From an uncultured Pirellulales bacterium (GTDB taxonomy: Bacteria; Planctomycetota; Phycisphaerae; Sedimentisphaerales; Anaerobacaceae): a DNA stretch of 64,000 nt. A program made the position numbers and the translations under genes. The notes below the pieces were generated by a model that did not search any database, was not told the origin of the DNA, and saw only the letters and a list, made by a program, of their open reading frames with translations. The stretch covers positions 2,572-66,571 of the forward strand of contig CAZBWE010000001.1 in the NCBI GenBank assembly GCA_964495465.1, given 5' to 3'. Shown here piece after piece: positions 1 through 64,000 of this stretch (its first letter is position 1; every line of letters starts with the position of its first letter).

Positions 1-1444
1 GTTTCTTAGCAAAATTAACCGCCTGCGGAGAATTATAAGCAATCCCAAGCTTTATGAGCATATCTGCAAAGCCCATCACGCCAAGCCCTATTTTTCTATT
101 GGCCAGCGTAATCCTCTTTATCTGCTCTAAAGGAAATTTATTAACCTCAATCACATCATCAAGGAACCTGATTCCCAGCCGAACTGTATCTCTGAGTTTT
201 AGCCAGTTTACTGAATGATTCTTTACCATTTTAGAAAGATTTATCGAAGCCAAATTACAGCTCTCGTATGGTAACAACGGCAGCTCTCCGCAGGGATTTG
301 TCGCTTCAATCTTTCCTGTTTTTGGCGTAGGATTTCGCCTGTTTATCTCATCGAGAAATACCAGGCCCGGGTCTCCGGTCCGCCAGGCAGCATTTACTAT
401 CAGGTCAAATAAAGCCCTTGCCTTGACCTTTCTGACCACTCTATTAGTCCTTGGATTTATCAAGGCAAAGTCTTTGTTTTCTTTAACTGCCCGCATAAAT
501 CTATCCGTGACACCTACTGACAGGTTAAAATTGCTGAATTTACCAGCTTGCGTCTTCGCCTCGATAAAATCGATTATATCGGGGTGGTCGCATCGCAAGA
601 TACCCATATTCGCCCCCCGTCTTCTGCCACCCTGGACGATAACACCCGTTGCCTGGTCAAATATGCTCATAAACGATACAGGCCCGGACGCCTGACCTTT
701 AGTCGTTCCCACAATATCCGACTTCGGCCTTAGATTGGAAAAGCTAAACCCCGTTCCCCCGCCGGTCTGATGAATTTTGGCCATATCGCCAAGGGCGCCA
801 AATATCCCCTCCATAGAATCCTCCACTGGTAAACAGAAGCACGCCGAAAGCTGACCAAGTAAGGTCCCCGCATTCATCAAAGTCGGCGAGTTCGGCATAA
901 ACTCCAGATTTCGCATCATCTGATAGAACTTCTCTTCAACATTGTCGGTGTTATAACGCGACTTGAAATTATCCTCAGCCCTGGCGATATTGCGTGCAAT
1001 CCTTCTGAAAAGCTCGCTTGGCGTTTCAATGATATTCTGATTATCATCCTTGAGAAGATACCTTCGTTTTAAGACCTCCATCGTATTGACCGGCAGCTTC
1101 AAATCATCGGTCAAACCCATAGCAGACTTGGCAAATCGAATCTGACTTCGCTTTTCTCTATGAAGAATGTAACTCTTGGCTATGTGACTGTAGCCCTCAC
1201 TCATCAAAACAGTTTCAATTGTATCCTGAATTTCCTCAACACAGAGAATGGTTTTTTTATGCCGGACCTGCAATTTTTTTATCACCGCTTCGGTCACCCT
1301 ATTAGAGATGTTCACAGCCTCGTCTCTATCCTGTAAAACCTCAAAGGTTGCCCTTTCAATTGCATACCGAATCTTTGACTTGTCAAACTTTACGAGGGAA
1401 GCATCGCGTTTTCTAACCTGTTTTGGTAAATTTATCCGAGCCAT
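1..1444 (-). CDS. nrdJ: Adenosylcobalamin-dependent (class II) ribonucleotide reductase, N-terminal ~481 aa; the 3' end runs off the left edge of the window
   Basis: My own translation of the minus strand from the ATG at 1444..1442 gives MARINLPKQVRKRDASLVKFDKSKIRYAIERA (ATP-cone). It continues with PNSPTLMNAGT, LSACFCLP, GGGTGFSFSNLRP, SGPVSFM, RRGANMGILRCDHPDI and ATNPCGELPLLPYESCNL. It is absent from the ORF track because there is no stop codon in the window. Confidence 0.85.
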   Translation of the reverse strand, partial: MARINLPKQVRKRDASLVKFDKSKIRYAIERATFEVLQDRDEAVNISNRVTEAVIKKLQVRHKKTILCVEEIQDTIETVLMSEGYSHIAKSYILHREKRSQIRFAKSAMGLTDDLKLPVNTMEVLKRRYLLKDDNQNIIETPSELFRRIARNIARAEDNFKSRYNTDNVEEKFYQMMRNLEFMPNSPTLMNAGTLLGQLSACFCLPVEDSMEGIFGALGDMAKIHQTGGGTGFSFSNLRPKSDIVGTTKGQASGPVSFMSIFDQATGVIVQGGRRRGANMGILRCDHPDIIDFIEAKTQAGKFSNFNLSVGVTDRFMRAVKENKDFALINPRTNRVVRKVKARALFDLIVNAAWRTGDPGLVFLDEINRRNPTPKTGKIEATNPCGELPLLPYESCNLASINLSKMVKNHSVNWLKLRDTVRLGIRFLDDVIEVNKFPLEQIKRITLANRKIGLGVMGFADMLIKLGIAYNSPQAVNFAKK

Positions 1445-1756
1445 ATTTTCACCTCGCAGCTTGCCGCTTAAAGAACCGCAATATTACCGAAAAACTAATG
1501 GTATCAGGCAGAATGATATTATGCAACAAATCTTTCTATTGCTCTACTAATGATAACTTATTAACTCGATACAGGCAACAGAAGCTTTCATTTCCGAGAA
1601 TTATTTAAGACAGGATTTACAGGATAAAAAAAAGATATATAAATCTTGTCAACCCAGCCCTTCTGAAGGGCGGGGTCAATCCTGTTATCTTGTCAAGAAG
1701 CCTTAACCACCTTAAGAATGTTTGAGCAGGAACACTAACATAGGAATTGAACAGGG

Positions 1757-2659
1757 TTATTCCCAAAACTTCTGTAATATTATTCCGCCTACAATGAGAA
1801 CCAGGCCTATTAATGTCGAGGGGAATATTTCTTCAATGCCTGCTAAATAAAGTAACACAAGGGAGAGAAAAGGAACCAGATAGATAAGATTCGCGACATT
1901 TGCAGTTGTTTTCGCAAGTTTCAATGCTTTCAGCCAAACCAAAAAAGTAATCCCCATTTCAAAGAATCCAACGTAAACTGCTCCCATAATGCCATTAAAG
2001 TCAGGGACTCTCACTTTCGCAAAAAGCATCATCACCAGAAACACAAAGAAAACGTAAACAGAGCCGAATGCAAAATTAAGAAATAATCTGACTGCCTCAT
2101 CACGTTTATCCCTGACATTATAAATCCAGAATAATGCCCAGATTACAGTGCTGCCCAACGCCAATAATACTCCGACCGGCCTGCTAAAATTAAATCCTAA
2201 AATGTCACCACGGGCTGCTATGACGAAAGCACCGCAAAAACTAATAGCTATCGCAAGGATGCTCCTTAACCTGATTTTTTGGCCGAGTATAGGTATTGAT
2301 AACAAGACAAGTGTCATTGGCCAAACCCAGTTTATAGTCATTGCCTGCTGGACATAGTCACGGAGTATGAAGTATGAATTCAATAAGACAACGTAATAGA
2401 GGAAGGGATTAAGAAGCCCTAATAGAGCGGAACGCAGATAATCCTCTCTTGATAATGCCTTGAGCAAAATTAGTTTCTTCGCAATAAATAAATAACCCAA
2501 AAGAGCTATAGTGGATACAACTGAGGCATAAAACAGAAGTGACCAGACGTCCAAATAACCCAGGGATATTTTGAAGGCCGAAGCTATAGTTGACCAGAAT
2601 AAAACCGCGATCAAAGCGTAAATATAGGCCTTTTTTTGCTGCTCCATATTAACCGGCAC
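1757..2659 (-). CDS. EamA/DMT-family membrane transporter
   Basis: 300-aa ORF that is almost entirely hydrophobic, with about 10 TM helices in two halves typical of the EamA duplication. The start is either GTG at 2659 or ATG at 2647. Confidence 0.7.
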   Translation of the reverse strand: MPVNMEQQKKAYIYALIAVLFWSTIASAFKISLGYLDVWSLLFYASVVSTIALLGYLFIAKKLILLKALSREDYLRSALLGLLNPFLYYVVLLNSYFILRDYVQQAMTINWVWPMTLVLLSIPILGQKIRLRSILAIAISFCGAFVIAARGDILGFNFSRPVGVLLALGSTVIWALFWIYNVRDKRDEAVRLFLNFAFGSVYVFFVFLVMMLFAKVRVPDFNGIMGAVYVGFFEMGITFLVWLKALKLAKTTANVANLIYLVPFLSLVLLYLAGIEEIFPSTLIGLVLIVGGIILQKFWE

Positions 2660-2779
2660 AAAATCGAATATTAAATTGCCTGAAGTATAATACTGAACAG
2701 CGTTTTGATATGCAATGAATCTTTCGTTTTTGCCGTGGTGGTTCTGCTGGTTGCAAAAAATAACAAGAGTTTACAATTG

Positions 2780-3808
2780 CTATTCGTAGTTCACCAACAC
2801 ACTTTTTGCGACACCCTCGCTTATAACCTTATCCCCAACAAGAGCATTCACAGACTCAACCATAGTTACCATTCCGTGTTTTTTACCCGTTTCGATTATG
2901 CTTCGCAGGAAAAATCCGCCCTTTCTCCTTATAACATTTCTTGCAGCAGCGGTCGTAACCAGCACTTCGCACGCCACTCTCTGCCTTCCATCAATGGTGG
3001 GAAGCAATTCCTGATGAATTACGCCCTGCAGAGATTCGGCTAGGAGAAACCTTAACTGGTTTTCATCGGTAGCAGGAGCGTAGCTTATAAGTCTTTCGAT
3101 AATCTTGTCGATTGATATAACATGCAGGGTGGAAAGAACCAGGACGCCTGTTTCTGCGGCGGTTAAGGCAATCTTAATTGTTTCATAATCTCTCATCTCG
3201 CCTATAGCAATTATATCAGGGTCTTGTCTTAAAGCCGCCCTTAATCCGCTATAAAACGATTGAGTATCCCTTCCAACCTCCCTTTGCCTCACCATTCCGG
3301 TTTTGTTGGTATGCACATATTCGATTGGGTCTTCAATCGTAATAATATGTTTTTCACAGGTTGTATTTACCTCATCCACCATTGCCGTCATCGTGGTAGT
3401 TTTGCCCTGACTGGTGCTTCCTGTAATCAATACCAATCCTTTTGTCCTGTGGGCTAAATCCCTGACAATATCAGGAAGAAACAGCTCCTGGATTGTTTTG
3501 GGTTTTGTCGGAAGGATTCTGAGAGTAGCGCCTACACTACCGTTAAAGTAACCGACGTTTATTCGATACCTGCCGCTTTCATCCGCCAGCATCAAATCAT
3601 AATCAAGGTTTTGCTCAAACCGACTTTTCTGGTCCTCCGTCAGCAGCTCCAGCGATATTTCCCTGCTTTGCTCAGCAGTCAAATTTTCTTTTGTAATTGG
3701 AACTAATTTACCCCCCACCCTGAACAAAATTGGAGCACCCGCGCAAATATGTATATCAGTGGCTTGTTGCGTTTTGGCGTGTTCTAATAATTGTTTTCTG
3801 CTTATCAC
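2780..3808 (-). CDS. pilT: PilT-type (retraction) secretion ATPase
   Basis: 342 aa. Motifs: Walker A variant GSTSQGKTT, Asp box ITIEDPIEYVH, Walker B DPDIIAIGEMRD, His box LSTLHV. N-terminus DIHICAGAPILFRVGGKLVPI. The GTG start overlaps the upstream stop (GTGA). Confidence 0.85.
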   Translation of the reverse strand: MISRKQLLEHAKTQQATDIHICAGAPILFRVGGKLVPITKENLTAEQSREISLELLTEDQKSRFEQNLDYDLMLADESGRYRINVGYFNGSVGATLRILPTKPKTIQELFLPDIVRDLAHRTKGLVLITGSTSQGKTTTMTAMVDEVNTTCEKHIITIEDPIEYVHTNKTGMVRQREVGRDTQSFYSGLRAALRQDPDIIAIGEMRDYETIKIALTAAETGVLVLSTLHVISIDKIIERLISYAPATDENQLRFLLAESLQGVIHQELLPTIDGRQRVACEVLVTTAAARNVIRRKGGFFLRSIIETGKKHGMVTMVESVNALVGDKVISEGVAKSVLVNYE

Positions 3809-4185
3809 AACCCGATTCTTAATTTATTTTTCGAGCTTTTGGTTTGCCTCGCCCTGCTGCACAACGTATTTATCCGAACCTCTTTCTCTTCATTTAAAGG
3901 CGCACTTACAATCACACTCAAAGCTGCCGACCGGACGTCCATATCAGTAATATCCAATTCTACGGCCTTGTCAAGGATTTTACCGCCTTCGTCCCTGATA
4001 TTTCTTTTTGTCCAGGCCAAGCCGCTCACGACCAAGTTGCGCTCAACGGCCTGGAGATAGGCGGTATCCGCCTGGAAGAGCATAGTATTCGAGCCGCCGG
4101 CCAAAACGAACATCTCGAGTCCGACTATAGCAATCGCCAGTATTACAATTACCAGAACAAAACCATTTTGTTTTATTTTTTTCAT
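3805..4185 (-). CDS. Minor pseudopilin-like protein (GspK-like N-terminus without Glu+5)
   Basis: 126 aa. The N-terminal segment KQNG/FVLVIVILAIAIVGL resembles a class III signal but lacks Glu at +5. It is the last of three small genes in the pseudopilin position of the operon. Confidence 0.5.
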   Translation of the reverse strand: MKKIKQNGFVLVIVILAIAIVGLEMFVLAGGSNTMLFQADTAYLQAVERNLVVSGLAWTKRNIRDEGGKILDKAVELDITDMDVRSAALSVIVSAPLNEEKEVRINTLCSRARQTKSSKNKLRIGL

Positions 4186-4187
4186 CT

Positions 4188-4709
4188 TTACTTAAAAGCT
4201 TCTCCCAAAGCACCCACAAAATACAAATGAGAATTTGCCATTTTCTTCTCCCAATGACCCCAAACCTCATGCTCTATATGGGTCCTAACCTGCACAGCAT
4301 AACCTTTGCCGTTTTCTCTCCAGACCTGCCATTGCACCTTAGCGTGCGGCACCGACCAGACTCTGGTATCTTCGCCTTCGCTATCATCCGTAGATATTAT
4401 GTTGCGCCTAAGCACTTTGTCATCCCTTATCTGATAACTAATCACGCCATCTTTCATCTCAATTAAAAGAAGCTCTTCATTTGCAGTACTCTCACCAAAT
4501 GACGCCGGCAGCCCTTTGGCAGCGTCAACATCCTCACGCATCCGCTCCAACATATTAAGCAGGGTCGTATTTGTCTGCATAACACGATATGACCGTGGAA
4601 CATCGGTTATAACTGTGCTAAATAGACCGGCCAAAGCAAACGAAGCAGCCGTAAGAACAACCATCACAGCCAATAACTCTGCCAGCGAAAAACCCCTGCG
4701 CATATTCAT
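4188..4709 (-). CDS. Prepilin-type N-terminal cleavage/methylation domain protein (pseudopilin)
   Basis: 173 aa. MNMRRG/FSLAELLAVMVVLTAA has Gly-1, Phe+1 and Glu+5 followed by a hydrophobic helix. Confidence 0.8.
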   Translation of the reverse strand: MNMRRGFSLAELLAVMVVLTAASFALAGLFSTVITDVPRSYRVMQTNTTLLNMLERMREDVDAAKGLPASFGESTANEELLLIEMKDGVISYQIRDDKVLRRNIISTDDSEGEDTRVWSVPHAKVQWQVWRENGKGYAVQVRTHIEHEVWGHWEKKMANSHLYFVGALGEAFK

Positions 4710-5101
4710 TGCTCCTCACCAGATAAGGATTTATCTTCTAAAATATATCTGCTTAACTTTACCTGCACCTGTCTATTAAAGCTCCTGTCGCGAACTGCGA
4801 CTTCCACTAATTTGAGCCCCTGCCATTGACCGGTTCCGGGTGATTCCTGAATTGAAACAGTCAGTTTAGGCCAAAGCTGTTCAAAGTCTTCGTCATTAAG
4901 TGGCTTTCCTCTCTCAGTTATGCTCTCAAGCTGCGCCTGGGCTGCTGCTATACAACGCTGCCTTACGAGCTGGTAGTCGTTAAACCTCCTGAAACCATCC
5001 AGTGATACTGCAAAGCCGACCAAAAGAACCCCCATAACAGCCAATGCCGCCATCATCTCGGCAAATAAGTAGCCACGATATCTATTGTTCTTATCAAACA
5101 C
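4706..5101 (-). CDS. Prepilin-type pseudopilin
   Basis: 131 aa. NRYRG/YLFAEMMAALAVMGVLLVG has Glu+5. GTG start with GGAG about 8 nt upstream, and a 4-nt overlap with the next gene. Confidence 0.7.
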   Translation of the reverse strand: MFDKNNRYRGYLFAEMMAALAVMGVLLVGFAVSLDGFRRFNDYQLVRQRCIAAAQAQLESITERGKPLNDEDFEQLWPKLTVSIQESPGTGQWQGLKLVEVAVRDRSFNRQVQVKLSRYILEDKSLSGEEQ

Positions 5102-5117
5102 AATTTTGCTCCATTTA

Positions 5118-6587
5118 TTACGGTGTTACAAGCCCTGTCAGAATATAAATAACTTTAATACTCGGGGAAAATATTGCGAAAATTACAAATCCCACCATTG
5201 TCCCCATAATAAGCGTTACACAAGGCCACATTATATATCTGGCAAGATTGATACGGTAACTGTAGTTCGAGCGATAAAATGATTCGAGCATCTCTAATAT
5301 CGTTAAAGTATTGCCCTGGTTTACCTGCTCATCAAACGCCCACGCCAAAGTAGTGCCTATTCCTTCTCCTTTAGCTGAAACCGAAATATTTTCACCGCTT
5401 TGGACCTTATCCAGCCAATTTTTCAGTCTTTTTCTAAAACGATTATTCACATCCAGACCAAGTGTATTAGCGATGGCATCGTTTACTGTGCAGCCGGCGT
5501 TAAGCGACAGCCGCAAAAGCTCAATCACCTGTACCATAGAGTAATTTCTCTCAAACCAGTGCAGAATCGGCAAGTGCCATTTAACAAAATCGCCAAATCG
5601 CGAAAGTAAATATGGCTTATCCGGCCGACGAGGCCTAAACCTGACATAAATCGAAACAGGGATAACTATAGTAACTATAGCTGCGGCTACCAATCCGAAC
5701 AGCCAGCCATATCTAAATGCAATAAAATTCGAAATTTCACATAAAAATTGAGTAGCAGCAGGAAGTCTTGCACCTTCAGTCATTTCTACCATAACATCGC
5801 TGAAAACAGGAACAACCTTCCAAACCAATACGAATACTATAAAGAACATAAAAGTTATTAATAACACCGGATAAAACGGATGAACCGGCCTGATTTTCAT
5901 TCTCTCATCAGCACGAACTGTCATATCTGCTTCAATCGCACCGATTGCCTGCGGAAGCTGGTCAATCCGCTCAGCGGCAGCTATCATTGCCATTGCATAA
6001 CCCGGGCATTTTGGATAGCCCCGCTTGATAGATTCACTTAATGAATATCCCTGAATGAGCCATTTTTTTATTCTCTGCAATATTTTCGAGCGCTTGTCCT
6101 TTCGTCCCCCTGCTGCTGTTTCGAGAGCCATCGGCAAAGGCAGATTCTGCCGCATACTCGAACCTATTGTCGAAATAACGTATGCGGCAACTGCATGGCG
6201 CGATGTCAGACCATAGATTATAATTGCACCTATAAACAAAATAAAAAATCCAAGGCCGATAGCACCTAACGGACCAAACACAATACCCGCGCATACAATT
6301 AGAAGCAGAATAGCGATACCTCTAAGTATCCATTTTGCCCAGAGCCGCGGCCATTCTTCAACATCCGGCTCACGCTTTTGCACTAAAATCATTAACAGAG
6401 TCGTAATGAAGATAACAGGAGCAAATATTCCCCCCCAGAATGTCTCGTCCAAAGCCGCAGCAAAACCCAATAACAAACAAACGATTGGTGACGTAACCAA
6501 AGCAATACCCGGCTTCTTATAACCTAAAACCGCATAAAAAATTAAAATTAAAATCGCTATAATTGTAAACATACTTACACCAATCAT
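5118..6587 (-). CDS. GspF/PilC-family platform protein paralogue with an extra N-terminal multi-TM region
   Basis: Two T2SSF-like repeats are present (ILQRIKKWLIQGYSLSESIK...AMIAAAERIDQLPQAIGAI, and VIELLRLSLNAGCTVNDAIANT...GNTLTILEMLESFY). About 180 aa of extra TM helices precede them. I prefer the ATG at 6587, which overlaps the upstream stop as TGATG, over the ORF-track start at 6719. Confidence 0.7.
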   Translation of the reverse strand: MIGVSMFTIIAILILIFYAVLGYKKPGIALVTSPIVCLLLGFAAALDETFWGGIFAPVIFITTLLMILVQKREPDVEEWPRLWAKWILRGIAILLLIVCAGIVFGPLGAIGLGFFILFIGAIIIYGLTSRHAVAAYVISTIGSSMRQNLPLPMALETAAGGRKDKRSKILQRIKKWLIQGYSLSESIKRGYPKCPGYAMAMIAAAERIDQLPQAIGAIEADMTVRADERMKIRPVHPFYPVLLITFMFFIVFVLVWKVVPVFSDVMVEMTEGARLPAATQFLCEISNFIAFRYGWLFGLVAAAIVTIVIPVSIYVRFRPRRPDKPYLLSRFGDFVKWHLPILHWFERNYSMVQVIELLRLSLNAGCTVNDAIANTLGLDVNNRFRKRLKNWLDKVQSGENISVSAKGEGIGTTLAWAFDEQVNQGNTLTILEMLESFYRSNYSYRINLARYIMWPCVTLIMGTMVGFVIFAIFSPSIKVIYILTGLVTP

Positions 6588-7789
6588 CAGACTCCGCCTA
6601 AAGCCGTAACTACCTGTATCATCGGCAAAAAAATCGAAAGAACCGCCAGGGCTACAAATCCCCCTACCGCGATTATCATAACGGGCAGCAAAACCGCCTG
6701 TAATCTCGCCTGGCCGCATTTTGCCTGCTCAGCATACATCTGTCCGAGACTATAGAGATTGTCCTGTAATTCGTTGCGCTGCGTTCCCAACTGGATGGAA
6801 TACAAAAACAACCGTGGTATCATTCTGCAAAACTGCCCCGCCTCCAAGATATTTGCCCCCTGCTCAATTTGGCCCGCAAGAGCTTCACTTTCCAGGATTA
6901 TTTTGGCACTTCCTGATGCATCTGAAGCTAATCTCAGACAAGCCGGCATATCACAACCAGCCGCGACCATCATCGCCATTGCCTCAGCCATCCTGCCCAG
7001 CACGCTGCTATGATATACCCTCCCTATAATCGGTATTTTCAACAACAATGACTCTTTGAACCTGCGTCCCGCCGGATATCCTGAGAGCATCGATAAGATA
7101 ATAATCAACAATATAACGATAATTACTACTACTATCCAGAAAGGAACTACGTTTCTCGCGATACCGAAGAAGAACAAAGTAAGAGCGGGCATACGTGCAC
7201 CCTCTACCATCTCTGTAAGTATCGGGACAAACTGCGGGATTATAATCAGAAATACCGCTGTTATTACCACAGCAGCCAGAGCCAGAATAACCGCAGGATA
7301 ACACAATGCTTCAAAAATTATCCTCCTGGTTTGATTGGACAGCTCCAGATGCCTGTTCAGACTGGTAAGCATCTCGCTCAATCTCCCTGTTTCCACCCCC
7401 GCCTTTAATATCCGACCATATAAAGGCGGAAAATGCTTTTGTCTCTTTTCAAACGCATCCTCAATACTAACACCGGCCTCAAGCTCTTCAGCGATAGCGT
7501 TGACAAGTTTACGCATAGACTTTGAAGTGACATCGTCTGCAAGCTCTCGCAGGCCTTTCTCCAGAGGAATACCAGCTTTTGTTATTGAAGCCAACTGCTG
7601 ATTAAAAAGCATAAATTCGTTCCTGCCGATGGATGTCTTGGGTCTTGGAGCTTTGGCCTCTTCAATAGAATTTACGGTAAGCTGCATCTGTTTGAGCTGT
7701 TCGCCCACCTCGTCCCGCGAAGCCGCTTCAATAGTGCCTCTCATCAGCCGGCCGGCCGATGTCAGTGCATTATATTCAAACGTCGCCAT
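6587..7789 (-). CDS. gspF: Type II secretion/type IV pilus platform protein (GspF/PilC family)
   Basis: 400 aa with canonical architecture. It starts MATFEYNALTSAGRLMRGTIEA, has two T2SSF repeats (LASITKAGIPLEKGLRELA..., MAMMVAAGCDMPACLRLAS...) and three TM segments. Confidence 0.85.
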   Translation of the reverse strand: MATFEYNALTSAGRLMRGTIEAASRDEVGEQLKQMQLTVNSIEEAKAPRPKTSIGRNEFMLFNQQLASITKAGIPLEKGLRELADDVTSKSMRKLVNAIAEELEAGVSIEDAFEKRQKHFPPLYGRILKAGVETGRLSEMLTSLNRHLELSNQTRRIIFEALCYPAVILALAAVVITAVFLIIIPQFVPILTEMVEGARMPALTLFFFGIARNVVPFWIVVVIIVILLIIILSMLSGYPAGRRFKESLLLKIPIIGRVYHSSVLGRMAEAMAMMVAAGCDMPACLRLASDASGSAKIILESEALAGQIEQGANILEAGQFCRMIPRLFLYSIQLGTQRNELQDNLYSLGQMYAEQAKCGQARLQAVLLPVMIIAVGGFVALAVLSIFLPMIQVVTALGGV

Positions 7790-7823
7790 TTTAAATTTCC
7801 TCGAGCTAAACTTTTAAGTTTTA

Positions 7824-8774
7824 TTATTCCAATTTTAATTCGTATTGTACCGAATCCTCATCAGTTCCTCCTTCCGGAATGGGCCCTTCCAATACTGCCT
7901 GAGTGCCGGCAGTGCTGCGATAAATAAACAGCTTATTTTTTACAGGGTCATCCGGAATGGTTACTTCATTGATTTCTCCGAGATTGTCGGGAAATTTGCC
8001 ATCATGAATAGCTGCGTAGAGACGCAATGCCTCGATGCATTGGAGGACAGCAACGTGACGGTCTAATCTGTTCATTAACAAGCGTATCTTGTTTCTCACT
8101 TCCGGCATTTCCAGTTCTGTCTGTTGGGTCAGGTCGATAAACGGCTTCGGCAAATCCTGCAAGGCCCAATAAAGATTAGGTGCATCTTGCCCTTGAATTA
8201 ACTCCTCCATCTGTTTCAATGTGATTGCAGCCGTTGCTACACCTATCAAGCCCTGGACGAGAGTGGGAGCTTTGTCTAAGTGCTTTGCCATAGCAAAGCC
8301 GGTCTTAATAGTACAAATCGCCTCGTTGTATTTACCCCTAACGATTTGAACCCGGCTCTGCAAAGCAAGGAGGAAAGCCAGCTTTCTATATCCACGAAGC
8401 TCCTCAGTAGTCGTGCCGACTTCCACAGCCGGCCAGTTGCACTGCTTGCATTTGGAAGCCTGTTGGATTAATTGCAGCGTGGGTTTGAGCTGCTGCAGCA
8501 TCGCTTGTGCCTGTTCCTGGGGCAATTTATTCAATGGTTCATGAATCCACTGGTTAATCTGGTCTTCCTGTAAATCTTTGGGCATTGATTGAACCGCTTT
8601 ATTATAAAATGGCACTGCATCCGAATCACTGCATTCACTATCCCTCGGAAGAAACTGATACTTGTCTTTCGGCTCCGGTGCTTTTGCCGGGTGCAGTGTT
8701 AATTCTATCGTGCGAGCGTGCACAGAAACAGCAGCGAGACACAAAACAATAAAGCACCTCAGTTTGCTTCTCAT
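7824..8774 (-). CDS. Secreted protein of unknown function (helical, possibly TPR-like)
   Basis: Signal peptide MRSKLRCFIVLCLAAVSVHA follows the ATG at 8774, with GAGAAAGG upstream. The ORF-track start at 8816 is a GTG that overlaps the ATPase gene. I recognise no motif in the mature part. Confidence 0.5.
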   Translation of the reverse strand: MRSKLRCFIVLCLAAVSVHARTIELTLHPAKAPEPKDKYQFLPRDSECSDSDAVPFYNKAVQSMPKDLQEDQINQWIHEPLNKLPQEQAQAMLQQLKPTLQLIQQASKCKQCNWPAVEVGTTTEELRGYRKLAFLLALQSRVQIVRGKYNEAICTIKTGFAMAKHLDKAPTLVQGLIGVATAAITLKQMEELIQGQDAPNLYWALQDLPKPFIDLTQQTELEMPEVRNKIRLLMNRLDRHVAVLQCIEALRLYAAIHDGKFPDNLGEINEVTIPDDPVKNKLFIYRSTAGTQAVLEGPIPEGGTDEDSVQYELKLE

Positions 8775-8802
8775 AACAAAAGTACCTTTCTCATAAATAC
8801 GA

Positions 8803-9972
8803 TTAAACGATGCCACATACCTTATTCAGTTCTTCCTGTGTCGTAACGCCATCATCAACCAGGCGCTGGCCGTCGGCCAGTATATTCGTATGGCCCCTGC
8901 TCATTAACAGCGCTTCAAGCTCTTCGAGGTCGGCCTTGGCCAAAATGGCTTTTCGCAAATGGCCGTCCAGTTGAACCATTTCCGCTATTAACACCCGGCC
9001 TTTATAGCCGGTATTAAAACAGTCGTCACATCCTGCTGCTTCAAACACACCTGCTTCAACCTGCCTCTTACATTTTGTGCAAAGTTTTCTGATAAGCCGC
9101 TGGTTCAAAACTGCTGAAATACTTGATGTTACCTGATACGGCTCAATTCCCATCTCCAGCAATCGTAAAAGCGCCCCTGCAGGTGCGCCGCTGTGCATCG
9201 TGCTCATTAGCAGATGTCCTGTTAGTCCTGCTTCGATAGCTATCCTCGCAGTCTCAGCGTCCCTAATCTCTCCGAGCATCAAGACCTGCGGGTCCTGCCG
9301 TAACAGCGACCGTAGTGCCATCGGAAATGTCATCTCGCCTCGAGGTGTAATCTGAACCTGTGTAGCTCCTTCAATCCTGATTTCCACAGGGTCTTCAAGG
9401 GTTACAATACTCTTACCTGAAAAATTCTTTAGAATGTGCCTCAAAACAGCAGCGAGCGTTGTGCTCTTGCCGCTGCCTGCCGGGCCGGTCAGGAGCAGGA
9501 CTCCCTGGTTTTGGGCAGCAATTGTCCTCAAAACTGCATAGATTCGCTCTGAAAAACCCAGCTGCCCCAATTCAATAAGCTCAATATTGCTGTAAAACAA
9601 TCGCACAACTGCTCGCTGGCCGTAGATTGTTGGAAAAATCGCCAGACGCTGGTCAATAATCGCACCGGTCTGATCTTTGGTAATCTCAATCCGGCCTTCC
9701 TGCGGAATATCGTTACGATACGTCAGAAGCCCTCCCAATACTTTCAGCCGTGCAATAATATTGTCGGATATGGATTTAGGCAGTTTTTCTACTATGTTTA
9801 AGACGCCATCGAGACGAAATTTTACCACTAATTCAGCCCCCGTTGGCTCAAAATGGACATCACTGGCACCAAATTCCACTGCTTTTTCGAGCAAATCATC
9901 CACCAAAGATACCACATCCTGCGCATCTTTCTTGTGCTCATAAGCTCTGTTATTATAATCACTTACGCTCAT
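8803..9972 (-). CDS. GspE/PilB-family secretion ATPase lacking the usual N-terminal domains
   Basis: 389 aa. Motifs: Walker A GPAGSGKSTT, Asp box LEDPVEI, Walker B QDPQVLMLGEIRD, His box MSTMHS, and the tetracysteine CTKC...CDDC. Confidence 0.85.
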   Translation of the reverse strand: MSVSDYNNRAYEHKKDAQDVVSLVDDLLEKAVEFGASDVHFEPTGAELVVKFRLDGVLNIVEKLPKSISDNIIARLKVLGGLLTYRNDIPQEGRIEITKDQTGAIIDQRLAIFPTIYGQRAVVRLFYSNIELIELGQLGFSERIYAVLRTIAAQNQGVLLLTGPAGSGKSTTLAAVLRHILKNFSGKSIVTLEDPVEIRIEGATQVQITPRGEMTFPMALRSLLRQDPQVLMLGEIRDAETARIAIEAGLTGHLLMSTMHSGAPAGALLRLLEMGIEPYQVTSSISAVLNQRLIRKLCTKCKRQVEAGVFEAAGCDDCFNTGYKGRVLIAEMVQLDGHLRKAILAKADLEELEALLMSRGHTNILADGQRLVDDGVTTQEELNKVCGIV

Positions 9973-10098
9973 AAAATGATTTTATCCCACAAAAATCATT
10001 AATTTTTAGCTATCTCTATCCGCACAATAAGACGCAAATGCCCATCCAAGCGTTACCTAAAAAACAAAGTTTTTTTTACCACAATTGCTATGTTTTTT

Positions 10099-10124
10099 GT
10101 TAACATATTGTTATGGGCTGCGTC
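10099..10124 (+). promoter_or_regulatory. Candidate ECF-type autoregulated promoter (GTTAAC-N16-CGTC)
   Basis: AAC at 10102..10104 and CGTC at 10121..10124 are separated by 16 nt, about 40 nt upstream of the ECF sigma start. This is a resemblance to the generic ECF -35/-10 pattern only. Confidence 0.2.
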
Positions 10125-10165
10125 TTAAAATGTAGAGAAGTATAAATAGGAAAAACTGGGTTTTT

Positions 10166-10735
10166 ATGTTCGATAAGACAGCCAGCTATGGACTTGTTTG
10201 GGATTTGACCGTCTCCGAAGCCATAGACGAAAGTCAGCGTTGGGTATTGTCCACAATGCAAAGGCACGGCCAAGAGTTAGTTACTATGCTCTGGCGAATT
10301 CTGGGCAATGAACAGGATGTTTGCGACGCTTATCAGAATACGTTTCTTCAGCTGGCCCACTACGAAGGAGGGGAAAAACCCGAACATATAAAAGCGTATA
10401 TCTTCCGCACGGCAAACAACGTGGCAATATCGATGTTAAGACGCAGCGTTGCCGAAAGAAACAGGTTGTCAGCAGCAGTCATTAGCACAAAAAACACAAG
10501 CTCTCCTGCAAATGAGCTTGACTCCAAATACCTGCAGGAAAATTTAAGACGATATATAGCACAATTGCCTGAACATTTAAGAAACGTAATAACGCTGCGC
10601 GACCTGGCAGAATTATCTTACACACAGATTGGCAGGATATTGGGAATATCAGCGGCAACCGCGAGAGTCTATAGGTGTAAAGCGATTCAATTATTAGCTG
10701 TATGGATGAGGAAGGAAGAGCAAAAGATACTATGA
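10166..10735 (+). CDS. ECF-family RNA polymerase sigma factor
   Basis: 189 aa. Region 2 (DVCDAYQNTFLQLAHY, IFRTANNVAISMLRR) and region 4 HTH (LRDLAELSYTQIGRILGISAATARVYRCKA) are both present. Confidence 0.85.
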   Translation: MFDKTASYGLVWDLTVSEAIDESQRWVLSTMQRHGQELVTMLWRILGNEQDVCDAYQNTFLQLAHYEGGEKPEHIKAYIFRTANNVAISMLRRSVAERNRLSAAVISTKNTSSPANELDSKYLQENLRRYIAQLPEHLRNVITLRDLAELSYTQIGRILGISAATARVYRCKAIQLLAVWMRKEEQKIL

Positions 10736-11226
10736 AAACTCGCAACTCAAAAAACAAATGCAGACAAATCAGAACTTGGCTGCAGAAAGCCATAAGCAAC
10801 CGAATCAACCTTAATACCGGCTGGATACAAACCCACATTGCAAATTGTCCAAGATGCCAGCAGCGATTAGCTTCGGTCGGTAAAGTTTACTTTGCGCTGT
10901 CGGTTGTGAAATCACAGCCTCATAATCTTGATTTACTAATGCGAGCAAACACACAGGCCATTAGCACTCTGAAACACAGTCTCCAGCAAGCACCAAAAAC
11001 CAAGAAGCTAAAAACAATGCTACCTGAACCGAAACCGATGGAAAGATGTGGCAAGTATGCTCATTCTATAGCGAATGTAGCTGCATGCATTATAATTCTG
11101 CTGCTTATGAAGATTGGTGTTTTTTCCTCTATGGACAAGTTCCAAACCGAAGGCCAAAAAGCCATCAAGCAGTATTATGCCAGCCATATAGGCAAAGACC
11201 TGACAGATGAGATATTCACCGCCTAA
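10732..11226 (+). CDS. Zinc-binding (ZAS-type) anti-sigma factor, single TM
   Basis: The ATG at 10732 overlaps the sigma stop (ATGA). The H-x3-C-x2-C motif is HIANCPRC, and a C-terminal TM segment is VAACIIILLLMKIGVF. Confidence 0.65.
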   Translation: MKTRNSKNKCRQIRTWLQKAISNRINLNTGWIQTHIANCPRCQQRLASVGKVYFALSVVKSQPHNLDLLMRANTQAISTLKHSLQQAPKTKKLKTMLPEPKPMERCGKYAHSIANVAACIIILLLMKIGVFSSMDKFQTEGQKAIKQYYASHIGKDLTDEIFTA

Positions 11227-11577
11227 TCAGCGATATTCTAAACAACTCCCATAATAATCTCATCATGGTAATTTTCAAAAAGACATTATTTTGTAATTGC
11301 CATCAAAACATCCCAAAACGAAAGTTCCACCTTACCCCCGGAAGCAATTTCATATCGGACGCAGAAAAAATGCCGCTTTTTTACCCTGAGCCGATTTGAT
11401 TAGCCCGAAAATACTTTTTATATTTTACTTGACGGCTTTCACGACAATATTGCACACACTTTTTAATTGCTTGTGAGGAGAAAAAAACAGAATTCCGACT
11501 ATGTTCGTTTGAAAATAGTTCTACCCTTATTTGCAATAAAAACATTAACCCTGTCTTTTTGAGGTATTATTAGAATT

Positions 11578-13446
11578 ATGACACGGCTTTTCGGATTCGG
11601 ACTTAAAGAGAATTGGTCTGACGATAACGGTGCTGGTGACTATTACAGCAACAATTCTGCAGAGGAAATCAAAGGGCTGTCAAACCTGTACAGCCCACAA
11701 GAGGAAAGTTCCGTTCATATCCGGGACATCGCCGATGTTCTCTGCGAAACCGGAAAGATTACTTCCGACCAGCTCTCCTATATAAGACAAACCCAGGAAA
11801 AACAACCCGGCTGCGATGTCACCCAAGTAATCCTTGAATCAAAATTAGCTGATGAGCCGGAGATTTCAATGGCTCGAGCGAGCTTGTTTGGATTCGAGTT
11901 TCGCCGGATTGAGCCGGAGCAAGTTGACAACCAGGTATTCGACAAACTTGAACTTAACTACATAAAAAGCAACCACATCATGCCTATAGCTGTAAACGAC
12001 CAAACACTGGTAGTAGCAACAAGCCGACCTGCAGATTTATTTATCATAGAAGACGTGAAAAGACAAACACGGATGGACATCGAGGTGGTCGTATGCTCTG
12101 ATGAAGACATAAACAAAGTCTGCAATGCGTTTGAGAAAGACAATGCCGACTACCGCCTCGATGACATTATAAGCGATATGACGGATGTTGAGGTGATTCA
12201 GGACCAGCAGGAAGAGTCCGAGGACCTCGAAAAAATGGCAGGCCAATCACCTGTTATTAAATTCGTCAATTATCTAATTAGCAACGCTATACATGAAGGT
12301 GCCAGTGACATCCATATCGAACCGAAGGAAAAGTTCACAAGGATAAGATATCGCATAGATGGGGTGCTTTTTGAAACAATGCAATCACCGTCAAAAATGC
12401 ACCCGGCAATCGTATCCCGAATTAAAATTATGGCCAATCTCGATATATCAGAAAGACGGCTCCCACAAGATGGACAAATTTCAGTTATCGTAAGCAGCAG
12501 AGAAATTGACCTGCGAGTCTCAACCTTACCAACGAATCACGGAGAAAAAGTCGTCATACGTATTCTGGACAGTAAATCGATTATAAGAGAGCTTGAGCAG
12601 TTAGGTATGGAGCCGTCGGTATGCACCGATTTTCGCCGGCAGATAGCACTACCTCACGGGATTTTGCTTGTTACAGGTCCTACCGGCTCCGGCAAAAGCA
12701 CAACGTTGTATTCGGCTTTGTGCCAGATGGACAGCGAGAAATTAAATATTTCCACAGTCGAAGATCCTGTCGAACTACAGCTTGATTTTTGCAATCAAGT
12801 GCAAATTAACGAAAAAATCGGCCTAAATTTTGCCTCAGCACTGCGGAGTTTGCTGCGCCAGGACCCGGATGTAATGATGATTGGTGAGATACGTGATAAT
12901 GAGACCGCCCGTATCGCGGTCCAGGCCGCTCTGACGGGGCACTTAGTTCTTTCCACATTACACACAAACGATGCGGCCAGTAGTATTACCCGGCTGGTCA
13001 ATATCGGCATTGACCCCTATCTGATAGCTGCATCACTAAACACAGTGCTTGCCCAGCGATTAGTCAGAAAGATTTGTCCGAAGTGCAAGCAAACTTACCA
13101 GATGCCGGAGAATATGTGGAAACACATAGAAAACTCAGGGGTTCAGCCGGAACAGCTCTTTCATGGTGTCGGCTGTGATTATTGCAGGGGCTCAGGTTAT
13201 TTAGGCAGAGTGGGTATTTATGAGCTGCTGGTCATTAACGATACATTCAGAGATATAATCAATAAAGACTCTTCCGTCAGCAATATACGTCGTGAGTTCC
13301 GTGAAAGCGGCCGGCTGAGTTTGTTCAATGACGGGATTATAAAAGTAAAACAAGGCCTGACAACAATAGAAGAAGTATTAAGGGTCACAGAAGTTTGCAA
13401 CGAACCATCTGAAGCAGGCCGCAATGAAAACGCAAATCCCGGCTAA
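11578..13446 (+). CDS. pilB: PilB/GspE-type assembly ATPase with full N-terminal domains
   Basis: 622 aa. The N-terminal T2SSE_N-like region contains LSYIRQTQEKQ...ARASLFGFEFRRIEPEQVD...IMPIAVNDQTLVVATSRP. Motifs: Walker A GPTGSGKSTT, VEDPVE, QDPDVMMIGEIRD, STLHTND, and CPKC...CDYC. Confidence 0.85.
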   Translation: MTRLFGFGLKENWSDDNGAGDYYSNNSAEEIKGLSNLYSPQEESSVHIRDIADVLCETGKITSDQLSYIRQTQEKQPGCDVTQVILESKLADEPEISMARASLFGFEFRRIEPEQVDNQVFDKLELNYIKSNHIMPIAVNDQTLVVATSRPADLFIIEDVKRQTRMDIEVVVCSDEDINKVCNAFEKDNADYRLDDIISDMTDVEVIQDQQEESEDLEKMAGQSPVIKFVNYLISNAIHEGASDIHIEPKEKFTRIRYRIDGVLFETMQSPSKMHPAIVSRIKIMANLDISERRLPQDGQISVIVSSREIDLRVSTLPTNHGEKVVIRILDSKSIIRELEQLGMEPSVCTDFRRQIALPHGILLVTGPTGSGKSTTLYSALCQMDSEKLNISTVEDPVELQLDFCNQVQINEKIGLNFASALRSLLRQDPDVMMIGEIRDNETARIAVQAALTGHLVLSTLHTNDAASSITRLVNIGIDPYLIAASLNTVLAQRLVRKICPKCKQTYQMPENMWKHIENSGVQPEQLFHGVGCDYCRGSGYLGRVGIYELLVINDTFRDIINKDSSVSNIRREFRESGRLSLFNDGIIKVKQGLTTIEEVLRVTEVCNEPSEAGRNENANPG

Positions 13447-13509
13447 CGCAGATAAGTATTAAGGATAAACACGAAAAAGTTTATCTGAATAAACAACAGT
13501 TTTTGGATT

Positions 13510-14895
13510 ATGCTGAAAAAATTCGCTATCCTCGGTTCAGTACTATTACTTGCCGGCACTGTCGCGCTTGGATGGGTAATTGTCGAGAAAAAAAAAGAAC
13601 AGCGGCAGCTTGCACCTTATAAGCTAAAGTATGGTTCGGAACCGGATGAGTATATCAAGCAATACAATGAGTGGCTGCAACTGGCTCCCGAAGAGCGTGC
13701 TATGACACCCTGGGGGCAGGACGAATCCGGCAATGCAAAAACAGAAGCTCAGCTACAAAATGAACAACAGGAAAGACTCAAAGCTGACCTGGACAAACTG
13801 GCCGCTGGTGAAATCCACCCTTTCGCTGACATTCTTTATGGCGAGAACTGGCAAAACGAATTAAGCAAATACAAAGAGAAAAAGGAGCTAAGGGAGTTTA
13901 TTCTTACCTGTTCTATTGCCTGTACGTTTGCAGGGGGAGCGATTTTTACGTGCTGTTTATTACTATGGTCGTCCCGGCTGTTCCTTTCCACACTTGATGG
14001 TTCGCCGAGAGAATTATTCATCAATATCATCAGAGGCCGAAAAAACAAAAATATAGAAGCATACACAGCCGATTCAATAAAAGTCCGTAAAAATTCAGAA
14101 GCTTTTATAAATCCTGGCCGGCAAAACTACAATACAGATTTTGAAAACCATAAAAAGTCCGCCTGCGAACAGGTTGCTTTTTCGCCGGCAGGTAATACCG
14201 AATCCGGTTTCTGGAACTCAAAACGCGGAAAAGAACACTCGACAATGCCAAAAATTTCCGTGTTGCTTTCCGATGAAAAATCCAGCGACACTGAAAAGAC
14301 TGTTTTGCCGGACTCTCACAAAAATTCCTTAAACTTTGAAGATGCGCTGAATACTCAAACAGAAACCCTGGAAAAACAGATGGATGAATTCAGGCAGCTG
14401 GCCCAAAACATCCAGCAAGCTGCTCTTGAGCATTCAAATCCCCTTAAAAACGCCCTTGGAGAGCTAATGCAGCAAGTGTCCGCAATTCGTGAATACGCTG
14501 CCTACCAGCAGGACAGGGTGGAAAAGCTTCAGGATGGATATGACTGGAACATAATCAGAACTTTTTGCCTGCGTGTTATACGCTGTATTGACAATCTCGA
14601 AAGTCGCATTAGTCGTCTGTCTGAAAAAAATATTGAGACTTTGGACCTTAAGGAAGTAAGAGACGAGCTTCTTTTCGCCCTGGAATCCAGCGGAGTTGAA
14701 CAATTCGAACTCGGAGTAAACAGTGACTATCGGGGGCAGGAAAAGTTTGCAGAGGCAGTTAAAGAAAAGCAGCAATGCGACGACCCGAAACAGGCCGGCA
14801 AAATTGCACAGGTAATCAGGCCCGGCTACCAATATTTTATTAACGACGAAAATATCAAAGTAGTCCGAACAGCCCAGGTAAAGCTGTTCGGTTGA
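13510..14895 (+). CDS. Membrane-anchored GrpE-like nucleotide-exchange-factor protein
   Basis: 461 aa with TM1 FAILGSVLLLAGTVALGWVIV and TM2 CSIACTFAGGAIFTCCLLLW. The C-terminal ~160 aa align by eye to GrpE: VIRCIDNLESRI matches LLPVIDSLDRAL, and SSGVEQFEL...IAQVIRPGYQYF...VVRTAQVKL matches KFGVEVI...VLGIMQKGYTLNGR.IRAAMVTV. Confidence 0.65.
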   Translation: MLKKFAILGSVLLLAGTVALGWVIVEKKKEQRQLAPYKLKYGSEPDEYIKQYNEWLQLAPEERAMTPWGQDESGNAKTEAQLQNEQQERLKADLDKLAAGEIHPFADILYGENWQNELSKYKEKKELREFILTCSIACTFAGGAIFTCCLLLWSSRLFLSTLDGSPRELFINIIRGRKNKNIEAYTADSIKVRKNSEAFINPGRQNYNTDFENHKKSACEQVAFSPAGNTESGFWNSKRGKEHSTMPKISVLLSDEKSSDTEKTVLPDSHKNSLNFEDALNTQTETLEKQMDEFRQLAQNIQQAALEHSNPLKNALGELMQQVSAIREYAAYQQDRVEKLQDGYDWNIIRTFCLRVIRCIDNLESRISRLSEKNIETLDLKEVRDELLFALESSGVEQFELGVNSDYRGQEKFAEAVKEKQQCDDPKQAGKIAQVIRPGYQYFINDENIKVVRTAQVKLFG

Positions 14896-14948
14896 TACGG
14901 AAAATAAACCGTTTTACAGGCGACCTGCGAGAAGATAAGAGGTGTAAA

Positions 14949-16499
14949 ATGGCAAATATAGTAGGCATAGACCTTGGAACGACCTTCTCGGCATTGGCTA
15001 TTCTCAATGCAATCGGCAAACCGGAGATAATCCCGAACGCCGACGGTGAAAGACTCACTCCGTCTGCAATTTTCTTCGATGAAGAGAATCCCGAAATCAT
15101 CAGGGTAGGCATTGAAGCGATTAATTCACGGCACCTGAATGCTCAAAGGTCGGTTCGCTGGATAAAGCGGTATATGGGAGACTCAAACTATAGAAAAAAA
15201 ATTGACGGCAGGGATTGGTCAGCCGTGGAGTTATCCGCTCTGATTCTAAAAAAGCTCAAACAGGAATGTTCAGCCGAGCATGGTGAAATCCGCGATGCTG
15301 TTATTTCTGTTCCCGCCCACTTCGACGAGGTCCGCCGAAAAGCAACAATGGACGCAGGGGCTTTGGCCGGGCTAAACGTAATCGCGATTGTCAATGAACC
15401 TGTAGCCGCTGCGTTATATTATGCCACAACACGCAAGGTCTCAGGAAAAGTCCTCGTATATGACCTCGGCGGCGGAACATTTGACGTAACCATAATGAAT
15501 GTTAAGGGGCATCAAATAGACATTATCTGTTCACAGGGTGACCACGCACTCGGCGGCATCGACTTCGACCGGAAAATACTCGATATACTTCAGCAGAACT
15601 ATAAGGATAAATTCGGCACCGACCTTATTGGTTCCGAAGAAGACAAGGCAAAGTATGAAGATGAGGCAGAGGATATAAAGAAGACACTATCCCGGCGTGA
15701 AACAGCAAAGAAGATGCTTTACGGCCCAGCCGGCAATATGAGAGTGGAAATCACCCGTGAGACGTTTAAAGAAGCTATCTCTTCACTGGTAGCCCGCACC
15801 GAAATCCTGCTGGAAGTGGCTCTCGATGAGGCAGGCATCAAACCATCTGACATCGATAATGTCCTTCTGGTTGGCGGCAGCACTCGAATACCATTGGTCC
15901 AGCAGCGACTTGAAAAAATGTTCGGATTCGCACCCGAAATAACCGTCAACGTAGATGAATGCGTTGCTCTCGGCTCTGCTTTACATGCCGGCCTAACAAT
16001 GCTAAGAGAAAAACCCAACGATGTGCCGGCGGGAATCTCCAGTGGCCTGCAGGATATTAACCTCACAGACGTCTGCAATCACAGTTACGGCACTATATGC
16101 GCCCCTATCGATAAGGAAACCGGACGACGGGTAATTGCCAATCGTATCATCCTAAAGAAAAACACACCTTTGCCCTGCGAAGCATCGCAAATGTTCTACA
16201 CAATGACTGAGGGGCAAACAGAGGTCGAGGCAACCATAACCCAGGGCGAAGATACTGCTGTTGAGTATGTAAACAAGATTGCGACATATAAATTCGAGCT
16301 TCCTCCAAAAAGACCGGCAGGACGACCAATAAAGGTCACTTACAGTTACGACGTAAACCAAAGAATGCACTGTAAGCTCGAGGACCTCGAATCAGGTAAA
16401 GCACTTGAAGTTGATTTCTACTTAGACAAAAATAGTAAAATTACAGAAAATAACGTCACAGAAAAAAACAATCAACCGGAGCAATCCAAAGTTGAATAG
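14949..16499 (+). CDS. Hsp70-family ATPase, short form without the C-terminal helical lid
   Basis: Start MANIVGIDLGTTFSA, with AAGAGGTG upstream. ATPase motifs: DLGGGTFDV and LVGGSTRIPLVQ. The interdomain linker is LTDVCNHSYG. The beta-sandwich SBD ends at about residue 516, whereas canonical DnaK is over 600 aa. Confidence 0.85.
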   Translation: MANIVGIDLGTTFSALAILNAIGKPEIIPNADGERLTPSAIFFDEENPEIIRVGIEAINSRHLNAQRSVRWIKRYMGDSNYRKKIDGRDWSAVELSALILKKLKQECSAEHGEIRDAVISVPAHFDEVRRKATMDAGALAGLNVIAIVNEPVAAALYYATTRKVSGKVLVYDLGGGTFDVTIMNVKGHQIDIICSQGDHALGGIDFDRKILDILQQNYKDKFGTDLIGSEEDKAKYEDEAEDIKKTLSRRETAKKMLYGPAGNMRVEITRETFKEAISSLVARTEILLEVALDEAGIKPSDIDNVLLVGGSTRIPLVQQRLEKMFGFAPEITVNVDECVALGSALHAGLTMLREKPNDVPAGISSGLQDINLTDVCNHSYGTICAPIDKETGRRVIANRIILKKNTPLPCEASQMFYTMTEGQTEVEATITQGEDTAVEYVNKIATYKFELPPKRPAGRPIKVTYSYDVNQRMHCKLEDLESGKALEVDFYLDKNSKITENNVTEKNNQPEQSKVE

Positions 16500-16522
16500 C
16501 AACAACTGAAGGGGGCCAAAAA

Positions 16523-17794
16523 GTGGCAGGTCATTTCAACTATATAAGTCTAATCAGCCCCATCAGGAATTTTCTCTTTCGTATCTCCGACCGGCTCAGC
16601 AATGCCAGGTTAGCGATGCCGCAAAAAGCGAACCTCGAACAAATTGCAGAGCAACCTGTAGCACCGGATATGCAAATCCTTAACTGCCGAGTTCAACTAA
16701 CAAAGCAAAAAAAGGGCGCCTCCGCTTGTGATGCTTTTGCGGTGGAAATCTGCGGCTCAATCCATAATCCCCGTCTTCAAAGCCAAACAGATACAATCCT
16801 GAAAATTTCGATTACAGACATAACAGATGTTGTTCACCAGTTACATAATAAAAACCGACTCTCGCCCAGACATATTTTTGAGTCAGAAGTGTTACAGGAT
16901 AAAGCAATGCCGGTCCACAGTAATATCAAAGAGTGGCAACTGCAAAACTCACCTGTATTTTGCTATAAAACCGACCTTGGCAAACTTCCCAACGAAGTCA
17001 CGACCCTATCAGACTGGACAGTCGCTGCCCGGATACGCCTGGATTGGCTAACATTCCCCCCCAGGGGAAACAGAAACCTGCAATTCAATGTTTCAGTCCT
17101 TTCCCGCAACAGCGGCGACGAGCTCGCTTGTGCCCTATGCACCTTCATCCACGAGAATACCGAGTACGGATATATAGACTTGCAGGAAAATATCCAACGA
17201 GCTAAAATCCTGACGGTCGCATTGGCGTTCGCTGTCAGTGCAGCAGACAAAAAATTATACGATTGCGAAATTGAACTTATAAAAAACTGGGTAAGAGAAA
17301 ATCTCGATACTGTCGGCTCATCTGATAAAGTCAGACACAACTTCGACAAAGCGCTAAAAAAAACCATCACCTTCTTCCAAAATGGCAATCAGCTCAACAC
17401 CTATAAAATTTGCAGAGAAATCGTTGAAATAGCACCAGTCGCAAATCGCTATGATATTTTGGAACTGTGCCTGTATGTCGCTCAGGCCAAGGGTTTTGCC
17501 GCTGCCGAGGAACTTGCCCTGTTGAAGGACCTGGCAAAATGGCTCGAAGCAGATACGGAACGCTTCAATGAAATGACCGAAAGAATCCTTCCCGTCAATA
17601 TACACCAGGTCAAAGATATGGAAGTGATCCTTGGCGTAAATCCGCGTATGGGCAAAGAAAATACCCGCCGGCATCTGAATAAACTATTCTGCAAATGGAA
17701 TTCGAGGGTAACAAATCCCGACCCTGCGATTCAGAACCAAGCCGACCAGATGTTAAAACTCATCGCAGAAGCAAGAAGTCAATATATAGGATAA
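16523..17794 (+). CDS. Three-part protein: unknown N-terminal domain, TerB-like domain, and a C-terminal J-like helical hairpin lacking HPD
   Basis: 423 aa. GTG start with GAAGGGGG upstream; the alternative is ATG at 16616. The TerB-like region is AKILTVALAFAVSAADKKLYDCEIELIKNWV...LELCLYVAQAKGFAAAEELALLKDLAKWL. The C-terminus ILGVNPRMGKENTRRHLNKLFCKWNSRVTNPDPAIQNQADQMLKLIAEARSQY resembles J-domain helices II-III, with NSR in the position of HPD. Confidence 0.55.
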   Translation: MAGHFNYISLISPIRNFLFRISDRLSNARLAMPQKANLEQIAEQPVAPDMQILNCRVQLTKQKKGASACDAFAVEICGSIHNPRLQSQTDTILKISITDITDVVHQLHNKNRLSPRHIFESEVLQDKAMPVHSNIKEWQLQNSPVFCYKTDLGKLPNEVTTLSDWTVAARIRLDWLTFPPRGNRNLQFNVSVLSRNSGDELACALCTFIHENTEYGYIDLQENIQRAKILTVALAFAVSAADKKLYDCEIELIKNWVRENLDTVGSSDKVRHNFDKALKKTITFFQNGNQLNTYKICREIVEIAPVANRYDILELCLYVAQAKGFAAAEELALLKDLAKWLEADTERFNEMTERILPVNIHQVKDMEVILGVNPRMGKENTRRHLNKLFCKWNSRVTNPDPAIQNQADQMLKLIAEARSQYIG

Positions 17795-17813
17795 CAACAT
17801 AAAGGGCTTTGTG

Positions 17814-18695
17814 CTAATCCAGAAACTTCTGCAGGACCGCCGCCGTATGCATCGCCAGCAACATAAGATAGTCTAGGTCGCTCAGGCTATAATGCTTGTG
17901 CATCATAGCGTTATCAACATATAACACGCCATAACAGCCGGCTGGTCGGATAATAGATGATATCATTGCAGACCGTATTCTTTCTTTTTCTTCCAAATGA
18001 GCAGCAACCCGGGGCAAAACCATCGATTGACCTTTTTCCAGCGCCTGCTCTATTTTTTCCATAAGTGTAATGTCACCGGCATCTACTGCCTTTCCATCCC
18101 GCCTTTTGCCTGCGTGATAAGTCATTGGGCCGGATGGCTGTTCTCTGAGAGCACACCAGACGTGAAATGCGCTAAACTGCTTTAACATCGTATTCAACAA
18201 AATAATCAACAATTCCTCGAGACCAGCTGCCCCGCAGATTGCCTCGGTCGCCTGTGAAAAATCACTCAATCTCTTGGCGGCTAAACGCATAGCAGGTGCG
18301 TGGCTGGCATCCGGCCTTCTTATTACTGTTTCATGCTGAGGTGTCGTAAGCTCGGCTTCCAGATGAACGGTATCTTCCATATGAATCTCTTCCTCAGTCC
18401 TGCTCTGCTCCTCGAAATCGATCTCGATGCTAAAATTTGTTATACGGAGACAATCACCTGTTTTAATTTCCGCCTTATGAACCGACTTATCATTCAGGTA
18501 TGTTTTGCTCGCAGAATCCAAATCTTGCACCATCCATTTGCCATCATCTGCACATACAATAATCGCATGCTTTCTTGAAACTGTCTTATCAGGCAGGAAA
18601 ATTTTGCTGTCAACCGCTCTTCCAATTGAAATAGGCCCATCATCAAATTGAAACTCTCTGACACTGCCGTCCTTTTGTTTCACAAGCAGATGCAT
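17814..18695 (-). CDS. FHA domain plus GAF-like domain protein
   Basis: 293 aa. FHA core: ISIGRAVDSKIFLPDKTVSRKHAIIVCADDGKWMVQDLDSASKTYLN. The C-terminal ~150 aa are GAF-like (GVLYVDNAMMHKHYSLSDLDYLMLLAMHTA). Confidence 0.75.
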   Translation of the reverse strand: MHLLVKQKDGSVREFQFDDGPISIGRAVDSKIFLPDKTVSRKHAIIVCADDGKWMVQDLDSASKTYLNDKSVHKAEIKTGDCLRITNFSIEIDFEEQSRTEEEIHMEDTVHLEAELTTPQHETVIRRPDASHAPAMRLAAKRLSDFSQATEAICGAAGLEELLIILLNTMLKQFSAFHVWCALREQPSGPMTYHAGKRRDGKAVDAGDITLMEKIEQALEKGQSMVLPRVAAHLEEKERIRSAMISSIIRPAGCYGVLYVDNAMMHKHYSLSDLDYLMLLAMHTAAVLQKFLD

Positions 18696-18926
18696 TGCTT
18701 TATTCCTCGATAATGGAATGGCTAATATTATATATAATTATTATCTAAAATCCAGCTATATTTGTCAAGGAAAATCAAATAATTCAGCCCTCTTCAAAGT
18801 AATTTGATTTTTCGATGATGTTTATATATCGACGTGATAGACGCTGATTTTGCTATCTTAAGCAAAACAAGCCACTTTTACACCAAAAGACAAGTAATCA
18901 GAACAAAGTGCTGGTCTCGTATTCCC

Positions 18927-19829
18927 CTAATCTGCGAGCCCGGCAGCTCTTTTAGCCGATTCTATAGTATTATAAAGCAGCATAGTGATTGTCATCGGGC
19001 CCACCCCGCCCGGAACCGGTGTTATAAGTGAGGCCTTTTCCTTCACCGCTTCAAAATCCACGTCACCGACAAGACGATAACCCTTTTTTTTAGTTGCATC
19101 ATCTACACGATTAACACCCACATCAATCACTACTGCTCCCTCTTTTATCATATCTGCCGTAATAGTGTTAGGCCGACCGGCAGCAGCAATAATAATATCC
19201 GCCTGCCTTGTGTGACGAGCAAGGTCCTTGGTGCGTGTGTGGCAGACTGTGACGGTAGCGTTGCGGTTCGGCTGTTTTTGAATGAGCATATTTGCCAGCG
19301 GCTTGCCCACAATATTACTTCGACCCACAATTACGACATCAGCACCCTCAATAGTTACGCCGCTTCGAACAAGCAATTGAATAATTCCATGCGGTGTGCA
19401 GGGCAAAAAGGCCTTTTCGCCTACCACCATTTTACCAACATTCATCGGATGAAATCCATCGACGTCTTTGGCTGAGTCAATTGACAAAAGGACATCGGCC
19501 TCATTAAGGTCTTCGGGTAAAGGCAACTGAACCAAAATGCCATTGATTTTAGGGTCTTTATTCATCCTCTCAACCAGGGCCATCAGGTCTTTTTGTGAAG
19601 TATCTGCGGGCAATCGGTTATCATCGGAATAAACACCAATCTCCTCACAGGTGCGCTCTTTTGCCGTAACATAGAACTTCGAGGCGGGGTCATCACCAAC
19701 CAGAATAACACCAAGTCCCGGCACAATTCCCTGCTCTTTCAATTTGGCTGCTTCGGCTTTCAATTCTTCTCGCATATCTGCCGCTACTTGTTCGCCATCT
19801 ATAATTTGTGCCGTCATCTTTATCTCCAA
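18927..19829 (-). CDS. folD: Bifunctional methylene-THF dehydrogenase / methenyl-THF cyclohydrolase
   Basis: Contains AQIIDGEQVAADMREEL..., PGLGVILVGDDPASKFYV, GILVQLPLP, VVIVGRSNIVGKPLA and ITPVPGGVGPMT. The start is at 19829 or 19817. Confidence 0.9.
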   Translation of the reverse strand: MEIKMTAQIIDGEQVAADMREELKAEAAKLKEQGIVPGLGVILVGDDPASKFYVTAKERTCEEIGVYSDDNRLPADTSQKDLMALVERMNKDPKINGILVQLPLPEDLNEADVLLSIDSAKDVDGFHPMNVGKMVVGEKAFLPCTPHGIIQLLVRSGVTIEGADVVIVGRSNIVGKPLANMLIQKQPNRNATVTVCHTRTKDLARHTRQADIIIAAAGRPNTITADMIKEGAVVIDVGVNRVDDATKKKGYRLVGDVDFEAVKEKASLITPVPGGVGPMTITMLLYNTIESAKRAAGLAD

Positions 19830-19871
19830 TATACGTCGTAAATCAGTTCCATTCCATCAAGCAAGTGCTTC

Positions 19872-21635
19872 TTAGAAAAGTCCTTGAACTCTTCCCGTGC
19901 TGGCGTCCACATCAATCCGCCGGAAAGCAGGATTTGAAGCAGTGCCCGGCATCAGTTTAAGCTTTCCGGCCACCGGCACAACAAAACCGGCACCTTTATA
20001 CACAAGAATGTCACTGATTGGAAGCTCCCAGCCGGTGGGTCTGCCCTTTATATCCGGGTCGTGGGATAAGCTAAGATGCGTCTTGACCATGCACGTTGCC
20101 ATTTCACTCGCTTGCGGGTCAGCTTCAAGGGCCTCGGCCTTGGCCAGCGACTTATCAGAATATGTTACGCCGTCAGCTCCATATACTTCCCTGGCAATCA
20201 GCTCAATTCGCTTCCTCAAAGGTGTATCCAAATCATAAAGGAACTTAAAATCGTTTTTTTCCTCACAGGCCTGAATTACAGCTTCTGCCAACTCTATTGC
20301 ACCATCGCCGCCTTTGAGCCAGTGCTCCGAAACCGCAGTTAAAGCGCCGTTTCTCTCGGCAATTTTGTGCACAAGCTCTATTTCGGCCCTGGTATCGGTG
20401 TGGAAGCTGTTGATACAAACCACCGGCCTGACACCACTTTTTTTAACGATTTCTATGTGGGCAACAAGATTCTCGCAACCCTTTTCCACCAATCCGAGAT
20501 TTTCAGTTGTATATTCATCAGCCAGAGGTATACCCGGTTTGACGACAGGGCCGCCGCCATGCATCTTCAGAGCGCGAATAGTAATAACAATAACAACAGC
20601 ATCAGGCACAAGACCGGACATACGACACTTTATATTCCAGAATTTTTCAAAACCAACATCCGCCCCGAATCCGCTTTCGGTTATATGATAATCACCCAGT
20701 TTGGTTCCTATCCTATCAGCAATGATAGAGCTTTGACCAATAGCAATATTCGCAAATGGGCCTGCATGCACAAATATAGGCTGGCCCTCAATGGTCTGCA
20801 ATAAATTCGGATTAATTGCATCAACCATCAAGGCCGTCATTGCACCGTCAACTTCGAGGTCGGCAGTAGTAACTTTGTTACCCTTTTTATCATACGCCAC
20901 AACAATTTTTGCTATCCGTTCCCGCAGGTCTTTCAAGTCCCCGGCAACCGACAGTATCGCCATCAATTCGCTTGACGCAGCAATTTGAAACCCAGAGTCC
21001 ATCTCGAAGCCATCCATTTTTCCACCTCGACCTATCCTTATGTTGCGAAGGGCCTGTGCGCAAAAATCCATCGCCCATAACATCTGAATTCTCCCGGGGT
21101 CAATATCGATTCTCTTGAGGTTGCTTTTGGCCAGGCGGGCATCATCATAGTTTCTCTCGTGCTGCATACGCGAAGTCAAAGCTACCATAGCAAGATTATG
21201 AGCATTTGCAATTGATTCGATATCGCCGGTGAGCCGGATTGATAAAGGCGTCAGAGGTATGCATTGTGCAAGCCCTCCGCCAGCGGCTGAACCTTTGATA
21301 TTGAAAGTTGGGCCGCTGCTTGACTGTCTTATCGCACCGACAACCCGTTTACCCATCTTACCCAGGCCTTCGATTAAGCCAATAGTAGTAGTCGTCTTTC
21401 CCTCACCCAGGTGTGTCGGCGTAATAGCTGTCACGTCAATATACTTTGCCGTGGGAACATCCTTCAGACGAGCAAGAATCCTTTGATAATCAACCTTAGC
21501 AAGCATACGACCCAAAGGAATAAGTTCACTATCTTCCAAACCCATCTCTTTGGCCAATTGGCTGACAGGTTTGGCAGTCTTTTCTGCTGCTTCAGCAATC
21601 TGCCAGTGCTCCATTTTTGTCGGGTCAAGGTTCAT
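19872..21635 (-). CDS. fhs: Formate-tetrahydrofolate ligase
   Basis: 587 aa. Contains [17 protein letters not shown] and [11 protein letters not shown], with full-length colinearity to Fhs. Confidence 0.9.
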
Positions 21636-21800
21636 AGATTACTCTCAATACTTATATACTTATATGCTTATGGTCCGTTGCTGCCCAAGCCAATCCCCCG
21701 CATTGCGCAGATACCGGTTACTATCATTGTAAGCCGCTCAAACAAATACATCAATAAAAATTGCCTACAAAGATTAGCAAATTTACAACGGTGAATACAA

Positions 21801-23227
21801 GTTAACTTTCGCACTTCTAATAAGCATTTAAGCTGCTGAGGCTAATGCTTCTATTAAAAACTTGAAATTTTTGTTATGTACGAACCTTTTACCGAACATA
21901 ATTTTAATTCTATCCCGCCAAAGCACTCGGCGAAGGCAGTTCAACGCATCTGCAAAGCTGGGAGCCAACTTGCCCGGGTACCACGGCTGAACAAAAAGGT
22001 ATCTCCGCTTCGATTTCTGACCAAGATACCACAGCCAGACCGCGGAATAAACCCACAGACTCATCGCTGCTGCTCGCTCGGGACCTTTGCGTTTCCAGAT
22101 CTGAGGTTCTTGGCCACCCATAAACTGCTTGGTGTTTTTGAAAGTATCCTCGATGCTCCATCTGCCCGCAAAGTCGCTTATTACCTCGGCGGCGGTAAGA
22201 CTCAAATCCGTGGTAAAGAAAAAATCGTCTTTCTCTTTGCCCGCAGGGACCTGACTGATTACCAGAAGCACCGGTTTCCGCGATACCCTGTACCATACAA
22301 CTTTTCTGATATATACAAGATGTTCTCTGCTCTTGCCTCGTTCGCAGGTTTGAATCCGTTGCCAGTTGGTTATTCTTTTCGCCAGTTTTTCCAGAGATGG
22401 AAGTTGTTTGCCTTTCTTGCGAGGCCTGCCCCTTGTCTTTTTTCTTTTCTTGCCCAGCAAATCGTAAGTATTTGCATCCCGACGCATACGCGAGATTATA
22501 TGAGTGTTGGGTATGTCCTCTCCTGCCAGAGAGGCGTAAAAACCGTCCGCACTGCACAGAAAACGCCTTTGAGGCAACCAGAGGGCAACTTCCGTGAGCA
22601 TCTGGCTGGCCAGTTTTATAAGAGTTGGCCCATCCTTCCGGTGAAGTCTCATATTGATAGGCAGGCCAAGGGGTTCGCCGCCCCATGGCGGATTTATTCT
22701 CAGTGTCCGTACTACCAGGTTCAGACCCCAAGCGTGGACTATGTTTGTACCGGTCGAGCGAACCGCGTCCCGCCACCAGCATGCACCATTGACTTTTCTG
22801 CCACTGCGATGAAACAGGGTGTCGGCCAGGTCGGTAGATATTACACCGGTTGGGTAAAATATTCCGACCAACAGAATCGTCAAAAGTCTCCACAATTCGC
22901 TCATTACCCAGAAAGCATCCGGGAAAAACCGGTGATAAGCATCGTGAGCCTTATGTCCGGCTGGGTCGGCGAATGGCAAAATACCGGTGATGGCGCGTTT
23001 TGCGGTGCAGAGGACCCAACCGGTTACGAGGTTGAGAAAACTTCCTGTCGTGGGAACGGTGAATATTGGAAAAAAGTGTTGAATTATCGTATCCCATGTC
23101 GAAGTAATAATTGTATTCATGCCAACCTCCATGTCTTATTTTTATTTCCAATAAAGACATCGGAAGGTTGGTATGTTTATGTTGACAAATCATTAAAATC
23201 AGCCGCCTAAAAAGTGCGAAAGTTAAC
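21801..23227 (-). mobile_element. Insertion sequence (IS701/IS4-like), 1427 bp, with perfect 16-bp terminal inverted repeats
   Basis: GTTAACTTTCGCACTT at 21801..21816 is the exact reverse complement of AAGTGCGAAAGTTAAC at 23212..23227. The element encloses a single DDE transposase gene. Confidence 0.8.
21828..23132 (-). CDS. DDE transposase (IS701/IS4 family-like)
   Basis: 434 aa. Candidate catalytic residues lie in ISTDLADTLFHRSGRKVNGA, LCSADGFYAS and WSIEDTFKNTKQFMG. A basic patch KKRKKTRGRPRKKGK is also present. Confidence 0.75.
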   Translation of the reverse strand: MEVGMNTIITSTWDTIIQHFFPIFTVPTTGSFLNLVTGWVLCTAKRAITGILPFADPAGHKAHDAYHRFFPDAFWVMSELWRLLTILLVGIFYPTGVISTDLADTLFHRSGRKVNGACWWRDAVRSTGTNIVHAWGLNLVVRTLRINPPWGGEPLGLPINMRLHRKDGPTLIKLASQMLTEVALWLPQRRFLCSADGFYASLAGEDIPNTHIISRMRRDANTYDLLGKKRKKTRGRPRKKGKQLPSLEKLAKRITNWQRIQTCERGKSREHLVYIRKVVWYRVSRKPVLLVISQVPAGKEKDDFFFTTDLSLTAAEVISDFAGRWSIEDTFKNTKQFMGGQEPQIWKRKGPERAAAMSLWVYSAVWLWYLGQKSKRRYLFVQPWYPGKLAPSFADALNCLRRVLWRDRIKIMFGKRFVHNKNFKFLIEALASAA

Positions 23228-23511
23228 AGTTATACATCAAGAATTTATTAGTCAACCCCAATAGGACAAGTTAGAGAATTAGAGGATTAGTTAATTGGTT
23301 AACCGGTTGATTGATTTGAGATTGCCACATCGCTACACTCCTGCAATGACCCCGCACGGGAACGATGGAAGAAGGACAATTAACGAGGAACGACGGAATA
23401 TCGAATATCGAACAAGGAATGTTGAATGAAGAAATAATTCGTTGGCCAGATCCTTTGCTGCAATCAGGATGAAAAAAAATACCGAGTGGAGGAATTGAGA
23501 ATTTAGAATTT

Positions 23512-25029
23512 TCAAGATGCTTCGGCGTTTTCTACTGCGGAAAGCAGGCCGTCAATGGTGTGCTCGGCGGCTTGCAAATCAACTTTTACGCCGAGGTCTT
23601 TCAACTGCTCGGAAGTTACAGGGCCAATCGATGCAACTTTGACATCGGATGAATTTACAATATCAGCGGAAACCCGCTCGAAGAAAATCCTCACAGAAGA
23701 AGGACTCGCAAAGATGAGCCAGTGCGCTTGGCCAGCTTTGATTTTCTCGATCAAATCGGCGGAATTGGGAATTTGCTTTTCGATAGTATAAAGCGGGACA
23801 TCGTGAATATCGGCGCCACCCTTCTGTAAGATATCTACAAGCTCCTTTGAAGCAAGCTCTGAACGAAGCAGTAAAATCCTTTTGTCCTGCAAATTCGTAA
23901 AGCGGATTAACTGCTCACCAAGCTCGGCACTTGTAAAAACCGTAGGAACGAAATCCGGGATTATTCCAAAGCCGGATAACTCGGCGGCGGTTTTGCTGCC
24001 CATCGAAGCGACTTTGGCAGAGCCGAAGACACGTGCGTCCTTCTTTAAGCTATGCAGGGCGTCAAAGAATACCGAGACGCCGTTTTTGCTGGTGAAGATG
24101 AGCCAGTCAAAATCGTGTATCTTAGCGAGGGCCTGAACGAATTTGTTCGTATGCGTCAGAGGTTTAATCTTGATGGTTGGAAAATCTATTGGATTGCCGC
24201 CCTTTCGGATAATTTTCGCAGCGAAATCGGCGTTGCCCGGGGCATTGCGCGTTACGACAATGCTTTTGCCAAACAACGGCTGATTCATAAACCAGTTCAA
24301 ACGCGGGTCGCTGTCGGCGGCGGCGCCGATAATGACAATCGCCGGCGGCTCGATATTTTCCTGCTCACAGGTTTCGCTTATCTGAGAAAGCGAAGATTTG
24401 ACAAGCCGCTGTTTCGCAAATGTGGCATCGGAGATAACGGCTGACGCGGTGTCTTTGCTCATACCATTGTCGATTAGCTGCTGAGCAATGAATTCGAGAT
24501 TTCCCATTGCCATATAGAAAACAATAGTGCCGGGGAACTTTGCGAGGACAGACCAGTTGATATTGCTCTGTTCTTTATCCGGCGCTTCCCGGCCCGTGAT
24601 AAAGACGACCTGCGAGCTGTATTCTCTATCAGTCAGCAAGATGCCGGCGTATTCTGCGGCGGCTATGGCAGCGGTTATACCGGGGACTATTTCAAAATCG
24701 ATGCCTGCATCGGCGAGAAGACGGGCCTCTTCGCCGCCCCTGGCAAAGATGCAGGGGTCGCCGCCCTTGAGGCGGACGACGGTTTTGCCGGAGGCGGCCT
24801 TTTCAAGAAGGAGCCTGTTAATCTCGTCCTGCGTGCAGGAACGGTCGCCGATGCGCTTAGGGACATGGACAAGCTCGGCGTCCTCACTGGCGAATTTGAG
24901 CAAGGCGGGATTGGCCAGGCGGTCGTAAATAATACAATCGGCCCGACCAAGAAGCTCGGCGCCGCGAACCGTAATCAAATCAGGGTCGCCCGGGCCGGCG
25001 CCAACGAGATAGACCATGGCTTTATTCAT
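23512..25029 (-). CDS. cobA: Uroporphyrinogen-III C-methyltransferase fused to uroporphyrinogen-III synthase
   Basis: 505 aa. N-terminal SUMT motifs: VYLVGAGPGDPDLITVRG and VVRLKGGDPCIFARGGEE. The C-terminal ~250 aa are HemD-like (WLIFTSKNGV, WLIFASPSSV). Confidence 0.85.
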   Translation of the reverse strand: MNKAMVYLVGAGPGDPDLITVRGAELLGRADCIIYDRLANPALLKFASEDAELVHVPKRIGDRSCTQDEINRLLLEKAASGKTVVRLKGGDPCIFARGGEEARLLADAGIDFEIVPGITAAIAAAEYAGILLTDREYSSQVVFITGREAPDKEQSNINWSVLAKFPGTIVFYMAMGNLEFIAQQLIDNGMSKDTASAVISDATFAKQRLVKSSLSQISETCEQENIEPPAIVIIGAAADSDPRLNWFMNQPLFGKSIVVTRNAPGNADFAAKIIRKGGNPIDFPTIKIKPLTHTNKFVQALAKIHDFDWLIFTSKNGVSVFFDALHSLKKDARVFGSAKVASMGSKTAAELSGFGIIPDFVPTVFTSAELGEQLIRFTNLQDKRILLLRSELASKELVDILQKGGADIHDVPLYTIEKQIPNSADLIEKIKAGQAHWLIFASPSSVRIFFERVSADIVNSSDVKVASIGPVTSEQLKDLGVKVDLQAAEHTIDGLLSAVENAEAS

Positions 25030-25315
25030 ATCAGATACCCGATGTTCATAATGAAATCCAAAATCCTAAACTCGAAATTCTAAACAAACTCAAATTACCA
25101 AAATACAAATGTTCAAACCATCTTTTGAAAACACAGGCTCACATTTTGGCTACAAATTCCACAGAATATGATACCAAAAATGTGCGGAGAATGCAAAAGT
25201 GGCTATAGGAAGATATAGCTTAGAAAATATCCAATCCCCGTTTTCACAAAGACAAGTATCGAAGCCCAGCAGAAAACATCAGGGCAGGCAGAAAGTGCTA
25301 AATAAAGAAGTAATG

Positions 25316-26239
25316 TTATTTTTCGAGAGATTCAAGGATTTGTTTTCCGCCGGCGGCGAGGAGGTCGTTGGCAAGGTGCTCGGCGAGCACAACGGCCTTT
25401 TCGGCTGGGCCTGTAATCTTACGTTTGATGAAATTTGAGCCATCGACACCAGATATAAATGCATTAATTTTTACATCCCTGCCAGTAATTTTCGCAAAGG
25501 CCCCTACCGGAGCGTGACAGCCGCACTGCATCGTTACCAAAATCTGTCTCTCGGCCAGGGTGAGCAGTCTTGCTTTTTCATCATCAATAACTTTTAGCAG
25601 CTTGTTCAGTTCGATATCATCAGCTCTTGCCTGAATGGCCAAAGCGCCCTGGGCAGGGGCAGGGATAAATTGCATAGGGTCAAAAGAAACGGAAATCTTT
25701 TCGGCCAGGCCGAGACGCTCAACGCCCGCCCGTGCAAGGATAATCGCATCGACTTTGCCGGCATCGAGTTTCCTTATTCGTGTGGGGACATTGCCTCGAA
25801 GAGGTGCCAGTTCAAAATCATTTCTCAGGTGCATAAGCTGGGCAGCCCTTCTTAGACTGGAAGTGCCAATCTTCGCAGACTGAGGAAGCTGCTGAATCGA
25901 ACCGATAGAATCGGCTGCAAGTAAACAATCCTCAGCAAACTGCCTGTCACAAATGGCAGCGATGGTTAGACCCTCGCGCTGGTGCGTGGGTAAATCCTTG
26001 AAGCTGTGAACGGCAAAGTCGGCCTCTTTGGCCAGCAAGGCATCTTCCACCTGCGAGGTAAAAAAACCGGTTGTTTTGAGGTCCCATAGAGCGGTGCGTC
26101 TATCACGGTCGCCTTTAGTAGTTATTTTTCTTACCTTAATTCGTATATCGGGATAAATTTTCCCAAGGGCATCAGTTACAATTCGGGTTTGAGCAACGGC
26201 AAGAGCGCCGCCACGAGCTGCAACGGTAAGGACTTTCAT
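25316..26239 (-). CDS. hemC: Hydroxymethylbilane synthase (porphobilinogen deaminase)
   Basis: 307 aa. Contains ALAVAQTRIV, IKVRKITTKGDR, FTSQVEDALL, DFAVHSFKDLP, GTSSLRR and GCHAPVGAF. Confidence 0.9.
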   Translation of the reverse strand: MKVLTVAARGGALAVAQTRIVTDALGKIYPDIRIKVRKITTKGDRDRRTALWDLKTTGFFTSQVEDALLAKEADFAVHSFKDLPTHQREGLTIAAICDRQFAEDCLLAADSIGSIQQLPQSAKIGTSSLRRAAQLMHLRNDFELAPLRGNVPTRIRKLDAGKVDAIILARAGVERLGLAEKISVSFDPMQFIPAPAQGALAIQARADDIELNKLLKVIDDEKARLLTLAERQILVTMQCGCHAPVGAFAKITGRDVKINAFISGVDGSNFIKRKITGPAEKAVVLAEHLANDLLAAGGKQILESLEK

Positions 26240-26283
26240 ACAAGGGCTTTCATTAACAACACAAGAAAAATATAAAAATCAAG

Positions 26284-26308
26284 CAAAACCCCCCGATAAA
26301 TCGGGGGG
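26284..26308 (-). terminator. Intrinsic terminator downstream of hemA
   Basis: The minus strand reads CCCCCCGA-TTTA-TCGGGGGG (26308..26289), followed by TTTTGCTTGATTTTT. Confidence 0.75.
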
Positions 26309-26319
26309 CTAAATACTGG

Positions 26320-26372
26320 ATTCCTGCGCTCCGTCGCCATAGCTTTGGAGCGTCGGCGACTTTCGCAGGAAT
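26320..26372. repeat. REP-like imperfect palindrome in the hemA-hemC spacer
   Basis: ATTCCTGCG (26320..26328) pairs with CGCAGGAAT (26364..26372). The inner arms GTCGCC (26333..26338) and GGCGAC (26355..26360) also pair. A direct repeat AATGACA sits at 26370 and 26391. Confidence 0.5.
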
Positions 26373-26420
26373 GACACACTATGCGCTCAGAATGACAATT
26401 TTTCATCGCAGGTATAAATA

Positions 26421-27689
26421 TCAGTCGTTGTCATCCTGAGAAAGGAACATTTTATTTATCAAGTCAACGGCCTGGAGCTGCTCAGAAGAAAGCTCTTCGC
26501 TTCCGCCGGCCTTAATGAAACTGACCGGGCCGTGCAAGACCTTCTTAACAAGAGATTCGGCAAACGCCCTCAATTTCTCACTGTCGTCGGCGGCAAAATC
26601 TTTTGCGTAACGGGCAGCTTCACTGTGAGCGAGATGGATACCCTTCTGGGTCAATTCTGAAATCACCGGCACAAGATTCAACGAGTTCAGCCAATCCGCA
26701 AATCTATCGGTAAATTCATCAACGATTGCGCGGGCCTTTGGAATTTCACTGCTTCGTTTCTCTATATTAAATTTAATTTGCTCATTCAAATCATCGATAT
26801 TGAACAGCGAAACGCACTCAAACCGACTTATTGAAGGTTGTATATCCCTCGGCACAGCAATATCTATTATCAAGAGGGGCTTCTTTCTTTTATTCAGGAC
26901 ATCCTTAACGGCCTGGTACTTTACAACCGGCTCAGCAGCGGCGGTCGAAGCAACCAGCAAATCAACATCAGGCAATTCGGCAGGTATATCACTTAGAGGA
27001 ATTATTCTGCCGGTCTTCAGGCGAGCCGTCATAGCTTCCGCTTTGCGAGGATTTCGATTTGCGACAATCAAGCGCGGCAGCCGGGCCTTGAGCAGATATC
27101 TTGCGGCCAGCTCGGCATTTTCACCTGCCCCTATGACCATCGCCGAGGCGGAAGATAAATCGAGCTTGGCCCGCGCCAGCTCCACCGCAGCGAGACTGAT
27201 AGAAACGGCACCGCAGTTAATGTTTGTTTTGGTCCGGACAGCTTTTCCCGCTCGAAAGGCGTTGTGAAAGAGGCGGTGAAATATCATTTTACTCATTCGG
27301 CAGTCAATGGACATCGAATAAGCGGATTTGACCTGGGATAAAATCTGATTCTCACCAATCATCTGTGAATCAAGGCCTGCGGCAACTTCAAAAAGATGGC
27401 GAACGACATCAATACCAGTGTTCTGAGTACTATACCTGTTCCAGGTTTCAACCGCATCCGGACATACGCATCTGATAAGCTCAGCAAGAAATTTTCTGCA
27501 ATCGAAATTTTTCCCTGCATAAAGATAAAACTCCAGCCGATTACAGGTCTGAAGAATAACGGCCTCGCTAATTTCCTCGACAGCATGCATTTGCCTTAGC
27601 ATAAACTGCTGCTGCTGCGTAAAAGAGACCTTCTCACGCAAATACACGGGGCAATTATGGTAAGTAATGTTATTGAGAACGAGCTTCAT
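26421..27689 (-). CDS. hemA: Glutamyl-tRNA reductase
   Basis: The start at MKLVLNNITYHNCPVYLREKV (27689) is preferred over 27746. Contains LQTCNRLEFYLY, a GAGE Rossmann motif and the C-terminal dimerisation helix. Confidence 0.85.
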   Translation of the reverse strand: MKLVLNNITYHNCPVYLREKVSFTQQQQFMLRQMHAVEEISEAVILQTCNRLEFYLYAGKNFDCRKFLAELIRCVCPDAVETWNRYSTQNTGIDVVRHLFEVAAGLDSQMIGENQILSQVKSAYSMSIDCRMSKMIFHRLFHNAFRAGKAVRTKTNINCGAVSISLAAVELARAKLDLSSASAMVIGAGENAELAARYLLKARLPRLIVANRNPRKAEAMTARLKTGRIIPLSDIPAELPDVDLLVASTAAAEPVVKYQAVKDVLNKRKKPLLIIDIAVPRDIQPSISRFECVSLFNIDDLNEQIKFNIEKRSSEIPKARAIVDEFTDRFADWLNSLNLVPVISELTQKGIHLAHSEAARYAKDFAADDSEKLRAFAESLVKKVLHGPVSFIKAGGSEELSSEQLQAVDLINKMFLSQDDND

Positions 27690-27888
27690 TAATACCGCCT
27701 TTAATCTCCATTGTTTGCCGACGGAACCGCATTTTAAGCAATACAATTATAAATATCAAGTCCAAAGCGGCTGTATAGGCAATGAATAAATAAAAATCAG
27801 CCGATAAAGCGGTGGGCAAAACATAAAAAAAGCCCATCCAGAGACTCCCCGCCTAACAATTAAGAGGGGCGAACGGGGCAAATAACAA

Positions 27889-29844
27889 TTATTTACGTGC
27901 GGTTTCTCTATCTTCTGCGAACATACCCAAGACAGAACCAGCCAAAATTAACAACAACGAGAACCATAACCAAAACATCAAAGGTTTTACCTTCGCAGTG
28001 ATTGTCACGTTGCCGTCACCGCCAATGCGGTCGAACGAGACATAAACATCTTCGAACAGCCCCATATGAACATCCACCTTCACGGCACTTCGGCCGTTTG
28101 GATATAAACAGCGATGCGGCCACAGAGTTCTCTGGAGACTATCTTTCGTTACGGCAATCTCAGGGCCTTCCTTAATTACATTACCAAACGACTGTTGCTT
28201 AAAAGAGTCATATGAAAGCGCATATCTGCCGAGAGCAACTTTTCCTCCTTCTGACAATACCGTCTGGATGCTTTGCTTGTCGGAGGTAAAACCGACAATA
28301 ACTACCAAAAGCATCAAGCCCAAATGAGCAATTCCACCAGCGACTTGGCTGGTCTGTTTCAGGTTAAGCACAAACTTTATTAAAATAGCAACAAAACTAA
28401 ACGCACATATACCACAAGCCAGGTCAACCACCAAACGATGCTGACTGAACCTGAACATCAGTCCGAAACAGACAAGTCCCACGGCACAGCAGGCCAACAG
28501 GTACAGCATAAAGGTGTGGTATTTCTGCAAATCAGTTAGTGAAACAAGTCCAAGCAGAAAAATCAAAACAATCCCCGCCAAAGCAGCCAAGTGGTTATAA
28601 AATGTCTGCGGCAGTATAAACGGCTTATCAAACTTAGTAATAAACTGCCAAATAACCGGCCAAAATGTAGCTATTCCAATAGCCACGGCGGTGAAAATAA
28701 ATACGACATTGGCCCAAAACAAAACTTCACTTTTATCTACATGGAATATACCGACATTCAAGGGACTAATAGAAACGCTCCTGACGGCGTGTATAATACA
28801 AAACAACCAAAGCAGGAAACAACACCCGATAAAAGCCGACAACACCGAAGGTTCAAAGGTCTTATCAAAAGAATGCACAGATACCAAAATTCCGCTTCTG
28901 ACGACAAAAGAGGCAAACAAGCATATAATAAACGGAAGAGGAGCAAGCGTGATAGTCCAAAACCTGAACCTGTCAGCGACCTGCATACCAATAACACTAT
29001 GTAAAGCAGCAACGGCCACAAGGAAAGGTAAGAGCGAAATATTCTGGACGGGGTCCCACGCCCAAAAGCCGCCCCACCCGATTTGAATATATGACCACCT
29101 CATACCAATCACGATACCCAAACTCAAAAAACAAATGCCAAACAACAACCATCTGCGCAGCTGCCTGTAAACGCTGGAATCCTGAGTTATATCAGCAAAA
29201 ACACAAGATAAAACGATAACAAAGGGAATCATAAAAGCCGCATAACTAATAAGCGTCAATGGCGGATGGAGAAACATCCAGAAATTTCTCAATATCGGGT
29301 CAAGACCGTGCCCTTCACTAACAGGCATAGGGTTTGAGGTAAACGGCCTTGCCATAAAAATCAAAATTGCGATAAATCCCAGGCAAAGCCCCGAGCCGAT
29401 AGCCAAAGCGATAGCGTTAAACTTCAAATCGCCTATTGCGTATTGCGTATCACTAATGGTCAACCGCCTACGGCGGTCTTCGATTCTCGGCTTACCATTT
29501 GTTGATTGCCATAAAGCAAAGAGGACAGATACAAAGACAAACCATAGTAAAAGCGAGCCGGAAGAGTCGGCCCAAAGAGCACCTAGCTTGTAGATAAAAG
29601 GCAGGTCTGTGGAACTGTGCCGGCTTACAGCAGCTATTGAAAAATTATCCGTCAGAAAGGCAAGAACAAGCACAATCAATGTGAGGACAGAAAGCCCTAC
29701 ACCGATATACATCACACGCCTGGCCAAGGAAAGGCCCTTCATAGCCGCAGCAGCATCTTTCTTCAAAACCGTCAGAGCTAAAACAGCCGCAAAGCCATAA
29801 AACACAAATACTACGGCTAAAAGAACCTGGCCTAAAGCACTCAT
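27889..29844 (-). CDS. ccmF: Cytochrome c-type biogenesis heme lyase, CcmF family
   Basis: About 650 aa and polytopic. The WWD-type motif is WGGFWAWDPVQNISLLPFLVAVAALHS. The C-terminal region DVYVSFDRIG...VKPLMFWLWFS is typical of CcmF. The ATG at 29844 (MSALGQ) is preferred over the TTG at 29856. Confidence 0.75.
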   Translation of the reverse strand: MSALGQVLLAVVFVFYGFAAVLALTVLKKDAAAAMKGLSLARRVMYIGVGLSVLTLIVLVLAFLTDNFSIAAVSRHSSTDLPFIYKLGALWADSSGSLLLWFVFVSVLFALWQSTNGKPRIEDRRRRLTISDTQYAIGDLKFNAIALAIGSGLCLGFIAILIFMARPFTSNPMPVSEGHGLDPILRNFWMFLHPPLTLISYAAFMIPFVIVLSCVFADITQDSSVYRQLRRWLLFGICFLSLGIVIGMRWSYIQIGWGGFWAWDPVQNISLLPFLVAVAALHSVIGMQVADRFRFWTITLAPLPFIICLFASFVVRSGILVSVHSFDKTFEPSVLSAFIGCCFLLWLFCIIHAVRSVSISPLNVGIFHVDKSEVLFWANVVFIFTAVAIGIATFWPVIWQFITKFDKPFILPQTFYNHLAALAGIVLIFLLGLVSLTDLQKYHTFMLYLLACCAVGLVCFGLMFRFSQHRLVVDLACGICAFSFVAILIKFVLNLKQTSQVAGGIAHLGLMLLVVIVGFTSDKQSIQTVLSEGGKVALGRYALSYDSFKQQSFGNVIKEGPEIAVTKDSLQRTLWPHRCLYPNGRSAVKVDVHMGLFEDVYVSFDRIGGDGNVTITAKVKPLMFWLWFSLLLILAGSVLGMFAEDRETARK

Positions 29845-30109
29845 CCCTGTAAACAATGTAAACTCTCTAATAATTTACAGTCGAACCACTAAATTATCCT
29901 TCGGAACAATTGTATAGTTAATTTTAGAAAAATAATAGAAAAAAATAAATGATTAGGCCCACATTCATCACGGCTGAAAATCTCACATTAAGGATATTCT
30001 TCGATAAAGCCACCGAATGGAACGGGAAAACTTACACATGCTAACAGCCGACAGGCCACAGAAGCGGACCTGGACAAATAAGATTTTCCGGCTGATTAAA
30101 TTTACACAT

Positions 30110-31510
30110 CTACAAAGCCCGGAGAAACTCAACGAGCTCGGATTTTTCCTGCTCGGTCAATTTGGTTCCGAGTATCAAATTGAAAAACTCAACGGTATCT
30201 TCCAGTGTAAGCAGCCGGCCATCGTGCAGATACGGGGGTGAGTCTTTTATTCCCCTCAATGGGAAATTTTTAATCGGGCCATCGGCGGCGGCATATCTTC
30301 CATTTATCATCTGGGGCTTATAGAAGCGTTCGGTTTTCAGGTTGTGCATCAGGTTGTCCGTGTAGTACGGAGCAGTATGGCATACGCTGCATTTGCCTTT
30401 TCCGAAAAATACATTCTGGCCGCGGAGTTCGGCATCAGCGGCTTTATCGGAGTCAAGCCGGCCATAGATATCCAGTTTCGGAGCGGGCGGGAAATCCAGA
30501 AGGGCCTGGAATTCGGCCATAAAGTGCACCTGGCTGCCCCGTTCGAGAACATTAACGCCTTTTTTGGTAGCGATAACGGGGTCGCCATCGAAATAAGCTG
30601 CACGCTGCTCAAACTCGGTGAAATCTTCCACGGATTTAAGAGCGCGTTGCGAGCCAAAGAGCCGCTGAATGTTCACGCCCCTCAGCGGCGGGGTATCGAG
30701 GCGGTGGCGAAACTTCTGCGGACGGATATCACCTACCAGATGCGTCGGAGCGGCAGTATGTCCATTCGAATGGCAGTCGAAACAGGTCACGCCCCTATGG
30801 GGTTTTTCGCTGCGGCGGTCTTCGGTCTGGTTGAACTGCTGCTGAGGAAAAGGAGTTACCAGTAAACGAAGACCTTCAAGCTGCTTTGGATTAAGTATCC
30901 CGTTAAAAAGGTCATAGTAATTGTCAATGGTTACAACTTTCCCCTGCGAAACATCACCAAGGTCTGGTCTGGTAGTTAAATAAATAGCTGCTGGGAATTC
31001 CGGAAGAAAACGCTCCGGCAGGTCGAAATCAAGGTCGAAACGAGTCAGGTCTCTGCCTTCCTGCTTTTTTATTTCGTCAATCACCATTTGCGGAAAGACC
31101 ATTCCCCCTTCATCATGATTTGGGTGAGGCAGCGGCAAGAAACCCTTTGGGAAGAGCCCTTTTTCACGAATTTCATCGGGAGTCATTTCCGCCAATTGCT
31201 GCCAGGTTACTCCCTCCGGCAGCTTTACGCGAACACCCTGTTGAATCGGCTTTCCGCGAGACATAGTGACACCTAAAGCAGGATTGTTCAAGAGGTCGTA
31301 TCTTTCCTGCAGCAAATCCATCTGGCGTTTCATAACATCCGGCTTAGCGGCCTTCATCCGGGCCATAATGCTATCGAAGTCTTCGGTGATAACGACAGGT
31401 GCGTAACTTGACGGTTTTGCGCCGGCTGAAAGGACACAAATAAAGACGGCAGCGACAATCAGTACAATTAGAGACGTTTTTAGGAGTGCGGGATTCTTTT
31501 TCGGTTTCAT
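30110..31510 (-). CDS. Secreted di-heme cytochrome c peroxidase/MauG-family protein
   Basis: 466 aa with a signal peptide. Two CXXCH motifs are present (CFDCHSNGH and CSVCHTAPYY), and the C-terminus contains PPYLHDGRLLTLEDTVEFF. Confidence 0.75.
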   Translation of the reverse strand: MKPKKNPALLKTSLIVLIVAAVFICVLSAGAKPSSYAPVVITEDFDSIMARMKAAKPDVMKRQMDLLQERYDLLNNPALGVTMSRGKPIQQGVRVKLPEGVTWQQLAEMTPDEIREKGLFPKGFLPLPHPNHDEGGMVFPQMVIDEIKKQEGRDLTRFDLDFDLPERFLPEFPAAIYLTTRPDLGDVSQGKVVTIDNYYDLFNGILNPKQLEGLRLLVTPFPQQQFNQTEDRRSEKPHRGVTCFDCHSNGHTAAPTHLVGDIRPQKFRHRLDTPPLRGVNIQRLFGSQRALKSVEDFTEFEQRAAYFDGDPVIATKKGVNVLERGSQVHFMAEFQALLDFPPAPKLDIYGRLDSDKAADAELRGQNVFFGKGKCSVCHTAPYYTDNLMHNLKTERFYKPQMINGRYAAADGPIKNFPLRGIKDSPPYLHDGRLLTLEDTVEFFNLILGTKLTEQEKSELVEFLRAL

Positions 31511-31870
31511 TTTGGGCCCCCTTTCGCTACTCGCAATCCATTACAGTTAATAACGAATTATCAAAGAAAAATTACCACCCCTTTCAAAGCCTGTCAAGCA
31601 CACTTATGTGTGGTTAATAATATTTTTTATGAAACCGAATATTCGGCTATTTCTGATAAAAAAAGGCATTTTCAAAGACATTTGTGAGGGAAAATATTTA
31701 TGCCTAAAGAGGCAGGCCAGAAGGAAAACGAGTAAATCCGCCAAGGCATCCGGGGGAATAAACAATAAAACTTTGAAAGTTCTGATTTTTTAGCGCACAT
31801 TATAAAGGTGAAACGACACTTATATACGGAAGCTGATATCAGCCAATAGTAACAAATTGAAAAGCACAAG

Positions 31871-32419
31871 ATGAAGCTGAACACAGAAGAACAGTTAGTA
31901 GAAGCAGCTCAAAACGGTCACTTGGAAAGCTTTGGTATCCTGTACGAGCGATATCACAGTTCGATGACGGCACTGGCGTATTCAGTGCTCGCGAATAGAG
32001 AGCTTGCGAATGATGCAGCCCAGGAGGTATTTGCGATTGCCTGTCGCAAACTACCGAGTTTGAAACATAACGATAAGTTCGGTGCGTGGCTGGCGGCTAT
32101 ATGCAGAAACGTGGCAAGAGGAATGCTGCGAGCAAAAACCAGAACCATAGCACCAGATATACGACTATCTTCTATCGAAGAAACGGACACTAAAGAGCAA
32201 CGACGAGATGCAGTTCGGCAGGCAGTATGGCAGTTGCGCTCTGCAGAGCGAGAATTAATAGTTATGCGATATTATGATGGATTTTCTCAGGCACAGATAA
32301 GCAAGGTGCTGGATATTTCAGCATCGGCTGTAAATGGCCGGCTCGTACGGGCCAAACGAAAGATTGCAAAGTATCTGAAACGCAACGGTTTCACAGGAGA
32401 AGATTATGGAACGGTTTGA
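31871..32419 (+). CDS. ECF-family sigma factor
   Basis: 182 aa. Region 2 (ANDAAQEVFAIACRK, WLAAICRNVARGMLR) and region 4 (VMRYYDGFSQAQISKVLDISASAVNGRLVRAK). Confidence 0.85.
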   Translation: MKLNTEEQLVEAAQNGHLESFGILYERYHSSMTALAYSVLANRELANDAAQEVFAIACRKLPSLKHNDKFGAWLAAICRNVARGMLRAKTRTIAPDIRLSSIEETDTKEQRRDAVRQAVWQLRSAERELIVMRYYDGFSQAQISKVLDISASAVNGRLVRAKRKIAKYLKRNGFTGEDYGTV

Positions 32420-33668
32420 AGATAAAAACTGGCTTGATGAGGCACTAACAGAAGCAATAGCAATTGGTGCCGAAGATACGAAGCCGGACTTCGAAAAGTG
32501 GAAAGAGCAACACCTAAAAGCCGTTGAAATGCTAACCTCGCGGGCAGGTAGAGGAAAAAGAATTTCTGCAGGTCCGCTTAATACAGGGAGAATTATTATG
32601 AAAAGTCCAATCACAAAATTAGCCGCTGCGGCGGTGATAATAATAGCCGTAGTGCTATCAATAAATATTTGGGATAAGTCAATACCTGCAGCTTACGCAA
32701 TTGAGCAAACGATTCAAGCCAACCACACCGTTTACTACCTTCACATACAAGATTTTAGCTCAGAACACAAAGATGAGCCTAAGGAATTTTGGGTAGAGTG
32801 CGATAAATTCGGACAGGTCGAGAATGCGCGTATACACTTTCCGGAATGGGCTTCACCCGATGATGGTGCTAAAGTGATTGTATGGAAACAAAATAAAGTA
32901 CAAGTATGGTTTAAGAGAAAAAATACTGTCTTCATTGCGCAGGACAAAACTACCGCTGACCGCATGCTCAAATTGATTGAAGAATGTGACCCAAGGAGGG
33001 CGGTTGAACGTTTATATAAGCAACAGGCACAGGGTGAAGTAAAGATAGAGATTGAAGAACCTTCCGACAAGGCCAAGCCAATTATCGTAACAGCAACCTA
33101 TCTGCCTGAAAGTTCATCGCCTAACAAACGTGTAGTTATGCTCGTCGACCAAGCTACCAAACTTGTTATGGCAGCAGAGTTTTATCAGCTAAAAGATGGT
33201 GAGTATCAATATATTGGTGTTCAGGAGTATTATGACTACAATCAGCCAATCGAAGCTAAAATGTTTACTCTTGATGGTGAAGTGCCTGACGATGTGATGC
33301 GCATCGACCAGACAATTCAGGAAGTTGGCTTAGAACAGGGAGACCTTAGTAACGAAGAAATTGCCATTGAAGTTGCCCGGCAGTTCTTTGAAGCTTTGAT
33401 AGCAGAAGATTATGCGAAAGCAGGCAGATTAATGGAAGGGATACCTGCCGATACACTTCAGCGGAACCTCGGCAGCATAAAGTTTCTCCGCATTATTTCA
33501 ATTGGACCTGCTGGTCCGCATCCAAATCCCAAGACTCGTGGACTGGTTGTGCCCTGTATCGTTGAGGTAGAGAAGGATGGACAAATAAGCGAGTGGAAAC
33601 TAGATCGTCTCGGGATTCGGCAGGTATTTAATCAGCCAGGACGCTGGACGATTTTCGGAGGATTTTAA
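32406..33668 (+). CDS. Single-pass membrane protein with a large periplasmic domain, probable cognate anti-sigma/sensor
   Basis: 420 aa. It overlaps the sigma gene by 14 nt. The TM segment is ITKLAAAAVIIIAVVLSI. I recognise no domain in the extracytoplasmic part. Confidence 0.45.
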   Translation: MERFEDKNWLDEALTEAIAIGAEDTKPDFEKWKEQHLKAVEMLTSRAGRGKRISAGPLNTGRIIMKSPITKLAAAAVIIIAVVLSINIWDKSIPAAYAIEQTIQANHTVYYLHIQDFSSEHKDEPKEFWVECDKFGQVENARIHFPEWASPDDGAKVIVWKQNKVQVWFKRKNTVFIAQDKTTADRMLKLIEECDPRRAVERLYKQQAQGEVKIEIEEPSDKAKPIIVTATYLPESSSPNKRVVMLVDQATKLVMAAEFYQLKDGEYQYIGVQEYYDYNQPIEAKMFTLDGEVPDDVMRIDQTIQEVGLEQGDLSNEEIAIEVARQFFEALIAEDYAKAGRLMEGIPADTLQRNLGSIKFLRIISIGPAGPHPNPKTRGLVVPCIVEVEKDGQISEWKLDRLGIRQVFNQPGRWTIFGGF

Positions 33669-33709
33669 TAAAGCTGCCTGACAGCCTTGTCAAAATAATG
33701 TTACCAAAA

Positions 33710-33738
33710 GGCCGGGCTTGATCAGCTCGGCCTTTTTT
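33710..33738 (+). terminator. Intrinsic terminator
   Basis: GGCCGGGCT (33710..33718) pairs with AGCTCGGCC (33724..33732) in a 9-bp stem including one G-T. A TTTTTT run follows. Confidence 0.8.
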
Positions 33739-33853
33739 ATGCGCTTTTGGGAAAAATTACCATAAAAACTACAATTTTCTTATACTAAAATAACCAGATA
33801 AGTTGTTATATAAATGACAACCGATTGTCAGAAGCTATGAAAGTAAGATTTCG

Positions 33854-34399
33854 ATGCTCGAAGATAAGTTACTTATATGGAAGTTTAATCGCGGCGATAG
33901 AGAAGCCCTGCGAGACATCTATGAAAGATACAAAGATGAACTGGTTACATTAGCGGCTGCACTTTTAACCGACGTAAGCTCCGCAGAGGATGTTGTTCAT
34001 GATGTTTTTGTATCCTTTATCAAAACAGCTGAAAAGTTTCGACTTACCGGAAGTTTGAAAAGTTATTTAGCAACCTGCGTAGCAAATCGTGCACGCAACA
34101 AAAACAAGGCAAGGCAAAAACGCTTAAGTTATGGGCTGGATGAAGAAAATATGGCATCGTCAAATTTAAACAATCCGGATGCTGCTGTGATATTTAGTGA
34201 AGAATTGCATCAATTAAGTTTGGCCTTTGCACAACTGCCGTATGAGCAGCGGGAGGTCTTACTCATGCACTCGTATAGCAGCTTGAAATTCAGAACTATC
34301 GCAAGGTCGCTGGGTGTTTCAATTAACACAGCGCAGGGCAGGTACCGGTACGCGTTACATAAACTGCGGTCAATGTTAAATGGTGAGGTGAAAAAATGA
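33854..34399 (+). CDS. ECF-family sigma factor
   Basis: 181 aa. Region 2 (AEDVVHDVFVSFIK, YLATCVANRARNK) and region 4 (LLMHSYSSLKFRTIARSLGVSINTAQGRYRYA). Confidence 0.85.
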   Translation: MLEDKLLIWKFNRGDREALRDIYERYKDELVTLAAALLTDVSSAEDVVHDVFVSFIKTAEKFRLTGSLKSYLATCVANRARNKNKARQKRLSYGLDEENMASSNLNNPDAAVIFSEELHQLSLAFAQLPYEQREVLLMHSYSSLKFRTIARSLGVSINTAQGRYRYALHKLRSMLNGEVKK

Positions 34400-34848
34400 A
34401 ACAAGGAAATGACATCCATAAGCTGATTAAGAAATTACACGTAAAAGCCAGCACCGAGCTGGACAGGAGAATTCATGATGATATTTCGATGGCGCTGGCC
34501 AAGTCTCAAGAGACAGAACCGGCTATTACTGGGCCGACTATATGGAGATTCATTACGAAAGGCGGATTAGCAAAACTTGCCGTCGCGGCAGCTATCATCA
34601 TCGCCTTCGGCATCGGCTTCTCCACCGGTCGATGGTCAAAACCAGCTCGGCTGGCGCCCCACCCGCTCGATGTTACCGCCTATACCTCGACAGCCCCTGC
34701 GTATCCGACCGCCCCAAAGGCAGAAGACAGCTTCTGGCGACAAAAAGCCCTCGCCGCAACGCAGCCCAGACCTTATGCCTACGCCCAGTTCACCAAAACA
34801 GAACTGCTTAGCGCCTACAAGCAATACCTAAAGGAGAAAACACTATGA
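34396..34848 (+). CDS. Single-pass membrane protein, probable anti-sigma factor
   Basis: 150 aa with an ATGA overlap with the sigma gene. The TM segment is LAKLAVAAAIIIAFGIGF, and the periplasmic tail is proline-rich. Confidence 0.5.
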   Translation: MKQGNDIHKLIKKLHVKASTELDRRIHDDISMALAKSQETEPAITGPTIWRFITKGGLAKLAVAAAIIIAFGIGFSTGRWSKPARLAPHPLDVTAYTSTAPAYPTAPKAEDSFWRQKALAATQPRPYAYAQFTKTELLSAYKQYLKEKTL

Positions 34849-36347
34849 GTAATCAAAAGACAACCTGGTGCCTTATCGCCTTCTACATCGCTGTATCCTT
34901 CTTTGCCGGCTGCTACCCCAAAGACTCACTCCAATGGTCCACAGACGGCTCTACCGGCATCTACAGTAAAAACGGCGCTCTCTTTATCGTCGATGGCAAT
35001 ACCTGCTCTCTGACCCAAATCGCCCCCAAAGAAACCACAACTAATTGGCCCGCCATCTCCTCCGACGGCTCGCACTTCGCCTACGGCACGATAGTCAAAG
35101 TGGATGACTTCAACCGCGCCCTCAACCACCTGCCACCTGACCAGGTCAAAGTAATCAAAGCCAACGCCGAAATCCTTAAACAGAAAATCCTCGTCGAAGG
35201 AATCAAAGACAGCAACTTCCCCTTCATCGGAAAACCTGTTACCACAGACAACGGCCAGAAAGATTCCTTCAACGACCAGCACATCGCCTGGGTCCAGAGA
35301 TATCTCGTCGAAAACATCGACAAACAGCTTGCTGAAAAAATAGGCCCGGAATTAATCAAAAAAGTCAAAGAAAAAGACCTGAATTTCTTCCAGCTTGTTC
35401 TCGCCCCAACCGCTAATCCTAATGACAGAAAAATCCTCACAACAAGCTCACAGCAGCTATGGCGCATCCGTTTCTCACCGGACTCCCAGCTTATCGCCTA
35501 TGGCGCCGAACGTATCAACGGCAATACGTGGGATGTCGGATACGACCTGTACATTGTTCCACCAGCCGAAAATATCCCTCCAACGTTCATCGCACCGGCC
35601 ATAGCTATTGGTTACGACTTCAAACCCGATTCCCGTGCAATCGCATATCTCAAGCCCGAAAATGAATTCTTCGACACCCAGAAACCCGCCCTCGGCTCGC
35701 TTGTCGAGCGAACAATCATCGACCCCAATGGAAAATTTCTTGCCTCGCCTGCAAACCTTGACGGTAACGACTACCCCGCAATGTACGTCTGCACAGGTTC
35801 TGCTGCGGAACTCGCCGGCATCCTGTACCATCCCTGGACGCACGTCTCTTATGCCAGTGAGAACCGCATTTTCTTCGTCTCCGTAAAAATGTCCCTGCCC
35901 TCCAGCAAACTCGACGAAGAAAAAACAACCATCTTCTGCTACGACACTCTTACCGGCGCACTTAGCGAAATCGTGCATCAAATCGTACTCGACTTCTCAC
36001 AGGGGAATTTGTATCTCTTCTCGCTTTCTCACGATTCCCGGAAAATCCTCCTGCATGGAAAGAAAAACACAGTTGGCATCTATGCCCTCGGCGGTGACCT
36101 CAATCTTTCAAAAGCCCTCATCGACGATAATGAAGGGTTTGGAAAAGGAGAGAACCCGCCCCTCAACCTTGTTGCCCAGTGGAAAGGCCCCGACCAGGTT
36201 TCCTGCCTCGTCTCGGAAAAATCTCATTACCTGACTGATGACCCGAACACCCCTGCCCGTCGAAAGGAAATTGTCATCATCGACACCGATGGCAACCTGA
36301 TACAGATATTGAGCAAAGACTGGCCCGACGAACTACTTGAGTTTTGA
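34845..36347 (+). CDS. Lipoprotein with TolB/PD40-like beta-propeller repeats
   Basis: 500 aa with an ATGA overlap. Lipobox: SFFAGC. Recurrent motifs: SSDGSHFAYG, FSPDSQLIAYG, FKPDSRAIAY, SHDSRKILLHG. Confidence 0.6.
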   Translation: MSNQKTTWCLIAFYIAVSFFAGCYPKDSLQWSTDGSTGIYSKNGALFIVDGNTCSLTQIAPKETTTNWPAISSDGSHFAYGTIVKVDDFNRALNHLPPDQVKVIKANAEILKQKILVEGIKDSNFPFIGKPVTTDNGQKDSFNDQHIAWVQRYLVENIDKQLAEKIGPELIKKVKEKDLNFFQLVLAPTANPNDRKILTTSSQQLWRIRFSPDSQLIAYGAERINGNTWDVGYDLYIVPPAENIPPTFIAPAIAIGYDFKPDSRAIAYLKPENEFFDTQKPALGSLVERTIIDPNGKFLASPANLDGNDYPAMYVCTGSAAELAGILYHPWTHVSYASENRIFFVSVKMSLPSSKLDEEKTTIFCYDTLTGALSEIVHQIVLDFSQGNLYLFSLSHDSRKILLHGKKNTVGIYALGGDLNLSKALIDDNEGFGKGENPPLNLVAQWKGPDQVSCLVSEKSHYLTDDPNTPARRKEIVIIDTDGNLIQILSKDWPDELLEF

Positions 36348-36528
36348 ATACCAGCGGCAACCTGCCGTTTTCTGACACAACCTCCCGGTAAGTCAGGGGC
36401 TAAATATGCGGAAAAATAGTGGTATAAAAAACTATTGCAAGTTTTTCGTACTTAGTATATGATATCGCAATTGCGTAAAGGCGAAAGGGTATAAAAACAC
36501 TAAAATACGAAAAAAGGAGCAATAATCG

Positions 36529-37845
36529 ATGGAACCAATTGCAGAACCGGGAATCGATTTGTTCGGCGATAACCTGCCGTCTATGGAAGAAATAAATACA
36601 CTCTCAGGCTTTGTGCACTCGAGCGAGACCAACAAAATAAAGTTTGGCGAACAATTAGAGGCCAATCTATCCAAGACCTCGGGAAGCTCCCGGCTGGCAA
36701 ACGGCATCGGGCTGTTGATTCTGGGCAGAAACAGCGAAGCTGTGGAGAAGCTGGAAAAAGCCAATGACTGTAAAGAAAAATTCATATATACGGCTTTTGC
36801 ACTTCGCCGATTGGGCAAGTTCGCTGAGGCAATCGAGAACCTGCAAAAAAGCGCCGATTACGAGGCCGACACGTTAAACATATCGCTGGAAAAGGCCGCC
36901 ACATACCGCCAAGCAGGAGATTTTGATGCAGCGGCAAATGAACTTAAAAGCTGCGCAAACTTCGAAAAAATAAGTGCAGAATACCATTATCAGCTCGGGC
37001 GTCTTCAGGAGGCGCAGGGTCTTTATGAAGAGGCGATGGACAACTATAAAACGGCTTTGGAACTGGCTCCGAACCACCAAAGGGCCCTTTTCCATCTGGC
37101 CTATCGCTGTGACCTCTGCGGTGACGAAGAAGCAGCCATCGACTATTACAAACAAATTGCTGCAAATTCCCCGGTTTATGTAAGCGCACTGCTCAACTTA
37201 GCCGTGCTATACGAAGACAGGGAAGAATACGATAAGGCATCTAAATGCGTTAATATAGTGCTGGAGCATCATCCAAACCACCAAAGAGCAATCCTTTTCC
37301 AAAAAGATATTGATAGCTCGAAAACTATGGTGTATGACGAAGAAAAAGAGAAGAAGAAAACCCGCAAAAGCCAAATCCTCGAAACGCCAATCTCAGATTT
37401 TGAGCTTTCGGTGCGCAGCAGAAACTGCCTGAAAAGGATGAATATTAACACAGTAGGTGACCTTTTGAACATTACCGAGGTAGAACTATTATCATATAAA
37501 AACTTCGGCGAAACCTCGCTTTCAGAAGTCAAGGCCATCCTCGATTCAAAAGCATTACGGCTCGGTATGGCCCTGGAGGAAAAACAGCCTTCCGTGATGG
37601 AAACAGCCGAGGGTGAAGATGCAAATAATGAATATGAAGGGCTGCTGAGCAAATCAATCGACGAACTCAAACTATCTGTTCGCGCACGAAAATGTGTGCA
37701 AAAACTCAATATTCGCACTCTCGGCGATTTGACGCAGAAAACAGAAGCTGAACTTCTGGGCTGTAAAAACTTCGGGGTGACAAGTTTAAACGAAATCAAA
37801 AAAGCAACAAGCAACCTTGGGCTATCTCTGCGAAGCTTAGACTAA
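36529..37845 (+). CDS. TPR-repeat protein with two C-terminal RNA polymerase alpha-CTD-like (HhH) domains
   Basis: 438 aa. TPR-like repeats are visible (YHYQLGRLQEAQGLYEEAMDNYKTALELAPNH...). These are followed by ISDFELSVRSRNCLKRMNINTVGDLLNITEVELLSYKNFGETSLSEVKAIL and IDELKLSVRARKCVQKLNIRTLGDLTQKTEAELLGCKNFGVTSLNEIKKA. Confidence 0.75.
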   Translation: MEPIAEPGIDLFGDNLPSMEEINTLSGFVHSSETNKIKFGEQLEANLSKTSGSSRLANGIGLLILGRNSEAVEKLEKANDCKEKFIYTAFALRRLGKFAEAIENLQKSADYEADTLNISLEKAATYRQAGDFDAAANELKSCANFEKISAEYHYQLGRLQEAQGLYEEAMDNYKTALELAPNHQRALFHLAYRCDLCGDEEAAIDYYKQIAANSPVYVSALLNLAVLYEDREEYDKASKCVNIVLEHHPNHQRAILFQKDIDSSKTMVYDEEKEKKKTRKSQILETPISDFELSVRSRNCLKRMNINTVGDLLNITEVELLSYKNFGETSLSEVKAILDSKALRLGMALEEKQPSVMETAEGEDANNEYEGLLSKSIDELKLSVRARKCVQKLNIRTLGDLTQKTEAELLGCKNFGVTSLNEIKKATSNLGLSLRSLD

Positions 37846-37891
37846 CCAATTAATAACTGATTAAAGATTAATTTCAATCGATTTATTTTTA

Positions 37892-39160
37892 ATGCCTTTT
37901 TCAACCATCGGCCAACCAAAGCGCCATAAGGTTCTGCCCCATATAATATTGGCAGGGCTCCTCCCTGTTGTATTTTGCGGTTGTAAGTCAAGGCAGCTTA
38001 TCAAACCGACCCCACAAATGGATGTCGAACAGAACTTCTGGGTGAGGGTTCTGCTGCTAAACAACATCACAGAGTGCTCCCTGGGAACCGATTCATCCTT
38101 TAGCGTCATCAATCCACAAACACAAATGCTGGAAGTCCGATACGTCCAAGTTGATGAACCAATAAAAGCCACTGTCTCAGGCGGGGCAATTACGGTCGGC
38201 AGTCGTCACTCCGGAAGCAAAGAAGTAATTATCCTGCCAACAGCACCTCACATATTTAACCTGAACGGCAGTGACTACCGCGGCAAACTAAAGCTCATAA
38301 TCAATTCGGACGGCAAGAGCTTTGACGTGATAAATTTTGTGCCGCTCGAGCCATACCTCGCAGGTGTTGTCGGAGCTGAGATGCCCGACTACTGGGAGCC
38401 GGCGGCTCTGGAAGCCCAGACAATCGCTGCGAGAACGTATTGCCTGTATTATAAGAAACAATTCGGCTCCAAACGCACCTGGGACGTGCAAAAAACACAG
38501 GCAAACCAGGTTTACCTCGGTGTATCTGCCGAGTCGGCTCAGATTTGGGAAGCCATAAATAAAACATACGGCAAGGTTCTGGTCTGCAGGCAGCCCGACG
38601 GCAGCGAAGATATTTTTCCCGCTTATTACAGCTCGACCTGCGGCGGTCATACGGAAGACAGCAAAAACGTATTCGGCGATTCCTTCGAAGCCCTCGTCGG
38701 AGTACAATGCCCATATTGTCAGGATGTGGCCAGACTAAACACTTTTTTCTGGCCTATGGTCCAGTTCAAAAAGAGTGAAGTCACAAGTAAACTACTGGAA
38801 AAATACCCAAAGTTAAAGAGCATCGGAGAAATCAAAAATATCACAGCAGTCGAACAAAGCGACTATGGGCAATTCTCGCGGCTGACGAAGATAAAACTCG
38901 TCGGCTCAACAGGCAAAAGTGAATTTTTAAGAGCCGAAGACCTGCGGCTGACAATCGACCCAACCGGTTACAAGATAAAAAGCACAAGCTGCCAAATCAT
39001 CGATATGGGAGACAAATGGGCATTTTCACTGGGCAGGGGCTGGGGGCACGGCGTCGGGATGTGCCAGTGTGGTGCGCAAGGTATGGCAAGGAGAGGAAAA
39101 ACTGCCAGCGAGATACTTCAGTATTACTATAAAGGTTCTAAAATAAAAACAATTTATTAA
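37892..39160 (+). CDS. SpoIID/LytB-domain protein (peptidoglycan lytic transglycosylase family)
   Basis: 422 aa. Contains LEPYLAGVVGAEMP, AQTIAARTYCLY, DVQKTQANQVYLG and YYSSTCGGHTED. Confidence 0.8.
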   Translation: MPFSTIGQPKRHKVLPHIILAGLLPVVFCGCKSRQLIKPTPQMDVEQNFWVRVLLLNNITECSLGTDSSFSVINPQTQMLEVRYVQVDEPIKATVSGGAITVGSRHSGSKEVIILPTAPHIFNLNGSDYRGKLKLIINSDGKSFDVINFVPLEPYLAGVVGAEMPDYWEPAALEAQTIAARTYCLYYKKQFGSKRTWDVQKTQANQVYLGVSAESAQIWEAINKTYGKVLVCRQPDGSEDIFPAYYSSTCGGHTEDSKNVFGDSFEALVGVQCPYCQDVARLNTFFWPMVQFKKSEVTSKLLEKYPKLKSIGEIKNITAVEQSDYGQFSRLTKIKLVGSTGKSEFLRAEDLRLTIDPTGYKIKSTSCQIIDMGDKWAFSLGRGWGHGVGMCQCGAQGMARRGKTASEILQYYYKGSKIKTIY

Positions 39161-39262
39161 TTAACGACGTTAGAATTTCCGTTTTGTTGAGCAACCCTGT
39201 GCAAAATAAGTGGACTAACTATTCGCAATGATTAACTCCACCAAACAAACGGCCATCCAAAA

Positions 39263-40363
39263 ATGAGTAACTTCGAGGTCATCTTTCAGGATTCCGGAAC
39301 AAAAGCCCGACGAGGCCGGCTGAAAACAGCTCACGGGGAGGTTGAAACACCCGCATTTATGCCGGTCGGCACGTCCGGTGCAGTAAAGGGAATCACCCCA
39401 CAACAAATCGAAGAAAGCGGCGCTTCAATTATCCTTGCCAATATGTATCACCTGCTACTAAGGCCGGGGATTGAGACGGTCGAAAAACTCGGGGGGCTAC
39501 ACAAACTTATGGGGTGGGACAAGCCGATATTGACCGACAGCGGCGGTTACCAAATCTTCTCCCTGAGCTCGCTGACAAAAGTCGATGACGATGGGGTCGA
39601 ATTCGCCAGCCATATAGACGGGGCAAAGGTATATCTTAACGCCGAGGAGGCGACAAAGATTCAAAACCGGTTAGGTGCTGATATAATAATGTGCCTTGAC
39701 CAATGCACTGCTTTCGATATTGAGCAACAGCAGCTGAAAAGAGCCGTGGAAAGAACAATCAACTGGGCAAGGCATGCCAAAAAAGCACACAGTAACTCAA
39801 AACAGCTATTGTTCGGCATTGTTCAGGGGGGAATAAACCCGGAAATGCGAACTTATTGTGCCAGCGAGCTTGTCAAACTGGCCTTTGACGGGTATGCTAT
39901 CGGGGGTTTGAGTGTAGGTGAAGGTCATAATAATATGATAAATACGGTTTCTCAGACAGCACAACTCCTGCCAGCTGACAGTCCTCGATATCTGATGGGT
40001 GTCGGTATGCCGGCAGATATCATCGCTGCGGTCAAAGCCGGGGTCGATATGTTCGACTGCGTTCTGCCGACGCGGAACGGGCGAAACGCCTTTGCCTTTA
40101 CCGACAACGGTCCCGTCAGATTGCGAAACAACGCACTAATAGACGACTGCAACCCAATTGAGGCAGGGTGCGACTGTTACTGCTGCAGGAATTTCAGCAG
40201 AGGAACCATCAGGCATTTTTTCAACTGCGGAGAGATGCTCGGGCCGATTCTGACATCGATACACAATCTAAGATTCTTCCAGAGACTAATGGCAAAGATA
40301 AGAAAAGCCATCGAAAAAGACAAGTTCACCGATTTGGCCAAGAAAATGGTTATTGATTATTGA
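39263..40363 (+). CDS. tgt: tRNA-guanine transglycosylase (queuine tRNA-ribosyltransferase)
   Basis: 366 aa. Contains ARRGRLKTAHGEVETPAFMPVGT, ILTDSGGYQIFSL, LFGIVQGG, GYAIGGLSVGE and the Zn site CDCYCC...H. Confidence 0.9.
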   Translation: MSNFEVIFQDSGTKARRGRLKTAHGEVETPAFMPVGTSGAVKGITPQQIEESGASIILANMYHLLLRPGIETVEKLGGLHKLMGWDKPILTDSGGYQIFSLSSLTKVDDDGVEFASHIDGAKVYLNAEEATKIQNRLGADIIMCLDQCTAFDIEQQQLKRAVERTINWARHAKKAHSNSKQLLFGIVQGGINPEMRTYCASELVKLAFDGYAIGGLSVGEGHNNMINTVSQTAQLLPADSPRYLMGVGMPADIIAAVKAGVDMFDCVLPTRNGRNAFAFTDNGPVRLRNNALIDDCNPIEAGCDCYCCRNFSRGTIRHFFNCGEMLGPILTSIHNLRFFQRLMAKIRKAIEKDKFTDLAKKMVIDY

Positions 40364-40427
40364 TAACTGATAACTTAACATCTCCGTAATAGAGTAATAA
40401 CGGACATTAATTTAAGGGAAAACAAAG

Positions 40428-40844
40428 ATGAATAATATGTGGATATTAGCCCAAACAGAAACCAACGAGGCATCTTCACAAGTTACGTCAAAACCGCTAA
40501 ATGAGCAAGGCGAAGCGATGACGAAAGTCCCGGCCGATTCCAACGCTGTTATGACCGAAGGTGAACCGCGAAAGACACTTTTCCCGCCGTGGATCCTACT
40601 TGCTTTAATGGTCTTAATGCTATTTATACTCTTTAGAGGCCCCCGTAAAAAACGACAGGAACAGAAAAAAATGGTCCAATCGCTGGAAAAAAATGACAGA
40701 GTCAGAACGATTGGCGGAATTATCGGCACCGTTGTCGATATTAAGGGGGATGATATTACGTTGAAAATCGATGAGTCAAACAATACAAAGATGCATGTTG
40801 TCTCTTCAGCAATCGGAAAGAATTTGACGAAAGATAAAAGTTAG
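40428..40844 (+). CDS. yajC: Preprotein translocase subunit YajC
   Basis: 138 aa with a single TM segment. Contains RKKRQEQKKMVQSLEKNDRVRTIGGIIGTVVDIKGDDITLKID, and the gene sits in the conserved tgt-yajC-secDF context. Confidence 0.8.
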   Translation: MNNMWILAQTETNEASSQVTSKPLNEQGEAMTKVPADSNAVMTEGEPRKTLFPPWILLALMVLMLFILFRGPRKKRQEQKKMVQSLEKNDRVRTIGGIIGTVVDIKGDDITLKIDESNNTKMHVVSSAIGKNLTKDKS

Positions 40845-40910
40845 CTTTGTGTAATAAGTTCATTGTTCTTTGGCACAACTATGAACAACAAACTATGAAA
40901 GAGAGAATTT

Positions 40911-43900
40911 ATGGGTAAGAATCTGTTGCCGAAATTTGCATTAATTATAGTTTTAGTGCTCCTTGCGGCCTGGACTTTATATCCGCCAAACAAGACTTTG
41001 AAGCCGGGCATAGACCTTGCAGGCGGAACAAGTCTCATCTACGAAATTGACACCGAAGGGCTCAAAGAAAATGAGAAGCAGGATTTGGCTGAGAAGATGA
41101 TAACGGTCCTGCGCAGACGAATAGACCCTGCCAACATCCAAAATCTCGTATGGCGTACCCAGGGCAATACACGGTTTGAAATACAAATGCCACTGTCGAG
41201 CGCAGAAGCACATACGAAGCGCCAAAATTACGAACAGGCCCTGAACAAATTACTGGCCAAAAATTTGAGCCCCGTGATAATTATGCGCTCGCTGAAAAAA
41301 CCGGCGGAAGAACGAGCCAAAGACTTCGAGGATTTTGCCGAGGCCGACCCAAACAGACTCACAATTCTCTCAGATCTCGCCAAGGCTTACGACGAGCGCA
41401 GGAATCTACAAGATAAGAGGGACAAGCTCGAACCGGAGCTGCAAGGTATAGAAAATACGATATCATCGGCGGGACTGGACCTCGAGCAGATAAAGATAAT
41501 GAGAAGCGAGTGGGCCAAATTAGATGATGAGAAACTAAAGAATACATTAAAAGAATTTACCGATAACAGCGGCAACATCGAGCTTTTAACCGGCTATGTT
41601 AAAACATACGCAGAGTGGGCCGGTGTGCTCGAACAGCTAACCGACCCTGAAACCGGAAAAAATGCACAATATGAAAAGGCCAAAAAAGACCTCGATAAAT
41701 TAAATCTGACCGAAGACCAGATAAATCTCATCCTGCAGATGCCCGCCAAATCGGTCAGACGCACCGCCGGCATTGAAGAACTCAAAAGAAAGTTTCCCGA
41801 CCGTTCAATTGAAATCGACAATATAGTTGCAGCGTTCAACGAATATCGCCCATTCAGAGGCAGACTCGATAATCCCAAGGACCTTCAACGAATGCTCAAA
41901 GGGGCCGGTATATTAGAGTTCAGGATACTGCCGACGCAGGGACATCCGGAAGTAGATATGAACCTGATGACCGGTTATGTCGAATCACTTAAGGAAAAAG
42001 GACCCAAATACGCATCGGATAATAAGTTCGTCTGGTGCGAGGTAGAAGATATCAAAGAATGGCGTGCAATTGACGACCAAAAACGCCCTTCAATAGTCGG
42101 CCAATTCGGCGATAAATACTATGTTCTGGCAAATAACGACAAAGAACACGTAATGCTTCACCGCGGCGAGGGCAGTGACTGGAAGCTGACAAAGGCATCT
42201 CCCGGCAGGGAACCTCAAACGGGTCGAAGAGCCATTGACTTTGTCCTGGACGACAAAGGCGGAAGGATGTTCGGGAAAATTACCGGCAACAATATCGGCA
42301 GACCGTTGTGTATCCTGCTGGACGGAGTTGCAATATCAGCACCAAGTATCAATTCGAGGATAACCACACGAGGCCAGATAACAGGTAGATTCTCAGAAGA
42401 TGAGCAGCGTGACCTGGTCGATAAGCTGAACGCCGGCTCATTACCGGCCCGGCTGATAGAGCAGCCCATCAGTGTAAAGACAATCGGCCCATCTATCGGA
42501 GCCGACAACCGCAATCAGGGAATCAAGGCGGGTATAATCGGCCTTACGGCGGTAACAGCCAGCATGCTTGTTTATTATATGCTCTCAGGGTCAATAGCCG
42601 ATGTAGCATTGCTTATGAATATCCTGCTTGTTCTGGCAACAATGGTGGTGCTGCGGGCAACTTTCACACTGCCGGGTATCGCCGGCATAATACTAACGAT
42701 TGGTATGAGCGTTGACGCCAACGTTCTGATATTCGAGAGAATCCGCGAAGAACAGCTGCGAGGTTCGTCTTTGAGAGTCGCTGTAGCAAACGGCTACCAG
42801 AGAGCATTCAGGACCATCTTCGATGCCAATATCACTACGTTCATCACAGCGGCAATTCTTTACTGGCGGGCATCAGAAGAGGTAAAGGGCTTTGCCATTG
42901 TTCTTATGCTCGGCATCTTATCGAGTATGTTTACGGCACTATTTGTCACCCGCGTGATTTTTGATTTTCTGTTAGCGAAGCGAATTATCAAAGACCATTT
43001 ATTTATGCTGCGCCTGATACACAATCCAAATGTAAACTGGATGGGACTTAGGCCGGTTTTTTTTACTATTTCAACCGCTCTTATCGTTGCAGGATTATTT
43101 GTCTTCTTTACCAGAGACGATACGGAAAACAGTAAATATGATATTGAGTTTACCGGTGGAACTTCCGTGCAAATCAATTTCAAAGAGGGTGTTCAGCTCA
43201 ACAGGGGCGAGGTGGAAGACAGAATACAGCAGTTAGGGGAAAAACTAAACAATCCCGGCCTTGCAACAGTAAATGTTTACAGCATCGGAAAAACCGGCAG
43301 ACAATACGAAATCAACACTACGGAGACAAACAAAACCACCACCACTATAACATTTACCGAAACAGACCAGTCAAATCCCAACACCGTTGAAACCGTAACT
43401 AAAGCAATCGAGAACACTCAGAGCAAATTTTCCGCAAGATTAAATAATCTGGCTGTAACTAAAGATGCCAACAGCTCGATGAAATTTATCATAACAAGCA
43501 GCCAAATGAATGAAACAATAATCACAAATGTGCTTAAAGCTGCTTTTCCCAAAGCCCGAATTTCGGAACCGGAGATTGACGAGGTCGTTAATGATGCAAT
43601 TTTCTCTGCGTTTGAAAACGAACTTGAAATCCAGCAAAATCTTCTGCCTCAAATAACCTCCAAAGAAAAAATAACCGAAGAGACAATAGAATCCTACCCC
43701 GAACTTGGTGATTTTCTTGGCGGCATAAAAATAACCTGTAAAATCGAAAGAACAACCTCGGCTGAAGACATCAATGCGAGACTGGCATCTCTGCGGTTCA
43801 AGCCGGATATGCGAGAAGTTAAATGGTACTCTTATAAAATCCTCAACGCCGAGCTAAACCCGATAAAACAACCGAATCAAGGGATAGAATCCTTCGTTTA

Positions 43901-44600
43901 TTTAAGCGCTGAGCCGGAGGCGGGTTTGCGTGAGCTAAGCGAGGACGAATGGCGGACATTTGCCGAAAACGAAACGACAAAAGTCCTGGCCGCAACAGAA
44001 CTCGAAACGTCACTTCCACGGGTGACACAGATAGACCCGTCGGTCGGAGCGGAACAAAAGACACGGGCGCTGATTGCAATTATACTATCGCTGTTTGCAA
44101 TCGTTACTTATATCTGGATTCGATTCGGCAATGTCCGCTACGGCATCGCAGCTATTATAGCGCTGGTGCACGACGTATGTATCACATTAGGAGCGGTAAC
44201 GGCCTGCACCTATATCGCAGCAAGCCCAATCGGTGAAAAACTTTTAATCGGAGATTTCAAAATCAACCTGGCAATGATAGCCGCTTTTCTGACACTGATT
44301 GGATATTCACTGAACGATACGATTGTCGTGTTCGACCGTATCAGGGAGAATCGCAAAAAGGCGCATCTTAATTCAAAGATAATTACCGACAGCATCAATC
44401 AGACCATTTCCAGAACGATTTTGACGTCCTTCACAACCTTTATAGTTGTGCTGATAATGTATATATTCGGCGGGGCCGCCCTGAGGGGCTTTACGTTCGC
44501 AATCGGCTTCGGCATTGTCATCGGTACATACTCGTCGATAGCAATAGCGGCACCGATATTACTGCTGGGCACAAAAACAAAAGTAGAAAAAGGCAAATAG
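40911..44600 (+). CDS. secDF: SecD-SecF fusion protein with greatly expanded periplasmic domains
   Basis: 1229 aa. The SecD start is LGLDLAGG-like (IDLAGGTSLIYE). The SecD TM bundle is GIAGIILTIGMSVDANVLIFERIREE. The SecF part contains DIEFTGGTSVQ and LNDTIVVFDRIREN. Confidence 0.85.
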   Translation: MGKNLLPKFALIIVLVLLAAWTLYPPNKTLKPGIDLAGGTSLIYEIDTEGLKENEKQDLAEKMITVLRRRIDPANIQNLVWRTQGNTRFEIQMPLSSAEAHTKRQNYEQALNKLLAKNLSPVIIMRSLKKPAEERAKDFEDFAEADPNRLTILSDLAKAYDERRNLQDKRDKLEPELQGIENTISSAGLDLEQIKIMRSEWAKLDDEKLKNTLKEFTDNSGNIELLTGYVKTYAEWAGVLEQLTDPETGKNAQYEKAKKDLDKLNLTEDQINLILQMPAKSVRRTAGIEELKRKFPDRSIEIDNIVAAFNEYRPFRGRLDNPKDLQRMLKGAGILEFRILPTQGHPEVDMNLMTGYVESLKEKGPKYASDNKFVWCEVEDIKEWRAIDDQKRPSIVGQFGDKYYVLANNDKEHVMLHRGEGSDWKLTKASPGREPQTGRRAIDFVLDDKGGRMFGKITGNNIGRPLCILLDGVAISAPSINSRITTRGQITGRFSEDEQRDLVDKLNAGSLPARLIEQPISVKTIGPSIGADNRNQGIKAGIIGLTAVTASMLVYYMLSGSIADVALLMNILLVLATMVVLRATFTLPGIAGIILTIGMSVDANVLIFERIREEQLRGSSLRVAVANGYQRAFRTIFDANITTFITAAILYWRASEEVKGFAIVLMLGILSSMFTALFVTRVIFDFLLAKRIIKDHLFMLRLIHNPNVNWMGLRPVFFTISTALIVAGLFVFFTRDDTENSKYDIEFTGGTSVQINFKEGVQLNRGEVEDRIQQLGEKLNNPGLATVNVYSIGKTGRQYEINTTETNKTTTTITFTETDQSNPNTVETVTKAIENTQSKFSARLNNLAVTKDANSSMKFIITSSQMNETIITNVLKAAFPKARISEPEIDEVVNDAIFSAFENELEIQQNLLPQITSKEKITEETIESYPELGDFLGGIKITCKIERTTSAEDINARLASLRFKPDMREVKWYSYKILNAELNPIKQPNQGIESFVYLSAEPEAGLRELSEDEWRTFAENETTKVLAATELETSLPRVTQIDPSVGAEQKTRALIAIILSLFAIVTYIWIRFGNVRYGIAAIIALVHDVCITLGAVTACTYIAASPIGEKLLIGDFKINLAMIAAFLTLIGYSLNDTIVVFDRIRENRKKAHLNSKIITDSINQTISRTILTSFTTFIVVLIMYIFGGAALRGFTFAIGFGIVIGTYSSIAIAAPILLLGTKTKVEKGK

Positions 44601-44704
44601 AAAATCAGCCGCGGACTATACAGATTGAGCCAGCACATAGTCTGCGTTCTCGTGGAAATAAGTTTCGCAGAAGTGACGTTATAATTGAAAATCAAAATCC
44701 GCAA

Positions 44705-45487
44705 TCATATAGCTTTTGCGGCATCGCGGTCGATGAGCCAGGTGATTTTGTCCAGGGCCGGCCAAAGTGCGTGAATTGGATAGCGGACCTCATCCGGCTC
44801 GCTGGTTAAAACCTCTTTCAAGATACCGGCTTTTTCTTCGCCGCTAACCAAAACAGCCAAATGAGATGCAGCACATAAAACCGGATGCGTGAGAGTGACG
44901 CGAGTTAGCTTCTCATCGAGTACATAAACCACACAAGCCAAATCGTCCGTGTCAAAACAGGCATAGCTATTAGGAAATAATGAACCCGTGTGGCCCTCAA
45001 CACCCATTCCAAGCACAACCAAATCAAACTCAGGGATCTGTTTTTCAGCCAGGTGGAAAACTTCACGAATTGTTTGCTCATAATAGCTGGCTGAAGCCAT
45101 AAAATCGCTGTGCTCGGTTGGAATGCGATGAATGTTCTCCTGCGGGATGGTAACTTTAGGCAAGAATGTGTCGGCAGCCAGTTTATAGTTGCTCCACTCT
45201 GAATCCGGGGGAACGTAGCGCTCGTCCACCCAGAACAAATGTATCTTATCCCAGGGCAGCGATGTCGCTTTCTGGTCTTCACCTAAAAGCTGAAAAAAAC
45301 GTTTTGGGGTATGCCCACCGGATATGGCAACGTGAAAGACGTCCCTGGCTTTTATCGCTTTCAGCGCATCAGCAACAAAGACATCAACACTTCTATGGGC
45401 AAGTGTTTCAGGGTCGGACACAATTTCCATATTCGGTTTATACTTTGCAATAGTCTCCATACCTTCAAACTCCCTTTCATCTCGCAA
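44705..45487 (-). CDS. pgl: 6-phosphogluconolactonase
   Basis: Contains FHVAISGGHTPKRFF, HLFWVDERYVP and DLVVLGMGVEGHTGSLFP. The likely start is M20 (45430, MEIVSDPETLA). Confidence 0.8.
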   Translation of the reverse strand: MRDEREFEGMETIAKYKPNMEIVSDPETLAHRSVDVFVADALKAIKARDVFHVAISGGHTPKRFFQLLGEDQKATSLPWDKIHLFWVDERYVPPDSEWSNYKLAADTFLPKVTIPQENIHRIPTEHSDFMASASYYEQTIREVFHLAEKQIPEFDLVVLGMGVEGHTGSLFPNSYACFDTDDLACVVYVLDEKLTRVTLTHPVLCAASHLAVLVSGEEKAGILKEVLTSEPDEVRYPIHALWPALDKITWLIDRDAAKAI

Positions 45488-45670
45488 AAGTCAACCTAAA
45501 CCATTTTCTAACTTAAGAGGTGATTCCGCCAGAAAATTTTTCAAAAAAGAAAAAAAGTTACTCTATTATCTCCGGGGCTTGGTAAGTCCCGCCCACAAAA
45601 TAACTTACAGAACAATGTAACATTGAATAAGCCGAAGCATATGCCCAATTAGTACGAGCCAGGGCCCCCT

Positions 45671-45961
45671 TCAGGTAACATCCTCAATCTCCCACATAAA
45701 CGCTTTAAGACCCTCTGAACCGAGTTTTTCTCTCATCTGGCGGATATTCTCCATTACCTGTTTGGCCTTGACCTGGTCTGTAACAATAAAAGTACCATAG
45801 TTTACCCCCGGCCAAACATCGGTATTTAAATGCGGCTCACTGAGCCGGCCTTTGCCTAAAGTATCAGTAAATTTAGTATAACAATCAATCCCGATAGAGA
45901 CCAATGCCTCGTTGACCTGCTCATCTACCGCAACATTGTGCATAATCAAAACAGCTTTCAT
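45671..45961 (-). CDS. Small cytoplasmic protein coupled to the RND pump (P-II-like size; possibly a transporter-associated family)
   Basis: 96 aa with no TM segment or signal peptide. Its start lies 2 nt after the RND stop. I recognise the family only tentatively. Confidence 0.4.
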   Translation of the reverse strand: MKAVLIMHNVAVDEQVNEALVSIGIDCYTKFTDTLGKGRLSEPHLNTDVWPGVNYGTFIVTDQVKAKQVMENIRQMREKLGSEGLKAFMWEIEDVT

Positions 45962-45963
45962 AA

Positions 45964-48900
45964 TTACCCTCTTGCATCAGTAGATTTAAAACCTTCAAAC
46001 ACACTATACAGAGTAGGCATCAGGACCAATGTAATAATTGTACCTACCAACAAACCACCAATTACCGTTATCGCAAATGGCACCCAGATTTCAGACCCCT
46101 CGCCTCTCGAGAGCGCCAGAGGTATCATCGCCAGAATCGTTGTAACGGTAGTGCATATCACAGGTCGCATTCTGCTGCGTCCCCCTTCCATTATTGCCGA
46201 ATAAACACTAAGACCACGGCGGCGGAGTATGCCTATAAAACTAATAAGAACAATCCCGTCATTTACAACAATACCAACCATCATAATCAGCGCCAGAAAG
46301 CTAACCACACTCATCGCCTGTCCCGTCAGAGCCAATGCAACAATCGCCCCCACAATACCAAACGGAATGGAGAGAAATATAATAAAGGGATCACGCAGAG
46401 ATTCGAACTGCGAAGCCATCACCATATACACCAATCCCATTCCCAAACCTACGGCTATGACCAACAGCTGGAATGCTTCTGTCCTTTCTTTCTCTGCACC
46501 GGCAAATTTATAACTGAAACCCGGCGGCGCAGGGATACTATCAAGGACTTTTCTAACATCCTTTACAACCGAGCCGAGGTCTCTGCCGATAATTTCGCCG
46601 GAAACGGTAATATATCGTGCCTGGTCTTTTCTTTCTATCTTCGTCGGCCCCACACCTTGCTCGATTGTAGCAATATTTGCCAAGCTGACCTGAGCACCTG
46701 TGGGCAAACTGATAAATACGTCTCGCAAATCTTCTATTCTGTCACGGTCCTTCTCCTGGAGCCGAACTTCTATATCATATTCATCACCGCCCTCGCGATA
46801 CCTCGTTGCGGTGCTACCTGCAAAAAACGTCTCTATCGTTTTGCCGATTGTTTTCACATCAAGTCCAAGCATAGATGCCTTTTCGCGGTCAACGATAACC
46901 TTAACCTCCGGTTTTTCTTCTTTTCTGCTGATTTCGACATCCTGCACACCATCAATGCTCTCCATTGCAGTTTTAACAGAATCTGCATATTGCCGGGCCA
47001 AATCCATATCGTGGCCATAAAGTTCGACAGACAAACCGCCACCGCTACCGAACATCATCGCTTCAAGCGGGTCCTCCGCACTATAACGAATTGTTACTCC
47101 CGGTATGTCACTCGTGATTTTACGAAGCCGTTTTATAAGGTCATTTGGTGAAACATCGCGCTGTGTTTTTGGTTTCAAGCTGATAAACATGATACCCTTG
47201 TAGCTTTCCTCCTCCGTGGCAAATTGTCCACCGCCAGCACCACCATAAACACCCCAGCGGATAAAGCTATCGCGCCTTTCAGGGACGCTATCTTCTGCTA
47301 TTTTTTGTAGTTGGTAGGCAACGGCACCGGTACGTTCATAGCGTGTGCCGATTGGTAACTCATAATTCGCTACCAGACGATTCTGGTCTTGTTCGGGGAA
47401 AAATTCGGTGCCGATAAATCCAACAAGACCAATGCTCCAAACAAACAAAAGTATACAGGAAATAAAAACCGTTTTTCGATTATTCAGCGACCAGTTCAGG
47501 AACTTCACATACAGGTCTTCTGTTTTATTTAAAACCTTCTCTCCCAAATTGTAAAAAGAGTCCAGTATGGATTTTGGTGAATTTGCATCACGCACAATCA
47601 AGATTTTTGAACACGCCATAGGCACAAGCATAAGGGCGGTAAACAGCGAAGCCACCAGGGCCATTACAACAATAGCTGCAAACTGTCCGAATATAATCGC
47701 AGCTATTCCACCAACAAATATAATCGGCGCAAAAATTGAAATGGTCGTCAGAGTAGAAGCAATAACGGCAACACCTACTTCATTTGCTCCGAGAATTGCA
47801 CCCTCTTTTGGCCTTTGGCCCTTGGTGCGATGACGATTGATATTATCAATAATAACAATGGCATTATCCACGACGAGACCAACGGCAATCGCCAGACTAG
47901 CCAAGGAAGTTTCATTAATTGTGTAATCGGCCAAGTACATCAGCAGAAATGTAATGATAAGTGATGTTGGAATCGCAAGTGCAACAATAATACTGGCTCG
48001 AAGGTCCCGCAGGAAAAAAAGAAGCACAATAAAGACAAAGAAAGCAGCCCATAAAACCGTATTACGCAAATTACCCACCGAAGCCAATATAAACTCGGAA
48101 TTATCCATTACCATCTTTAGCTCAACATCGGGCGGTAAATTCTTCTTTATTTCCTCGAGTTTTTCCCTGACCGCCCGCGCAACTGCAACTGTGTTTTCTC
48201 CGCTTTGCTTCTGGACAAATATAGCCATTGCCTTTTTGCCGTTCATTCGGACCTCATAGGTCCGCTCTTTGAAGAAATCTCTCACATCGGCAACATCTTT
48301 CAGTTTTATGGGTATATCGTTACGCCGGGCAATGACAACTTCGGCAACCTCCTGAGGGCTTGAAAATTCTTCAGGCGTACGCAACAGATAGTCCTTGTAA
48401 CCGGTCTTTATGTTACCGCCGGGAGTACTGATGTTTTGAGCGGCAAGAGCTGAATTTACCTGTGCAGCCGATAAATTCAAAGCGGCGAGCTTGTCGCGGT
48501 CGATATCAACTCGAATCTGCCGTTCCAATCCTCCCCGAGGTGTTACTGAAGCAACACCCTCAACACGCTTAAGAGGGTCAATTATCTCATCATCAACTAT
48601 TTTCTCTAAATCGGGATAGCTGTCATCAGCGGTAATTGCGATAATTGCAATCGGTATCATTGCAATATCAAACTTAAAAATAACAGGATTGTCGGCATCA
48701 TCAGGTAATATATCCCTAATCAGGTCTATCTTTTCGCGCACATCGTTAATACTTTCATCTATCTTTTCACCCCAATCAAATCTCAAAGTCACGGAGGATA
48801 TGCCTTCTTTGGAGATTGAAATTACCTCATCAACGCCTGATATGGTGCTGAGGGTGTCTTCCATCGGCTCAGTTATCAGCGTCTCTATTTCTTCGGGTCC

Positions 48901-49062
48901 TGCTCCCTGATAAGCAGTCAGGACGGAAACAGCCGGTATCTCCATCTCCGGCATCAAGTCCAATCCCAGCATCGACAAAGACACAAGCCCCAGAACCACC
49001 ATTATTATAAATATCATGGCGGTAGTAACAGGTCTGTTTACAGAAAATTGCGCAAGCTTCAT
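45964..49062 (-). CDS. RND efflux transporter permease (AcrB/HAE family)
   Basis: 1032 aa with 12-TM architecture and two large periplasmic loops. N-terminus: MKLAQFSVNRPVTTAMIFI. Also contains VVDNAIVIIDNI and VVNDGIVLISFI. Confidence 0.9.
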   Translation of the reverse strand: MKLAQFSVNRPVTTAMIFIIMVVLGLVSLSMLGLDLMPEMEIPAVSVLTAYQGAGPEEIETLITEPMEDTLSTISGVDEVISISKEGISSVTLRFDWGEKIDESINDVREKIDLIRDILPDDADNPVIFKFDIAMIPIAIIAITADDSYPDLEKIVDDEIIDPLKRVEGVASVTPRGGLERQIRVDIDRDKLAALNLSAAQVNSALAAQNISTPGGNIKTGYKDYLLRTPEEFSSPQEVAEVVIARRNDIPIKLKDVADVRDFFKERTYEVRMNGKKAMAIFVQKQSGENTVAVARAVREKLEEIKKNLPPDVELKMVMDNSEFILASVGNLRNTVLWAAFFVFIVLLFFLRDLRASIIVALAIPTSLIITFLLMYLADYTINETSLASLAIAVGLVVDNAIVIIDNINRHRTKGQRPKEGAILGANEVGVAVIASTLTTISIFAPIIFVGGIAAIIFGQFAAIVVMALVASLFTALMLVPMACSKILIVRDANSPKSILDSFYNLGEKVLNKTEDLYVKFLNWSLNNRKTVFISCILLFVWSIGLVGFIGTEFFPEQDQNRLVANYELPIGTRYERTGAVAYQLQKIAEDSVPERRDSFIRWGVYGGAGGGQFATEEESYKGIMFISLKPKTQRDVSPNDLIKRLRKITSDIPGVTIRYSAEDPLEAMMFGSGGGLSVELYGHDMDLARQYADSVKTAMESIDGVQDVEISRKEEKPEVKVIVDREKASMLGLDVKTIGKTIETFFAGSTATRYREGGDEYDIEVRLQEKDRDRIEDLRDVFISLPTGAQVSLANIATIEQGVGPTKIERKDQARYITVSGEIIGRDLGSVVKDVRKVLDSIPAPPGFSYKFAGAEKERTEAFQLLVIAVGLGMGLVYMVMASQFESLRDPFIIFLSIPFGIVGAIVALALTGQAMSVVSFLALIMMVGIVVNDGIVLISFIGILRRRGLSVYSAIMEGGRSRMRPVICTTVTTILAMIPLALSRGEGSEIWVPFAITVIGGLLVGTIITLVLMPTLYSVFEGFKSTDARG

Positions 49063-49109
49063 TCTATCGTTTACCTTCTTTAGTTTTTACCCCGTTAGAT
49101 AAATTATTA

Positions 49110-50261
49110 CTAACGGGGCGAACCAACACCGATTTCTTCCAACTTCACAACCTCGACTTTAATCCCGTCGATGAGATAATTCATCCCGTTAACTACAAGT
49201 TTTTCTCCCTGTTTTAAGCCATCAGCTATCTCATATACGTCTGCCTGTTTTATTCCAAGTTTGACAAAACGCTTACGGGCGATTCCATCCTCCACGACGT
49301 AAACATAAGGTTCGTCTATTCTGCCGCCAAGAACAACATCCCGAGGAATAATAACCACATCATCTTTACGCTGTACGACCAAGGTAACCCTGGCAAACAT
49401 ACCGGGTTTCAGCAGCAATTCGTCATTGTTCATACGAATCTCAACCTGTATTGTGTGCGTCTGCTCATCAAGAGCAGGATAGACTGAGTACACTTCAGCA
49501 TCGAAGACCCTGTCTCCAAACGCATCAACCTTGATTCTCGCAGGCGTTCCAACGTCAATTTCCTCCCCATATCTTTCTGCAACAGCAACAATCGCCTTGA
49601 CAGTTTTCATATCGGCTATCGTAACAATCCTTTCTCCGGCGTTAATCAGATTACCCTGGTCGATATGCTTTGCTGTAACGATGCCATCAATGGGAGCAAC
49701 AATGGTTGATTCCCGCAGATTTATTTTAGCAAGCTCCAGATTCGCCCTGGACAGATTAAGCCTTGCTGCTGCCAGCTCTGCAGTGGTTACAGCCTTGTCT
49801 TTACTCTGCTCCGTAGCTGAGCCGCCTTCAAATAACCTAATCATACGCTTTTTTTCGCGCTCTGCATCGGCTAACTCAACCTCTCTGGCCTGTAAATCCG
49901 CCTTCGCCGCTTCCACTTGAGCCAGATAAGTATCATGGTCGATAACAGCAATCTGCCGGCCTTTTGTGACGGCCAGTCCTTCTTCAACAGCAACTGTATC
50001 ACCACTATCCAGAATAACCTGTAAAGATTCAATTCTTCCAGGCACCTTCGATGTAACATCCACAATTTTGTCTGCCTTTATCCAGCCGGTTACCTCTATC
50101 GTCTCTTCTATCGAGCCGGTGCTGACAAGCTCAACCTCAACCGGAACTACTTTTTCCTGCTCCGAACTTTCGCCGGATTTATAAAAATAAACAAACCAAA
50201 AAGTAACAGATATCAAGACTAACGCTGCTATCCAATATGTAACTTTTCTACCTGCTTTCAT
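49110..50261 (-). CDS. RND periplasmic adaptor (membrane fusion protein, HlyD/AcrA family)
   Basis: 383 aa with an N-terminal anchor. Lipoyl/hairpin/beta-barrel pattern: VTSKVPGRIESL, coiled coil AQVEAAKADLQAREVELADAE, and IVAPIDGIVTAK. Confidence 0.85.
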   Translation of the reverse strand: MKAGRKVTYWIAALVLISVTFWFVYFYKSGESSEQEKVVPVEVELVSTGSIEETIEVTGWIKADKIVDVTSKVPGRIESLQVILDSGDTVAVEEGLAVTKGRQIAVIDHDTYLAQVEAAKADLQAREVELADAEREKKRMIRLFEGGSATEQSKDKAVTTAELAAARLNLSRANLELAKINLRESTIVAPIDGIVTAKHIDQGNLINAGERIVTIADMKTVKAIVAVAERYGEEIDVGTPARIKVDAFGDRVFDAEVYSVYPALDEQTHTIQVEIRMNNDELLLKPGMFARVTLVVQRKDDVVIIPRDVVLGGRIDEPYVYVVEDGIARKRFVKLGIKQADVYEIADGLKQGEKLVVNGMNYLIDGIKVEVVKLEEIGVGSPR

Positions 50262-51780
50262 TTTGGTCTATCTCACTTTCGTTTATAAAAGTTGCTGAAG
50301 CTGTTTCTTTCGCAGTTTCTGACTTATTATTCTCAATTTTGCCGTCGGAGACATCTGCTTCAAATGAAGTCAGCGTTCCCATTGCTTTGTGCAAATCCAA
50401 CTTGGCAACGATGTGCGAATATATGGCCTGGTAATAGTTCGCACTGGCAGTCGTCAAGGCGGCCTGAGCATCTATCATCTCAACCTGAGTGTTTGTACCC
50501 TCTCTGTAACCTACTTCGGCAAGCCGCAATCCTTCTTCAGCCCTGGCAAGATTTAATCGCTGTGATTCGACAAACTCCCTGGCATCCTGAATACTCAATA
50601 AGGCACTGGTCAATTCAAATAAGGCGGTCTCTTCAGTATCAATCAAATCTATTTGCGCCTGCCTGACTCGTGCTTTCTGCTGAATAACCTCACCCTCGCG
50701 AGACAGCCCGTCAAATATAGGCATTGAGGCCATAACACCAACCTGCCACATATGCCCCCATTCAATCTCCATAGAGCTATGCGGGTCAGGTCTTGACCAT
50801 ATATTGTCATAGTATCCACTGACGGTCGGCCAATATCGACTTTGGGCAATTTTAAGCATCTGTTTCTGATACTTTATATCAAACTCACGGCTAAACAAAT
50901 CAGGCCGATTGCGAAAAGCAGCCTTAACAGACTCATCCATCGTCATCTTAGAGGGAAGATAAACCAGCTCATCCGAGAGAACGAACTCACTATCCTGAGA
51001 AACACCCATTACCTTAATCAACTGTGCCTTTGCCAGATTTATGGCATTTTTGTTCTGTATGAACTCTGCCTGGAAGTTCGAAAGCTCCACTTCAGCTCGC
51101 AGAACATCGAAATCAGAAGCTACTCCCCCCTGCCGTTTCTGTTTTACATCATCAAGATGCGCCTTGGCAGAACGGACGGCATCAGCGCTAATCTGAAGCA
51201 GATGCTGGTTAAGCAGAACATCATAATAAGAATGAGATGCGGAATAAATTACATCCTGCACCGCCGCCCGAACAGTCTGGTCAGCAAGCAAAGAAAACAA
51301 TTTGCCAGCCTTTATCGTAGCCGGTATCGAACCACCGGCAAAGAATGGTTGTGTGACCCGCAGATTAGTGGAATACGTGTGTATGTCGCCCATCGTAATT
51401 TTCTCGCCGAAATCGGGAATACTTATGGATGAAACCTCGTCAATCTCCTGCCATTCTCCGGTAAGGTCCACTTTTGGTAAAATTGCCGAGTATGATTTGT
51501 ATCGTTCTCCACGGGCAATTTCCTTCTCCTGAATGGTCTGCTGCAAAACCTTGTTATTGACCAAAGCCAGCTTTAAGCAGTCCTCTATACCTAAATCGCC
51601 ACTTACATATATCTGAGAACGTTGCTGATTCTCTTTACGGTTTTTCCACTGTCGATATGCAGCATCCCTGGACAAACCAACATCCTGATAAAGTCGCTCA
51701 CTGCTGCCGCAGCCGGCCTGCAACAATGCTGCAATCACAGCCCAGCCAAAACAAATAACTTTTTTCTTCATCAAAGTCAT
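50248..51780 (-). CDS. TolC-family outer membrane efflux protein (lipoprotein)
   Basis: 510 aa with lipobox LLQAGC. It shows the two OEP repeats with long helical segments and overlaps the MFP start by 14 nt. Confidence 0.8.
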   Translation of the reverse strand: MTLMKKKVICFGWAVIAALLQAGCGSSERLYQDVGLSRDAAYRQWKNRKENQQRSQIYVSGDLGIEDCLKLALVNNKVLQQTIQEKEIARGERYKSYSAILPKVDLTGEWQEIDEVSSISIPDFGEKITMGDIHTYSTNLRVTQPFFAGGSIPATIKAGKLFSLLADQTVRAAVQDVIYSASHSYYDVLLNQHLLQISADAVRSAKAHLDDVKQKRQGGVASDFDVLRAEVELSNFQAEFIQNKNAINLAKAQLIKVMGVSQDSEFVLSDELVYLPSKMTMDESVKAAFRNRPDLFSREFDIKYQKQMLKIAQSRYWPTVSGYYDNIWSRPDPHSSMEIEWGHMWQVGVMASMPIFDGLSREGEVIQQKARVRQAQIDLIDTEETALFELTSALLSIQDAREFVESQRLNLARAEEGLRLAEVGYREGTNTQVEMIDAQAALTTASANYYQAIYSHIVAKLDLHKAMGTLTSFEADVSDGKIENNKSETAKETASATFINESEIDQNESR

Positions 51781-51851
51781 ACCCGGTACACGTTAATACA
51801 CACAAGCTATAAGGACACAATTAACCATTTTAATCATCTGCTTTAACACTG

Positions 51852-52517
51852 TCATTTTTCCTCGGCATAAGTCCGAATCCCGGCAGCAGAGAATTTGACA
51901 ATGTGATTAACTGCTTCATCAAGGCCAAATCCCGGCAATTGTATAGGGTAACTCTGGTCAAACAAAGTTTGCACACGGATTAGATGCACTAACTGGCCGA
52001 TGATAGAAAACAAAAGGAAAGGAACTTTTGATTTGTCTAAACCTGGAAAGATTTTCGCCAAAGAATTCTGCATAGCATTGAAAGTAGGTATAATTACTTC
52101 TTCAAGAAACATATTTTTAGGCAGGTGCGGTTCTACCATTTCATAGTCCATAAGCTTGATGAGCTGATAGGCCTTTCTTTTATCCTTAATCGGTTCGATA
52201 AAAGCCGTAGCGAAAGACCTTATCAAATCCTCCAAATAAGTTTCTTTAGCATTTTCCAACGTCATCCTTTCGATACTGCTCATGATTCTTTCTCGCGTAC
52301 TTAGCAGATGGTGTCTCCAAACTTCGATATATAGTTTATCTTTACCGCCGAAATAGTAATTCACCGCTGCAAGGTTGCAGCCTGCTTCCGCAGCAATTTT
52401 GCGGACACTTGTGTCATTAAAACCATGTTCGCAGAAAAGCTCTTCTGCTGCGTCAAGCAGCCGCTTTTGAACCGGCCTATCTAAACAAAGGGCTGGATTA
52501 TTACTTGAAAGTTCCAT
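51852..52517 (-). CDS. TetR-family transcriptional regulator
   Basis: HTH: RLLDAAEELFCEHGFNDTSVRKIAAEAGCNLAAVNYYFGGKDKLY. The start at M49 (52517) is preferred over 52661. Confidence 0.8.
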   Translation of the reverse strand: MELSSNNPALCLDRPVQKRLLDAAEELFCEHGFNDTSVRKIAAEAGCNLAAVNYYFGGKDKLYIEVWRHHLLSTRERIMSSIERMTLENAKETYLEDLIRSFATAFIEPIKDKRKAYQLIKLMDYEMVEPHLPKNMFLEEVIIPTFNAMQNSLAKIFPGLDKSKVPFLLFSIIGQLVHLIRVQTLFDQSYPIQLPGFGLDEAVNHIVKFSAAGIRTYAEEK

Positions 52518-52992
52518 ATTTAGACCCCTAAACAGTCGTTTCATACTATAGTTTAAAACACTTGTTTGAAAAGTCAAGTCTTTTTCTAATTTTTTTAAAA
52601 TTAAAGTGTATTCATAGCATAACCGTCTGATATAAATAAACTTATGCACTTTCCGCCTCATAAAAACGGTTAAAACTGTAAGTAAATATCAAAAACCGTA
52701 TAAAACATAATAAAGATATATAGATAATTCTATTCAAACTGCTTATAGAAAATAGGAGTAAAGAATCTCAACGAAACTATATCATTTCAGTTAACCCCCG
52801 GCTCTTAAAAAAGCCTTAAGATTTTATCACTTGGCCTCATCAGTTCACTTATAGGACGAACAAGTAATTGCCTCCTATAATATTACCTCCTGCCCTGCTC
52901 TTACAGCAATTATCAACTATAAGCCCAGTTTATTAATGGCGATACGATATAATCTCGATAATCTAACAGACATAAAAGAAACCATAATCTAC

Positions 52993-53021
52993 TTGACAAA
53001 AGCAGATAAATAAGGTAAATT
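52993..53021 (+). promoter_or_regulatory. Candidate sigma70-type promoter for the beta-helix protein gene
   Basis: TTGACA (52993..52998), a 17-nt spacer, then TAAATT (53016..53021). This would give a ~170-nt leader. Confidence 0.3.
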
Positions 53022-53200
53022 ATTAAAAAAGGAGAGCGGTGTGAAACACACTATGGGTTGGGTAAAATCCCTTGTTTTGAGGGCCTCGAAGAGGAGAGTG
53101 TTATAAACAGTGCAATCCTTAAGGGATTTATTTATACATTCTTGTCTTCGTCCATAAGTTCTTTCCTCAACCGCTCCAGTTAACAAGCATTCTATTATTT

Positions 53201-56200
53201 ATGCAAGAATACATTTGTAAAAAGAGAACCGTAACAAGCAGGAAAAGAAATACAAGTTTTTGGCCTGTAATATTAATTTTGTTATCAATCATGGTAGGGA
53301 CGTGTTTTTCGGGGCAAATTTTCGTCGATGCGAATGCTACCGGGAACAATGATGGTTCAAGCTGGACCAACGCCTACAATAGTTTAAAGGATGCCCTGAC
53401 TGCCGCCTCAAGTGGCGATGAAGTCCTGGTAGCCAAAGGCACTTACAAACCTGACCAAGGCAAGTCGATTACACCCGGTGACCGCGGGGCGACATTTCAA
53501 CTGATTAACGGAGTAACAATTAAAGGTGGCTACGCCAGCTCCGGTGAATCAAATTCCAATGCTCGGGACATCAATAACAACAAGACCATCCTGAGCGGCG
53601 ACCTGAGCGGCGACGATGACCCTAACTACACCAAAAACAACGATAACAGCTACAATGTGGTAACAGGTATGGGGACGGATAGGACTGCTGTGCTGGATGG
53701 CTTTACCATTTCCGGCGGTAAAGCCAGCAGTAACGGCGGCGGAGTTTATAATTACAGAGGCAGCCCAACATTGATGAATTGCGTGCTTACAGGTAATTCA
53801 GCAAACGGTAACGGCGGTGGTATGTATAACGACCAGAGCAATCCGACGCTGGTAAACTGCATGTTCATAAAAAACTCGGCAGGCGGAGCAGGCGGTGGAA
53901 TATACAATTCCACCAGCAGCCCAATACTTACAAACTGCTCATTCAGCGAGAACTCTTCCCTGAACGGGGGCGGGATATACTGCAAGTACGATAGCAACCC
54001 GACACTGACAAACTGCACGTTTATTAACAATTCGGCACGTTATAGTGGAGGGATGGCCAATTACTTAAACAGCAATTCAGTGCTGAAAAGCTGTATATTC
54101 AGCAATAACTCAGCAGATAACGGCGGCGGAATGCGCAACTATAACAGCAATCCAACACTTATCAACTGCACATTCAGTAAAAACACGGCCAAAAACGACG
54201 GCGGCGGGATTAACAACCACAGCAGCAAACCGACACTGACAAACTGTATGTTCATAGAGAACTCCGCAGAAGGATGGGGAGGCGGTATAAGAAATTATGA
54301 GAGCAGCACAAAACTGACCTGCTGCACCTCTATCGGTAATTCGGCAGGCTTAGGCGGTGGTGGTATATATAATCGCGAAAACAGTAATGCAGAACTAACC
54401 AACTGCCTTCTATGGTCAAATAAAGATGGCAGCAGCAATATTGAATCCGCACAGATTGATACGTCCGGTAGCACACCGGCTATCAACTACTGCTGCATTC
54501 AGGGCTGGACAGACACTTTAGGTGGAACCGGCAACATTAATAAAGACCCGCTGTTTGTGGACATAACCAAAGGCGATTACCATTTGCAGCCAACATCGCC
54601 CTGTGTTAATGCAGGTGATGCAAAATATGCGGCTGCGGCCGATGAAACAGACATTGATGGTGAACCAAGGGTGATTAAGAACAGAGTTGACATCGGGGCC
54701 GACGAATATAATAACCAACGCCTGGTGCCATCAATATATCCTACTATACAAGCAGCTATAGATGTTGCATACCCCGGCGATGCCGTTGTTATCAGCCCGG
54801 GCGCTTACACAGGAGCTGGCAACCAGGAAATTGACTTTAAGGGTAAGGCCATTTCTGTAGAAAGCACTAATCCAACACACCACCACGTTGTTGTTTCAAC
54901 AATTATCAATTGTGAAAACGAAGGTCGGGCATTCTACATTCACAGCGGTGAAGATGCAAACTCAATTGTAAATGGTCTGTCTATTGTAAACGGCAACGCA
55001 ACAAATGGCGGCGCTGTATATTGCAAAGACAGCAACCCGACGTTGAAAAACTGTATATTCACCCACAACACAGCTCAATACAACGGTGGCGCAATGCACA
55101 ACGAAAACAGCAACCCAACCCTGACAAATTGCACGTTTAGCGAGAATACCTGCGAACATGGCGGCGGTGGGATACATAACAACAACAGCAATCCAACAAT
55201 AATCAATTGTCCATTTAAAAACAACTGGGCCAAATACGGCGGGGGCATGCACAATCGTGACGACAGCAATCCGATACTCAAACACTGTATGTTCAGCAGA
55301 AACTCATCAACAGAAAGCGGGGCCGGGATAAACAACCAAAACAGCAATCCCACGTTAATTAACTGTATATTCAGCAACAACTCGACTGACGGCAGCGGAG
55401 GCGGTATGTTCAACCAGAGCGGCAACGCAAATCTAGCAAGCTGCAAATTCACCAATAACACAGCCAATGATAACGGCGGCGGAATTTACAACTTATACTG
55501 CGAAGCAATACTAACAGACTGCAAATTCGACGGCAACCGAGGTGAAAACCACGGTGGCGGACTGTTCAACAGCAGCAGCTCAACTTTGGTAAACTGCATA
55601 TTCAACAATAACTCAGCCGGAAGCGATGGCGGCGGGATGTTCAATCGTGAAGGCAACCCGATATTGACAAACTGCATATTTAGTGGAAACCTGAGTAATA
55701 ACAACGGTGGAGCGATGTTCAATAATAACAGTCCCAACATTACGAATTGCACATTTGGCGATAACTTTGCAAAGTCAGGCGGCGGGATTTACAACGACAA
55801 CTCCAGATTCAATTGCAAACCGACATTCACAAATTGCATCTTTTGGGACAACAAAAACTACAGTAAGGATGCCAATTCCACACAAATCTGTGGTGGTTTG
55901 CCTACTGTCAGTTACAGCTGTATCCAGAACTCTGGCCCGAACGTATATCCGGGGACCGGCAATATTAATGAGAATCCCTGCTTTACTAAACCGGGCTATT
56001 GGACTGACCCCAACGACCCAAATGCACAAACCGCATCGGATGACCCAAATGCCGTCTGGGTTGAGGGCGATTACCACCTGCTGTCACATTCACCCTGCAT
56101 TGACGCAGGGGACCCGAATTCTGATTATTCGCTGGAACCAGAGCCGAACGGCGGAAGAATCAATATAGGCACATATGGAAACACGCGTGAAGCAACATCC

Positions 56201-56302
56201 AAAAGCGGGACAGCTATCCTGTTTCGAGATATACACAATCCATTTATACTCAACGTATCAGATGAACCTCGCCAAATGTTCAGGAACTTTAAACAACCGT
56301 AG
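53201..56302 (+). CDS. Large secreted parallel beta-helix repeat protein (Pmp-like GGG[IM]xN / NC[TI]F repeats)
   Basis: 1033 aa with the N-terminal signal FWPVILILLSIMVGTCFSG. It carries dozens of ~23-aa repeats such as GGGMYNDQSNPTLVNCMFIKNSA. No PEP-CTERM or other anchor motif is visible at the C-terminus. Confidence 0.75.
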   Translation: MQEYICKKRTVTSRKRNTSFWPVILILLSIMVGTCFSGQIFVDANATGNNDGSSWTNAYNSLKDALTAASSGDEVLVAKGTYKPDQGKSITPGDRGATFQLINGVTIKGGYASSGESNSNARDINNNKTILSGDLSGDDDPNYTKNNDNSYNVVTGMGTDRTAVLDGFTISGGKASSNGGGVYNYRGSPTLMNCVLTGNSANGNGGGMYNDQSNPTLVNCMFIKNSAGGAGGGIYNSTSSPILTNCSFSENSSLNGGGIYCKYDSNPTLTNCTFINNSARYSGGMANYLNSNSVLKSCIFSNNSADNGGGMRNYNSNPTLINCTFSKNTAKNDGGGINNHSSKPTLTNCMFIENSAEGWGGGIRNYESSTKLTCCTSIGNSAGLGGGGIYNRENSNAELTNCLLWSNKDGSSNIESAQIDTSGSTPAINYCCIQGWTDTLGGTGNINKDPLFVDITKGDYHLQPTSPCVNAGDAKYAAAADETDIDGEPRVIKNRVDIGADEYNNQRLVPSIYPTIQAAIDVAYPGDAVVISPGAYTGAGNQEIDFKGKAISVESTNPTHHHVVVSTIINCENEGRAFYIHSGEDANSIVNGLSIVNGNATNGGAVYCKDSNPTLKNCIFTHNTAQYNGGAMHNENSNPTLTNCTFSENTCEHGGGGIHNNNSNPTIINCPFKNNWAKYGGGMHNRDDSNPILKHCMFSRNSSTESGAGINNQNSNPTLINCIFSNNSTDGSGGGMFNQSGNANLASCKFTNNTANDNGGGIYNLYCEAILTDCKFDGNRGENHGGGLFNSSSSTLVNCIFNNNSAGSDGGGMFNREGNPILTNCIFSGNLSNNNGGAMFNNNSPNITNCTFGDNFAKSGGGIYNDNSRFNCKPTFTNCIFWDNKNYSKDANSTQICGGLPTVSYSCIQNSGPNVYPGTGNINENPCFTKPGYWTDPNDPNAQTASDDPNAVWVEGDYHLLSHSPCIDAGDPNSDYSLEPEPNGGRINIGTYGNTREATSKSGTAILFRDIHNPFILNVSDEPRQMFRNFKQP

Positions 56303-56589
56303 AAGAAAGTTGCCAATACTGTCGAATCAAAATCTCCGGCATACAACTAACTTGGACATAAAGACTTAATAGTATTTTAAACACCTTTCTTACCGGCCAC
56401 ATCTCATTACATCGCAAAGCATTTGTATATTCTCTTAAACCGGCTTGATAGAACCGCCTTAAAATGGCGGAGAATTGACCAACAGGTTCCCAAAACCGCC
56501 CAAAAACCGATAAAAAAGTTACAATCGATACAACCGGAGGATGGAAACAAATAAACGAAGTAATCAGGAAGCAATTTAAACTTTTTTTG

Positions 56590-56617
56590 TTGACTTTATT
56601 GCAAGGTCTGATATAAT
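56590..56617 (+). promoter_or_regulatory. Sigma70-type promoter with extended -10 (copy 1)
   Basis: TTGACT (56590..56595), a 16-nt spacer ending in TGa, then TATAAT (56612..56617). Confidence 0.6.
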
Positions 56618-56798
56618 CGCAACATATAAGGATGGGTGAGTCTGAAGGGCCACACGGAAGTACCACACGTCTTTCTACTCGATGAGAAAAACGCAGAGTA
56701 TATGTGCGGATAAACCTCTATTAGGAGAGCTATTCGCACAAAAATGGAAGATTTAAAGGTTTAAATTTGGAGGAACCGAGAGATGAAAAAATTAATAA
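56590..56798 (+). repeat. 209-nt repeat, copy 1: promoter, ~160-nt 5' leader and the first 16 nt of the CDS
   Basis: Nucleotide-for-nucleotide identical to 58007..58215 (offset 1417 nt). Confidence 0.95.
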
Positions 56799-57607
56799 CG
56801 ATTTGCATGGTATTGGCATTGATATTAACCATAAGCAACGTAGCCAACGCGACCTACTACGTTAAATACGATTTCGAAACGCCCTGGAGCGGCCCCTATA
56901 CGCCGGGCTGGGACTGCTCAGGTTACCGTCACGGGGAAGAACCGGATACTAAAATGGAGCAGGTACAACTTACCGTCTTTGGCAGGTCCGGCTATGGTGT
57001 AAAAGTCTATGTAGACAGCGTTCCTGAAGATTGGATGTGGTGGGGAATAGTAGAGGTAGTAGATATGTTGGAAAACAGTATGAATACTGAATACGACCCA
57101 TGGGTAAGCGTATATATGTATGATGCCGGCTACACATCCGGCAAAGACGCTACCGGCCAGTTGTACCCTCTTCCAAGCCATGTAACCGGCGATGATGACT
57201 GGACAGATGTGCAATTTGGTGGAAGGACGGTTGCTGAGTCAGTTTACTACTACACTTGGGCAGATGTTCCTCATCCGGGGTGGCAAGCAACTTCGGTCTC
57301 AAGACCTGACCTCAACAATGATGACAATCCTGTATGGGTTCAACTAAAGATACAACTATCCAGCTCAGACAACAAGTTGCATTACTACATTAATGGCAGC
57401 GAAGTTGGTGTATCAGACCGCAATGACTATCTTGACCTTGGCTCGCTTGGCTTAGGAGTTATGTTTGATAATCCACTATCAGGTTGGGGCGGAAACAAAC
57501 CGTATGTCATCTTTGATGACTTTGAATTTGGCTCAACAATTCCTGAGCCAGCTACGATTTGTCTGTTAGGTCTTGGTGGATTGGCACTGCTGCGGAAGAA
57601 ACGCTGA
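56783..57607 (+). CDS. PEP-CTERM sorting-domain protein
   Basis: 274 aa. Signal peptide MKKLITICMVLALILTISNVANA. C-terminus IPEPATICLLGLGGLALLRKKR (PEP motif, TM segment, basic tail). Confidence 0.85.
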   Translation: MKKLITICMVLALILTISNVANATYYVKYDFETPWSGPYTPGWDCSGYRHGEEPDTKMEQVQLTVFGRSGYGVKVYVDSVPEDWMWWGIVEVVDMLENSMNTEYDPWVSVYMYDAGYTSGKDATGQLYPLPSHVTGDDDWTDVQFGGRTVAESVYYYTWADVPHPGWQATSVSRPDLNNDDNPVWVQLKIQLSSSDNKLHYYINGSEVGVSDRNDYLDLGSLGLGVMFDNPLSGWGGNKPYVIFDDFEFGSTIPEPATICLLGLGGLALLRKKR

Positions 57608-57651
57608 TTCGTACCAAAAGTATTAGTCGACTAATGTTTTTGAATCAATTC

Positions 57652-57683
57652 GGGGCCTATATCGAAAACTCGGTATAGGCCCC
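57652..57683 (+). terminator. Stem-loop downstream of PEP-CTERM gene 1 (no U-tract)
   Basis: GGGGCCTATA (57652..57661) pairs with TATAGGCCCC (57674..57683). A second perfect hairpin, CGACTTGTC-gaa-GACAAGTCG, lies at 57710..57730. Confidence 0.5.
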
Positions 57684-57748
57684 GCTGAATTCAGAGTAGA
57701 TAGAACGACCGACTTGTCGAAGACAAGTCGAGACAGTCAGCACACACC

Positions 57749-57811
57749 TTACACGTTAGTATCCCTCTTGCGTGTTGACAGAAGGATAATGTCTCCTATC
57801 GCCTCACTTCA
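57749..57811 (-). pseudogene. Relic copy of the 3' end of the permease-EIIA gene
   Basis: The minus strand reads (stop)SEAIGDIILLSTRKRDTNV(stop). The intact gene at 58964.. ends TEAIRNLILLSTRKRDTNV(stop). Weaker nucleotide similarity continues to about 57890. Confidence 0.7.
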
Positions 57812-58006
57812 CCAGTGGGTCAATCGTCATTTTTTACGTCATTTCAAGGCCTTTTTCCACAGAGAGCCCTGCCACAATCTAACAACAACACATAAATAAC
57901 CAATCGGTAAAAATGCTTATAACGAACCGTTAAAATAGCTAAAACCGATAAAATCGGAGGATAAAAAAAATAAGATAGATAATATAGAAAATATAGGTAT
58001 TTTTTC

Positions 58007-58034
58007 TTGACTTTATTGCAAGGTCTGATATAAT
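58007..58034 (+). promoter_or_regulatory. Sigma70-type promoter with extended -10 (copy 2)
   Basis: Identical to copy 1: TTGACT at 58007..58012 and TATAAT at 58029..58034. Confidence 0.6.
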
Positions 58035-58215
58035 CGCAACATATAAGGATGGGTGAGTCTGAAGGGCCACACGGAAGTACCACACGTCTTTCTACTCGAT
58101 GAGAAAAACGCAGAGTATATGTGCGGATAAACCTCTATTAGGAGAGCTATTCGCACAAAAATGGAAGATTTAAAGGTTTAAATTTGGAGGAACCGAGAGA
58201 TGAAAAAATTAATAA
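58007..58215 (+). repeat. 209-nt repeat, copy 2
   Basis: Identical to 56590..56798. Confidence 0.95.
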
Positions 58216-58865
58216 TATTCTTTGCAGCAGTTGTCATATTGTCGAATGTAGCGGTTGCAAATATCACCATTACCCCTGATATGGGTGCAAACTATACATA
58301 CCAGCGATGGGATTTTGACACGATTGTGACCATTTTGGCCAGTGGCTCCCCACCTATGGCCATTTTTTCGAATATTGCGCCTGAGACTGATCAGAATCCG
58401 TACGGCTCCCCATCAGCCACGGTTGTTACCTATGGGAGTGACGCTGGTTGGTACGACAATCGCAACGGTCAAGACGTCATGCGTGCGAGCGCCTATAAGC
58501 TGATGTCGGTAACTTTGACGATTCCAAACCTGCCGAACCCTGAATGGTTTAAGATAGTTCAAATTGAGGCTGCCTACCAAGGCGCAATGACGGACCCCAC
58601 CATCAGCGTGACGGGTGCTACGGGTACGGCTGAGAAAATCAGCGAAGTCTACGGCACAGACCAAGAGAGTTGGCCGGAAGTGACATCTACGTGGCACATC
58701 ATCCCACAACCCGAATCGGAGACTATTTTGCTTGTCTTCATGGGTGGAGCAAATGGCGTTGACCTAAACTATATTGAGGTTGCAACGGTTTGTATTGTTC
58801 CCGAGCCGGCGACGATTTGCCTGTTAGGGATAGGTGGACTGGCATTGCTGCGAAGGAAGCGCTGA
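58200..58865 (+). CDS. PEP-CTERM sorting-domain protein (mature part unrelated to the first)
   Basis: 221 aa. Signal peptide MKKLIIFFAAVVILSNVAVA. C-terminus VPEPATICLLGIGGLALLRRKR. Confidence 0.85.
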   Translation: MKKLIIFFAAVVILSNVAVANITITPDMGANYTYQRWDFDTIVTILASGSPPMAIFSNIAPETDQNPYGSPSATVVTYGSDAGWYDNRNGQDVMRASAYKLMSVTLTIPNLPNPEWFKIVQIEAAYQGAMTDPTISVTGATGTAEKISEVYGTDQESWPEVTSTWHIIPQPESETILLVFMGGANGVDLNYIEVATVCIVPEPATICLLGIGGLALLRRKR

Positions 58866-58909
58866 TTCGCATCAAAGGTATTGATTAACCAATGGTTTTG
58901 AGTTGATTC

Positions 58910-58942
58910 GAGGCCTATACTGATTAGTATGGTATAGGCCTC
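58910..58942. terminator. Stem-loop between convergent genes (candidate bidirectional terminator)
   Basis: GAGGCCTATAC (58910..58920) pairs with GTATAGGCCTC (58932..58942). It is homologous to the hairpin at 57652..57683. Confidence 0.5.
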
Positions 58943-58963
58943 GTTGTATTTAAGGTAATAACC

Positions 58964-60811
58964 TTACACGTTAGTATCTCTCTTGCGTGTTGACAGAAGG
59001 ATGAGATTTCTTATCGCCTCGGTGTCTCTGGCAGCCAGCCATCGCTTTTCAAAGTCTTTTTCCTGAGCAATCTGAGCTATAGCCATAAGTGCCCTGAGGT
59101 GATAATTTCTCTCGTCCGGACTACCTACCAGAAAGAACAGTACCCTGACAGGGTCCGGCGCGTGCGGGAAGTCAATACCTTCACGGGCACGAACAATTAG
59201 AACATCGAATTTATTCTCACCTTCAAGCACAATGTGCGGAATAGCAAAGCCCGGCTGGACCACTGTTCCGCCTTCAGCTTCGCGATGGAGGAATTTCTCG
59301 AAGAGCACATATTCATTTGTTTCCAATCTCTGGGCTAAAATGGCGGAGACCTGCCGGAAGATTTTATCAGCAGGTCTTTTACCCTCGATATCCAAGATAA
59401 CGCAATTTCTTATAAGGCGGTCGAACCTGTCTTCGATAATATCGTCGCGCTCGAACAGAATATCCCGCAGCTCTTTTTCGAGGGTGACGGTTTTTAGCTG
59501 CCTGTTAGTAACACGTTCGACGATGTGCATTGCCGCTGATGCCCTGCTGACCCGCTTGGAGACATAAAGCCAAAACCAGGCCACACTCAAAACGACAAAA
59601 CCGGCGGAAATAAGAAGCGGGACTTTTCCCATATCGATGATAAGAGCGCTATAAGCAACAACAGCAAAGACATGGAGATATGGATATAAGGGTGATTTGA
59701 ACTTCGGCCTATAACTTTGTATCCTGCTCTCGCGCATTGCAATGACACTTACATTGGTCAATATATAGAGAATTATCAAAAGGGTAGATGCGGTTTTCGC
59801 CAGCATTTCAATATCGAGGAAAATAATCGCCGTGACCATGAAGCCGGACGTTAGAACTATCGCAACGTCCGGTGTTTTGAATCGCTCGTTCACGCGAGCA
59901 AAAAAAGCCGGCAGCAGGCAGTCTCTACTCATAGCCATAGGTGAGCGTGAGGCTGCAAGTATCCCCGCATTTGCGGTAGTTACAAACGCTGCAATAGCAG
60001 CAATTGCCAGAATCACAAATCCGAACCCACCCATAAACTTGGCAGCAGCAGTTGATATAGGTGTGTAACTTGCAACCAGTTCAGCGTTGTCGACGACGCC
60101 AACCGTAACCGCAACTACAGCGATGTACAAAGTCGTCACAACAAACCAGGCCAGCAGCAATCCAAAAGGCAGATTTCTCGCAGGATTTTCCACTTCCTCA
60201 GCGACATTAACAACTTTGTTTAAACCTCCAAAGCTTACAAAAACCAGTCCTGTTGTGGCCAGCACTCCTAACCATCCTTTATCGAGAAAGCCCTCGAATC
60301 TGACAGGCCTGAGTGCTTTTAACCCCACAACTACAAAAGCAATGAGTATCAGCAACAGTATCGCCACAAGAATGACCTGAAACCTGCCCGTTTGTTTTAC
60401 ACTCAGTATGTTCAGCACAGTAAAACAAAGACAACACAAGACACCTATAGCTTTGAAATGATATTCATTAAGCTTAACTCCAAAAACAGTCTCTACCAAA
60501 AGGTCGACAAAAACTGCCATGCCAGCAACAGCAAAAGCGCTTTTCATCGCCAGAGAGAACCAGTCAGCCAGTCCGCTAAACAAACCCCCAATGGAACCGA
60601 GACTGCGTTCAACAAAAAAGTATGTCCCGCCGGCCCGTGGCATCGCCGTGGCCAGCTCTGCCTGGCTTAAGACACTGGGAACTATCAAAATCGCTGCAAA
60701 AAAATAGGATAAGATTACAGCGGGACCCGTTTTTGAATAAGCAATTGCAGGCAGAATAAACAAGCCCGAGCTTATCATAGCCCCAGCCGCTATAGAAAAC
60801 ACATCAAGCAA
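58964..60811 (-). CDS. APC-superfamily amino-acid/cation permease fused to a C-terminal PTS EIIA(Ntr/Fru)-type domain
   Basis: About 12 TM helices (GAMISSGLFILPA, TAMPRAGGTYFF). The cytoplasmic tail contains GFAIPHIVLEG...VLFFLVGSPDERNYHLRALMAIAQ. The ORF-track start is a TTG inside a conserved N-terminal motif, and the native start is probably upstream (see the finding at 60811..60928). Confidence 0.75.
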   Translation of the reverse strand: MLDVFSIAAGAMISSGLFILPAIAYSKTGPAVILSYFFAAILIVPSVLSQAELATAMPRAGGTYFFVERSLGSIGGLFSGLADWFSLAMKSAFAVAGMAVFVDLLVETVFGVKLNEYHFKAIGVLCCLCFTVLNILSVKQTGRFQVILVAILLLILIAFVVVGLKALRPVRFEGFLDKGWLGVLATTGLVFVSFGGLNKVVNVAEEVENPARNLPFGLLLAWFVVTTLYIAVVAVTVGVVDNAELVASYTPISTAAAKFMGGFGFVILAIAAIAAFVTTANAGILAASRSPMAMSRDCLLPAFFARVNERFKTPDVAIVLTSGFMVTAIIFLDIEMLAKTASTLLIILYILTNVSVIAMRESRIQSYRPKFKSPLYPYLHVFAVVAYSALIIDMGKVPLLISAGFVVLSVAWFWLYVSKRVSRASAAMHIVERVTNRQLKTVTLEKELRDILFERDDIIEDRFDRLIRNCVILDIEGKRPADKIFRQVSAILAQRLETNEYVLFEKFLHREAEGGTVVQPGFAIPHIVLEGENKFDVLIVRAREGIDFPHAPDPVRVLFFLVGSPDERNYHLRALMAIAQIAQEKDFEKRWLAARDTEAIRNLILLSTRKRDTNV

Positions 60812-60931
60812 ACCGAGTTGTTTCTTTAACGCTACTATCTTAAAACCTTCCGTGAGAACTTGGAATGTAACATTTAGAAATGCTTTTTCAAATAAACTCC
60901 ATCTTTCCTTTCTTAATTCTCCATTTTAACT

Positions 60932-61735
60932 TCAGAAAAGCAACGCCTTGCTGACTTCGCTCAAAAAAGCTGCAACTTCAGCAAGCATTTTATCTTTATT
61001 GCTCAAATTGTTCTCAATCAAACTCACTATTTTTGAACCGATTATAACGCCGTCCGCACCTGCCCGGACGATTGCCGCTGCGTGTTCGGGCTTGCTGATT
61101 CCAAAGCCCACACAAACCGGAACGCTTGTCAGCTTTTTCAGTTCGCCAATCAGTCCTTCGACCACATCAGATAACTTATCCCTGCTTCCTGTAACACCTA
61201 ACAACGAGACTGTATAAATAAAGCCGGTAGTCCTGGATGCAATGACTTTCATCCTTTCGGGTTCGGTATTTGGCGTAACTATAAAGACGGTGTCAAGACC
61301 CGCTGCAGCGGCAGCGGGCACTATTTCATCCGCATCATCGATACTTAAATCAGCGACCAGAACGCTGTTAACGCCGGCCTTGTGAAAATCGGCGAAGAAT
61401 TTTTCCGTTGGGTACTGGTAAACAAGATTGTAATACATCAAAAGGCCGATTGGGACATCCTTATAGTCTTTGACTTTCCGGATAAAATCACGGGCCTTTG
61501 CCACAGTCATACCGCTTCTCATTGCGCGGATGTCGGCTTTTTGGATAGTGGGGCCATCCGCTATCGGGTCAGAAAAGGGTATGCCTAATTCCAGAATATC
61601 GGCGCCGGCATCAATTGCAGCTTTTATAATATCGAGACTCGTATCAAAATCGGGGTCGCCGATCACGAAAAATGGTATCAAAGCAGCTTTCTTTTGTTTT
61701 GCTAACTCAGAAAAAACCTTGCTGTATGTTTTCAT
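60932..61735 (-). CDS. trpA: Tryptophan synthase alpha chain
   Basis: 267 aa. Contains ALIPFFVIGDPD, ILELGIPFSDPIADGPTIQ and GFGISKPEH. Confidence 0.9.
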   Translation of the reverse strand: MKTYSKVFSELAKQKKAALIPFFVIGDPDFDTSLDIIKAAIDAGADILELGIPFSDPIADGPTIQKADIRAMRSGMTVAKARDFIRKVKDYKDVPIGLLMYYNLVYQYPTEKFFADFHKAGVNSVLVADLSIDDADEIVPAAAAAGLDTVFIVTPNTEPERMKVIASRTTGFIYTVSLLGVTGSRDKLSDVVEGLIGELKKLTSVPVCVGFGISKPEHAAAIVRAGADGVIIGSKIVSLIENNLSNKDKMLAEVAAFLSEVSKALLF

Positions 61736-61754
61736 CCGTCAAATACCTTAAACA

Positions 61755-62936
61755 TTAATCGTTTTTTAGTGGCCTGCGTTTCTCCACGATTGAAACGTCC
61801 TTATCGCCCCTACCGGAGAGATTTACAACCGCGACGGTTTCGGCATCCAATTTATTCTTTTGGCTCATCAAATAGGCCAAGGCGTGTGCACTCTCCAGGG
61901 CGGGCAAAATACCCTCGGTTTTGCTTAAAAGCTCGAAGGCATCGAGAACCTGCTCATCTTCAGCAGCAACGTATTCAGCTCTGCCAGTATCTTTTAGTAC
62001 ACAATGCTCCGGCCCGACAGCAGGATAATCCAGGCCTGCGCTTACAGACTCTGTATCATAGACCTGGCCTTCGCCATCCTGCAGCAGATATGCCTTTGCA
62101 CCATGAAGGATGCCGACCCTGCCAGCCACGAGTGTAGCTGCGTGTTTTCCGCTGGCCAAGCTCCTGCCGCCTGCTTCGACCCCTATCAGCTTAACATCTC
62201 TATCGTCATAGAAGGCGGAGAATATGCCAATAGCATTGCTACCACCGCCGACACAGGCAACGACCATATCCGGTAATTTCCCGATTTGGTCAAGACACTG
62301 CTGCCTGGTCTCGATGCCGATGCAGGTCTGAAAATGTTTTACAATCGTAGGATACGGATGCGGCCCACAGGCAGAACCGAAAAGATAAAATGTATCGGTA
62401 ACGTGAGCAGTCCAATAGCGAAGGGCATCGTTAATTGCGTCTTTGAGTGTTCCCGTCCCGCCTTCGACAGGGATGACCTCTGCGCCGCACAATTTCATTT
62501 TATGGACATTGACACTCTGTCGTTCGATATCAGTTACACCCATAAAGATTTTCGTCTCCATCCCCAAAAAAGCCCCTATCATTGCTGTAGCCAGGCCGTG
62601 CTGGCCGGCACCGGTCTCGGCGATGAGCTTGGTCTTGCCCATATATTTGGCCAACAGGCCTTGTCCGAGCGTGTTGTTGCCCTTGTGTGCTCCGCCATGC
62701 AGAAGGTCTTCGCGTTTTAGGTAAACTTTGAAACCGACATATTCGCTGAACCTTCTCGCACAGTAGAGGGGGGTGGGTCTGCCGTTGTAATCTCTGGAAA
62801 GCTGCGCCAGCTCAGCCACAAACTGCTTATCTTCGTAAAAACGATAAAACGCCTCTTCCAATTCCTCCAAAACCGGTATCAAGACTTCCGGCACATAGAA
62901 GCCGCCATAGTCTCCGAATCTGCCTTTATATTTCAT
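61755..62936 (-). CDS. trpB: Tryptophan synthase beta chain
   Basis: 393 aa. Contains [37 protein letters not shown] and GGGSNAIG. Confidence 0.9.
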
Positions 62937-62947
62937 AGTAAATTTAC

Positions 62948-63592
62948 CTACCCTCTTAAGTGCTCAATATTCTCAAATAGTTTTTTCATTTTTTTATGGT
63001 CTTTTTTACCCGGCTCGGCTTCGACACCGCTGCAAACATCAATTCCATAAACACCCAGCTTAACTGCCTCAGCGGCGTTGTCGGGATTTATGCCGCCTGC
63101 TAAAAAAATCCGTTTCCCGATATGCCCAACGATATTCCAGTCAAAGGTCAGTCCCGTGCCGCCGTATTTTTCAGGATGAAAAGCATCCAGTAAAATAGCA
63201 TCAGTAAAGTAATTCTCTGCGAGCCGAATATCGTTTTGACTCTTCACCCGCAGCGCTTTCATAGTTCGGACGTTAAGCGAAAGAAACATCCGGCAGAACT
63301 TCGGGCTTTCATCTCCGTGCAACTGCACCCAGTTCAACCGGCAGTGTTTTATCGTTTCATTGATTTTACCAAATGATTCATTTTCGTCGCTGCCCGCCTC
63401 ATGCACAAACACACCGGCAACATCCATAAAACCGGGCAGTTTGGCTATTATCTCTGCGGCCTTATCAGGCGTTATAAATCTCGGGCTTTTCTGATAAAAA
63501 TTAAATCCCAGTAAATCAGCACCCATATCAACCGCGGCAGAAGCATCTTCATAATTGGTAATGCCACAAATTTTGACCTTAACTATCAACAT
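62948..63592 (-). CDS. trpF: Phosphoribosylanthranilate isomerase
   Basis: 214 aa. Contains [32 protein letters not shown] and GIDVCSGVE. Confidence 0.85.
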
Positions 63593-63641
63593 AAATCGTC
63601 CCTCGTTTCCCGTCTCTCGTGACTCGTAGTTTGCCTTTCAA

Positions 63642-64000
63642 TTACACTTTATTTGATACTTCGATTAATTTTTCCAGGCAAGTCGATGCTTTGCCGTTAT
63701 TGACGGAGTTCTCGGCCAGTTTAATTGCAGTTCTGAAATTATCTGCCAAGCCCGCAACAATGATTGCCGCCGAAGCGTTCAGAATAACAATATCCTTGCG
63801 AGGGCCTTTTTCTTTACGATTCAAAATATCACGAATTATACCGGCGTTTGTTATTGCATCACCGGTTTTAAGTTCATCTATCGAAGCGCCAGAAATGCCA
63901 AAATCAGCAGGGTCCAGTTCCATCGAGCTGATTTTGTCGTTTATAAGCTGTCGAATCTGAGTTTTGCCCAAAATACTTATCTCATCCATACCCTGGCCGT
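63642..64000 (-). CDS. trpD: Anthranilate phosphoribosyltransferase, C-terminal part (the 5' end lies outside the window)
   Basis: The frame stays open to the window edge (..GQGMDEISILGKT). Contains GMDEIS, LNASAAIIVAG and the C-terminal helix. Confidence 0.75.
   Translation of the reverse strand, partial: GQGMDEISILGKTQIRQLINDKISSMELDPADFGISGASIDELKTGDAITNAGIIRDILNRKEKGPRKDIVILNASAAIIVAGLADNFRTAIKLAENSVNNGKASTCLEKLIEVSNKV

Follow-up and report, generated by a model that had tools for sequence, protein, structure and literature searches.

A predicted ECF sigma factor-controlled type IV filament operon with two platform proteins in a lineage of the Sedimentisphaerales

The window (the whole 64,000-nucleotide stretch of DNA that was analysed), which comes from a salt-marsh planctomycete of a Sedimentisphaerales lineage (Phycisphaerae, Planctomycetota), contains an operon that on balance is probably a signal-induced, self-contained type IV filament assembly module of a separate lineage within that order. 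In our reading, the locus represents a distinct, ECF-induced lineage that is 'generic' under current classification. The conserved unit, found across 48-80 Sedimentisphaerales genomes, comprises an ECF sigma/ZAS pair, a short ATPase, two platform proteins (F1 and F2) and three pilin-like proteins (Table 1); the counts given below refer to the 80 best-matching genomes of 291, to 73 intergenic regions, to 66 loci with sufficient flanking sequence or to 48 complete loci. The divergent ECF sigma/anti-sigma pair, which is absent from the initial annotation of this DNA, is an invariant partner of the filament operon.

Membership of the type IV filament superfamily is supported by the clustering of PF00437 (7e-104), PF00482 (1e-35 and 1e-18) and, in p173, TIGR02532 above its cut-off, as well as by the G|Fxxx(E) motifs of the pilin-like proteins, which are kept among relatives. 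All eight of the co-directional genes originally described between positions 2780 and 9972 are present as minus-strand open reading frames, the stop/start overlaps reported for them (TGATG between F1 and F2, ATGA between p131 and p173, and GTGA between p126 and PilT) are borne out by the coordinates, and the description of a single operon of this superfamily is supported, as one predicted to be ECF-driven. The longest reading frame for F2 spans 5118-6719; a start at 6587 creates the TGATG overlap with F1, and F2 is therefore assigned 489 residues. The accessory protein, whose gene occupies the slot separating the ATPase from F1, has a longest frame of 7824-8816 but probably starts at the ATG at 8774, which yields 316 residues, as in its homologs.

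Table 1. Features of the filament operon and of the divergent sigma factor operon, in window coordinates.
Feature	Position	Strand	Evidence
Short assembly ATPase (E389)	8803..9972	-	T2SSE 7e-104
Accessory secreted protein (orph), 316 aa	7824..8774	-	Signal peptide; no Pfam/NCBIfam match
Platform protein F1, 400 aa	6587..7789	-	T2SSF x2
Platform protein F2, 489 aa	5118..6587	-	Two T2SSF domains, 1e-18; TM scan
Pilin-like p131, Glu5	4706..5101	-	Cleavage context G|YLFAE
Pilin-like p173, class III signal	4188..4709	-	G|FSLAE; N_methyl / TIGR02532
Pilin-like p126, without Glu5	3805..4185	-	Cleavage context G|FVLVI
Accessory PilT-family retraction ATPase	2780..3808	-	TIGR01420 above cut-off
ECF sigma factor, 189 aa, divergent from filament operon	10166..10735	+	Pfam Sigma70_r2 + Sigma70_r4_2
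Anti-sigma factor, 174 aa	10702..11226	+	HIANCPRC zinc-binding motif; hydropathy
Predicted ECF-type promoter towards sigma gene	10098..10127	+	TGTTAACA-N-GCGTCTTA; 68/73 intergenic regions
Predicted ECF-type promoter towards ATPase operon	10028..10057	-	GGTAACG-N16-GCGTCTTA; 63/73 loci

The eight genes do not, however, form the conserved unit. PilT is found in only 15 of the 48 complete loci and is missing from 33, and 21 of the 48 lack the secreted protein, so that the mixture of T2SS features with PilT, originally ascribed to the system, is a trait of one sub-lineage. F1, F2, p131 and p173 are each present in 48/48 loci, with an equally invariant gene order (48/48). Across the 80 best matches among the 291 GTDB species genomes that contain a relative, orthologs of the ATPase show 71-85% identity, with the catalytic motifs conserved in 80/80 of these loci and the tetracysteine motif in 77/80.

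The ATPase (Walker A, GPAGSGKST; tetracysteine, CTKC...CDDC) can be aligned to residues 26-406 of an EpsE crystal construct from which N1 had been deleted, and therefore keeps the N2 and C-terminal domains, with N1 alone missing; the initial annotation of this 389-residue protein was thus correct with respect to the missing N1 domain and the retained tetracysteine, but not in its claim that N2 is lacking. Its scores lie below every NCBIfam equivalog cut-off: 386 bits versus 630 for the GspE model TIGR02533, 358 versus 676 for the type IVa pilus PilB model TIGR02538, 216 versus 300 for ComGA and 38.5 versus 373 for the TadA-family model TIGR03819. A full-length PilB-type ATPase is encoded on the opposite strand at 11578-13446, 1.6 kb from the short ATPase.

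The platform proteins had been described as two full-size GspF-type proteins, which holds for F1, with its canonical GspF/PilC architecture of three TM helices, but not for F2, which is not of standard size and in which a TM scan places 4-5 additional N-terminal TM helices ahead of the two T2SSF domains. Full-length F2 orthologs are plentiful. F1 reaches 226 bits against the GspF model TIGR02120 (cut-off 424), and the platform scores are 148-161 bits against PilC models (cut-off 700) and 102 bits against ComGB (cut-off 240). In phylogenies, the ATPase (own clade, support 100/100), F1 (own clade) and F2 each fall in an old, separate and well-supported clade. A distant planctomycete has two platforms that split between these clades, one falling in the F1 clade and the second in the F2 clade (support 91/96). 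Within the genome that contains the window, the closest paralog of both F1 and F2 is the PilC encoded on contig C18.

The three pilin-like proteins resemble the GspI/J/K set to differing extents. In p131, the motif G|(F/Y)L(L/F)(T/A)E is conserved among orthologs and likeness to known pilins is confined to the N-terminal helix (with a weak match to ComGE, E 0.002, 18 bits, cut-off 49); position and size suggest a GspI-like protein. The AF2 model of p173 (pLDDT 80) shows a GspJ-like fold, with XcpW and EpsJ as the top Foldseek matches (probability 0.9-1.0, TM 0.43-0.47), which backs the original description of Glu5-bearing pseudopilins accompanied by one GspK-like protein without Glu5. The latter, p126, has an invariant G|FVL(V/I)L motif with an acidic residue at +5 in none of 13 aligned orthologs, and is predicted from gene order, size and Glu5 status to be GspK/ComGG-like. 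No GspG-type major pilin was seen at the loci examined in detail; the present locus has no GspG- or GspH-like gene, GspG-like pilins are located in other loci of the same genome, and about 26 further pilin-like genes lie elsewhere.

The reported lack of a secretin, a prepilin peptidase and PilMNOP/GspLM in the window is confirmed within the scope of the searches. Contig C1, which holds the window, gave no secretin (PF00263) match, and Pfam scans that covered most of the other larger reading frames in the window found no PilMNOP/GspLM; GspC/L/M likewise gave no Pfam/NCBIfam match among the operon proteins and most of the larger window frames, where very divergent forms could escape. Neither a secretin nor a prepilin peptidase lies within 9 kb of any of the 80 loci, and the nearest secretin in a closed relative genome is 126 kb away. 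The genome-wide search proposed at the outset located secretins on contigs C25 and C14, linked, like three in the closed relative, to no ATPase, together with a single Peptidase_A24 match on contig C4 and a separate PilB-PilT-PilC locus on contig C18; the genome is only 89% complete.

The divergent gene pair has the features of an ECF/class I (ZAS) module, namely Sigma70_r2 and r4_2 regions, an anti-sigma factor with the Hx3Cx2C motif (HIANCPRC) and a self-similar predicted promoter upstream of the sigma gene. The anti-sigma factor has one TM helix (residues 123-141) and a short periplasmic tail, and its gene starts within the 3' end of the sigma gene. Both have orthologs in 66/66 loci with sufficient flanking sequence, that of the sigma factor lying upstream of the ATPase. 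Furthermore, the shared intergenic region contains a predicted promoter pair with the consensus (G/T)TAAC-N16-GCGTCTTA, found on both strands in 61/73 loci. The motif upstream of the sigma gene reads GTTAAC-N16-CGTC in 68/73 loci, and that facing the ATPase (63/73) stops 56-59 nt short of the ATPase start; shuffled sequences gave about 2/73 per strand. The strict motif has three matches in the 2.5-Mb genome, two at this locus and a third that is intragenic. A sigma-promoter-operon circuit is thus predicted from comparative promoter conservation and the near-uniqueness of the motif in the genome. A search of RNA runs found none that contains the locus.

Of the two accessory proteins, PilT scores 364 bits against TIGR01420 (cut-off 319) and carries the motifs of a PilT/PilU retraction ATPase (GEMRD, AARNVIR and the Walker A variant GSTSQGKTT, identical in 23/23 orthologs). 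The slot protein gave no match in Pfam and NCBIfam profile searches, and its AF2 model (pLDDT 91.6), which combines helical repeats with a small beta sheet, gave none in a PDB fold search; it is nevertheless not the orphan it was taken for, since its homologs form 3,015 clusters at 50% identity, a family without annotation. The slot is variable and contains 0-3 copies of secreted proteins, and in some relatives it is occupied by Peptidase_MA-like proteins, including a HELAH metallopeptidase-like protein of ~550 residues. Paralogs of the slot protein elsewhere lie directly behind ECF sigma genes, mostly without filament genes nearby, an arrangement that suggests a connection with regulation more than a function as cargo. 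The slot protein is an optional, ECF-module-linked add-on outside the machine core.

In the module that we propose, an envelope signal would free the ECF sigma factor from its zinc-binding membrane anti-sigma factor, as expected from the family, and the sigma factor would then act on the two matching divergent promoters and so induce both its own operon and the filament operon. The short ATPase, having no GspL/PilM-type partner, would dock directly on a mixed F1 and F2 platform, where the extra TM bundle of F2 may stand in for the missing alignment proteins. The single prepilin peptidase from contig C4 would process the three pilin-like proteins, which, given the J-like fold of one and the K-like absence of Glu5 in another, may assemble into a GspI/J/K-type initiation complex. 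Since neither a major pilin nor a secretin is found in the locus or the examined flanks of its relatives, the product would most likely be a short, periplasm-based pseudopilus, perhaps lengthened by a pilin encoded elsewhere and, in this genome, retracted by the dedicated PilT. The ATPase-unlinked secretins and the ~26 pilin-like genes elsewhere leave some room for a surface fibre or secretion system with parts supplied in trans. A more far-reaching version, which we regard as rather doubtful, is that of a new class of machine: an ECF-switched motor with a heteromeric F1/F2 platform and an I/J/K tip only, forming a periplasmic stub or piston tied to envelope signalling, on which the slot protein docks via its C-terminal beta strand.

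A different explanation is that the locus encodes a stripped-down T2SS, which takes its secretin and major pseudopilin from elsewhere and serves the ECF-controlled export of the slot-encoded secreted proteins. The highest NCBIfam scores, to GspE and GspF, the GspI/J/K-like pilin set with its GspJ fold, the slot with its secreted and occasionally Peptidase_MA-like proteins, and the ATPase-unlinked secretins of this genome and the closed relative are all consistent with such a system. We nonetheless consider it unlikely, because with 21/48 slots empty the machine occurs without locus-encoded cargo, GspC/L/M were not found and the ATPase lacks the N1 domain for GspL binding, no secretin lies near any of the 80 loci, the operon here includes PilT, which classical T2SS never do, and the slot-protein paralogs are mostly found beside ECF sigma genes without filament genes. 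Also considered was a retractile, T4P- or competence-type surface pilus for adhesion or for DNA or polymer uptake, with major pilin and secretin supplied in trans and PilT retracting the fibre. It would account for the translational coupling of PilT, with its own conserved Walker A variant, to the last pilin gene, and accords with the comG-like combination of a short ATPase and the order ATPase-platform-pilins, the weak ComGE match of p131 and the PilC paralog of F1 and F2; it is made improbable by the absence of PilT from most loci, by ComGA, ComGB and ComGE scores far under the cut-offs, by the lack of PilMNOPQ, ComEA and ComEC in the locus, and by the GspJ-like rather than major pilin-like fold of p173, the sole pilin tested for fold. 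That the locus is a decaying or non-functional leftover from a once larger gene cluster for secretion or pilus assembly, as the absence of secretin, major pilin, peptidase and alignment proteins from it might suggest, is extremely hard to reconcile with intact reading frames throughout and with the conservation of ATPase sequence, catalytic and tetracysteine motifs, gene order and promoters described above.

Type IV filament machines generally fall into a few classes that share a single plan, with a lone platform protein, a major pilin and, where the host is a diderm, a secretin, yet the present system, widespread and strongly conserved, has two old platform paralogs, initiation-type pilins only and a dedicated envelope-stress-type sigma factor. 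PulF has been reported as a trimeric ion channel (PMC10790770), and the way in which the platform links the ATPase to the insertion of pilins is still a live question, for which a mixed F1/F2 platform, if it forms, would be a natural test case. The analysis also provides a concrete, predicted sigma-promoter-operon circuit in uncultured, abundant sediment polysaccharide degraders, and suggests a role for the unannotated slot-protein family of ~3,000 clusters.

Compared with known systems, the locus is, as originally proposed, a misfit to the T2SS, T4aP, Com and Tad layouts on the defining features that were compared. Assignment to the T2SS fails on the GspE N1 domain, a nearby GspD secretin and GspC/L/M, as well as on the TIGR02533 score; the type IVa pilus on equivalog scores below cut-off, the lack of PilMNOPQ or a major pilin, and the presence of PilT in only a minority of loci; the Com pseudopilus on the ComGA, ComGB and ComGE scores and the lack of a ComGC-like pilin in the locus; and the Tad pilus on the TIGR03819 score and the two T2SSF stretches in both platforms. 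With the T2SS (Gsp/Pul/Eps/Xcp) the locus shares a GspE-type zinc-binding ATPase core, a GspF-type platform, the order ATPase, platform, pseudopilins, and a triplet resembling GspI/J/K, with a J-like member whose fold corresponds to that of XcpW/EpsJ and a final member devoid of Glu5; it differs in the ATPase without N1, in having no GspC/L/M, GspD secretin, GspG or GspH, in two old full-length platform paralogs, a dedicated ECF sigma factor and PilT in a third of loci, and in equivalog scores that are all under the cut-offs. The ComGA-GG system of monoderms is similar in its short ATPase without N-terminal accessory domains, in its compact operon, which combines an ATPase and a platform with small pilins, the last of them lacking Glu5, and in the absence of a secretin or alignment proteins, but the present host is a diderm planctomycete, there are two platforms, no ComGC-type pilin is present and the tested pilin is GspJ-like. 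In some species the competence pseudopilus is under the control of an alternative sigma factor, as is predicted here. The Tad pilus also has two adjoining platform genes beside one ATPase, although TadB and TadC are half-size proteins that each contain a single T2SSF domain, compared with two in each platform of the locus. In the 'licensing complex' of PilI, PilJ and PilK, three minor pilins are thought to start fibre assembly, and the C-terminus of a non-pilin protein can provide the final beta strand (Ellison et al., 2026; PMC13533445). Here too there are three pilins, the last without Glu5, and a conserved beta strand (RYELxLK) forms the C-terminal end of the slot protein; this strand, however, belongs to the protein's own sheet in the monomer model, and the slot protein is absent from many loci. 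The combination of ECF control, an F1/F2 pair and an I/J/K-only pilin set was not found described in the literature searched. The closest category is that of the 884 systems left unassigned as 'generic' type IV filament systems (Denise et al., 2019; PMC6668835), which likewise combine an ATPase with an inner-membrane platform and pilin-like proteins but match no specific model, but which constitute a residual bin rather than a described system.

As to kind and regulation, the locus probably encodes a minimal module for type IV filament assembly that is ECF-induced and forms a lineage of its own. The names of homologs place the genome in Planctomycetota, class Phycisphaerae, order Sedimentisphaerales. 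The eight co-directional genes of the initial annotation are indeed consecutive minus-strand open reading frames, and the three stop/start overlaps described there agree with the gene coordinates. The assembly ATPase (E389) had been described as short and devoid of both N1 and N2; since it aligns to residues 26-406 of the N1-deleted EpsE crystal construct, the absence of N1 stands, while N2 is kept. Likewise, two GspF-type platform proteins (F1 and F2, in gene order) are present, the second of which is not simply full-size and carries 4-5 extra N-terminal transmembrane helices. In the two small pilin-like proteins other than p173, the middle one of the three encoded after F2 (p131, p173 and p126), a class III signal is visible by eye (G|YLFAE and G|FVLVI), the latter protein lacking Glu5, as had been noted.

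Features of the locus, its surroundings and related loci (coordinates without a prefix are window positions; C5 and C18 are other contigs of the same genome, and L084, L128 and L170 are loci of relatives)
Feature	Location	Strand	Remarks
Eight consecutive ORFs	2780-9972	minus	five named by Pfam and NCBIfam
ATPase E389, 389 aa		minus	T2SSE
Slot protein, 316 aa	most likely start 8774	minus	secreted
Platform protein F1, 400 aa		minus	GspF-type
Platform protein F2, 489 aa	start 6587	minus	second, weaker GspF-type match
p173		minus	prepilin N-methylation motif match
PilT-family ATPase		minus	score above its NCBIfam cut-off
Candidate ECF-type promoter towards ATPase	10028-10057	minus	GGTAACG-N16-GCGTCTTA
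Candidate ECF-type promoter towards sigma gene	10098-10127		TGTTAACA-N-GCGTCTTA
PilB-type ATPase, membrane GrpE-like protein, short Hsp70, TerB-domain protein	11578-17794	plus	ATPase 622 aa, full-length, MshEN domain
DDE transposase gene, 434 aa	21828-23210	minus	444-aa ORF on opposite strand over same span
438-aa protein	36529-37845	plus	TPR repeats and two RNA polymerase alpha C-terminal domains; unusual architecture
1,033-aa protein	53201-56302	plus	right-handed beta-helix and Chlamydia PMP-type repeats; likely surface adhesin or autotransporter-like
PilM/N/O-like genes, PilT-type ATPase, platform protein, two pilins	C5:46876-53546
PilB-like ATPase split over two overlapping ORFs	C18:6118-8009		344-aa N-terminal part, 328-aa ATPase core
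~550-aa secreted/lipoprotein family in slot	e.g. L084:10203-11852		C-terminal YHELAH metallopeptidase-type motif, Peptidase_MA_2
1,073-aa version of slot HELAH family	e.g. L128:10154-13375		Peptidase_MA_2-type
Extra pilin-like gene, 299 aa	L170:7051-7950		…KEGFTL…; between J-like and K-like genes

E389 has relatives in 291 species genomes. The 80 best-matching ones (71-85% identical) are all Sedimentisphaerales/Phycisphaerae-type MAGs and form the basis of the locus tabulation (48 complete loci, 66 for the sigma pair). The divergent ECF sigma/anti-sigma pair upstream of the ATPase gene occurs in 66/66 loci, and F1, F2, p131 and p173 are found in all 48 complete loci in invariant order, with p126 at the end. 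The position between the ATPase and F1 genes (the slot) is empty in 21 of these loci; a single copy of the secreted protein is found there in 19 and a pair in 8, and one further locus has three; because it is missing from 21/48 loci, the slot protein is ruled out as a core structural part in place of GspL/M. Some relatives additionally carry, in the slot, a secreted protein of ~550 or 1,073 aa bearing a HELAH metallopeptidase-type motif, and this family recurs in the same variable slot in several genomes, though not in the window. Another family of the order shares this core and has the slot protein in a longer form; the locus is also present in salt-marsh metagenomes. Short E389-like ATPases also occur in planctomycetes further removed (47-53% identity), where the next gene is GspF-like; an ECF pair lies upstream in one such locus, and a different one has two platform genes.

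The phylogenies that the initial annotation had suggested were built for the ATPase and the platform proteins, with E. coli GspE/F and HofB/C as the only named references. Maximum-likelihood analysis unites the E389-type ATPases in a long-stemmed clade with 100/100 support. This clade includes the distant planctomycete versions and lies apart from the secretin-linked GspE-like paralogs of the same genome, its T4aP PilB and the PilB-Hsp70 ATPase next door, as well as from E. coli GspE and HofB, the placement among these groups not being settled by the tree. F1 and F2 also form one clade each. As a distant planctomycete has one of its two platform genes in each of these clades (support 86/80 and 91/96), F1 and F2 are not recent duplicates, and their joint retention over such phylogenetic depth argues for distinct and probably cooperating roles.

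When profiles of the three pilin families were searched against PDB sequences, matches were confined to the N-terminal helix, and the same held for hhalign comparisons with E. coli GspG/H/I/J/K and PpdD; neither approach assigned the families to a class. For the AF2 model of p173 (pLDDT 80), the best structural matches come from the GspJ family (XcpW in 5bw0, EpsJ in 3cfi and 2ret; probability 0.9-1.0, TM 0.43-0.47). Given this fold and the gene order (a small Glu5 pilin, a J-like Glu5 pilin and a small pilin without Glu5), the interpretation that suits the three proteins best is a GspI/J/K-type initiation complex within the framework of PMC13533445, with the I-like and K-like members putative.

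The ~170-bp region between the sigma and ATPase genes carries one motif twice, one copy per strand. Of 73 loci, 63 have the motif facing the ATPase, 68 have it facing sigma and 61 have it on both strands, compared with approximately 2/73 expected from shuffles. In its strict form it occurs three times in the genome, twice in this region and once intragenically; the third match, on C5, falls within a 651-aa gene of the opposite strand and was set aside as chance. Judged from sequence comparison, this pattern is typical of an autoregulated ECF sigma factor with one dedicated target operon. A search for RNA-seq runs containing the ATPase gene found none. A scan for sigma-70 promoters and terminators performed no better than on shuffled sequences. 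Just past the sigma/anti-sigma pair lie the PilB-type ATPase and the GrpE/Hsp70/TerB trio, a unit into which transcription from the ECF promoter might extend; next to the anti-sigma gene, a PilB-type ATPase is encoded in 19/45 loci and an Hsp70-like protein in 26/45.

The slot protein, initially described as an orphan, proves to belong to a family of 3,015 clusters at 50% identity. Its confident model (pLDDT 91.6) comprises a signal peptide, helical repeats and a small beta sheet reaching the last residues, and has no match among PDB folds (best E 0.67, TM 0.24). Of 34 paralogs examined outside filament loci, 16 directly follow an ECF sigma gene, in many cases with a small membrane protein in between, and one further paralog comes after a PadR regulator; the family therefore travels with ECF modules. 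The slot protein may act with the signalling pair in the periplasm, be an ordinary target of ECF control, or dock at the tip. In two further stretches of the window (31871-33668 and 33854-36347, plus strand), another ECF sigma gene is followed by proteins of 420 aa and of 150 and 500 aa, respectively, none with a family match; the 500-aa protein has no detectable relationship to the slot protein.

An unlikely alternative is a T2SS that uses a secretin and a major pseudopilin in trans and exports the slot-encoded proteins. The genome (2.5 Mb, 89% complete) is rich in filament machinery, with 18 T2SSE matches, 6 secretin matches and a single prepilin-peptidase match, the last on a different contig from the window; as originally reported, the window has neither component, and its contig is without a secretin match. 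Four ATPase-platform pairs share a contig with a secretin within about 15 kb (C17, C24, C34 and C50), and two secretins are without a nearby ATPase, one isolated (C25) and one at a contig end (C14). No GspG-type major pilin is present in the locus, the GspG-like pilins of this genome being located in other filament loci, and a secretin or prepilin peptidase occurs within 9 kb in 0/80 related loci. Closed single-contig genomes of the order have the locus too. In a closed genome of 4.9 Mb (locus L170), which has the full locus plus an extra pilin-like gene, the nearest secretin is 126 kb away and 3/7 secretins adjoin no ATPase; a 1,838-aa protein is encoded immediately downstream of the operon there.

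Slightly less probable still is a retractile surface or competence-type pilus. The PilT gene, which the initial annotation had counted in the system's composition, ends the operon here and lies downstream in only 15/48 complete loci, so PilT was ruled out as a defining part. Its closest paralog in the tree (93/89) is the PilT of the C5 cluster, which contains no PilB-type ATPase. A PilC-PilB-PilT locus is present on C18; it adjoins the split PilB-like ATPase, whose division may reflect a frameshift or an assembly error. The remnant of a decayed locus, a reading of negligible probability, was discarded, as it is contradicted by the conservation of the locus.

In the favoured ECF-induced assembly module, a heteromeric F1/F2 platform would most likely build a short, periplasm-based pseudopilus, which in this genome would be retracted by the dedicated PilT. 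No description of such a layout, or of ECF control of such an operon, was found in the literature, within incomplete search coverage. The NCBIfam equivalogs for GspE, PilB, ComGA, TadA-type, GspF, PilC and ComGB all score well under their cut-offs. The locus would work like a T2SS or Com-type pseudopilus, yet it lacks the defining features, as far as testable, of T2SS, T4aP, Com and Tad, and for these four the earlier claim that it fits no standard layout holds; under the classification of Denise et al., 2019 (PMC6668835), which includes an unassigned 'generic' bin, it would be placed in that bin.

Follow-up and report, generated by a model that had tools for sequence, protein, structure and literature searches.

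A lidless HscC-like Hsp70 with GrpE-like and DjlA-like partner genes, often encoded beside pilB, points to a dedicated membrane chaperone system

Introduction

Cyanobacterial DnaK1 binds PilB and Hfq, sits at active motors, and is required for motility polysaccharide (PMC9239167); in Myxococcus xanthus, the Hsp70 paralogs SglK and StkA are needed for, or regulate, pilus-dependent social motility and exopolysaccharide (PMC8265645, PMC4319316). PilB itself serves as an exopolysaccharide signal (PMC5544727). The sglK gene adjoins a second grpE, MXAN_6672, in agreement with the original prediction for the locus described here, which had named a DnaK paralog encoded beside a GrpE paralog and tied to social motility as its precedent (PMC11019930, PMC8265645). 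DjlA works at the membrane on a signaling complex controlling capsule polysaccharide (PMC11709261), and Escherichia coli HscC is, like the Hsp70 described below, specialized and distinct from the heat-shock DnaK.

Here we analyze three adjacent genes (the trio) in a 64,000-nucleotide stretch of planctomycete DNA (the window). They encode a GrpE-like membrane protein, an Hsp70, and a DjlA-like protein, and point to a dedicated, so far undescribed membrane chaperone system.

Results

Organization of the locus

The original prediction had placed a PilB-type ATPase and three co-directional genes here (the latter at 13510-17794), and had described the products as a 461-aa protein with two TM helices and a GrpE-like C-terminus, a 516-aa Hsp70 with intact ATPase motifs but no lid, and a 423-aa protein combining an N-domain, a TerB domain, and a J-like tail; the positions proved correct, and all three descriptions were borne out by the evidence given below and in Table 1. 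The gaps between pilB, the GrpE-like gene, the Hsp70 gene, and the DjlA-like gene are 63, 53, and 23 nt, all four genes lie on the + strand, and no terminator-like site was found on that strand between pilB and the trio. The Hsp70 ORF (14892-16499) has a TTG start; public gene calls use the internal ATG.

Table 1. Features of the trio and its surroundings in the window
Feature	Coordinates	Strand	Extent	Evidence or remark
Divergent type IV filament genes	2780..9972	-		Pfam and NCBIfam
ECF sigma factor and putative anti-sigma factor	10166..11226	+	189 aa and 174 aa	5′ of pilB; Pfam Sigma70_r2, r4_2
PilB/GspE-type extension ATPase with MshEN N-domain	11578..13446	+	622 aa	Directly 5′ of trio; Pfam T2SSE 472.6 bits, MshEN 59.8 bits
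GrpE-like ORF	13510..14895	+	461 aa	
GrpE-like protein, TM helix 1	13519..13587	+	aa 4-26	Kyte-Doolittle 19-residue mean 2.36
GrpE-like protein, TM helix 2	13897..13995	+	aa ~130-162	Kyte-Doolittle mean 2.02
GrpE-like domain	14344..14883	+	aa 279-458	Pfam GrpE 27.1 bits (cut-off 25.8 bits), profile positions 8-162 of 165
Hsp70	14949..16499	+	516 aa	ATG start at 14949
DjlA-like ORF	16523..17794	+	423 aa	
Beta-sandwich N-domain	16682..17158	+	aa 54-212	Strands in AlphaFold2 model
TerB domain	17171..17587	+	helices aa 217-355	Pfam TerB 36.3 bits (cut-off 24.4 bits), aa 230-351
Variant J-domain	17606..17791	+	aa 362-423	Helix I, long helix II, loop V-T-N-P-D, helix III

The pilB product scores 616.5 bits against the NCBIfam GspE model and 616.6 bits against PilB, each slightly below its cut-off. 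Besides a PilT-family ATPase (363.9 bits; cut-off 319.1) and a GspE-like ATPase with a short N-terminus, the divergent block encodes a pilin-like protein, two platform proteins of PilC/GspF type, and an unknown protein of 330 aa; locus L014 carries a matching block. The 174-aa protein is a putative anti-sigma factor: its location suggests this role, as do the CxxC motif and the hydrophobic helix read from its translation. The ECF sigma/anti-sigma pair is a partly conserved context, shared with L014 and with 5 of the 13 informative metagenome loci.

Synteny of the trio and its linkage to pilB

The three-gene synteny is kept in every informative related locus: the Hsp70 gene adjoins the DjlA-like gene in 59/59 informative metagenome loci and the GrpE-like gene in 43/43, and 9 more distinct loci from other organisms, Pirellulales and Kiritimatiellae among them, also carry the trio, which is seen overall in Phycisphaerae, Sedimentisphaerales, and Pirellulales genomes and in Kiritimatiellae. 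The predicted link to a pilus ATPase also recurs, since in 19 of 25 informative metagenome loci (76%, a count inflated by shared ancestry among the related loci sampled) the gene directly 5′ of the GrpE-like gene encodes a PilB-type ATPase (ortholog identity 70-86%), as it does in L004 (a distant Pirellulales), L012, and L014. This adjacency spans Phycisphaerae and Pirellulales, with gaps of ~20-70 nt; PilB is absent upstream in the other 6 metagenome loci, in L002, L011, L013, and L015, and in the Kiritimatiellae loci. The FHA-GAF gene, originally taken for a neighbor of the module, accompanies it in only 2/33 loci and is not a conserved part of the neighborhood.

A GrpE-like membrane protein

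In the 461-aa protein, TM1 and TM2 enclose a conserved loop of ~100 aa that we infer to be periplasmic; after TM2 come a variable linker, then a coiled coil and the GrpE-like domain. TM1 is found family-wide and TM2 in most members, and the loop between them has eight invariant residues (R89, A92, D93, L97, L109, Y110, G111, and W114); over its whole length the protein is ~50-60% identical across Planctomycetota, and its C-terminal motifs are strongly conserved. It is Pfam alone that suggests GrpE homology, with relatives scoring 29-38 bits (E as low as 1.5e-9); PDB sequence searches matched no solved GrpE structure, and hhalign against E. coli GrpE returned nothing. A 267-aa partner in Kiritimatiellae does match the GrpE-like domain (hhalign E = 7.5e-22).

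A lidless Hsp70 with HscC-type indels

The Hsp70 comprises a nucleotide-binding domain, the linker INLTD, and an SBD-beta in which loop L1,2 is enlarged; the short tail that follows is not conserved. Its Pfam HSP70 match (351 bits) covers profile positions 1-514 of 599, from which it follows that the lid is absent, and solved DnaK structures align with it only as far as approximately DnaK residue 508, the end of SBD-beta. The protein is ~80% identical over 120 relatives and nearly fixed in length, with 221 of 516 positions conserved at ≥98%; K70, P143, E171, D194, and T199 are invariant, the catalytic set is intact, and the product looks like a working yet specialized ATPase. Several DnaK features are lost: i) the J-contact R167 is G or A, H stands in place of Q378, and the D211 loop has been deleted; ii) there is no D477, nor are there cleft salt bridges (K55 is I, R56 is N); and iii) the GrpE-signature loop has a 7-residue deletion. 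The Hsp70 may therefore be neither J-stimulated nor GrpE-dependent in the canonical way, and because the features conferring GrpE dependence on DnaK are among those missing, classical exchange-factor activity of the GrpE-like protein is not assured. The indels are of HscC type (deletion of DnaK 77-104, deletion at D211, insertion in L1,2, and an LTD linker). A canonical DnaK is ruled out by the NCBIfam DnaK score (354.8 bits vs a cut-off of 648), the missing lid, and the lost R167.

A DjlA-like protein with a cryptic J-domain

The 423-aa protein has a weakly hydrophobic N-terminus, a beta-sandwich, a TerB domain, and a variant J-domain (AlphaFold2 pLDDT 77.8 for the whole protein). Its family numbers 391 representatives at E < 1e-30, and the best 150 matches listed all align over N-domain, TerB, and tail alike. 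The beta-sandwich, kept across the family, carries a disordered insert (aa 105-126) and gave only weak, generic Ig-like matches in Foldseek; the TerB region is helical in the AlphaFold2 model, with pLDDT mostly 84-96 per 10-residue block and dips to ~70.

No Pfam model matches the J-like tail, but the tail modeled by itself (pLDDT 83) gave J-domains as all of its best 12 Foldseek matches in the PDB (TM 0.56-0.67, probability 0.87-0.99), including the DnaJ J-domain of 5NRO; aligning the tail with 8 J-domains by hhalign yielded E = 1.3e-4 across 56 columns, and Pfam DnaJ gives a sub-threshold match at the equivalent site of one relative (E = 0.029). As modeled, then, the J-domain is real at the level of fold, with an altered HPD loop: the loop reads N-P-D here, after a 5-residue insertion, and [H/N/S]-x-D in the family, H occurring in 62/124 and D in 102/124 sequences. 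A KW-N-x-R-V-T motif is nearly invariant in the family. In canonical systems a His-to-Gln change kills J-domain function (PMC8215388).

The idea that all three proteins are tethered to the membrane held only in part. In the window, only the GrpE-like protein has clear TM helices, and the N-terminus of the 423-aa protein is weakly hydrophobic, lacking a strong TM helix; most relatives of the latter do have one (74 of 119 close J-proteins and 86 of 124 representative ones).

Discussion

Profile, structure, and synteny tests agree with the original view of a dedicated, non-housekeeping Hsp70 module built of divergent parts. We favor, at a probability of roughly 0.55, a dedicated membrane-associated Hsp70 machine whose client is the pilus motor, its platform, or a coupled process. 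Such a machine would work at the cytoplasmic face of the inner membrane, with the lidless HscC-related Hsp70 as an ATP-driven clamp; the DjlA-like co-chaperone, held in most relatives by an N-terminal membrane anchor, would recruit the Hsp70 and presumably trigger it by stimulating its ATPase, and the GrpE-like protein, its two helices flanking the conserved loop, would tether the Hsp70 to the membrane and might reset it by nucleotide exchange. Because the operon usually begins with a PilB-type ATPase and has type IV filament genes next to it, its client or regulatory target could be the PilB-type motor, the platform, or a coupled process such as envelope or polysaccharide export, and the trio probably acts either on a type IV pilus-like motor or downstream of one.

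A tentative second reading, appreciably less probable, makes the trio a general chaperone for membrane-protein quality control or envelope stress, in the manner of HscC with DjlB/DjlC or of DjlA with DnaK, its place behind pilB being inherited gene order with no specific pilus tie. This reading would account for the loci where the trio stands without PilB, for the M48 (HtpX-type) peptidase adjoining the Kiritimatiellae trio, and for the BamB-like propeller, GT4 glycosyltransferase, and ABC/FtsX genes 3′ of the trio in 18/33 loci, and the HscC-type indels of the Hsp70 suit it too; the partners of HscC are membrane J-proteins (PMC8215388). It is harder to reconcile with a PilB adjacency that extends over 76% of informative loci and across both Phycisphaerae and Pirellulales, or with the dedicated partners and the very strongly conserved sequence (~80%) of the Hsp70, which suggest a narrow, fixed client set.

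In a third reading, which seems unlikely, the Hsp70 would serve as a regulatory switch or a scaffold instead of cycling as a chaperone, along the lines proposed for StkA or yeast Ssz1: the GrpE-like and J-like proteins would then be structural anchors that had lost exchange and ATPase stimulation, as the absent lid, the loss of R167 (G/A), D211, D477, and the cleft salt bridges, the shortened GrpE-signature loop, and a J-loop His that is Asn in the window and missing in half of the family might suggest, yet the catalytic residues of the nucleotide-binding domain are all invariant, the GrpE-like C-terminal motifs are strongly conserved, and the prevalence of the J-loop Asp, together with the near-invariant KW-N-x-R-V-T, fits a co-evolved functional interface. 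TerB domains belong with the ter genes of stress and phage resistance, and both TerB and Hsp70-like ATPases occur in anti-phage or conflict systems. For the TerB-like domain itself, phage defense is a speculated role only (PMC11709261). That the trio serves in defense or conflict is nevertheless very improbable: PADLOC matched none of the three proteins, the trio contains no effector-like domain, and it is highly conserved, with one fixed gene order and stable housekeeping or envelope surroundings.

For the membrane-associated machine that we favor, HscC and DjlA are instructive at the level of the parts. HscC and the trio Hsp70 have in common the ~77-104 deletion, the 4-residue D211 deletion, the L1,2 insertion, and the LTD linker (PMC8215388), and both lack DnaK-type cleft salt bridges and have a short GrpE-signature loop; the trio Hsp70 is, however, only 32% identical to HscC, no closer than to DnaK (33%), its lid is absent where that of HscC is shortened, R167 is retained in HscC but is G/A here, and HscC has no GrpE partner whereas the trio has its own GrpE-like gene. 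Membrane-anchored J-proteins are another likeness, but DjlB and DjlC, the partners of HscC, are tail-anchored, and the J-protein of the trio is of TerB type with an N-terminal anchor. DjlA too has TerB followed by a C-terminal J-domain (PMC10410713, PMC11709261) and an N-terminal TM helix, as do most members of the 423-aa family, but not strongly the window copy; DjlA lacks the ~160-aa beta-sandwich before TerB, has a strict HPD rather than [H/N/S]-x-D after a 5-residue insertion in a J-domain that Pfam DnaJ misses, and pairs with housekeeping DnaK rather than with an Hsp70 of its own.

At the level of the system, the cyanobacterial DnaK1-DnaJ3-GrpE set resembles the trio, by description, as a non-housekeeping Hsp70 system tied to PilB, but DnaK1 is an annotated DnaK homolog that uses the cell's single annotated GrpE (PMC9239167), and its link to PilB is physical and regulatory, whereas that of the trio is an operon with pilB. 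SglK is of DnaK class and complements an E. coli dnaK mutant (PMC8265645); StkA is likened to the trio Hsp70 by description; and neither has a TerB/J partner, a membrane-anchored GrpE, or the same neighboring genes. With these differences, the trio would parallel both cyanobacterial DnaK1-DnaJ3-GrpE and Myxococcus SglK and StkA.

Gene order and conservation

The module comprises three genes, encoding a GrpE-like protein, a lidless Hsp70, and a third protein (TerB-J) in which a TerB domain is followed by a putative variant J-domain. They are co-directional with the PilB/GspE-type ATPase gene (hereafter pilB) upstream, and the successive gaps pilB/GrpE-like/Hsp70/TerB-J are 63, 53, and 23 nt. 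From pilB to the module the + strand shows no terminator-like site, a result of little weight because the promoter and terminator scan ran at background level. Public annotation names the three products "nucleotide exchange factor GrpE" or hypothetical, "Hsp70 family protein", and "TerB family tellurite resistance protein".

Features of the window and domains of the third protein (window positions, or amino acid residues where marked aa)
Feature	Position	Strand	Basis or remark
330-aa protein, no family match	7824-8816	-	overlaps the 389-aa ATPase gene
Second GspE/PilB-like ATPase, 389 aa	8803-9972	-	without N-terminal domains
PilB/GspE-type ATPase, 622 aa	11578-13446	+	ORF
GrpE-like protein, 461 aa	13510-14895	+	ORF
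Hsp70, 516 aa from the ATG at 14949	14949-16499	+	start agrees with public gene predictions
Third protein (TerB-J), 423 aa	16523-17794	+	ORF
Third protein, disordered N-terminus			AlphaFold2
Third protein, beta-sandwich with disordered insert	aa 54-212		AlphaFold2
Third protein, helical TerB domain	aa 217-355		AlphaFold2; PF05099, 36.3 bits vs cut-off 24.4
Third protein, three C-terminal helices (tail)			AlphaFold2
FHA-GAF gene, downstream of and convergent with the module	17814-18695		ORF and domain match
DDE-type transposase (DDE_5 / DDE_Tnp_1)	21828-23132	-	between folate and haem-synthesis genes
444-aa ORF, antisense to the transposase	21876-23210	+	nearly full overlap
438-aa protein, TPR repeats and two RNA polymerase alpha C-terminal domains	36529-37845	+
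Fused SecDF, 1229 aa	40911-44600	+
1033-aa beta-helix protein with Chlamydia PMP repeats	53201-56302	+

Conservation of the gene neighborhood, which the original prediction proposed as a check, is well supported, although the counts here and below overstate independent support because the sampled loci are mutually related. Specifically, i) among 80 metagenome loci, the Hsp70 gene adjoins the TerB-J gene in all 59 informative cases and the GrpE-like gene is adjacent in all 43; and ii) genome and assembly look-ups place the trio in the same order in all 9 further distinct loci outside the window's own organism, which cover Phycisphaerae, Sedimentisphaerales, Pirellulales, three near-complete genomes, and Kiritimatiellae. 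A genome-contig search with a single module protein returned 4 loci. Neither a canonical DnaK set within the window nor, by tblastn with E. coli DnaK, DnaJ, and GrpE, any homolog other than the module's own Hsp70 in about 1 Mb of fetched loci could be found.

In Kiritimatiellae the Hsp70 is 49% identical to the module Hsp70, and the first gene encodes a protein of 267 aa with no TM helices that matches the GrpE-like domain (hhalign E = 7.5e-22). Both Kiritimatiellae loci (L016 and L017) carry a Peptidase_M48 (HtpX-type) gene (6301-7458 in L017) 4 nt after the TerB-J gene, a hint that the trio may be tied there to the quality control of membrane proteins. L016 also has two tandem 513-aa Hsp70 genes (3814-6907) where its sister contig L017 has one, which may be a genuine duplication or an artefact of assembly.

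As for other genes of the window, the architecture of the 438-aa protein is unusual, the fused SecDF and the beta-helix protein each fit an organism of the PVC group, and the ORF antisense to the transposase is probably no gene.

Linkage to a pilus-type ATPase

A PilB orthologue (70-86% identity) lies directly upstream of the trio in 19 of 25 informative metagenome loci, as well as in a distant Pirellulales locus (L004) and in L012 and L014, but not in L002, L011, L013, L015, or the Kiritimatiellae loci; the attachment to a pilus ATPase that had been claimed is thus recurrent, not universal. The window ATPase has both a T2SSE core and an MshEN N-domain, and falls just below the NCBIfam cut-offs for GspE (616.5 bits vs 630) and PilB (616.6 vs 676); the neighboring PilT-family ATPase (363.9 bits vs cut-off 319.1) favors a pilus-type system and, together with a pilin-like gene, marks the window's block as a type IV filament system. 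L014 repeats the window block of two platform genes, a gene of unknown function, a short GspE-like ATPase, an ECF sigma factor, an anti-sigma-like gene, and pilB. The overlapping 389-aa ATPase and 330-aa protein genes also recur as a pair in L014, beside two platform proteins.

Downstream of the module, 18 of 33 metagenome loci have genes for a BamB-like PQQ beta-propeller, a GT4 glycosyltransferase, an ABC ATPase, and FtsX. The same propeller/GT4/ABC block, with an FtsX/MacB-type permease of ~1100 aa, is found in L003, L009, L011, and L014; it is missing in the window, where the FHA-GAF and folate genes stand instead. The FHA-GAF signaling protein, which the original prediction had set beside the module, is a neighbor in only 2 of 33 loci and was rejected as a module member.

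A lidless Hsp70

The Hsp70 matches PF00012 at 351 bits over profile positions 1-514 of 599, and its alignment to solved DnaK structures stops at about DnaK residue 508, the end of SBD-beta, with ~25 unconserved residues beyond; since both alignments end at SBD-beta, the protein lacks the SBD-alpha lid. The linker and SBD-beta can be aligned to DnaK, and with its actin-like nucleotide-binding domain the protein belongs to the Hsp70 superfamily. The family is extremely uniform: relatives are ~80% identical, nearly all are 516 aa long, and at least 98% of the sequences agree at 221 of 516 positions. Residue numbers are those of E. coli DnaK, with the positions checked. Catalytic residues K70, P143, E171, D194, and T199 are invariant; the early reading of intact ATPase motifs with no helical lid stands.

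Much else departs from DnaK: R167 is replaced by G in relatives and A in the window; the loop with D211 is deleted; Q378, D477, and D481 have become H, S, and N; the linker VLLLD is INLTD; at the cleft salt bridges, I stands for K55 and N for R56; and the GrpE-signature loop is 7 residues shorter. R167, Q378, D211, and D477 are J-domain contacts in DnaK (Mayer review, PMC8215388). The NCBIfam DnaK equivalog is missed widely (354.8 bits vs cut-off 648), and this score, the changes at R167 and D211, the salt bridges, and the GrpE-signature loop together argue that the window Hsp70 is not a canonical housekeeping DnaK.

Several Cys and His residues in the Hsp70 SBD (aa ~375-475; DVCNH, TIC, LPC, MHC) are family-invariant and, except for His485, absent in E. 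coli DnaK. The partners have invariant cysteines of their own, in TFCLRVIRC of the GrpE-like protein and at C55, C297, and C316 of the third protein, where C206 is near-invariant. Together these residues could form a site for metal or redox chemistry, in keeping with a TerB partner.

A membrane GrpE-like protein

PF01025 (GrpE) matches aa 279-458 of the 461-aa protein in one stretch (profile positions 8-162 of 165) at 27.1 bits vs a cut-off of 25.8, in line with the GrpE-like C-terminus originally predicted, and orthologues score 29.4-38.2 bits (E down to 1.5e-9). PDB sequence searches with the family profile or a single relative matched no solved GrpE structure, and hhalign of the family against E. 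coli GrpE was negative; the predicted homology thus rests on Pfam. The two TM helices noticed earlier correspond to hydrophobic helices at ~aa 4-26 and ~130-162, and identity among relatives is ~50-60% over the full length, N-terminal part included. Since a cytoplasmic Hsp70 has to be within reach of the GrpE-like domain, we infer that the ~100-residue loop between the TM helices, which has invariant residues, faces the periplasm.

A putative J-domain hidden behind TerB

AlphaFold2 models the full-length third protein with a pLDDT of 77.8, and the TerB domain that had been proposed is recognized by Pfam well above its cut-off. The remainder is elusive: Pfam DnaJ (PF00226) does not match the window protein, a PDB sequence search with the whole-family profile found nothing, and Foldseek with the full-length model gave weak generic beta-sandwich matches only, with no specific fold match for the N-domain. 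A library-wide profile search gave 391 representatives (E < 1e-30), the best 150 of which all align over the N-domain, TerB, and tail regions.

Diverse representatives share the tail motif LG[IV]...M....R..L..EY.KWN.RVT[H/N/S]xD. In the loop corresponding to HPD, H is present in 62/124 and D in 102/124, with an exact T-H-P-D or N-H-P-D in 20/124; the window has K-W-N-S-R-V-T-N-P-D, with Asn for His and the motif displaced by 5 residues. Restricted to close relatives (Neff ~2), hhalign of the tail gave no usable signal (E = 0.08 over 21 columns). With the diverse representatives, the tail aligns to eight J-domains at E = 1.3e-4 over 56 columns, so that [H/N]-x-D falls on HPD and 5 extra residues follow KW, and one relative has a below-threshold Pfam DnaJ match at the tail position (E = 0.029). 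The tail modeled on its own has a pLDDT of 83, and its best 12 Foldseek matches in the PDB are J-domains (TM 0.56-0.67, rmsd 2.1-3.7 A, probability up to 0.99), among them that of DnaJ in complex with DnaK (5NRO); the shortness of the query keeps the E-values weak. In the model, helix II extends beyond its canonical J-domain length, with the motif at the start of helix III. The window protein does not have the invariant HPD directly after helix II. We accept that the tail has a J-domain fold (helices I, II, and III), consistent with the J-like C-terminus first suggested, but with the HPD loop altered to N-P-D. No co-variation of the loop His/Asn with Hsp70 position 167 was visible, 167 being G or A in all members examined (G everywhere but the window).

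A strongly hydrophobic N-terminal helix is present in 74/119 close relatives and 86/124 representatives (62-69%), but the window's sub-clade has no strong helix, and the N-terminus of the window protein peaks at a hydrophobicity score of 0.72. The notion of a membrane-tethered trio therefore holds for the GrpE-like protein with its two hydrophobic helices, but not clearly for the third protein of the window, unlike most of its relatives.

Proposed mechanism and alternatives

We think that the trio is a dedicated Hsp70 machine on the inner face of the membrane, in which the J-protein would recruit and probably trigger the lidless Hsp70, and the GrpE-like protein would tether the Hsp70 and perhaps reset it. 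Its operon link to PilB hints at the pilus motor, the motor's platform, or a coupled export process as the target. The Hsp70-J interface looks re-wired and exclusive, judging by the loss of R167, D211, and D477 on one side, and by the J-domain insertion and altered HPD on the other. More boldly, the trio might add a fourth class to the bacterial Hsp70 machines DnaK, HscA, and HscC, with a lidless Hsp70 held at the membrane between a TM GrpE-like protein whose conserved loop is periplasmic and a DjlA-like partner with a re-wired J interface (R167 lost; R-V-T insertion, altered HPD). Such a machine would either relay a signal from the envelope or periplasm to the PilB motor or act directly by remodeling PilB or its platform. 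We give this reading roughly one chance in five; were it true, it would provide a direct molecular handle on the unexplained coupling of Hsp70, pilus, and polysaccharide in cyanobacteria and myxobacteria.

Since the trio also occurs without PilB, and has an M48 protease as neighbor in one lineage, it is plausible that it serves instead, in the manner of HscC or DjlA, as a general chaperone for membrane quality control or envelope stress. The missing lid and altered co-chaperone contacts would also be compatible with a regulatory Hsp70 that does not cycle, which is possible, but the invariance of the catalytic residues speaks against it. PADLOC models of anti-phage defense systems gave no matches for the trio proteins or the FHA-GAF protein; with this result, and with synteny that is stable and vertically conserved, a role in defense is unlikely and was rejected.

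Specialized bacterial Hsp70s beyond DnaK and HscA are largely unexplored, part of a chaperone "dark matter" (recent review, PMC13580251). The trio offers a defined three-gene make-up, extreme conservation (~80% identity), a J-domain that escapes standard annotation, testable interface changes (R167 lost; HPD loop altered and shifted), and repeated operon linkage with a pilus-extension ATPase; with a chaperone, two co-chaperones, and PilB encoded together, the Hsp70-pilus question would become directly testable. PVC proteins now named "TerB family tellurite resistance protein" would, on these models and alignments, be Hsp70 co-chaperones.

Comparison with known systems

The trio would be of a known kind, the specialized sets of Hsp70, J-protein, and exchange factor, but is itself apparently undescribed: we found no description of the three-gene system in the full-text literature, one possibly relevant TerB paper lying outside its coverage.

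The hallmarks of HscC are a deletion at 76-101, a deletion at D211, a 4-8-residue L1,2 insertion, and loss of the GrpE signature (PMC8215388). In a three-way alignment with DnaK and E. coli HscC (from the K-12 genome), the module Hsp70 has the HscC indels, the GrpE-signature loss, and the "LTD" linker, but is only 32% identical to HscC and 33% to DnaK. Moreover, HscC has a lid (with a 9-residue helix B deletion), is 550-580 aa long, keeps R167, and has no GrpE partner, whereas the module Hsp70 is lidless, has 516 aa, has lost R167, and is adjoined by a GrpE-like gene in 43/43 loci. The third protein resembles DjlA, in which a single N-terminal TM, TerB, and then a J-domain follow one another (PMC10410713, PMC11709261), both in having TerB before a C-terminal J-domain and, in most relatives, in an N-terminal hydrophobic helix recalling the DjlA anchor; it differs in that the DjlA TM directly precedes TerB, whereas the window protein has no strong TM and a beta-sandwich before TerB.

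Precedents for a pilus connection come from several systems: i) cyanobacterial DnaK1-DnaJ3-GrpE binds PilB and Hfq and is required for motility polysaccharide (PMC9239167); ii) Myxococcus sglK, invoked in the original prediction as a pilus-motility precedent, does adjoin a second grpE (PMC8265645, PMC11019930); iii) StkA is a short Hsp70 acting between pili and exopolysaccharide signaling (PMC4319316); and iv) PilB is itself an exopolysaccharide signal (PMC5544727).

Follow-up and report, generated by a model that had tools for sequence, protein, structure and literature searches.

The exact 209-nt repeat in front of two PEP-CTERM genes in the window (the whole stretch of 64,000 nucleotides analyzed here) is best explained by two tandem cassettes of a family of small PEP-CTERM (exosortase-sorted) surface-protein genes in a planctomycete. 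According to this explanation, which we hold as a whole with moderate confidence, each cassette would begin with a homologous head made up of an AT-rich upstream region, a strong sigma-70 promoter, the leader and the first codons; its middle would be unrelated, and its tail, which comprises the PEP-CTERM anchor and the terminator, would again be homologous. The sequence identity itself very probably arose by recent gene conversion, a non-reciprocal recombination in which copy 2 overwrote copy 1, and purifying selection is not its cause. Within the head, the pattern of conservation is best explained if selection maintains no more than the promoter and the first ~65 nt of the mRNA. The features of the two units are listed below.

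56490..56589, plus strand: AT-rich region 5' of the copy-1 promoter with TAAAAT(C/A)G-like repeats (52-68% identity among copies)
56590..56617, plus strand: copy-1 sigma-70-type promoter (-35 TTGACT at 56590-95, 16-nt spacer, TG at 56609-10, -10 TATAAT at 56612-17)
56627..56634, plus strand: single-stranded motif UAAGGAUG with the first GGA site (alignments A6 and A7; UAAGGAU, 56627-56633, in 6/7 copies)
56637..56681, plus strand: conserved stem-loop P1-P2-P3 (RNAalifold for P1 and P2, pair counts, match to model CM R1 with 88 bits)
56637-41 with 56677-81, plus strand: P1 (RNAalifold)
56644-50 (GAAGGGC) with 56669-75 (GUCUUUC), plus strand: P2 (RNAalifold)
56651-53 with 56660-62, plus strand: P3 (drawn by hand from complementary changes, then subjected to a pair-count test)
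56654-59 and 56663-68, plus strand: hexaloop ACGGAA and bulge CCACAC of the stem-loop 56637-56681
56682..56782, plus strand: lineage-specific 3' leader containing the uORF, a stem-loop, an AU hairpin and the SD
56682-56756, plus strand: uORF of 24 codons (list of open reading frames)
56703-56740, plus strand: stem-loop (MFE fold)
56751-66, plus strand: AU hairpin (MFE fold)
56769-74, plus strand: SD GGAGGA (read from the sequence)
56783..57607, plus strand: PEP-CTERM gene 1, 274 aa (PF07589, 25.3 bits, cut-off 20.7)
57651..57684, plus strand: GC-rich hairpin 3' of gene 1, homologous to the gene-2 terminator, no clear U-run
57746..57805, plus strand: relic of a permease gene 3' end, 90% identical to 58961-59020 (repeat search and alignment)
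57907..58034, plus strand: copy-2 AT-rich upstream region and promoter (-35 at 58007-12, -10 at 58029-34)
58044..58098, plus strand: copy-2 UAAGGAUG (58044-51) and stem-loop P1-P2-P3 (58054-58098, hexaloop 58071-76)
58099..58199, plus strand: copy-2 lineage-specific 3' leader, identical to copy 1
58200..58865, plus strand: PEP-CTERM gene 2, 221 aa (PF07589, 25.1 bits, cut-off 20.7; homologues found)
58909..58943, plus strand: intrinsic-terminator-like hairpin followed by a T-rich tail, 3' of gene 2 (scored terminator-like)
58964-60811, minus strand: permease ORF (list of open reading frames)

When the window was compared with itself, 56590-56798 and 58007-58215 were 100% identical over 209 nt, as the original prediction had stated, and the match reaches 56583/58000 (216 nt) with a single G/C mismatch immediately 5' of the -35 hexamer. 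A 40-mer from the leader has only these two sites in the window (0 expected by shuffling). The 3' flanks of the two units, previously put at about 80% identity, share 80% (122 nt) and 90% (60 nt). Homology is not confined to the 209 identical nucleotides, since the copies are also homologous over ~100 nt 5' of the -35 hexamer (about 68% identity). This upstream homology indicates that both units stem from an old tandem duplication, the 5' end of which was homogenized. The relic permease 3' end at 57746..57805 marks the original duplication unit, and a synteny check of permease orthologues at 82-84% identity (L045, L046) found no adjoining cassettes.

The extended -10 promoter and the SD of the original prediction were both recovered. 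The copy-1 promoter agrees with the consensus at 11 of 12 positions, and the SD is followed by an ATG at 56783. From the promoter alone, transcription is predicted to start near 56624. The six close copies keep both promoter hexamers but vary in the 5' half of the spacer; no evident matching promoter was found upstream of the distant L035 copy. The AT-rich upstream region, where the nhmmer matches start, is moderately conserved in all copies of the module and is likely an UP-like or activator region. As for the coding regions, the products of gene 1 and gene 2 are alike only over their last 22 residues, so that the claimed lack of similarity up to the PEP-CTERM tail is correct, and the PEP-CTERM assignment of both genes is borne out by their Pfam scores. 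Gene 1 belongs to a family of about 50 homologues (orthologue L037b, 85%).

To determine the origin of the identity, we turned to 11 metagenome assemblies from the same near-clonal population, which match the window at 99.73-100% identity across 4-14 kb. Here, we found that the copy-1 leader differs from the window in seven of the 11 assemblies, with 11 substitutions and one indel within about 100 nt. These 12 differences are clustered at 56564-56662 and almost none occur elsewhere. In L005-L007 and L009, this tract accounts for all of the 12-13 differences from the window or leaves out a single one; in L006 and L007 it holds 12/12 differences over 8.9-9.3 kb. At the 11 variable sites inside the repeat (56564 lies outside), copy 1 of the window has the state of copy 2. 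Of the seven assemblies that contain copy 2 plus gene 1 or the copy-2 upstream flank, six agree with the window in copy 2; L003, in which only the first 26 nt of the repeat are covered, has one mismatch there. Since the copy-1 leader is polymorphic while copy 2 does not otherwise vary, the window carries a recent gene-conversion haplotype. Gene conversion is recognized by differences between haplotypes that cluster against a near-identical background, one of the haplotypes being the same as the paralogue. The tract is directly observed, the direction (copy 2 to copy 1) is deduced from the invariance of copy 2, and a third sequence may have been the donor. Zero divergence had originally been taken as the mark of a functional leader, and these polymorphisms contradict that view, as does a related species (L037), the orthologous locus of which carries three cassettes with modules only 70-80% identical to one another. 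In L017, a coding sequence that is near-identical at the DNA level (~70 nt aligned, two mismatches; 85% amino acid identity overall) stands behind a different 3' leader and thus, heads and bodies have separate histories.

Assemblers struggle at this locus, as can be seen from the many metagenome contigs that end inside the repeat (L010, L013, L014, L003) and from L012 and L016, which link the copy-1 upstream region straight to gene 2. An assembly artefact, in which a repeat collapse or a chimeric path placed copy-2 sequence ahead of gene 1, is nevertheless hardly credible. The fully identical haplotype is present in the window and was assembled independently in at least four samples (L001, L004, L008, L012), so that the artefact named in the original prediction as a possible refutation does not apply. 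Moreover, the 5' junction is shared over about 15 nt only (TTTTTT.TTGACTTT), which is probably too short for a graph switch, and the haplotypes go together with SNPs in the flank, beyond the repeat (56564, 56570). Gene conversion at this locus resembles the concerted evolution of tufA/tufB, opa and pil in that a sharply bounded tract of identity between paralogues with diverged flanks is polymorphic in the population and stops where homology stops, and in that deletion/duplication variants occur between direct repeats. What sets this locus apart is that conversion affected the promoter-leader head of genes that are unrelated in other respects, so that regulatory rather than antigenic coding sequence is swapped.

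The 3' 102 nt of the leader, in which most of the features stressed by the original prediction are located, share 43-57% identity with their homologues (noise level), and the corresponding segments are 52-102 nt long, even in orthologues with 83% identical coding sequences. This part of ~100 nt is lineage-specific and unconserved outside the population of the window. The stem-loop 56703-56740 and the AU hairpin 56751-66 are indeed present in the MFE structure and the 24-codon uORF is there, but all three lie in this unalignable part. The peptides encoded by the uORF are unrelated in W, L024 and L017, and a leader peptide was therefore rejected. The CCACACG repeats also exist, but their alternative pairing with the G-rich segment is not kept in homologues, and a pseudoknot or alternative helix between the G-rich 5' segment and CCACAC was discarded, its partners being unconserved (AAAC in L037a). 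The 56703-56740 hairpin precedes an A-run, not a U-run, and is therefore not an attenuator. In view of these data and of the polymorphism of copy 1 within the population, the idea that the whole ~160-nt leader is one riboswitch-like cis-regulatory RNA under strong purifying selection, with this hairpin, the alternative CCACACG helices, the AU hairpin and the uORF as its parts, is largely refuted and very improbable, although the leader folds somewhat better than shuffled sequences (MFE -38.8 kcal/mol, z -2.33), its identity contrasts with the 80% of the flanks and an RNA without Rfam match would be new.

In contrast to the 3' part, the first ~65 nt of the transcript (UAAGGAU and the stem-loop 56637-56681) are kept in seven distinct copies, which represent three lineages. 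The copies share 68-87% identity over the core (-35 to CUC), and between the window and its orthologue the core shares 81% and the coding sequence 83%. The consensus fold predicted by RNAalifold contains P1 and P2, which also form the MFE structure in five of six single sequences. P3 comprises only 2-3 bp and is part of the MFE in L037a and L037c, but lies outside it in four copies. In the MAFFT alignment A6, 92% of the cells are paired compared with 38-51% in slid controls, and the covariation score is 0.298 versus 0.196±0.033 for shuffled alignments (0/500 shuffles). The model CM R1 matched copy 2 at 58035-58103 (88 bits) and detected a seventh, distant copy 60 nt 5' of a PEP-CTERM gene (L035:192-257, 27 bits, E 2e-5), in which 14 of the 15 model pairs are canonical with a different sequence and the 15th falls on an alignment gap. 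When this copy was included, eight of the 15 pairs change on both sides, 93% of the cells are paired (39-52% in slid controls) and the covariation score rises to 0.463 versus 0.203±0.040 (0/500); this alignment (A7) was fitted to the model and its pair counts lean towards structure for that reason. The sample comprises seven distinct sequences of three lineages and some of the events are shared by descent. Stability is ordinary (z-scores -0.75 to +0.75) and was dropped as evidence of structure. A small ORF through the core (ATG at 56632, 17 codons) was likewise rejected, since the start codon is ATA in L037a and L037b, L037c is frameshifted and most substitutions are non-synonymous.

Taken together, these data suggest that UAAGGAU and the 45-nt stem-loop with its hexaloop A-N-GGA-N are likely a functional RNA-level element, supported by covariation, and the stem-loop is probably a small, undescribed candidate leader motif that binds protein or stabilizes the mRNA. 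The original claim of a structured cis-regulatory RNA thus survives for this covarying stem-loop and UAAGGAU, but not for the element that had been described, and the covariation sought in homologous leaders is located in 56637-56681. Conservation of the AT-rich upstream region and the promoter implies that transcriptional control is certainly part of the module, and one might consider conservation at the DNA level, i.e. a transcription factor operator just 3' of the start site. We judge this extremely improbable, since pairing-preserving compensatory changes 20-45 nt apart (the eight pairs mentioned above) are unexpected for a protein-DNA operator and the distant L035 copy keeps the pairs but not the sequence.

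Searches for related leaders gave few matches. Rfam 15 yielded no match in the window at gathering thresholds and none overlapping the leader at E≤10, which agrees with the original prediction, where the leader was not recognized as any known riboswitch class; for the relatives L024, L035, L037 and L017 there was no match at E≤1. A weak SAM-II-like match at 56461-56523 (20.8 bits versus 44) lies upstream of the promoter and was dismissed as chance. Using blastn, nhmmer and the CM, no leader similarity was found upstream of gene-1 homologues at 66-69% identity (L018-L022) or, except for L035, upstream of gene-2 homologues at ~58% (L031-L036). A scan of the genome collection with the 18-mer CCACACGTCTTTCTACTC gave one true match (L024) and two chance matches in coding DNA. 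When metagenomes were scanned with the 18-mer and an exclusion base, only L017 came up again besides chance matches; this design missed contigs of the L024 type, which carry T at the exclusion position.

As most likely mechanism, we tentatively propose co-regulation by a CsrA/Rsm-type protein through the loop and UAAGGAU. Such a protein, which binds GGA in hairpin loops, would occupy the hexaloop and the upstream UAAGGAU, 26 nt apart, and once bound would jointly control translation, stability or both in every PEP-CTERM mRNA with this module. In the leader of the window, P2 might compete with a long-range pairing of its pyrimidine strand CGUCUUUC (56668-75) to GAGAGAUG (56778-85) at the start codon. 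For CsrA sites, the consensus sequences A/UCANGGANGU/A and RUACARGGAUGU (SELEX) have been reported (PMC6849547, PMC4347634). The sequence ACACGGAAGU at 56652-61 matches A/UCANGGANGU/A (WCANGGANGW) exactly, and the family consensus CUACAAGGAUGU agrees with the SELEX consensus at 11 of 12 positions. WCANGGANGW is common by chance (13 occurrences in the window, 6.4 expected) and a single match therefore means little; the weight lies in the conservation at one position, C-A-N-GGA-N-G being present in 7/7 copies. The GGA is presented in the 6-nt loop closed by P3, where pair 38:45 is C-G in all seven copies and the adjoining pair 37:46 covaries (four A-U, two G-C, one U-G). Together with the upstream site, this gives two conserved GGA (56630-32, 56656-58) near the 5' end.

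In these respects the element resembles the CsrA/RsmA-RsmE leader sites of hcnA, glgC and hag and the GGA hairpins of CsrB/RsmZ. The SD also holds a GGA, as any strong SD would, but it is about 110 nt away from the loop GGA and the usual bridging distance of two-site CsrA binding is shorter than this gap. Further differences are that the hairpin tops a longer conserved P1-P2 stem, which known CsrA sites do not need, and that the targets are PEP-CTERM genes of Planctomycetota. No csrA gene was detected in the window or the fetched loci by tblastn with the E. coli and B. subtilis CsrA as queries; at the phylum level, CsrA and FliW have been reported for Planctomycetes (PMC4682653). Our literature search retrieved no report linking PEP-CTERM with CsrA or an RNA motif, and none on how PEP-CTERM/exosortase cargo is regulated in Planctomycetota.

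Base pairing between the pyrimidine strand and the start region is predicted for the leaders W, V (the divergent copy-1 form) and L024 (P 0.88-0.98), but not for L037a, L037b and L035. This alternative pairing, the conserved loop and bulge nucleotides and the combination of a conserved 5' with a variable 3' part would also fit a riboswitch whose small aptamer senses a ligand and whose expression platform varies, with CGUCUUUC pairing either with P2 or with the start codon. We consider such an aptamer improbable. The conserved part is a single hairpin with one bulge, lacking a multi-helix junction and a supported pseudoknot, start-codon sequestration is predicted in only 3/7 copies and the downstream hairpin 56703-56740 is unconserved and has no U-run. 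In addition, PEP-CTERM cargo genes have no evident metabolite link and no similar aptamer is contained in Rfam.

A constitutive function appears unlikely but deserves more weight than the aptamer. Here, the stem-loop and the SD-like UAAGGA would stabilize the mRNA or enhance expression of abundant envelope proteins without a dedicated regulator, and the near-consensus promoter and the strong SD fit a high-expression cassette. UAAGGA, about 4-10 nt away from the predicted 5' end, is complementary to the 3' end of 16S rRNA, and the stem-loop is conserved and covarying. Models for such a function are the 5' UTR hairpins of E. coli ompA, the Gram-positive STAB-SD (B. thuringiensis cryIIIA) and the leaders of S-layer mRNAs. 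As in those cases, an envelope-protein gene with strong expression has a long leader, a stem-loop is conserved near the 5' end and an SD-like sequence lies well upstream of the actual SD. However, hairpins that protect a 5' end usually have to sit at its extremity, whereas about 13 unpaired nucleotides precede P1, and the stem is not unusually stable. Unlike in these models, the hexaloop, the bulge CCAC(A/G)C and both strands of P2 are conserved in sequence, which argues for specific recognition rather than mere stability.

The protein-sorting system to which these genes belong, PEP-CTERM/exosortase, was reportedly described by Haft and co-workers in 2006. Every gene downstream of the motif terminates in a PEP-CTERM anchor, and the genes form tandem arrays of unrelated small secreted proteins. 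All seven exceed the Pfam PF07589 cut-off (23.3-27.5 bits for L037a/b/c, L024, L035 and L017) and they carry five unrelated mature domains. As far as is known, the regulation described for PEP-CTERM genes is transcriptional and involves PrsK/PrsR with sigma-54; in contrast, the module has a sigma-70-type promoter and a leader RNA motif.

The locus is a clean natural case of gene conversion that moves a regulatory module between unrelated coding bodies and is still polymorphic in a near-clonal population. For genome scans, the lesson is that perfect identity of paralogous non-coding regions should first raise the suspicion of recombination; sister strains and orthologues then separate the selected part from the remainder. 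On a more speculative level, the stem-loop and UAAGGAU might be the hallmark of an undescribed post-transcriptional regulon of Planctomycetota, in which a CsrA-like GGA-binding protein or another trans factor would jointly toggle translation of exosortase (PEP-CTERM) cargo via the pyrimidine strand, paired either in P2 or with the start codon. If so, the recombining head would let newly acquired cargo genes join the regulon. Regulation of PEP-CTERM/exosortase cargo is poorly understood, and a leader element common to genes with unrelated mature domains offers a concrete, testable handle on their co-regulation.

Sequence comparison confirmed that positions 56590-56798 (copy 1) and 58007-58215 (copy 2) are 100% identical over 209 nt and precede two unrelated PEP-CTERM genes. 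The match can be extended to start at 56583/58000 (216 nt) with one G/C mismatch just 5' of the -35 element, and a leader 40-mer occurred at only two sites within the 64 kb, the two repeat copies. The repeat and its genes comprise the following features.

Promoter in the repeat: TTGACT-N16-TATAAT with TG ahead of the -10 element, 11/12 consensus positions
Remainder of the repeat, after the promoter: leader of about 160 nt, SD GGAGGA and the initial five codons
56783-57607: gene 1 ORF, 274 aa, above the Pfam cut-off for the PEP-CTERM anchor
58200-58865: gene 2 ORF, 221 aa, above the Pfam cut-off for the PEP-CTERM anchor

No PEP-CTERM tails besides these two occur in the window, and the resemblance of the two proteins is confined to the final 22 residues. 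At the DNA level, about 100 nt 5' of the -35 element can be aligned between the copies (~68% identity), and the PEP-CTERM tail plus terminator hairpin is 80% identical between the two units. Moreover, a 60-nt stretch after gene 1 (57746-57805) matches 58961-59020, the 3'-terminal part of the permease gene that comes after gene 2, at 90% identity. This permease-end relic, the alignable upstream region and the homologous tail show that the duplicated unit comprised head, body and tail together with the end of the adjacent gene. Thus, the two units are an old tandem duplication in which the head was homogenised: since the duplication the flanks have diverged, the bodies are now unrelated, and the head alone is identical.

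The gene just upstream (53201-56302) encodes a secreted protein of 1033 aa, a right-handed beta-helix with repeats of the Chlamydia-PMP type; its DNA has a period of 78 nt (26 codons), with numerous diverged copies of the repeat. On the other side (58964-63592, minus strand), trpA and trpB adjoin an amino-acid permease that is fused to a PTS EIIA-2 domain, and on longer contigs this neighbourhood continues with trpF-trpD-trpG-trpE. The organism is a member of the Planctomycetota: the closest permease homologues with a taxon name (72-74% identity) carry the labels Planctomycetota, Phycisphaerae or Sedimentisphaerales. Relatives with an 82-84% identical permease have a different neighbourhood, without trp operon and PEP-CTERM cassettes. 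A SAM-II-like match in the AT-rich region 5' of the copy-1 promoter (56461-56523; 20.8 bits vs a gathering threshold of 44, E 0.67) was taken as chance.

The gene-1 and gene-2 proteins are encoded on contigs of about 30 metagenome samples, and the 16 loci compared matched the window at 99.73-100% identity over 4-14 kb. Seven of these loci (L002, L003, L005, L006, L007, L009, L016) carried a divergent copy-1 leader: inside the repeat, 11 substitutions and one indel separate it from the window. When a linked SNP at 56564, which lies just beyond the repeat, is counted too, there are 12 differing positions, all within 56564-56662, and few or no further differences were found beyond this interval; in both L006 and L007, the whole set of 12 occupies this 99-nt stretch out of 8.9-9.3 kb compared. 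At each of the 11 sites that the repeat contains, copy 1 of the window has the copy-2 state. Copy 2 equalled the window in six of seven assemblies that reach copy 2 plus gene 1 or the copy-2 upstream flank; L003, with one mismatch in copy 2, covers just the initial 26 nt of the repeat. Because the differences are clustered in a near-clonal background and one haplotype equals the paralogue, these data point to non-reciprocal recombination, and the 209-nt identity is very probably a recent gene-conversion tract that is polymorphic in the population.

An assembler that had switched paths between the copies would also produce such identity, but separate assemblies (L001, L004, L008, L012) recovered the fully identical haplotype, and SNPs in the flank (56564 and 56570) are linked to it, which shows that it is real. 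The sequence common to both copies at the 5' junction is about 15 nt, which should be too short for a path switch, and an assembly artefact is unlikely. The terminal 133 nt of the repeat (56666-56798) were identical across all haplotypes. Since this stretch is not conserved between species, we read its identity as an older, fixed conversion. The identity of the two copies amounts to ordinary concerted evolution between paralogues, and the modules, in which a variable body lies between a head and a tail that recombine, resemble those of other surface-protein families. On three contigs (L012:4242-4457, L016:4888-5104, L014:1-170; window equivalents 56583-56798 fused to 58216 onward) the copy-1 upstream region and a copy-1-type leader stand directly before gene 2 and gene 1 is missing, an exact one-unit deletion of 1417 nt; in L016 and L014 the 5' leader is of the divergent copy-1 type. 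Either real recombination between direct repeats or repeat collapse by the assembler may account for this deletion.

Further copies of the module (AT-rich upstream region, promoter and leader) were found elsewhere. The 18-mer CCACACGTCTTTCTACTC led to L024 (=L040), a 5.9-kb contig of a MAG labelled Pirellulales, where the module stands before a third, unrelated PEP-CTERM gene. Since this contig type co-occurs with the window locus in two JGI samples, it may be a third paralogue of the same organism. L024 also contains two adjacent PEP-CTERM genes (1102-1734 and 1758-2423) with identical first 32 codons (MKKLITFCAVSAMLLAASPAQAVPMEATVTFD), 23-nt spacers and no leader module; on a contig from one sample (L042, 1007-1672) only one of these two is present, the middle gene of the L024 arrangement being absent. 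This is the same pattern of head homogenisation and deletion at a second locus.

A protein that shares 85% identity with gene 1 and is grouped in its cluster led to L037. This locus carries three tandem PEP-CTERM genes with one module each (L037a-c), followed by the permease end, and is the orthologue of the window locus in a related species. The L017 protein is an 85% relative of gene 2 (2 differences in ~70 nt of aligned CDS), and its 3' leader differs from that of gene 2. There, an IS3-family element (332-1612), whose orfA/orfB have HTH_Tnp_1 and rve domains and whose inverted repeats are TGATCTGACCCC / TGGTCTGACCCC, lies directly 5' of CCACACG and replaces everything upstream, so that the promoter is lost and only the 3' half remains of the stem-loop described below; a clear target-site duplication was not seen. 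A distant seventh member (L035:192-257) was detected only by R1, a covariance model based on the stem-loop structure below (27 bits, E 2e-5 over 154 kb), 60 nt 5' of the leading gene of a three-gene PEP-CTERM array, the product of which is 30% identical to gene 2. The module was absent in gene-1 homologues at 66-69%, gene-2 homologues at ~58% and permease orthologues at 82-84%; thus, the family is narrow.

Among the copies, the core (-35 to CUC, ~91 nt) is 68-87% identical, the upstream 100 nt 52-68% and the 3' leader, which varies in length from 52 to 102 nt, 43-57%. Between window and orthologue, core and CDS share 81% and 83% identity, respectively. Both promoter hexamers are kept and the 5' half of the spacer is variable, the pattern expected for a real promoter. 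Thus, selection retains the promoter and the initial ~65 nt of the transcript, and the 3' 102 nt, with the strong stem-loop, the AU hairpin and the uORF, are lineage-specific. The original prediction named a stem-loop at 56703-56740, an AU hairpin, CCACACG repeats and a uORF. All of these are present in the window, but three of them, the stem-loop, the hairpin and the uORF, lie in this unconserved part. In L024 (3877-3942, 21 codons) and L017 (1675-1722, 15 codons) the TGA of a uORF overlaps the main ATG (ATGA); the window uORF (56682-56756) is in the same frame and stops 27 nt earlier. The three peptides are unrelated, and the overlap may reflect chance or translational coupling.

RNAalifold applied to a MAFFT alignment of six core leaders (A6) gave two helices, P1 (UGAGU with ACUCG) and P2 (GGAGGRC with GUCUUUC), to which we added P3, a short apical helix closing a hexaloop. 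The copy-1 elements are listed here; those of copy 2 are offset by +1417.

56627-34: UAAGGAUG
56637-41 with 56677-81: P1
56644-50 with 56669-75: P2
56651-53 with 56660-62: P3
56654-59: hexaloop ACGGAA
56663-68: bulge CCACAC

In A6, 92% of the cells were paired (38-51% when the partner was moved by 1-3 columns), 4/15 pairs had changes on both sides, and the covariation score was 0.298 vs 0.196 ± 0.033 in shuffled alignments (0/500 reached 0.298). In A7 (seven distinct sequences including L035), which was fitted to the covariance model and is a small sample with part of the changes common by descent (the P1 U-A/C-G split, for example, tracks species), the corresponding values were 93% (39-52%), 8/15 pairs and 0.463 vs 0.203 ± 0.040 (0/500 reached 0.463). 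The L035 helices differ in sequence, yet 14/15 model pairs are canonical, with the 15th on an alignment gap, and UAAGGAUGG and the loop AUGGAA are kept. Stem-loop stability is ordinary (z -0.75 to +0.75), and P1+P2 is the MFE structure in 5/6 single sequences. The proposal that the whole identical leader is a structured RNA must be divided: its identity is explained by gene conversion, but it does contain a conserved, covarying motif. The CCACACG copies had been regarded as alternative partners of a G-rich segment; this segment is unconserved (AAAC in L037a), and one copy forms the P3/loop region and the other the bulge and the beginning of the P2 3' strand. With such covariation, the motif is probably a conserved RNA element acting after transcription, and a DNA operator at this place is unlikely.

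Beyond pairing, sequence is kept in the unpaired parts (UAAGGAU, loop C-A-N-GGA-N-G, bulge CCAC(A/G)C), which suggests recognition by a trans-acting factor; a riboswitch, in which a ligand would be bound, is unlikely, and no Rfam family matches the element. Positions 56652-61 (ACACGGAAGU) fit the CsrA/Rsm site A/UCANGGANGU/A exactly, and the family consensus CUACAAGGAUGU is one base off the SELEX consensus RUACARGGAUGU, where the GGA is presented by a hairpin loop. Pair 37:46, adjoining the loop-closing C-G, covaries, and an additional GGA motif lies 26 nt 5' of the loop GGA. CsrA with FliW has been reported for the phylum Planctomycetota (PMC4682653). However, the 10-nt motif WCANGGANGW has 13 sites on both strands of the window, including both leader copies (6.4±2.4 in shuffles; 0/100 reach 13), csrA was not found within the window or the compared loci, and the loop site is ~110 nt from the SD. 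For these reasons, action of a CsrA/Rsm-type protein on the element is only a tentative reading; the element would work in the manner of such leaders and is at most a candidate for their class. A literature search gave no report that connects PEP-CTERM genes with CsrA or an RNA motif. The foremost alternative, which we consider rather improbable, is that the element serves abundant envelope proteins as a constitutive 5' stabiliser or SD-like enhancer, with a likeness to the ompA/STAB-SD type.

From full-length folds, the P2 pyrimidine strand may also be involved in a switch. CGUCUUUC, which includes the P2 3' strand, is a perfect complement (G-U allowed) of GAGAGAUG/GAAAGAUG ending in the start codon.

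56668-56675 with 56778-56785: copy 1
58085-58092 with 58195-58202: copy 2
L024 3855-3862 with 3933-3940: third paralogue candidate

In the leaders of the window, the divergent haplotype and L024, folding predicts that this strand pairs with the start-codon sequence GA(G/A)AGAUG (probability 0.88-0.98). This pairing dominates the predicted full-leader ensemble of the window species; it does not do so in L037a, L037b or L035, and full-length folds of L037a, L037c and L035 form P2 instead (0.86-0.99). Since the start-codon pairing is confined to part of the family, its proposed alternation with P2 is tentative. Taken together, the genes behind the leader motif are PEP-CTERM genes with five unrelated mature domains, and the motif itself appears to be a small, previously undescribed RNA element with covariation support in a narrow planctomycete clade.
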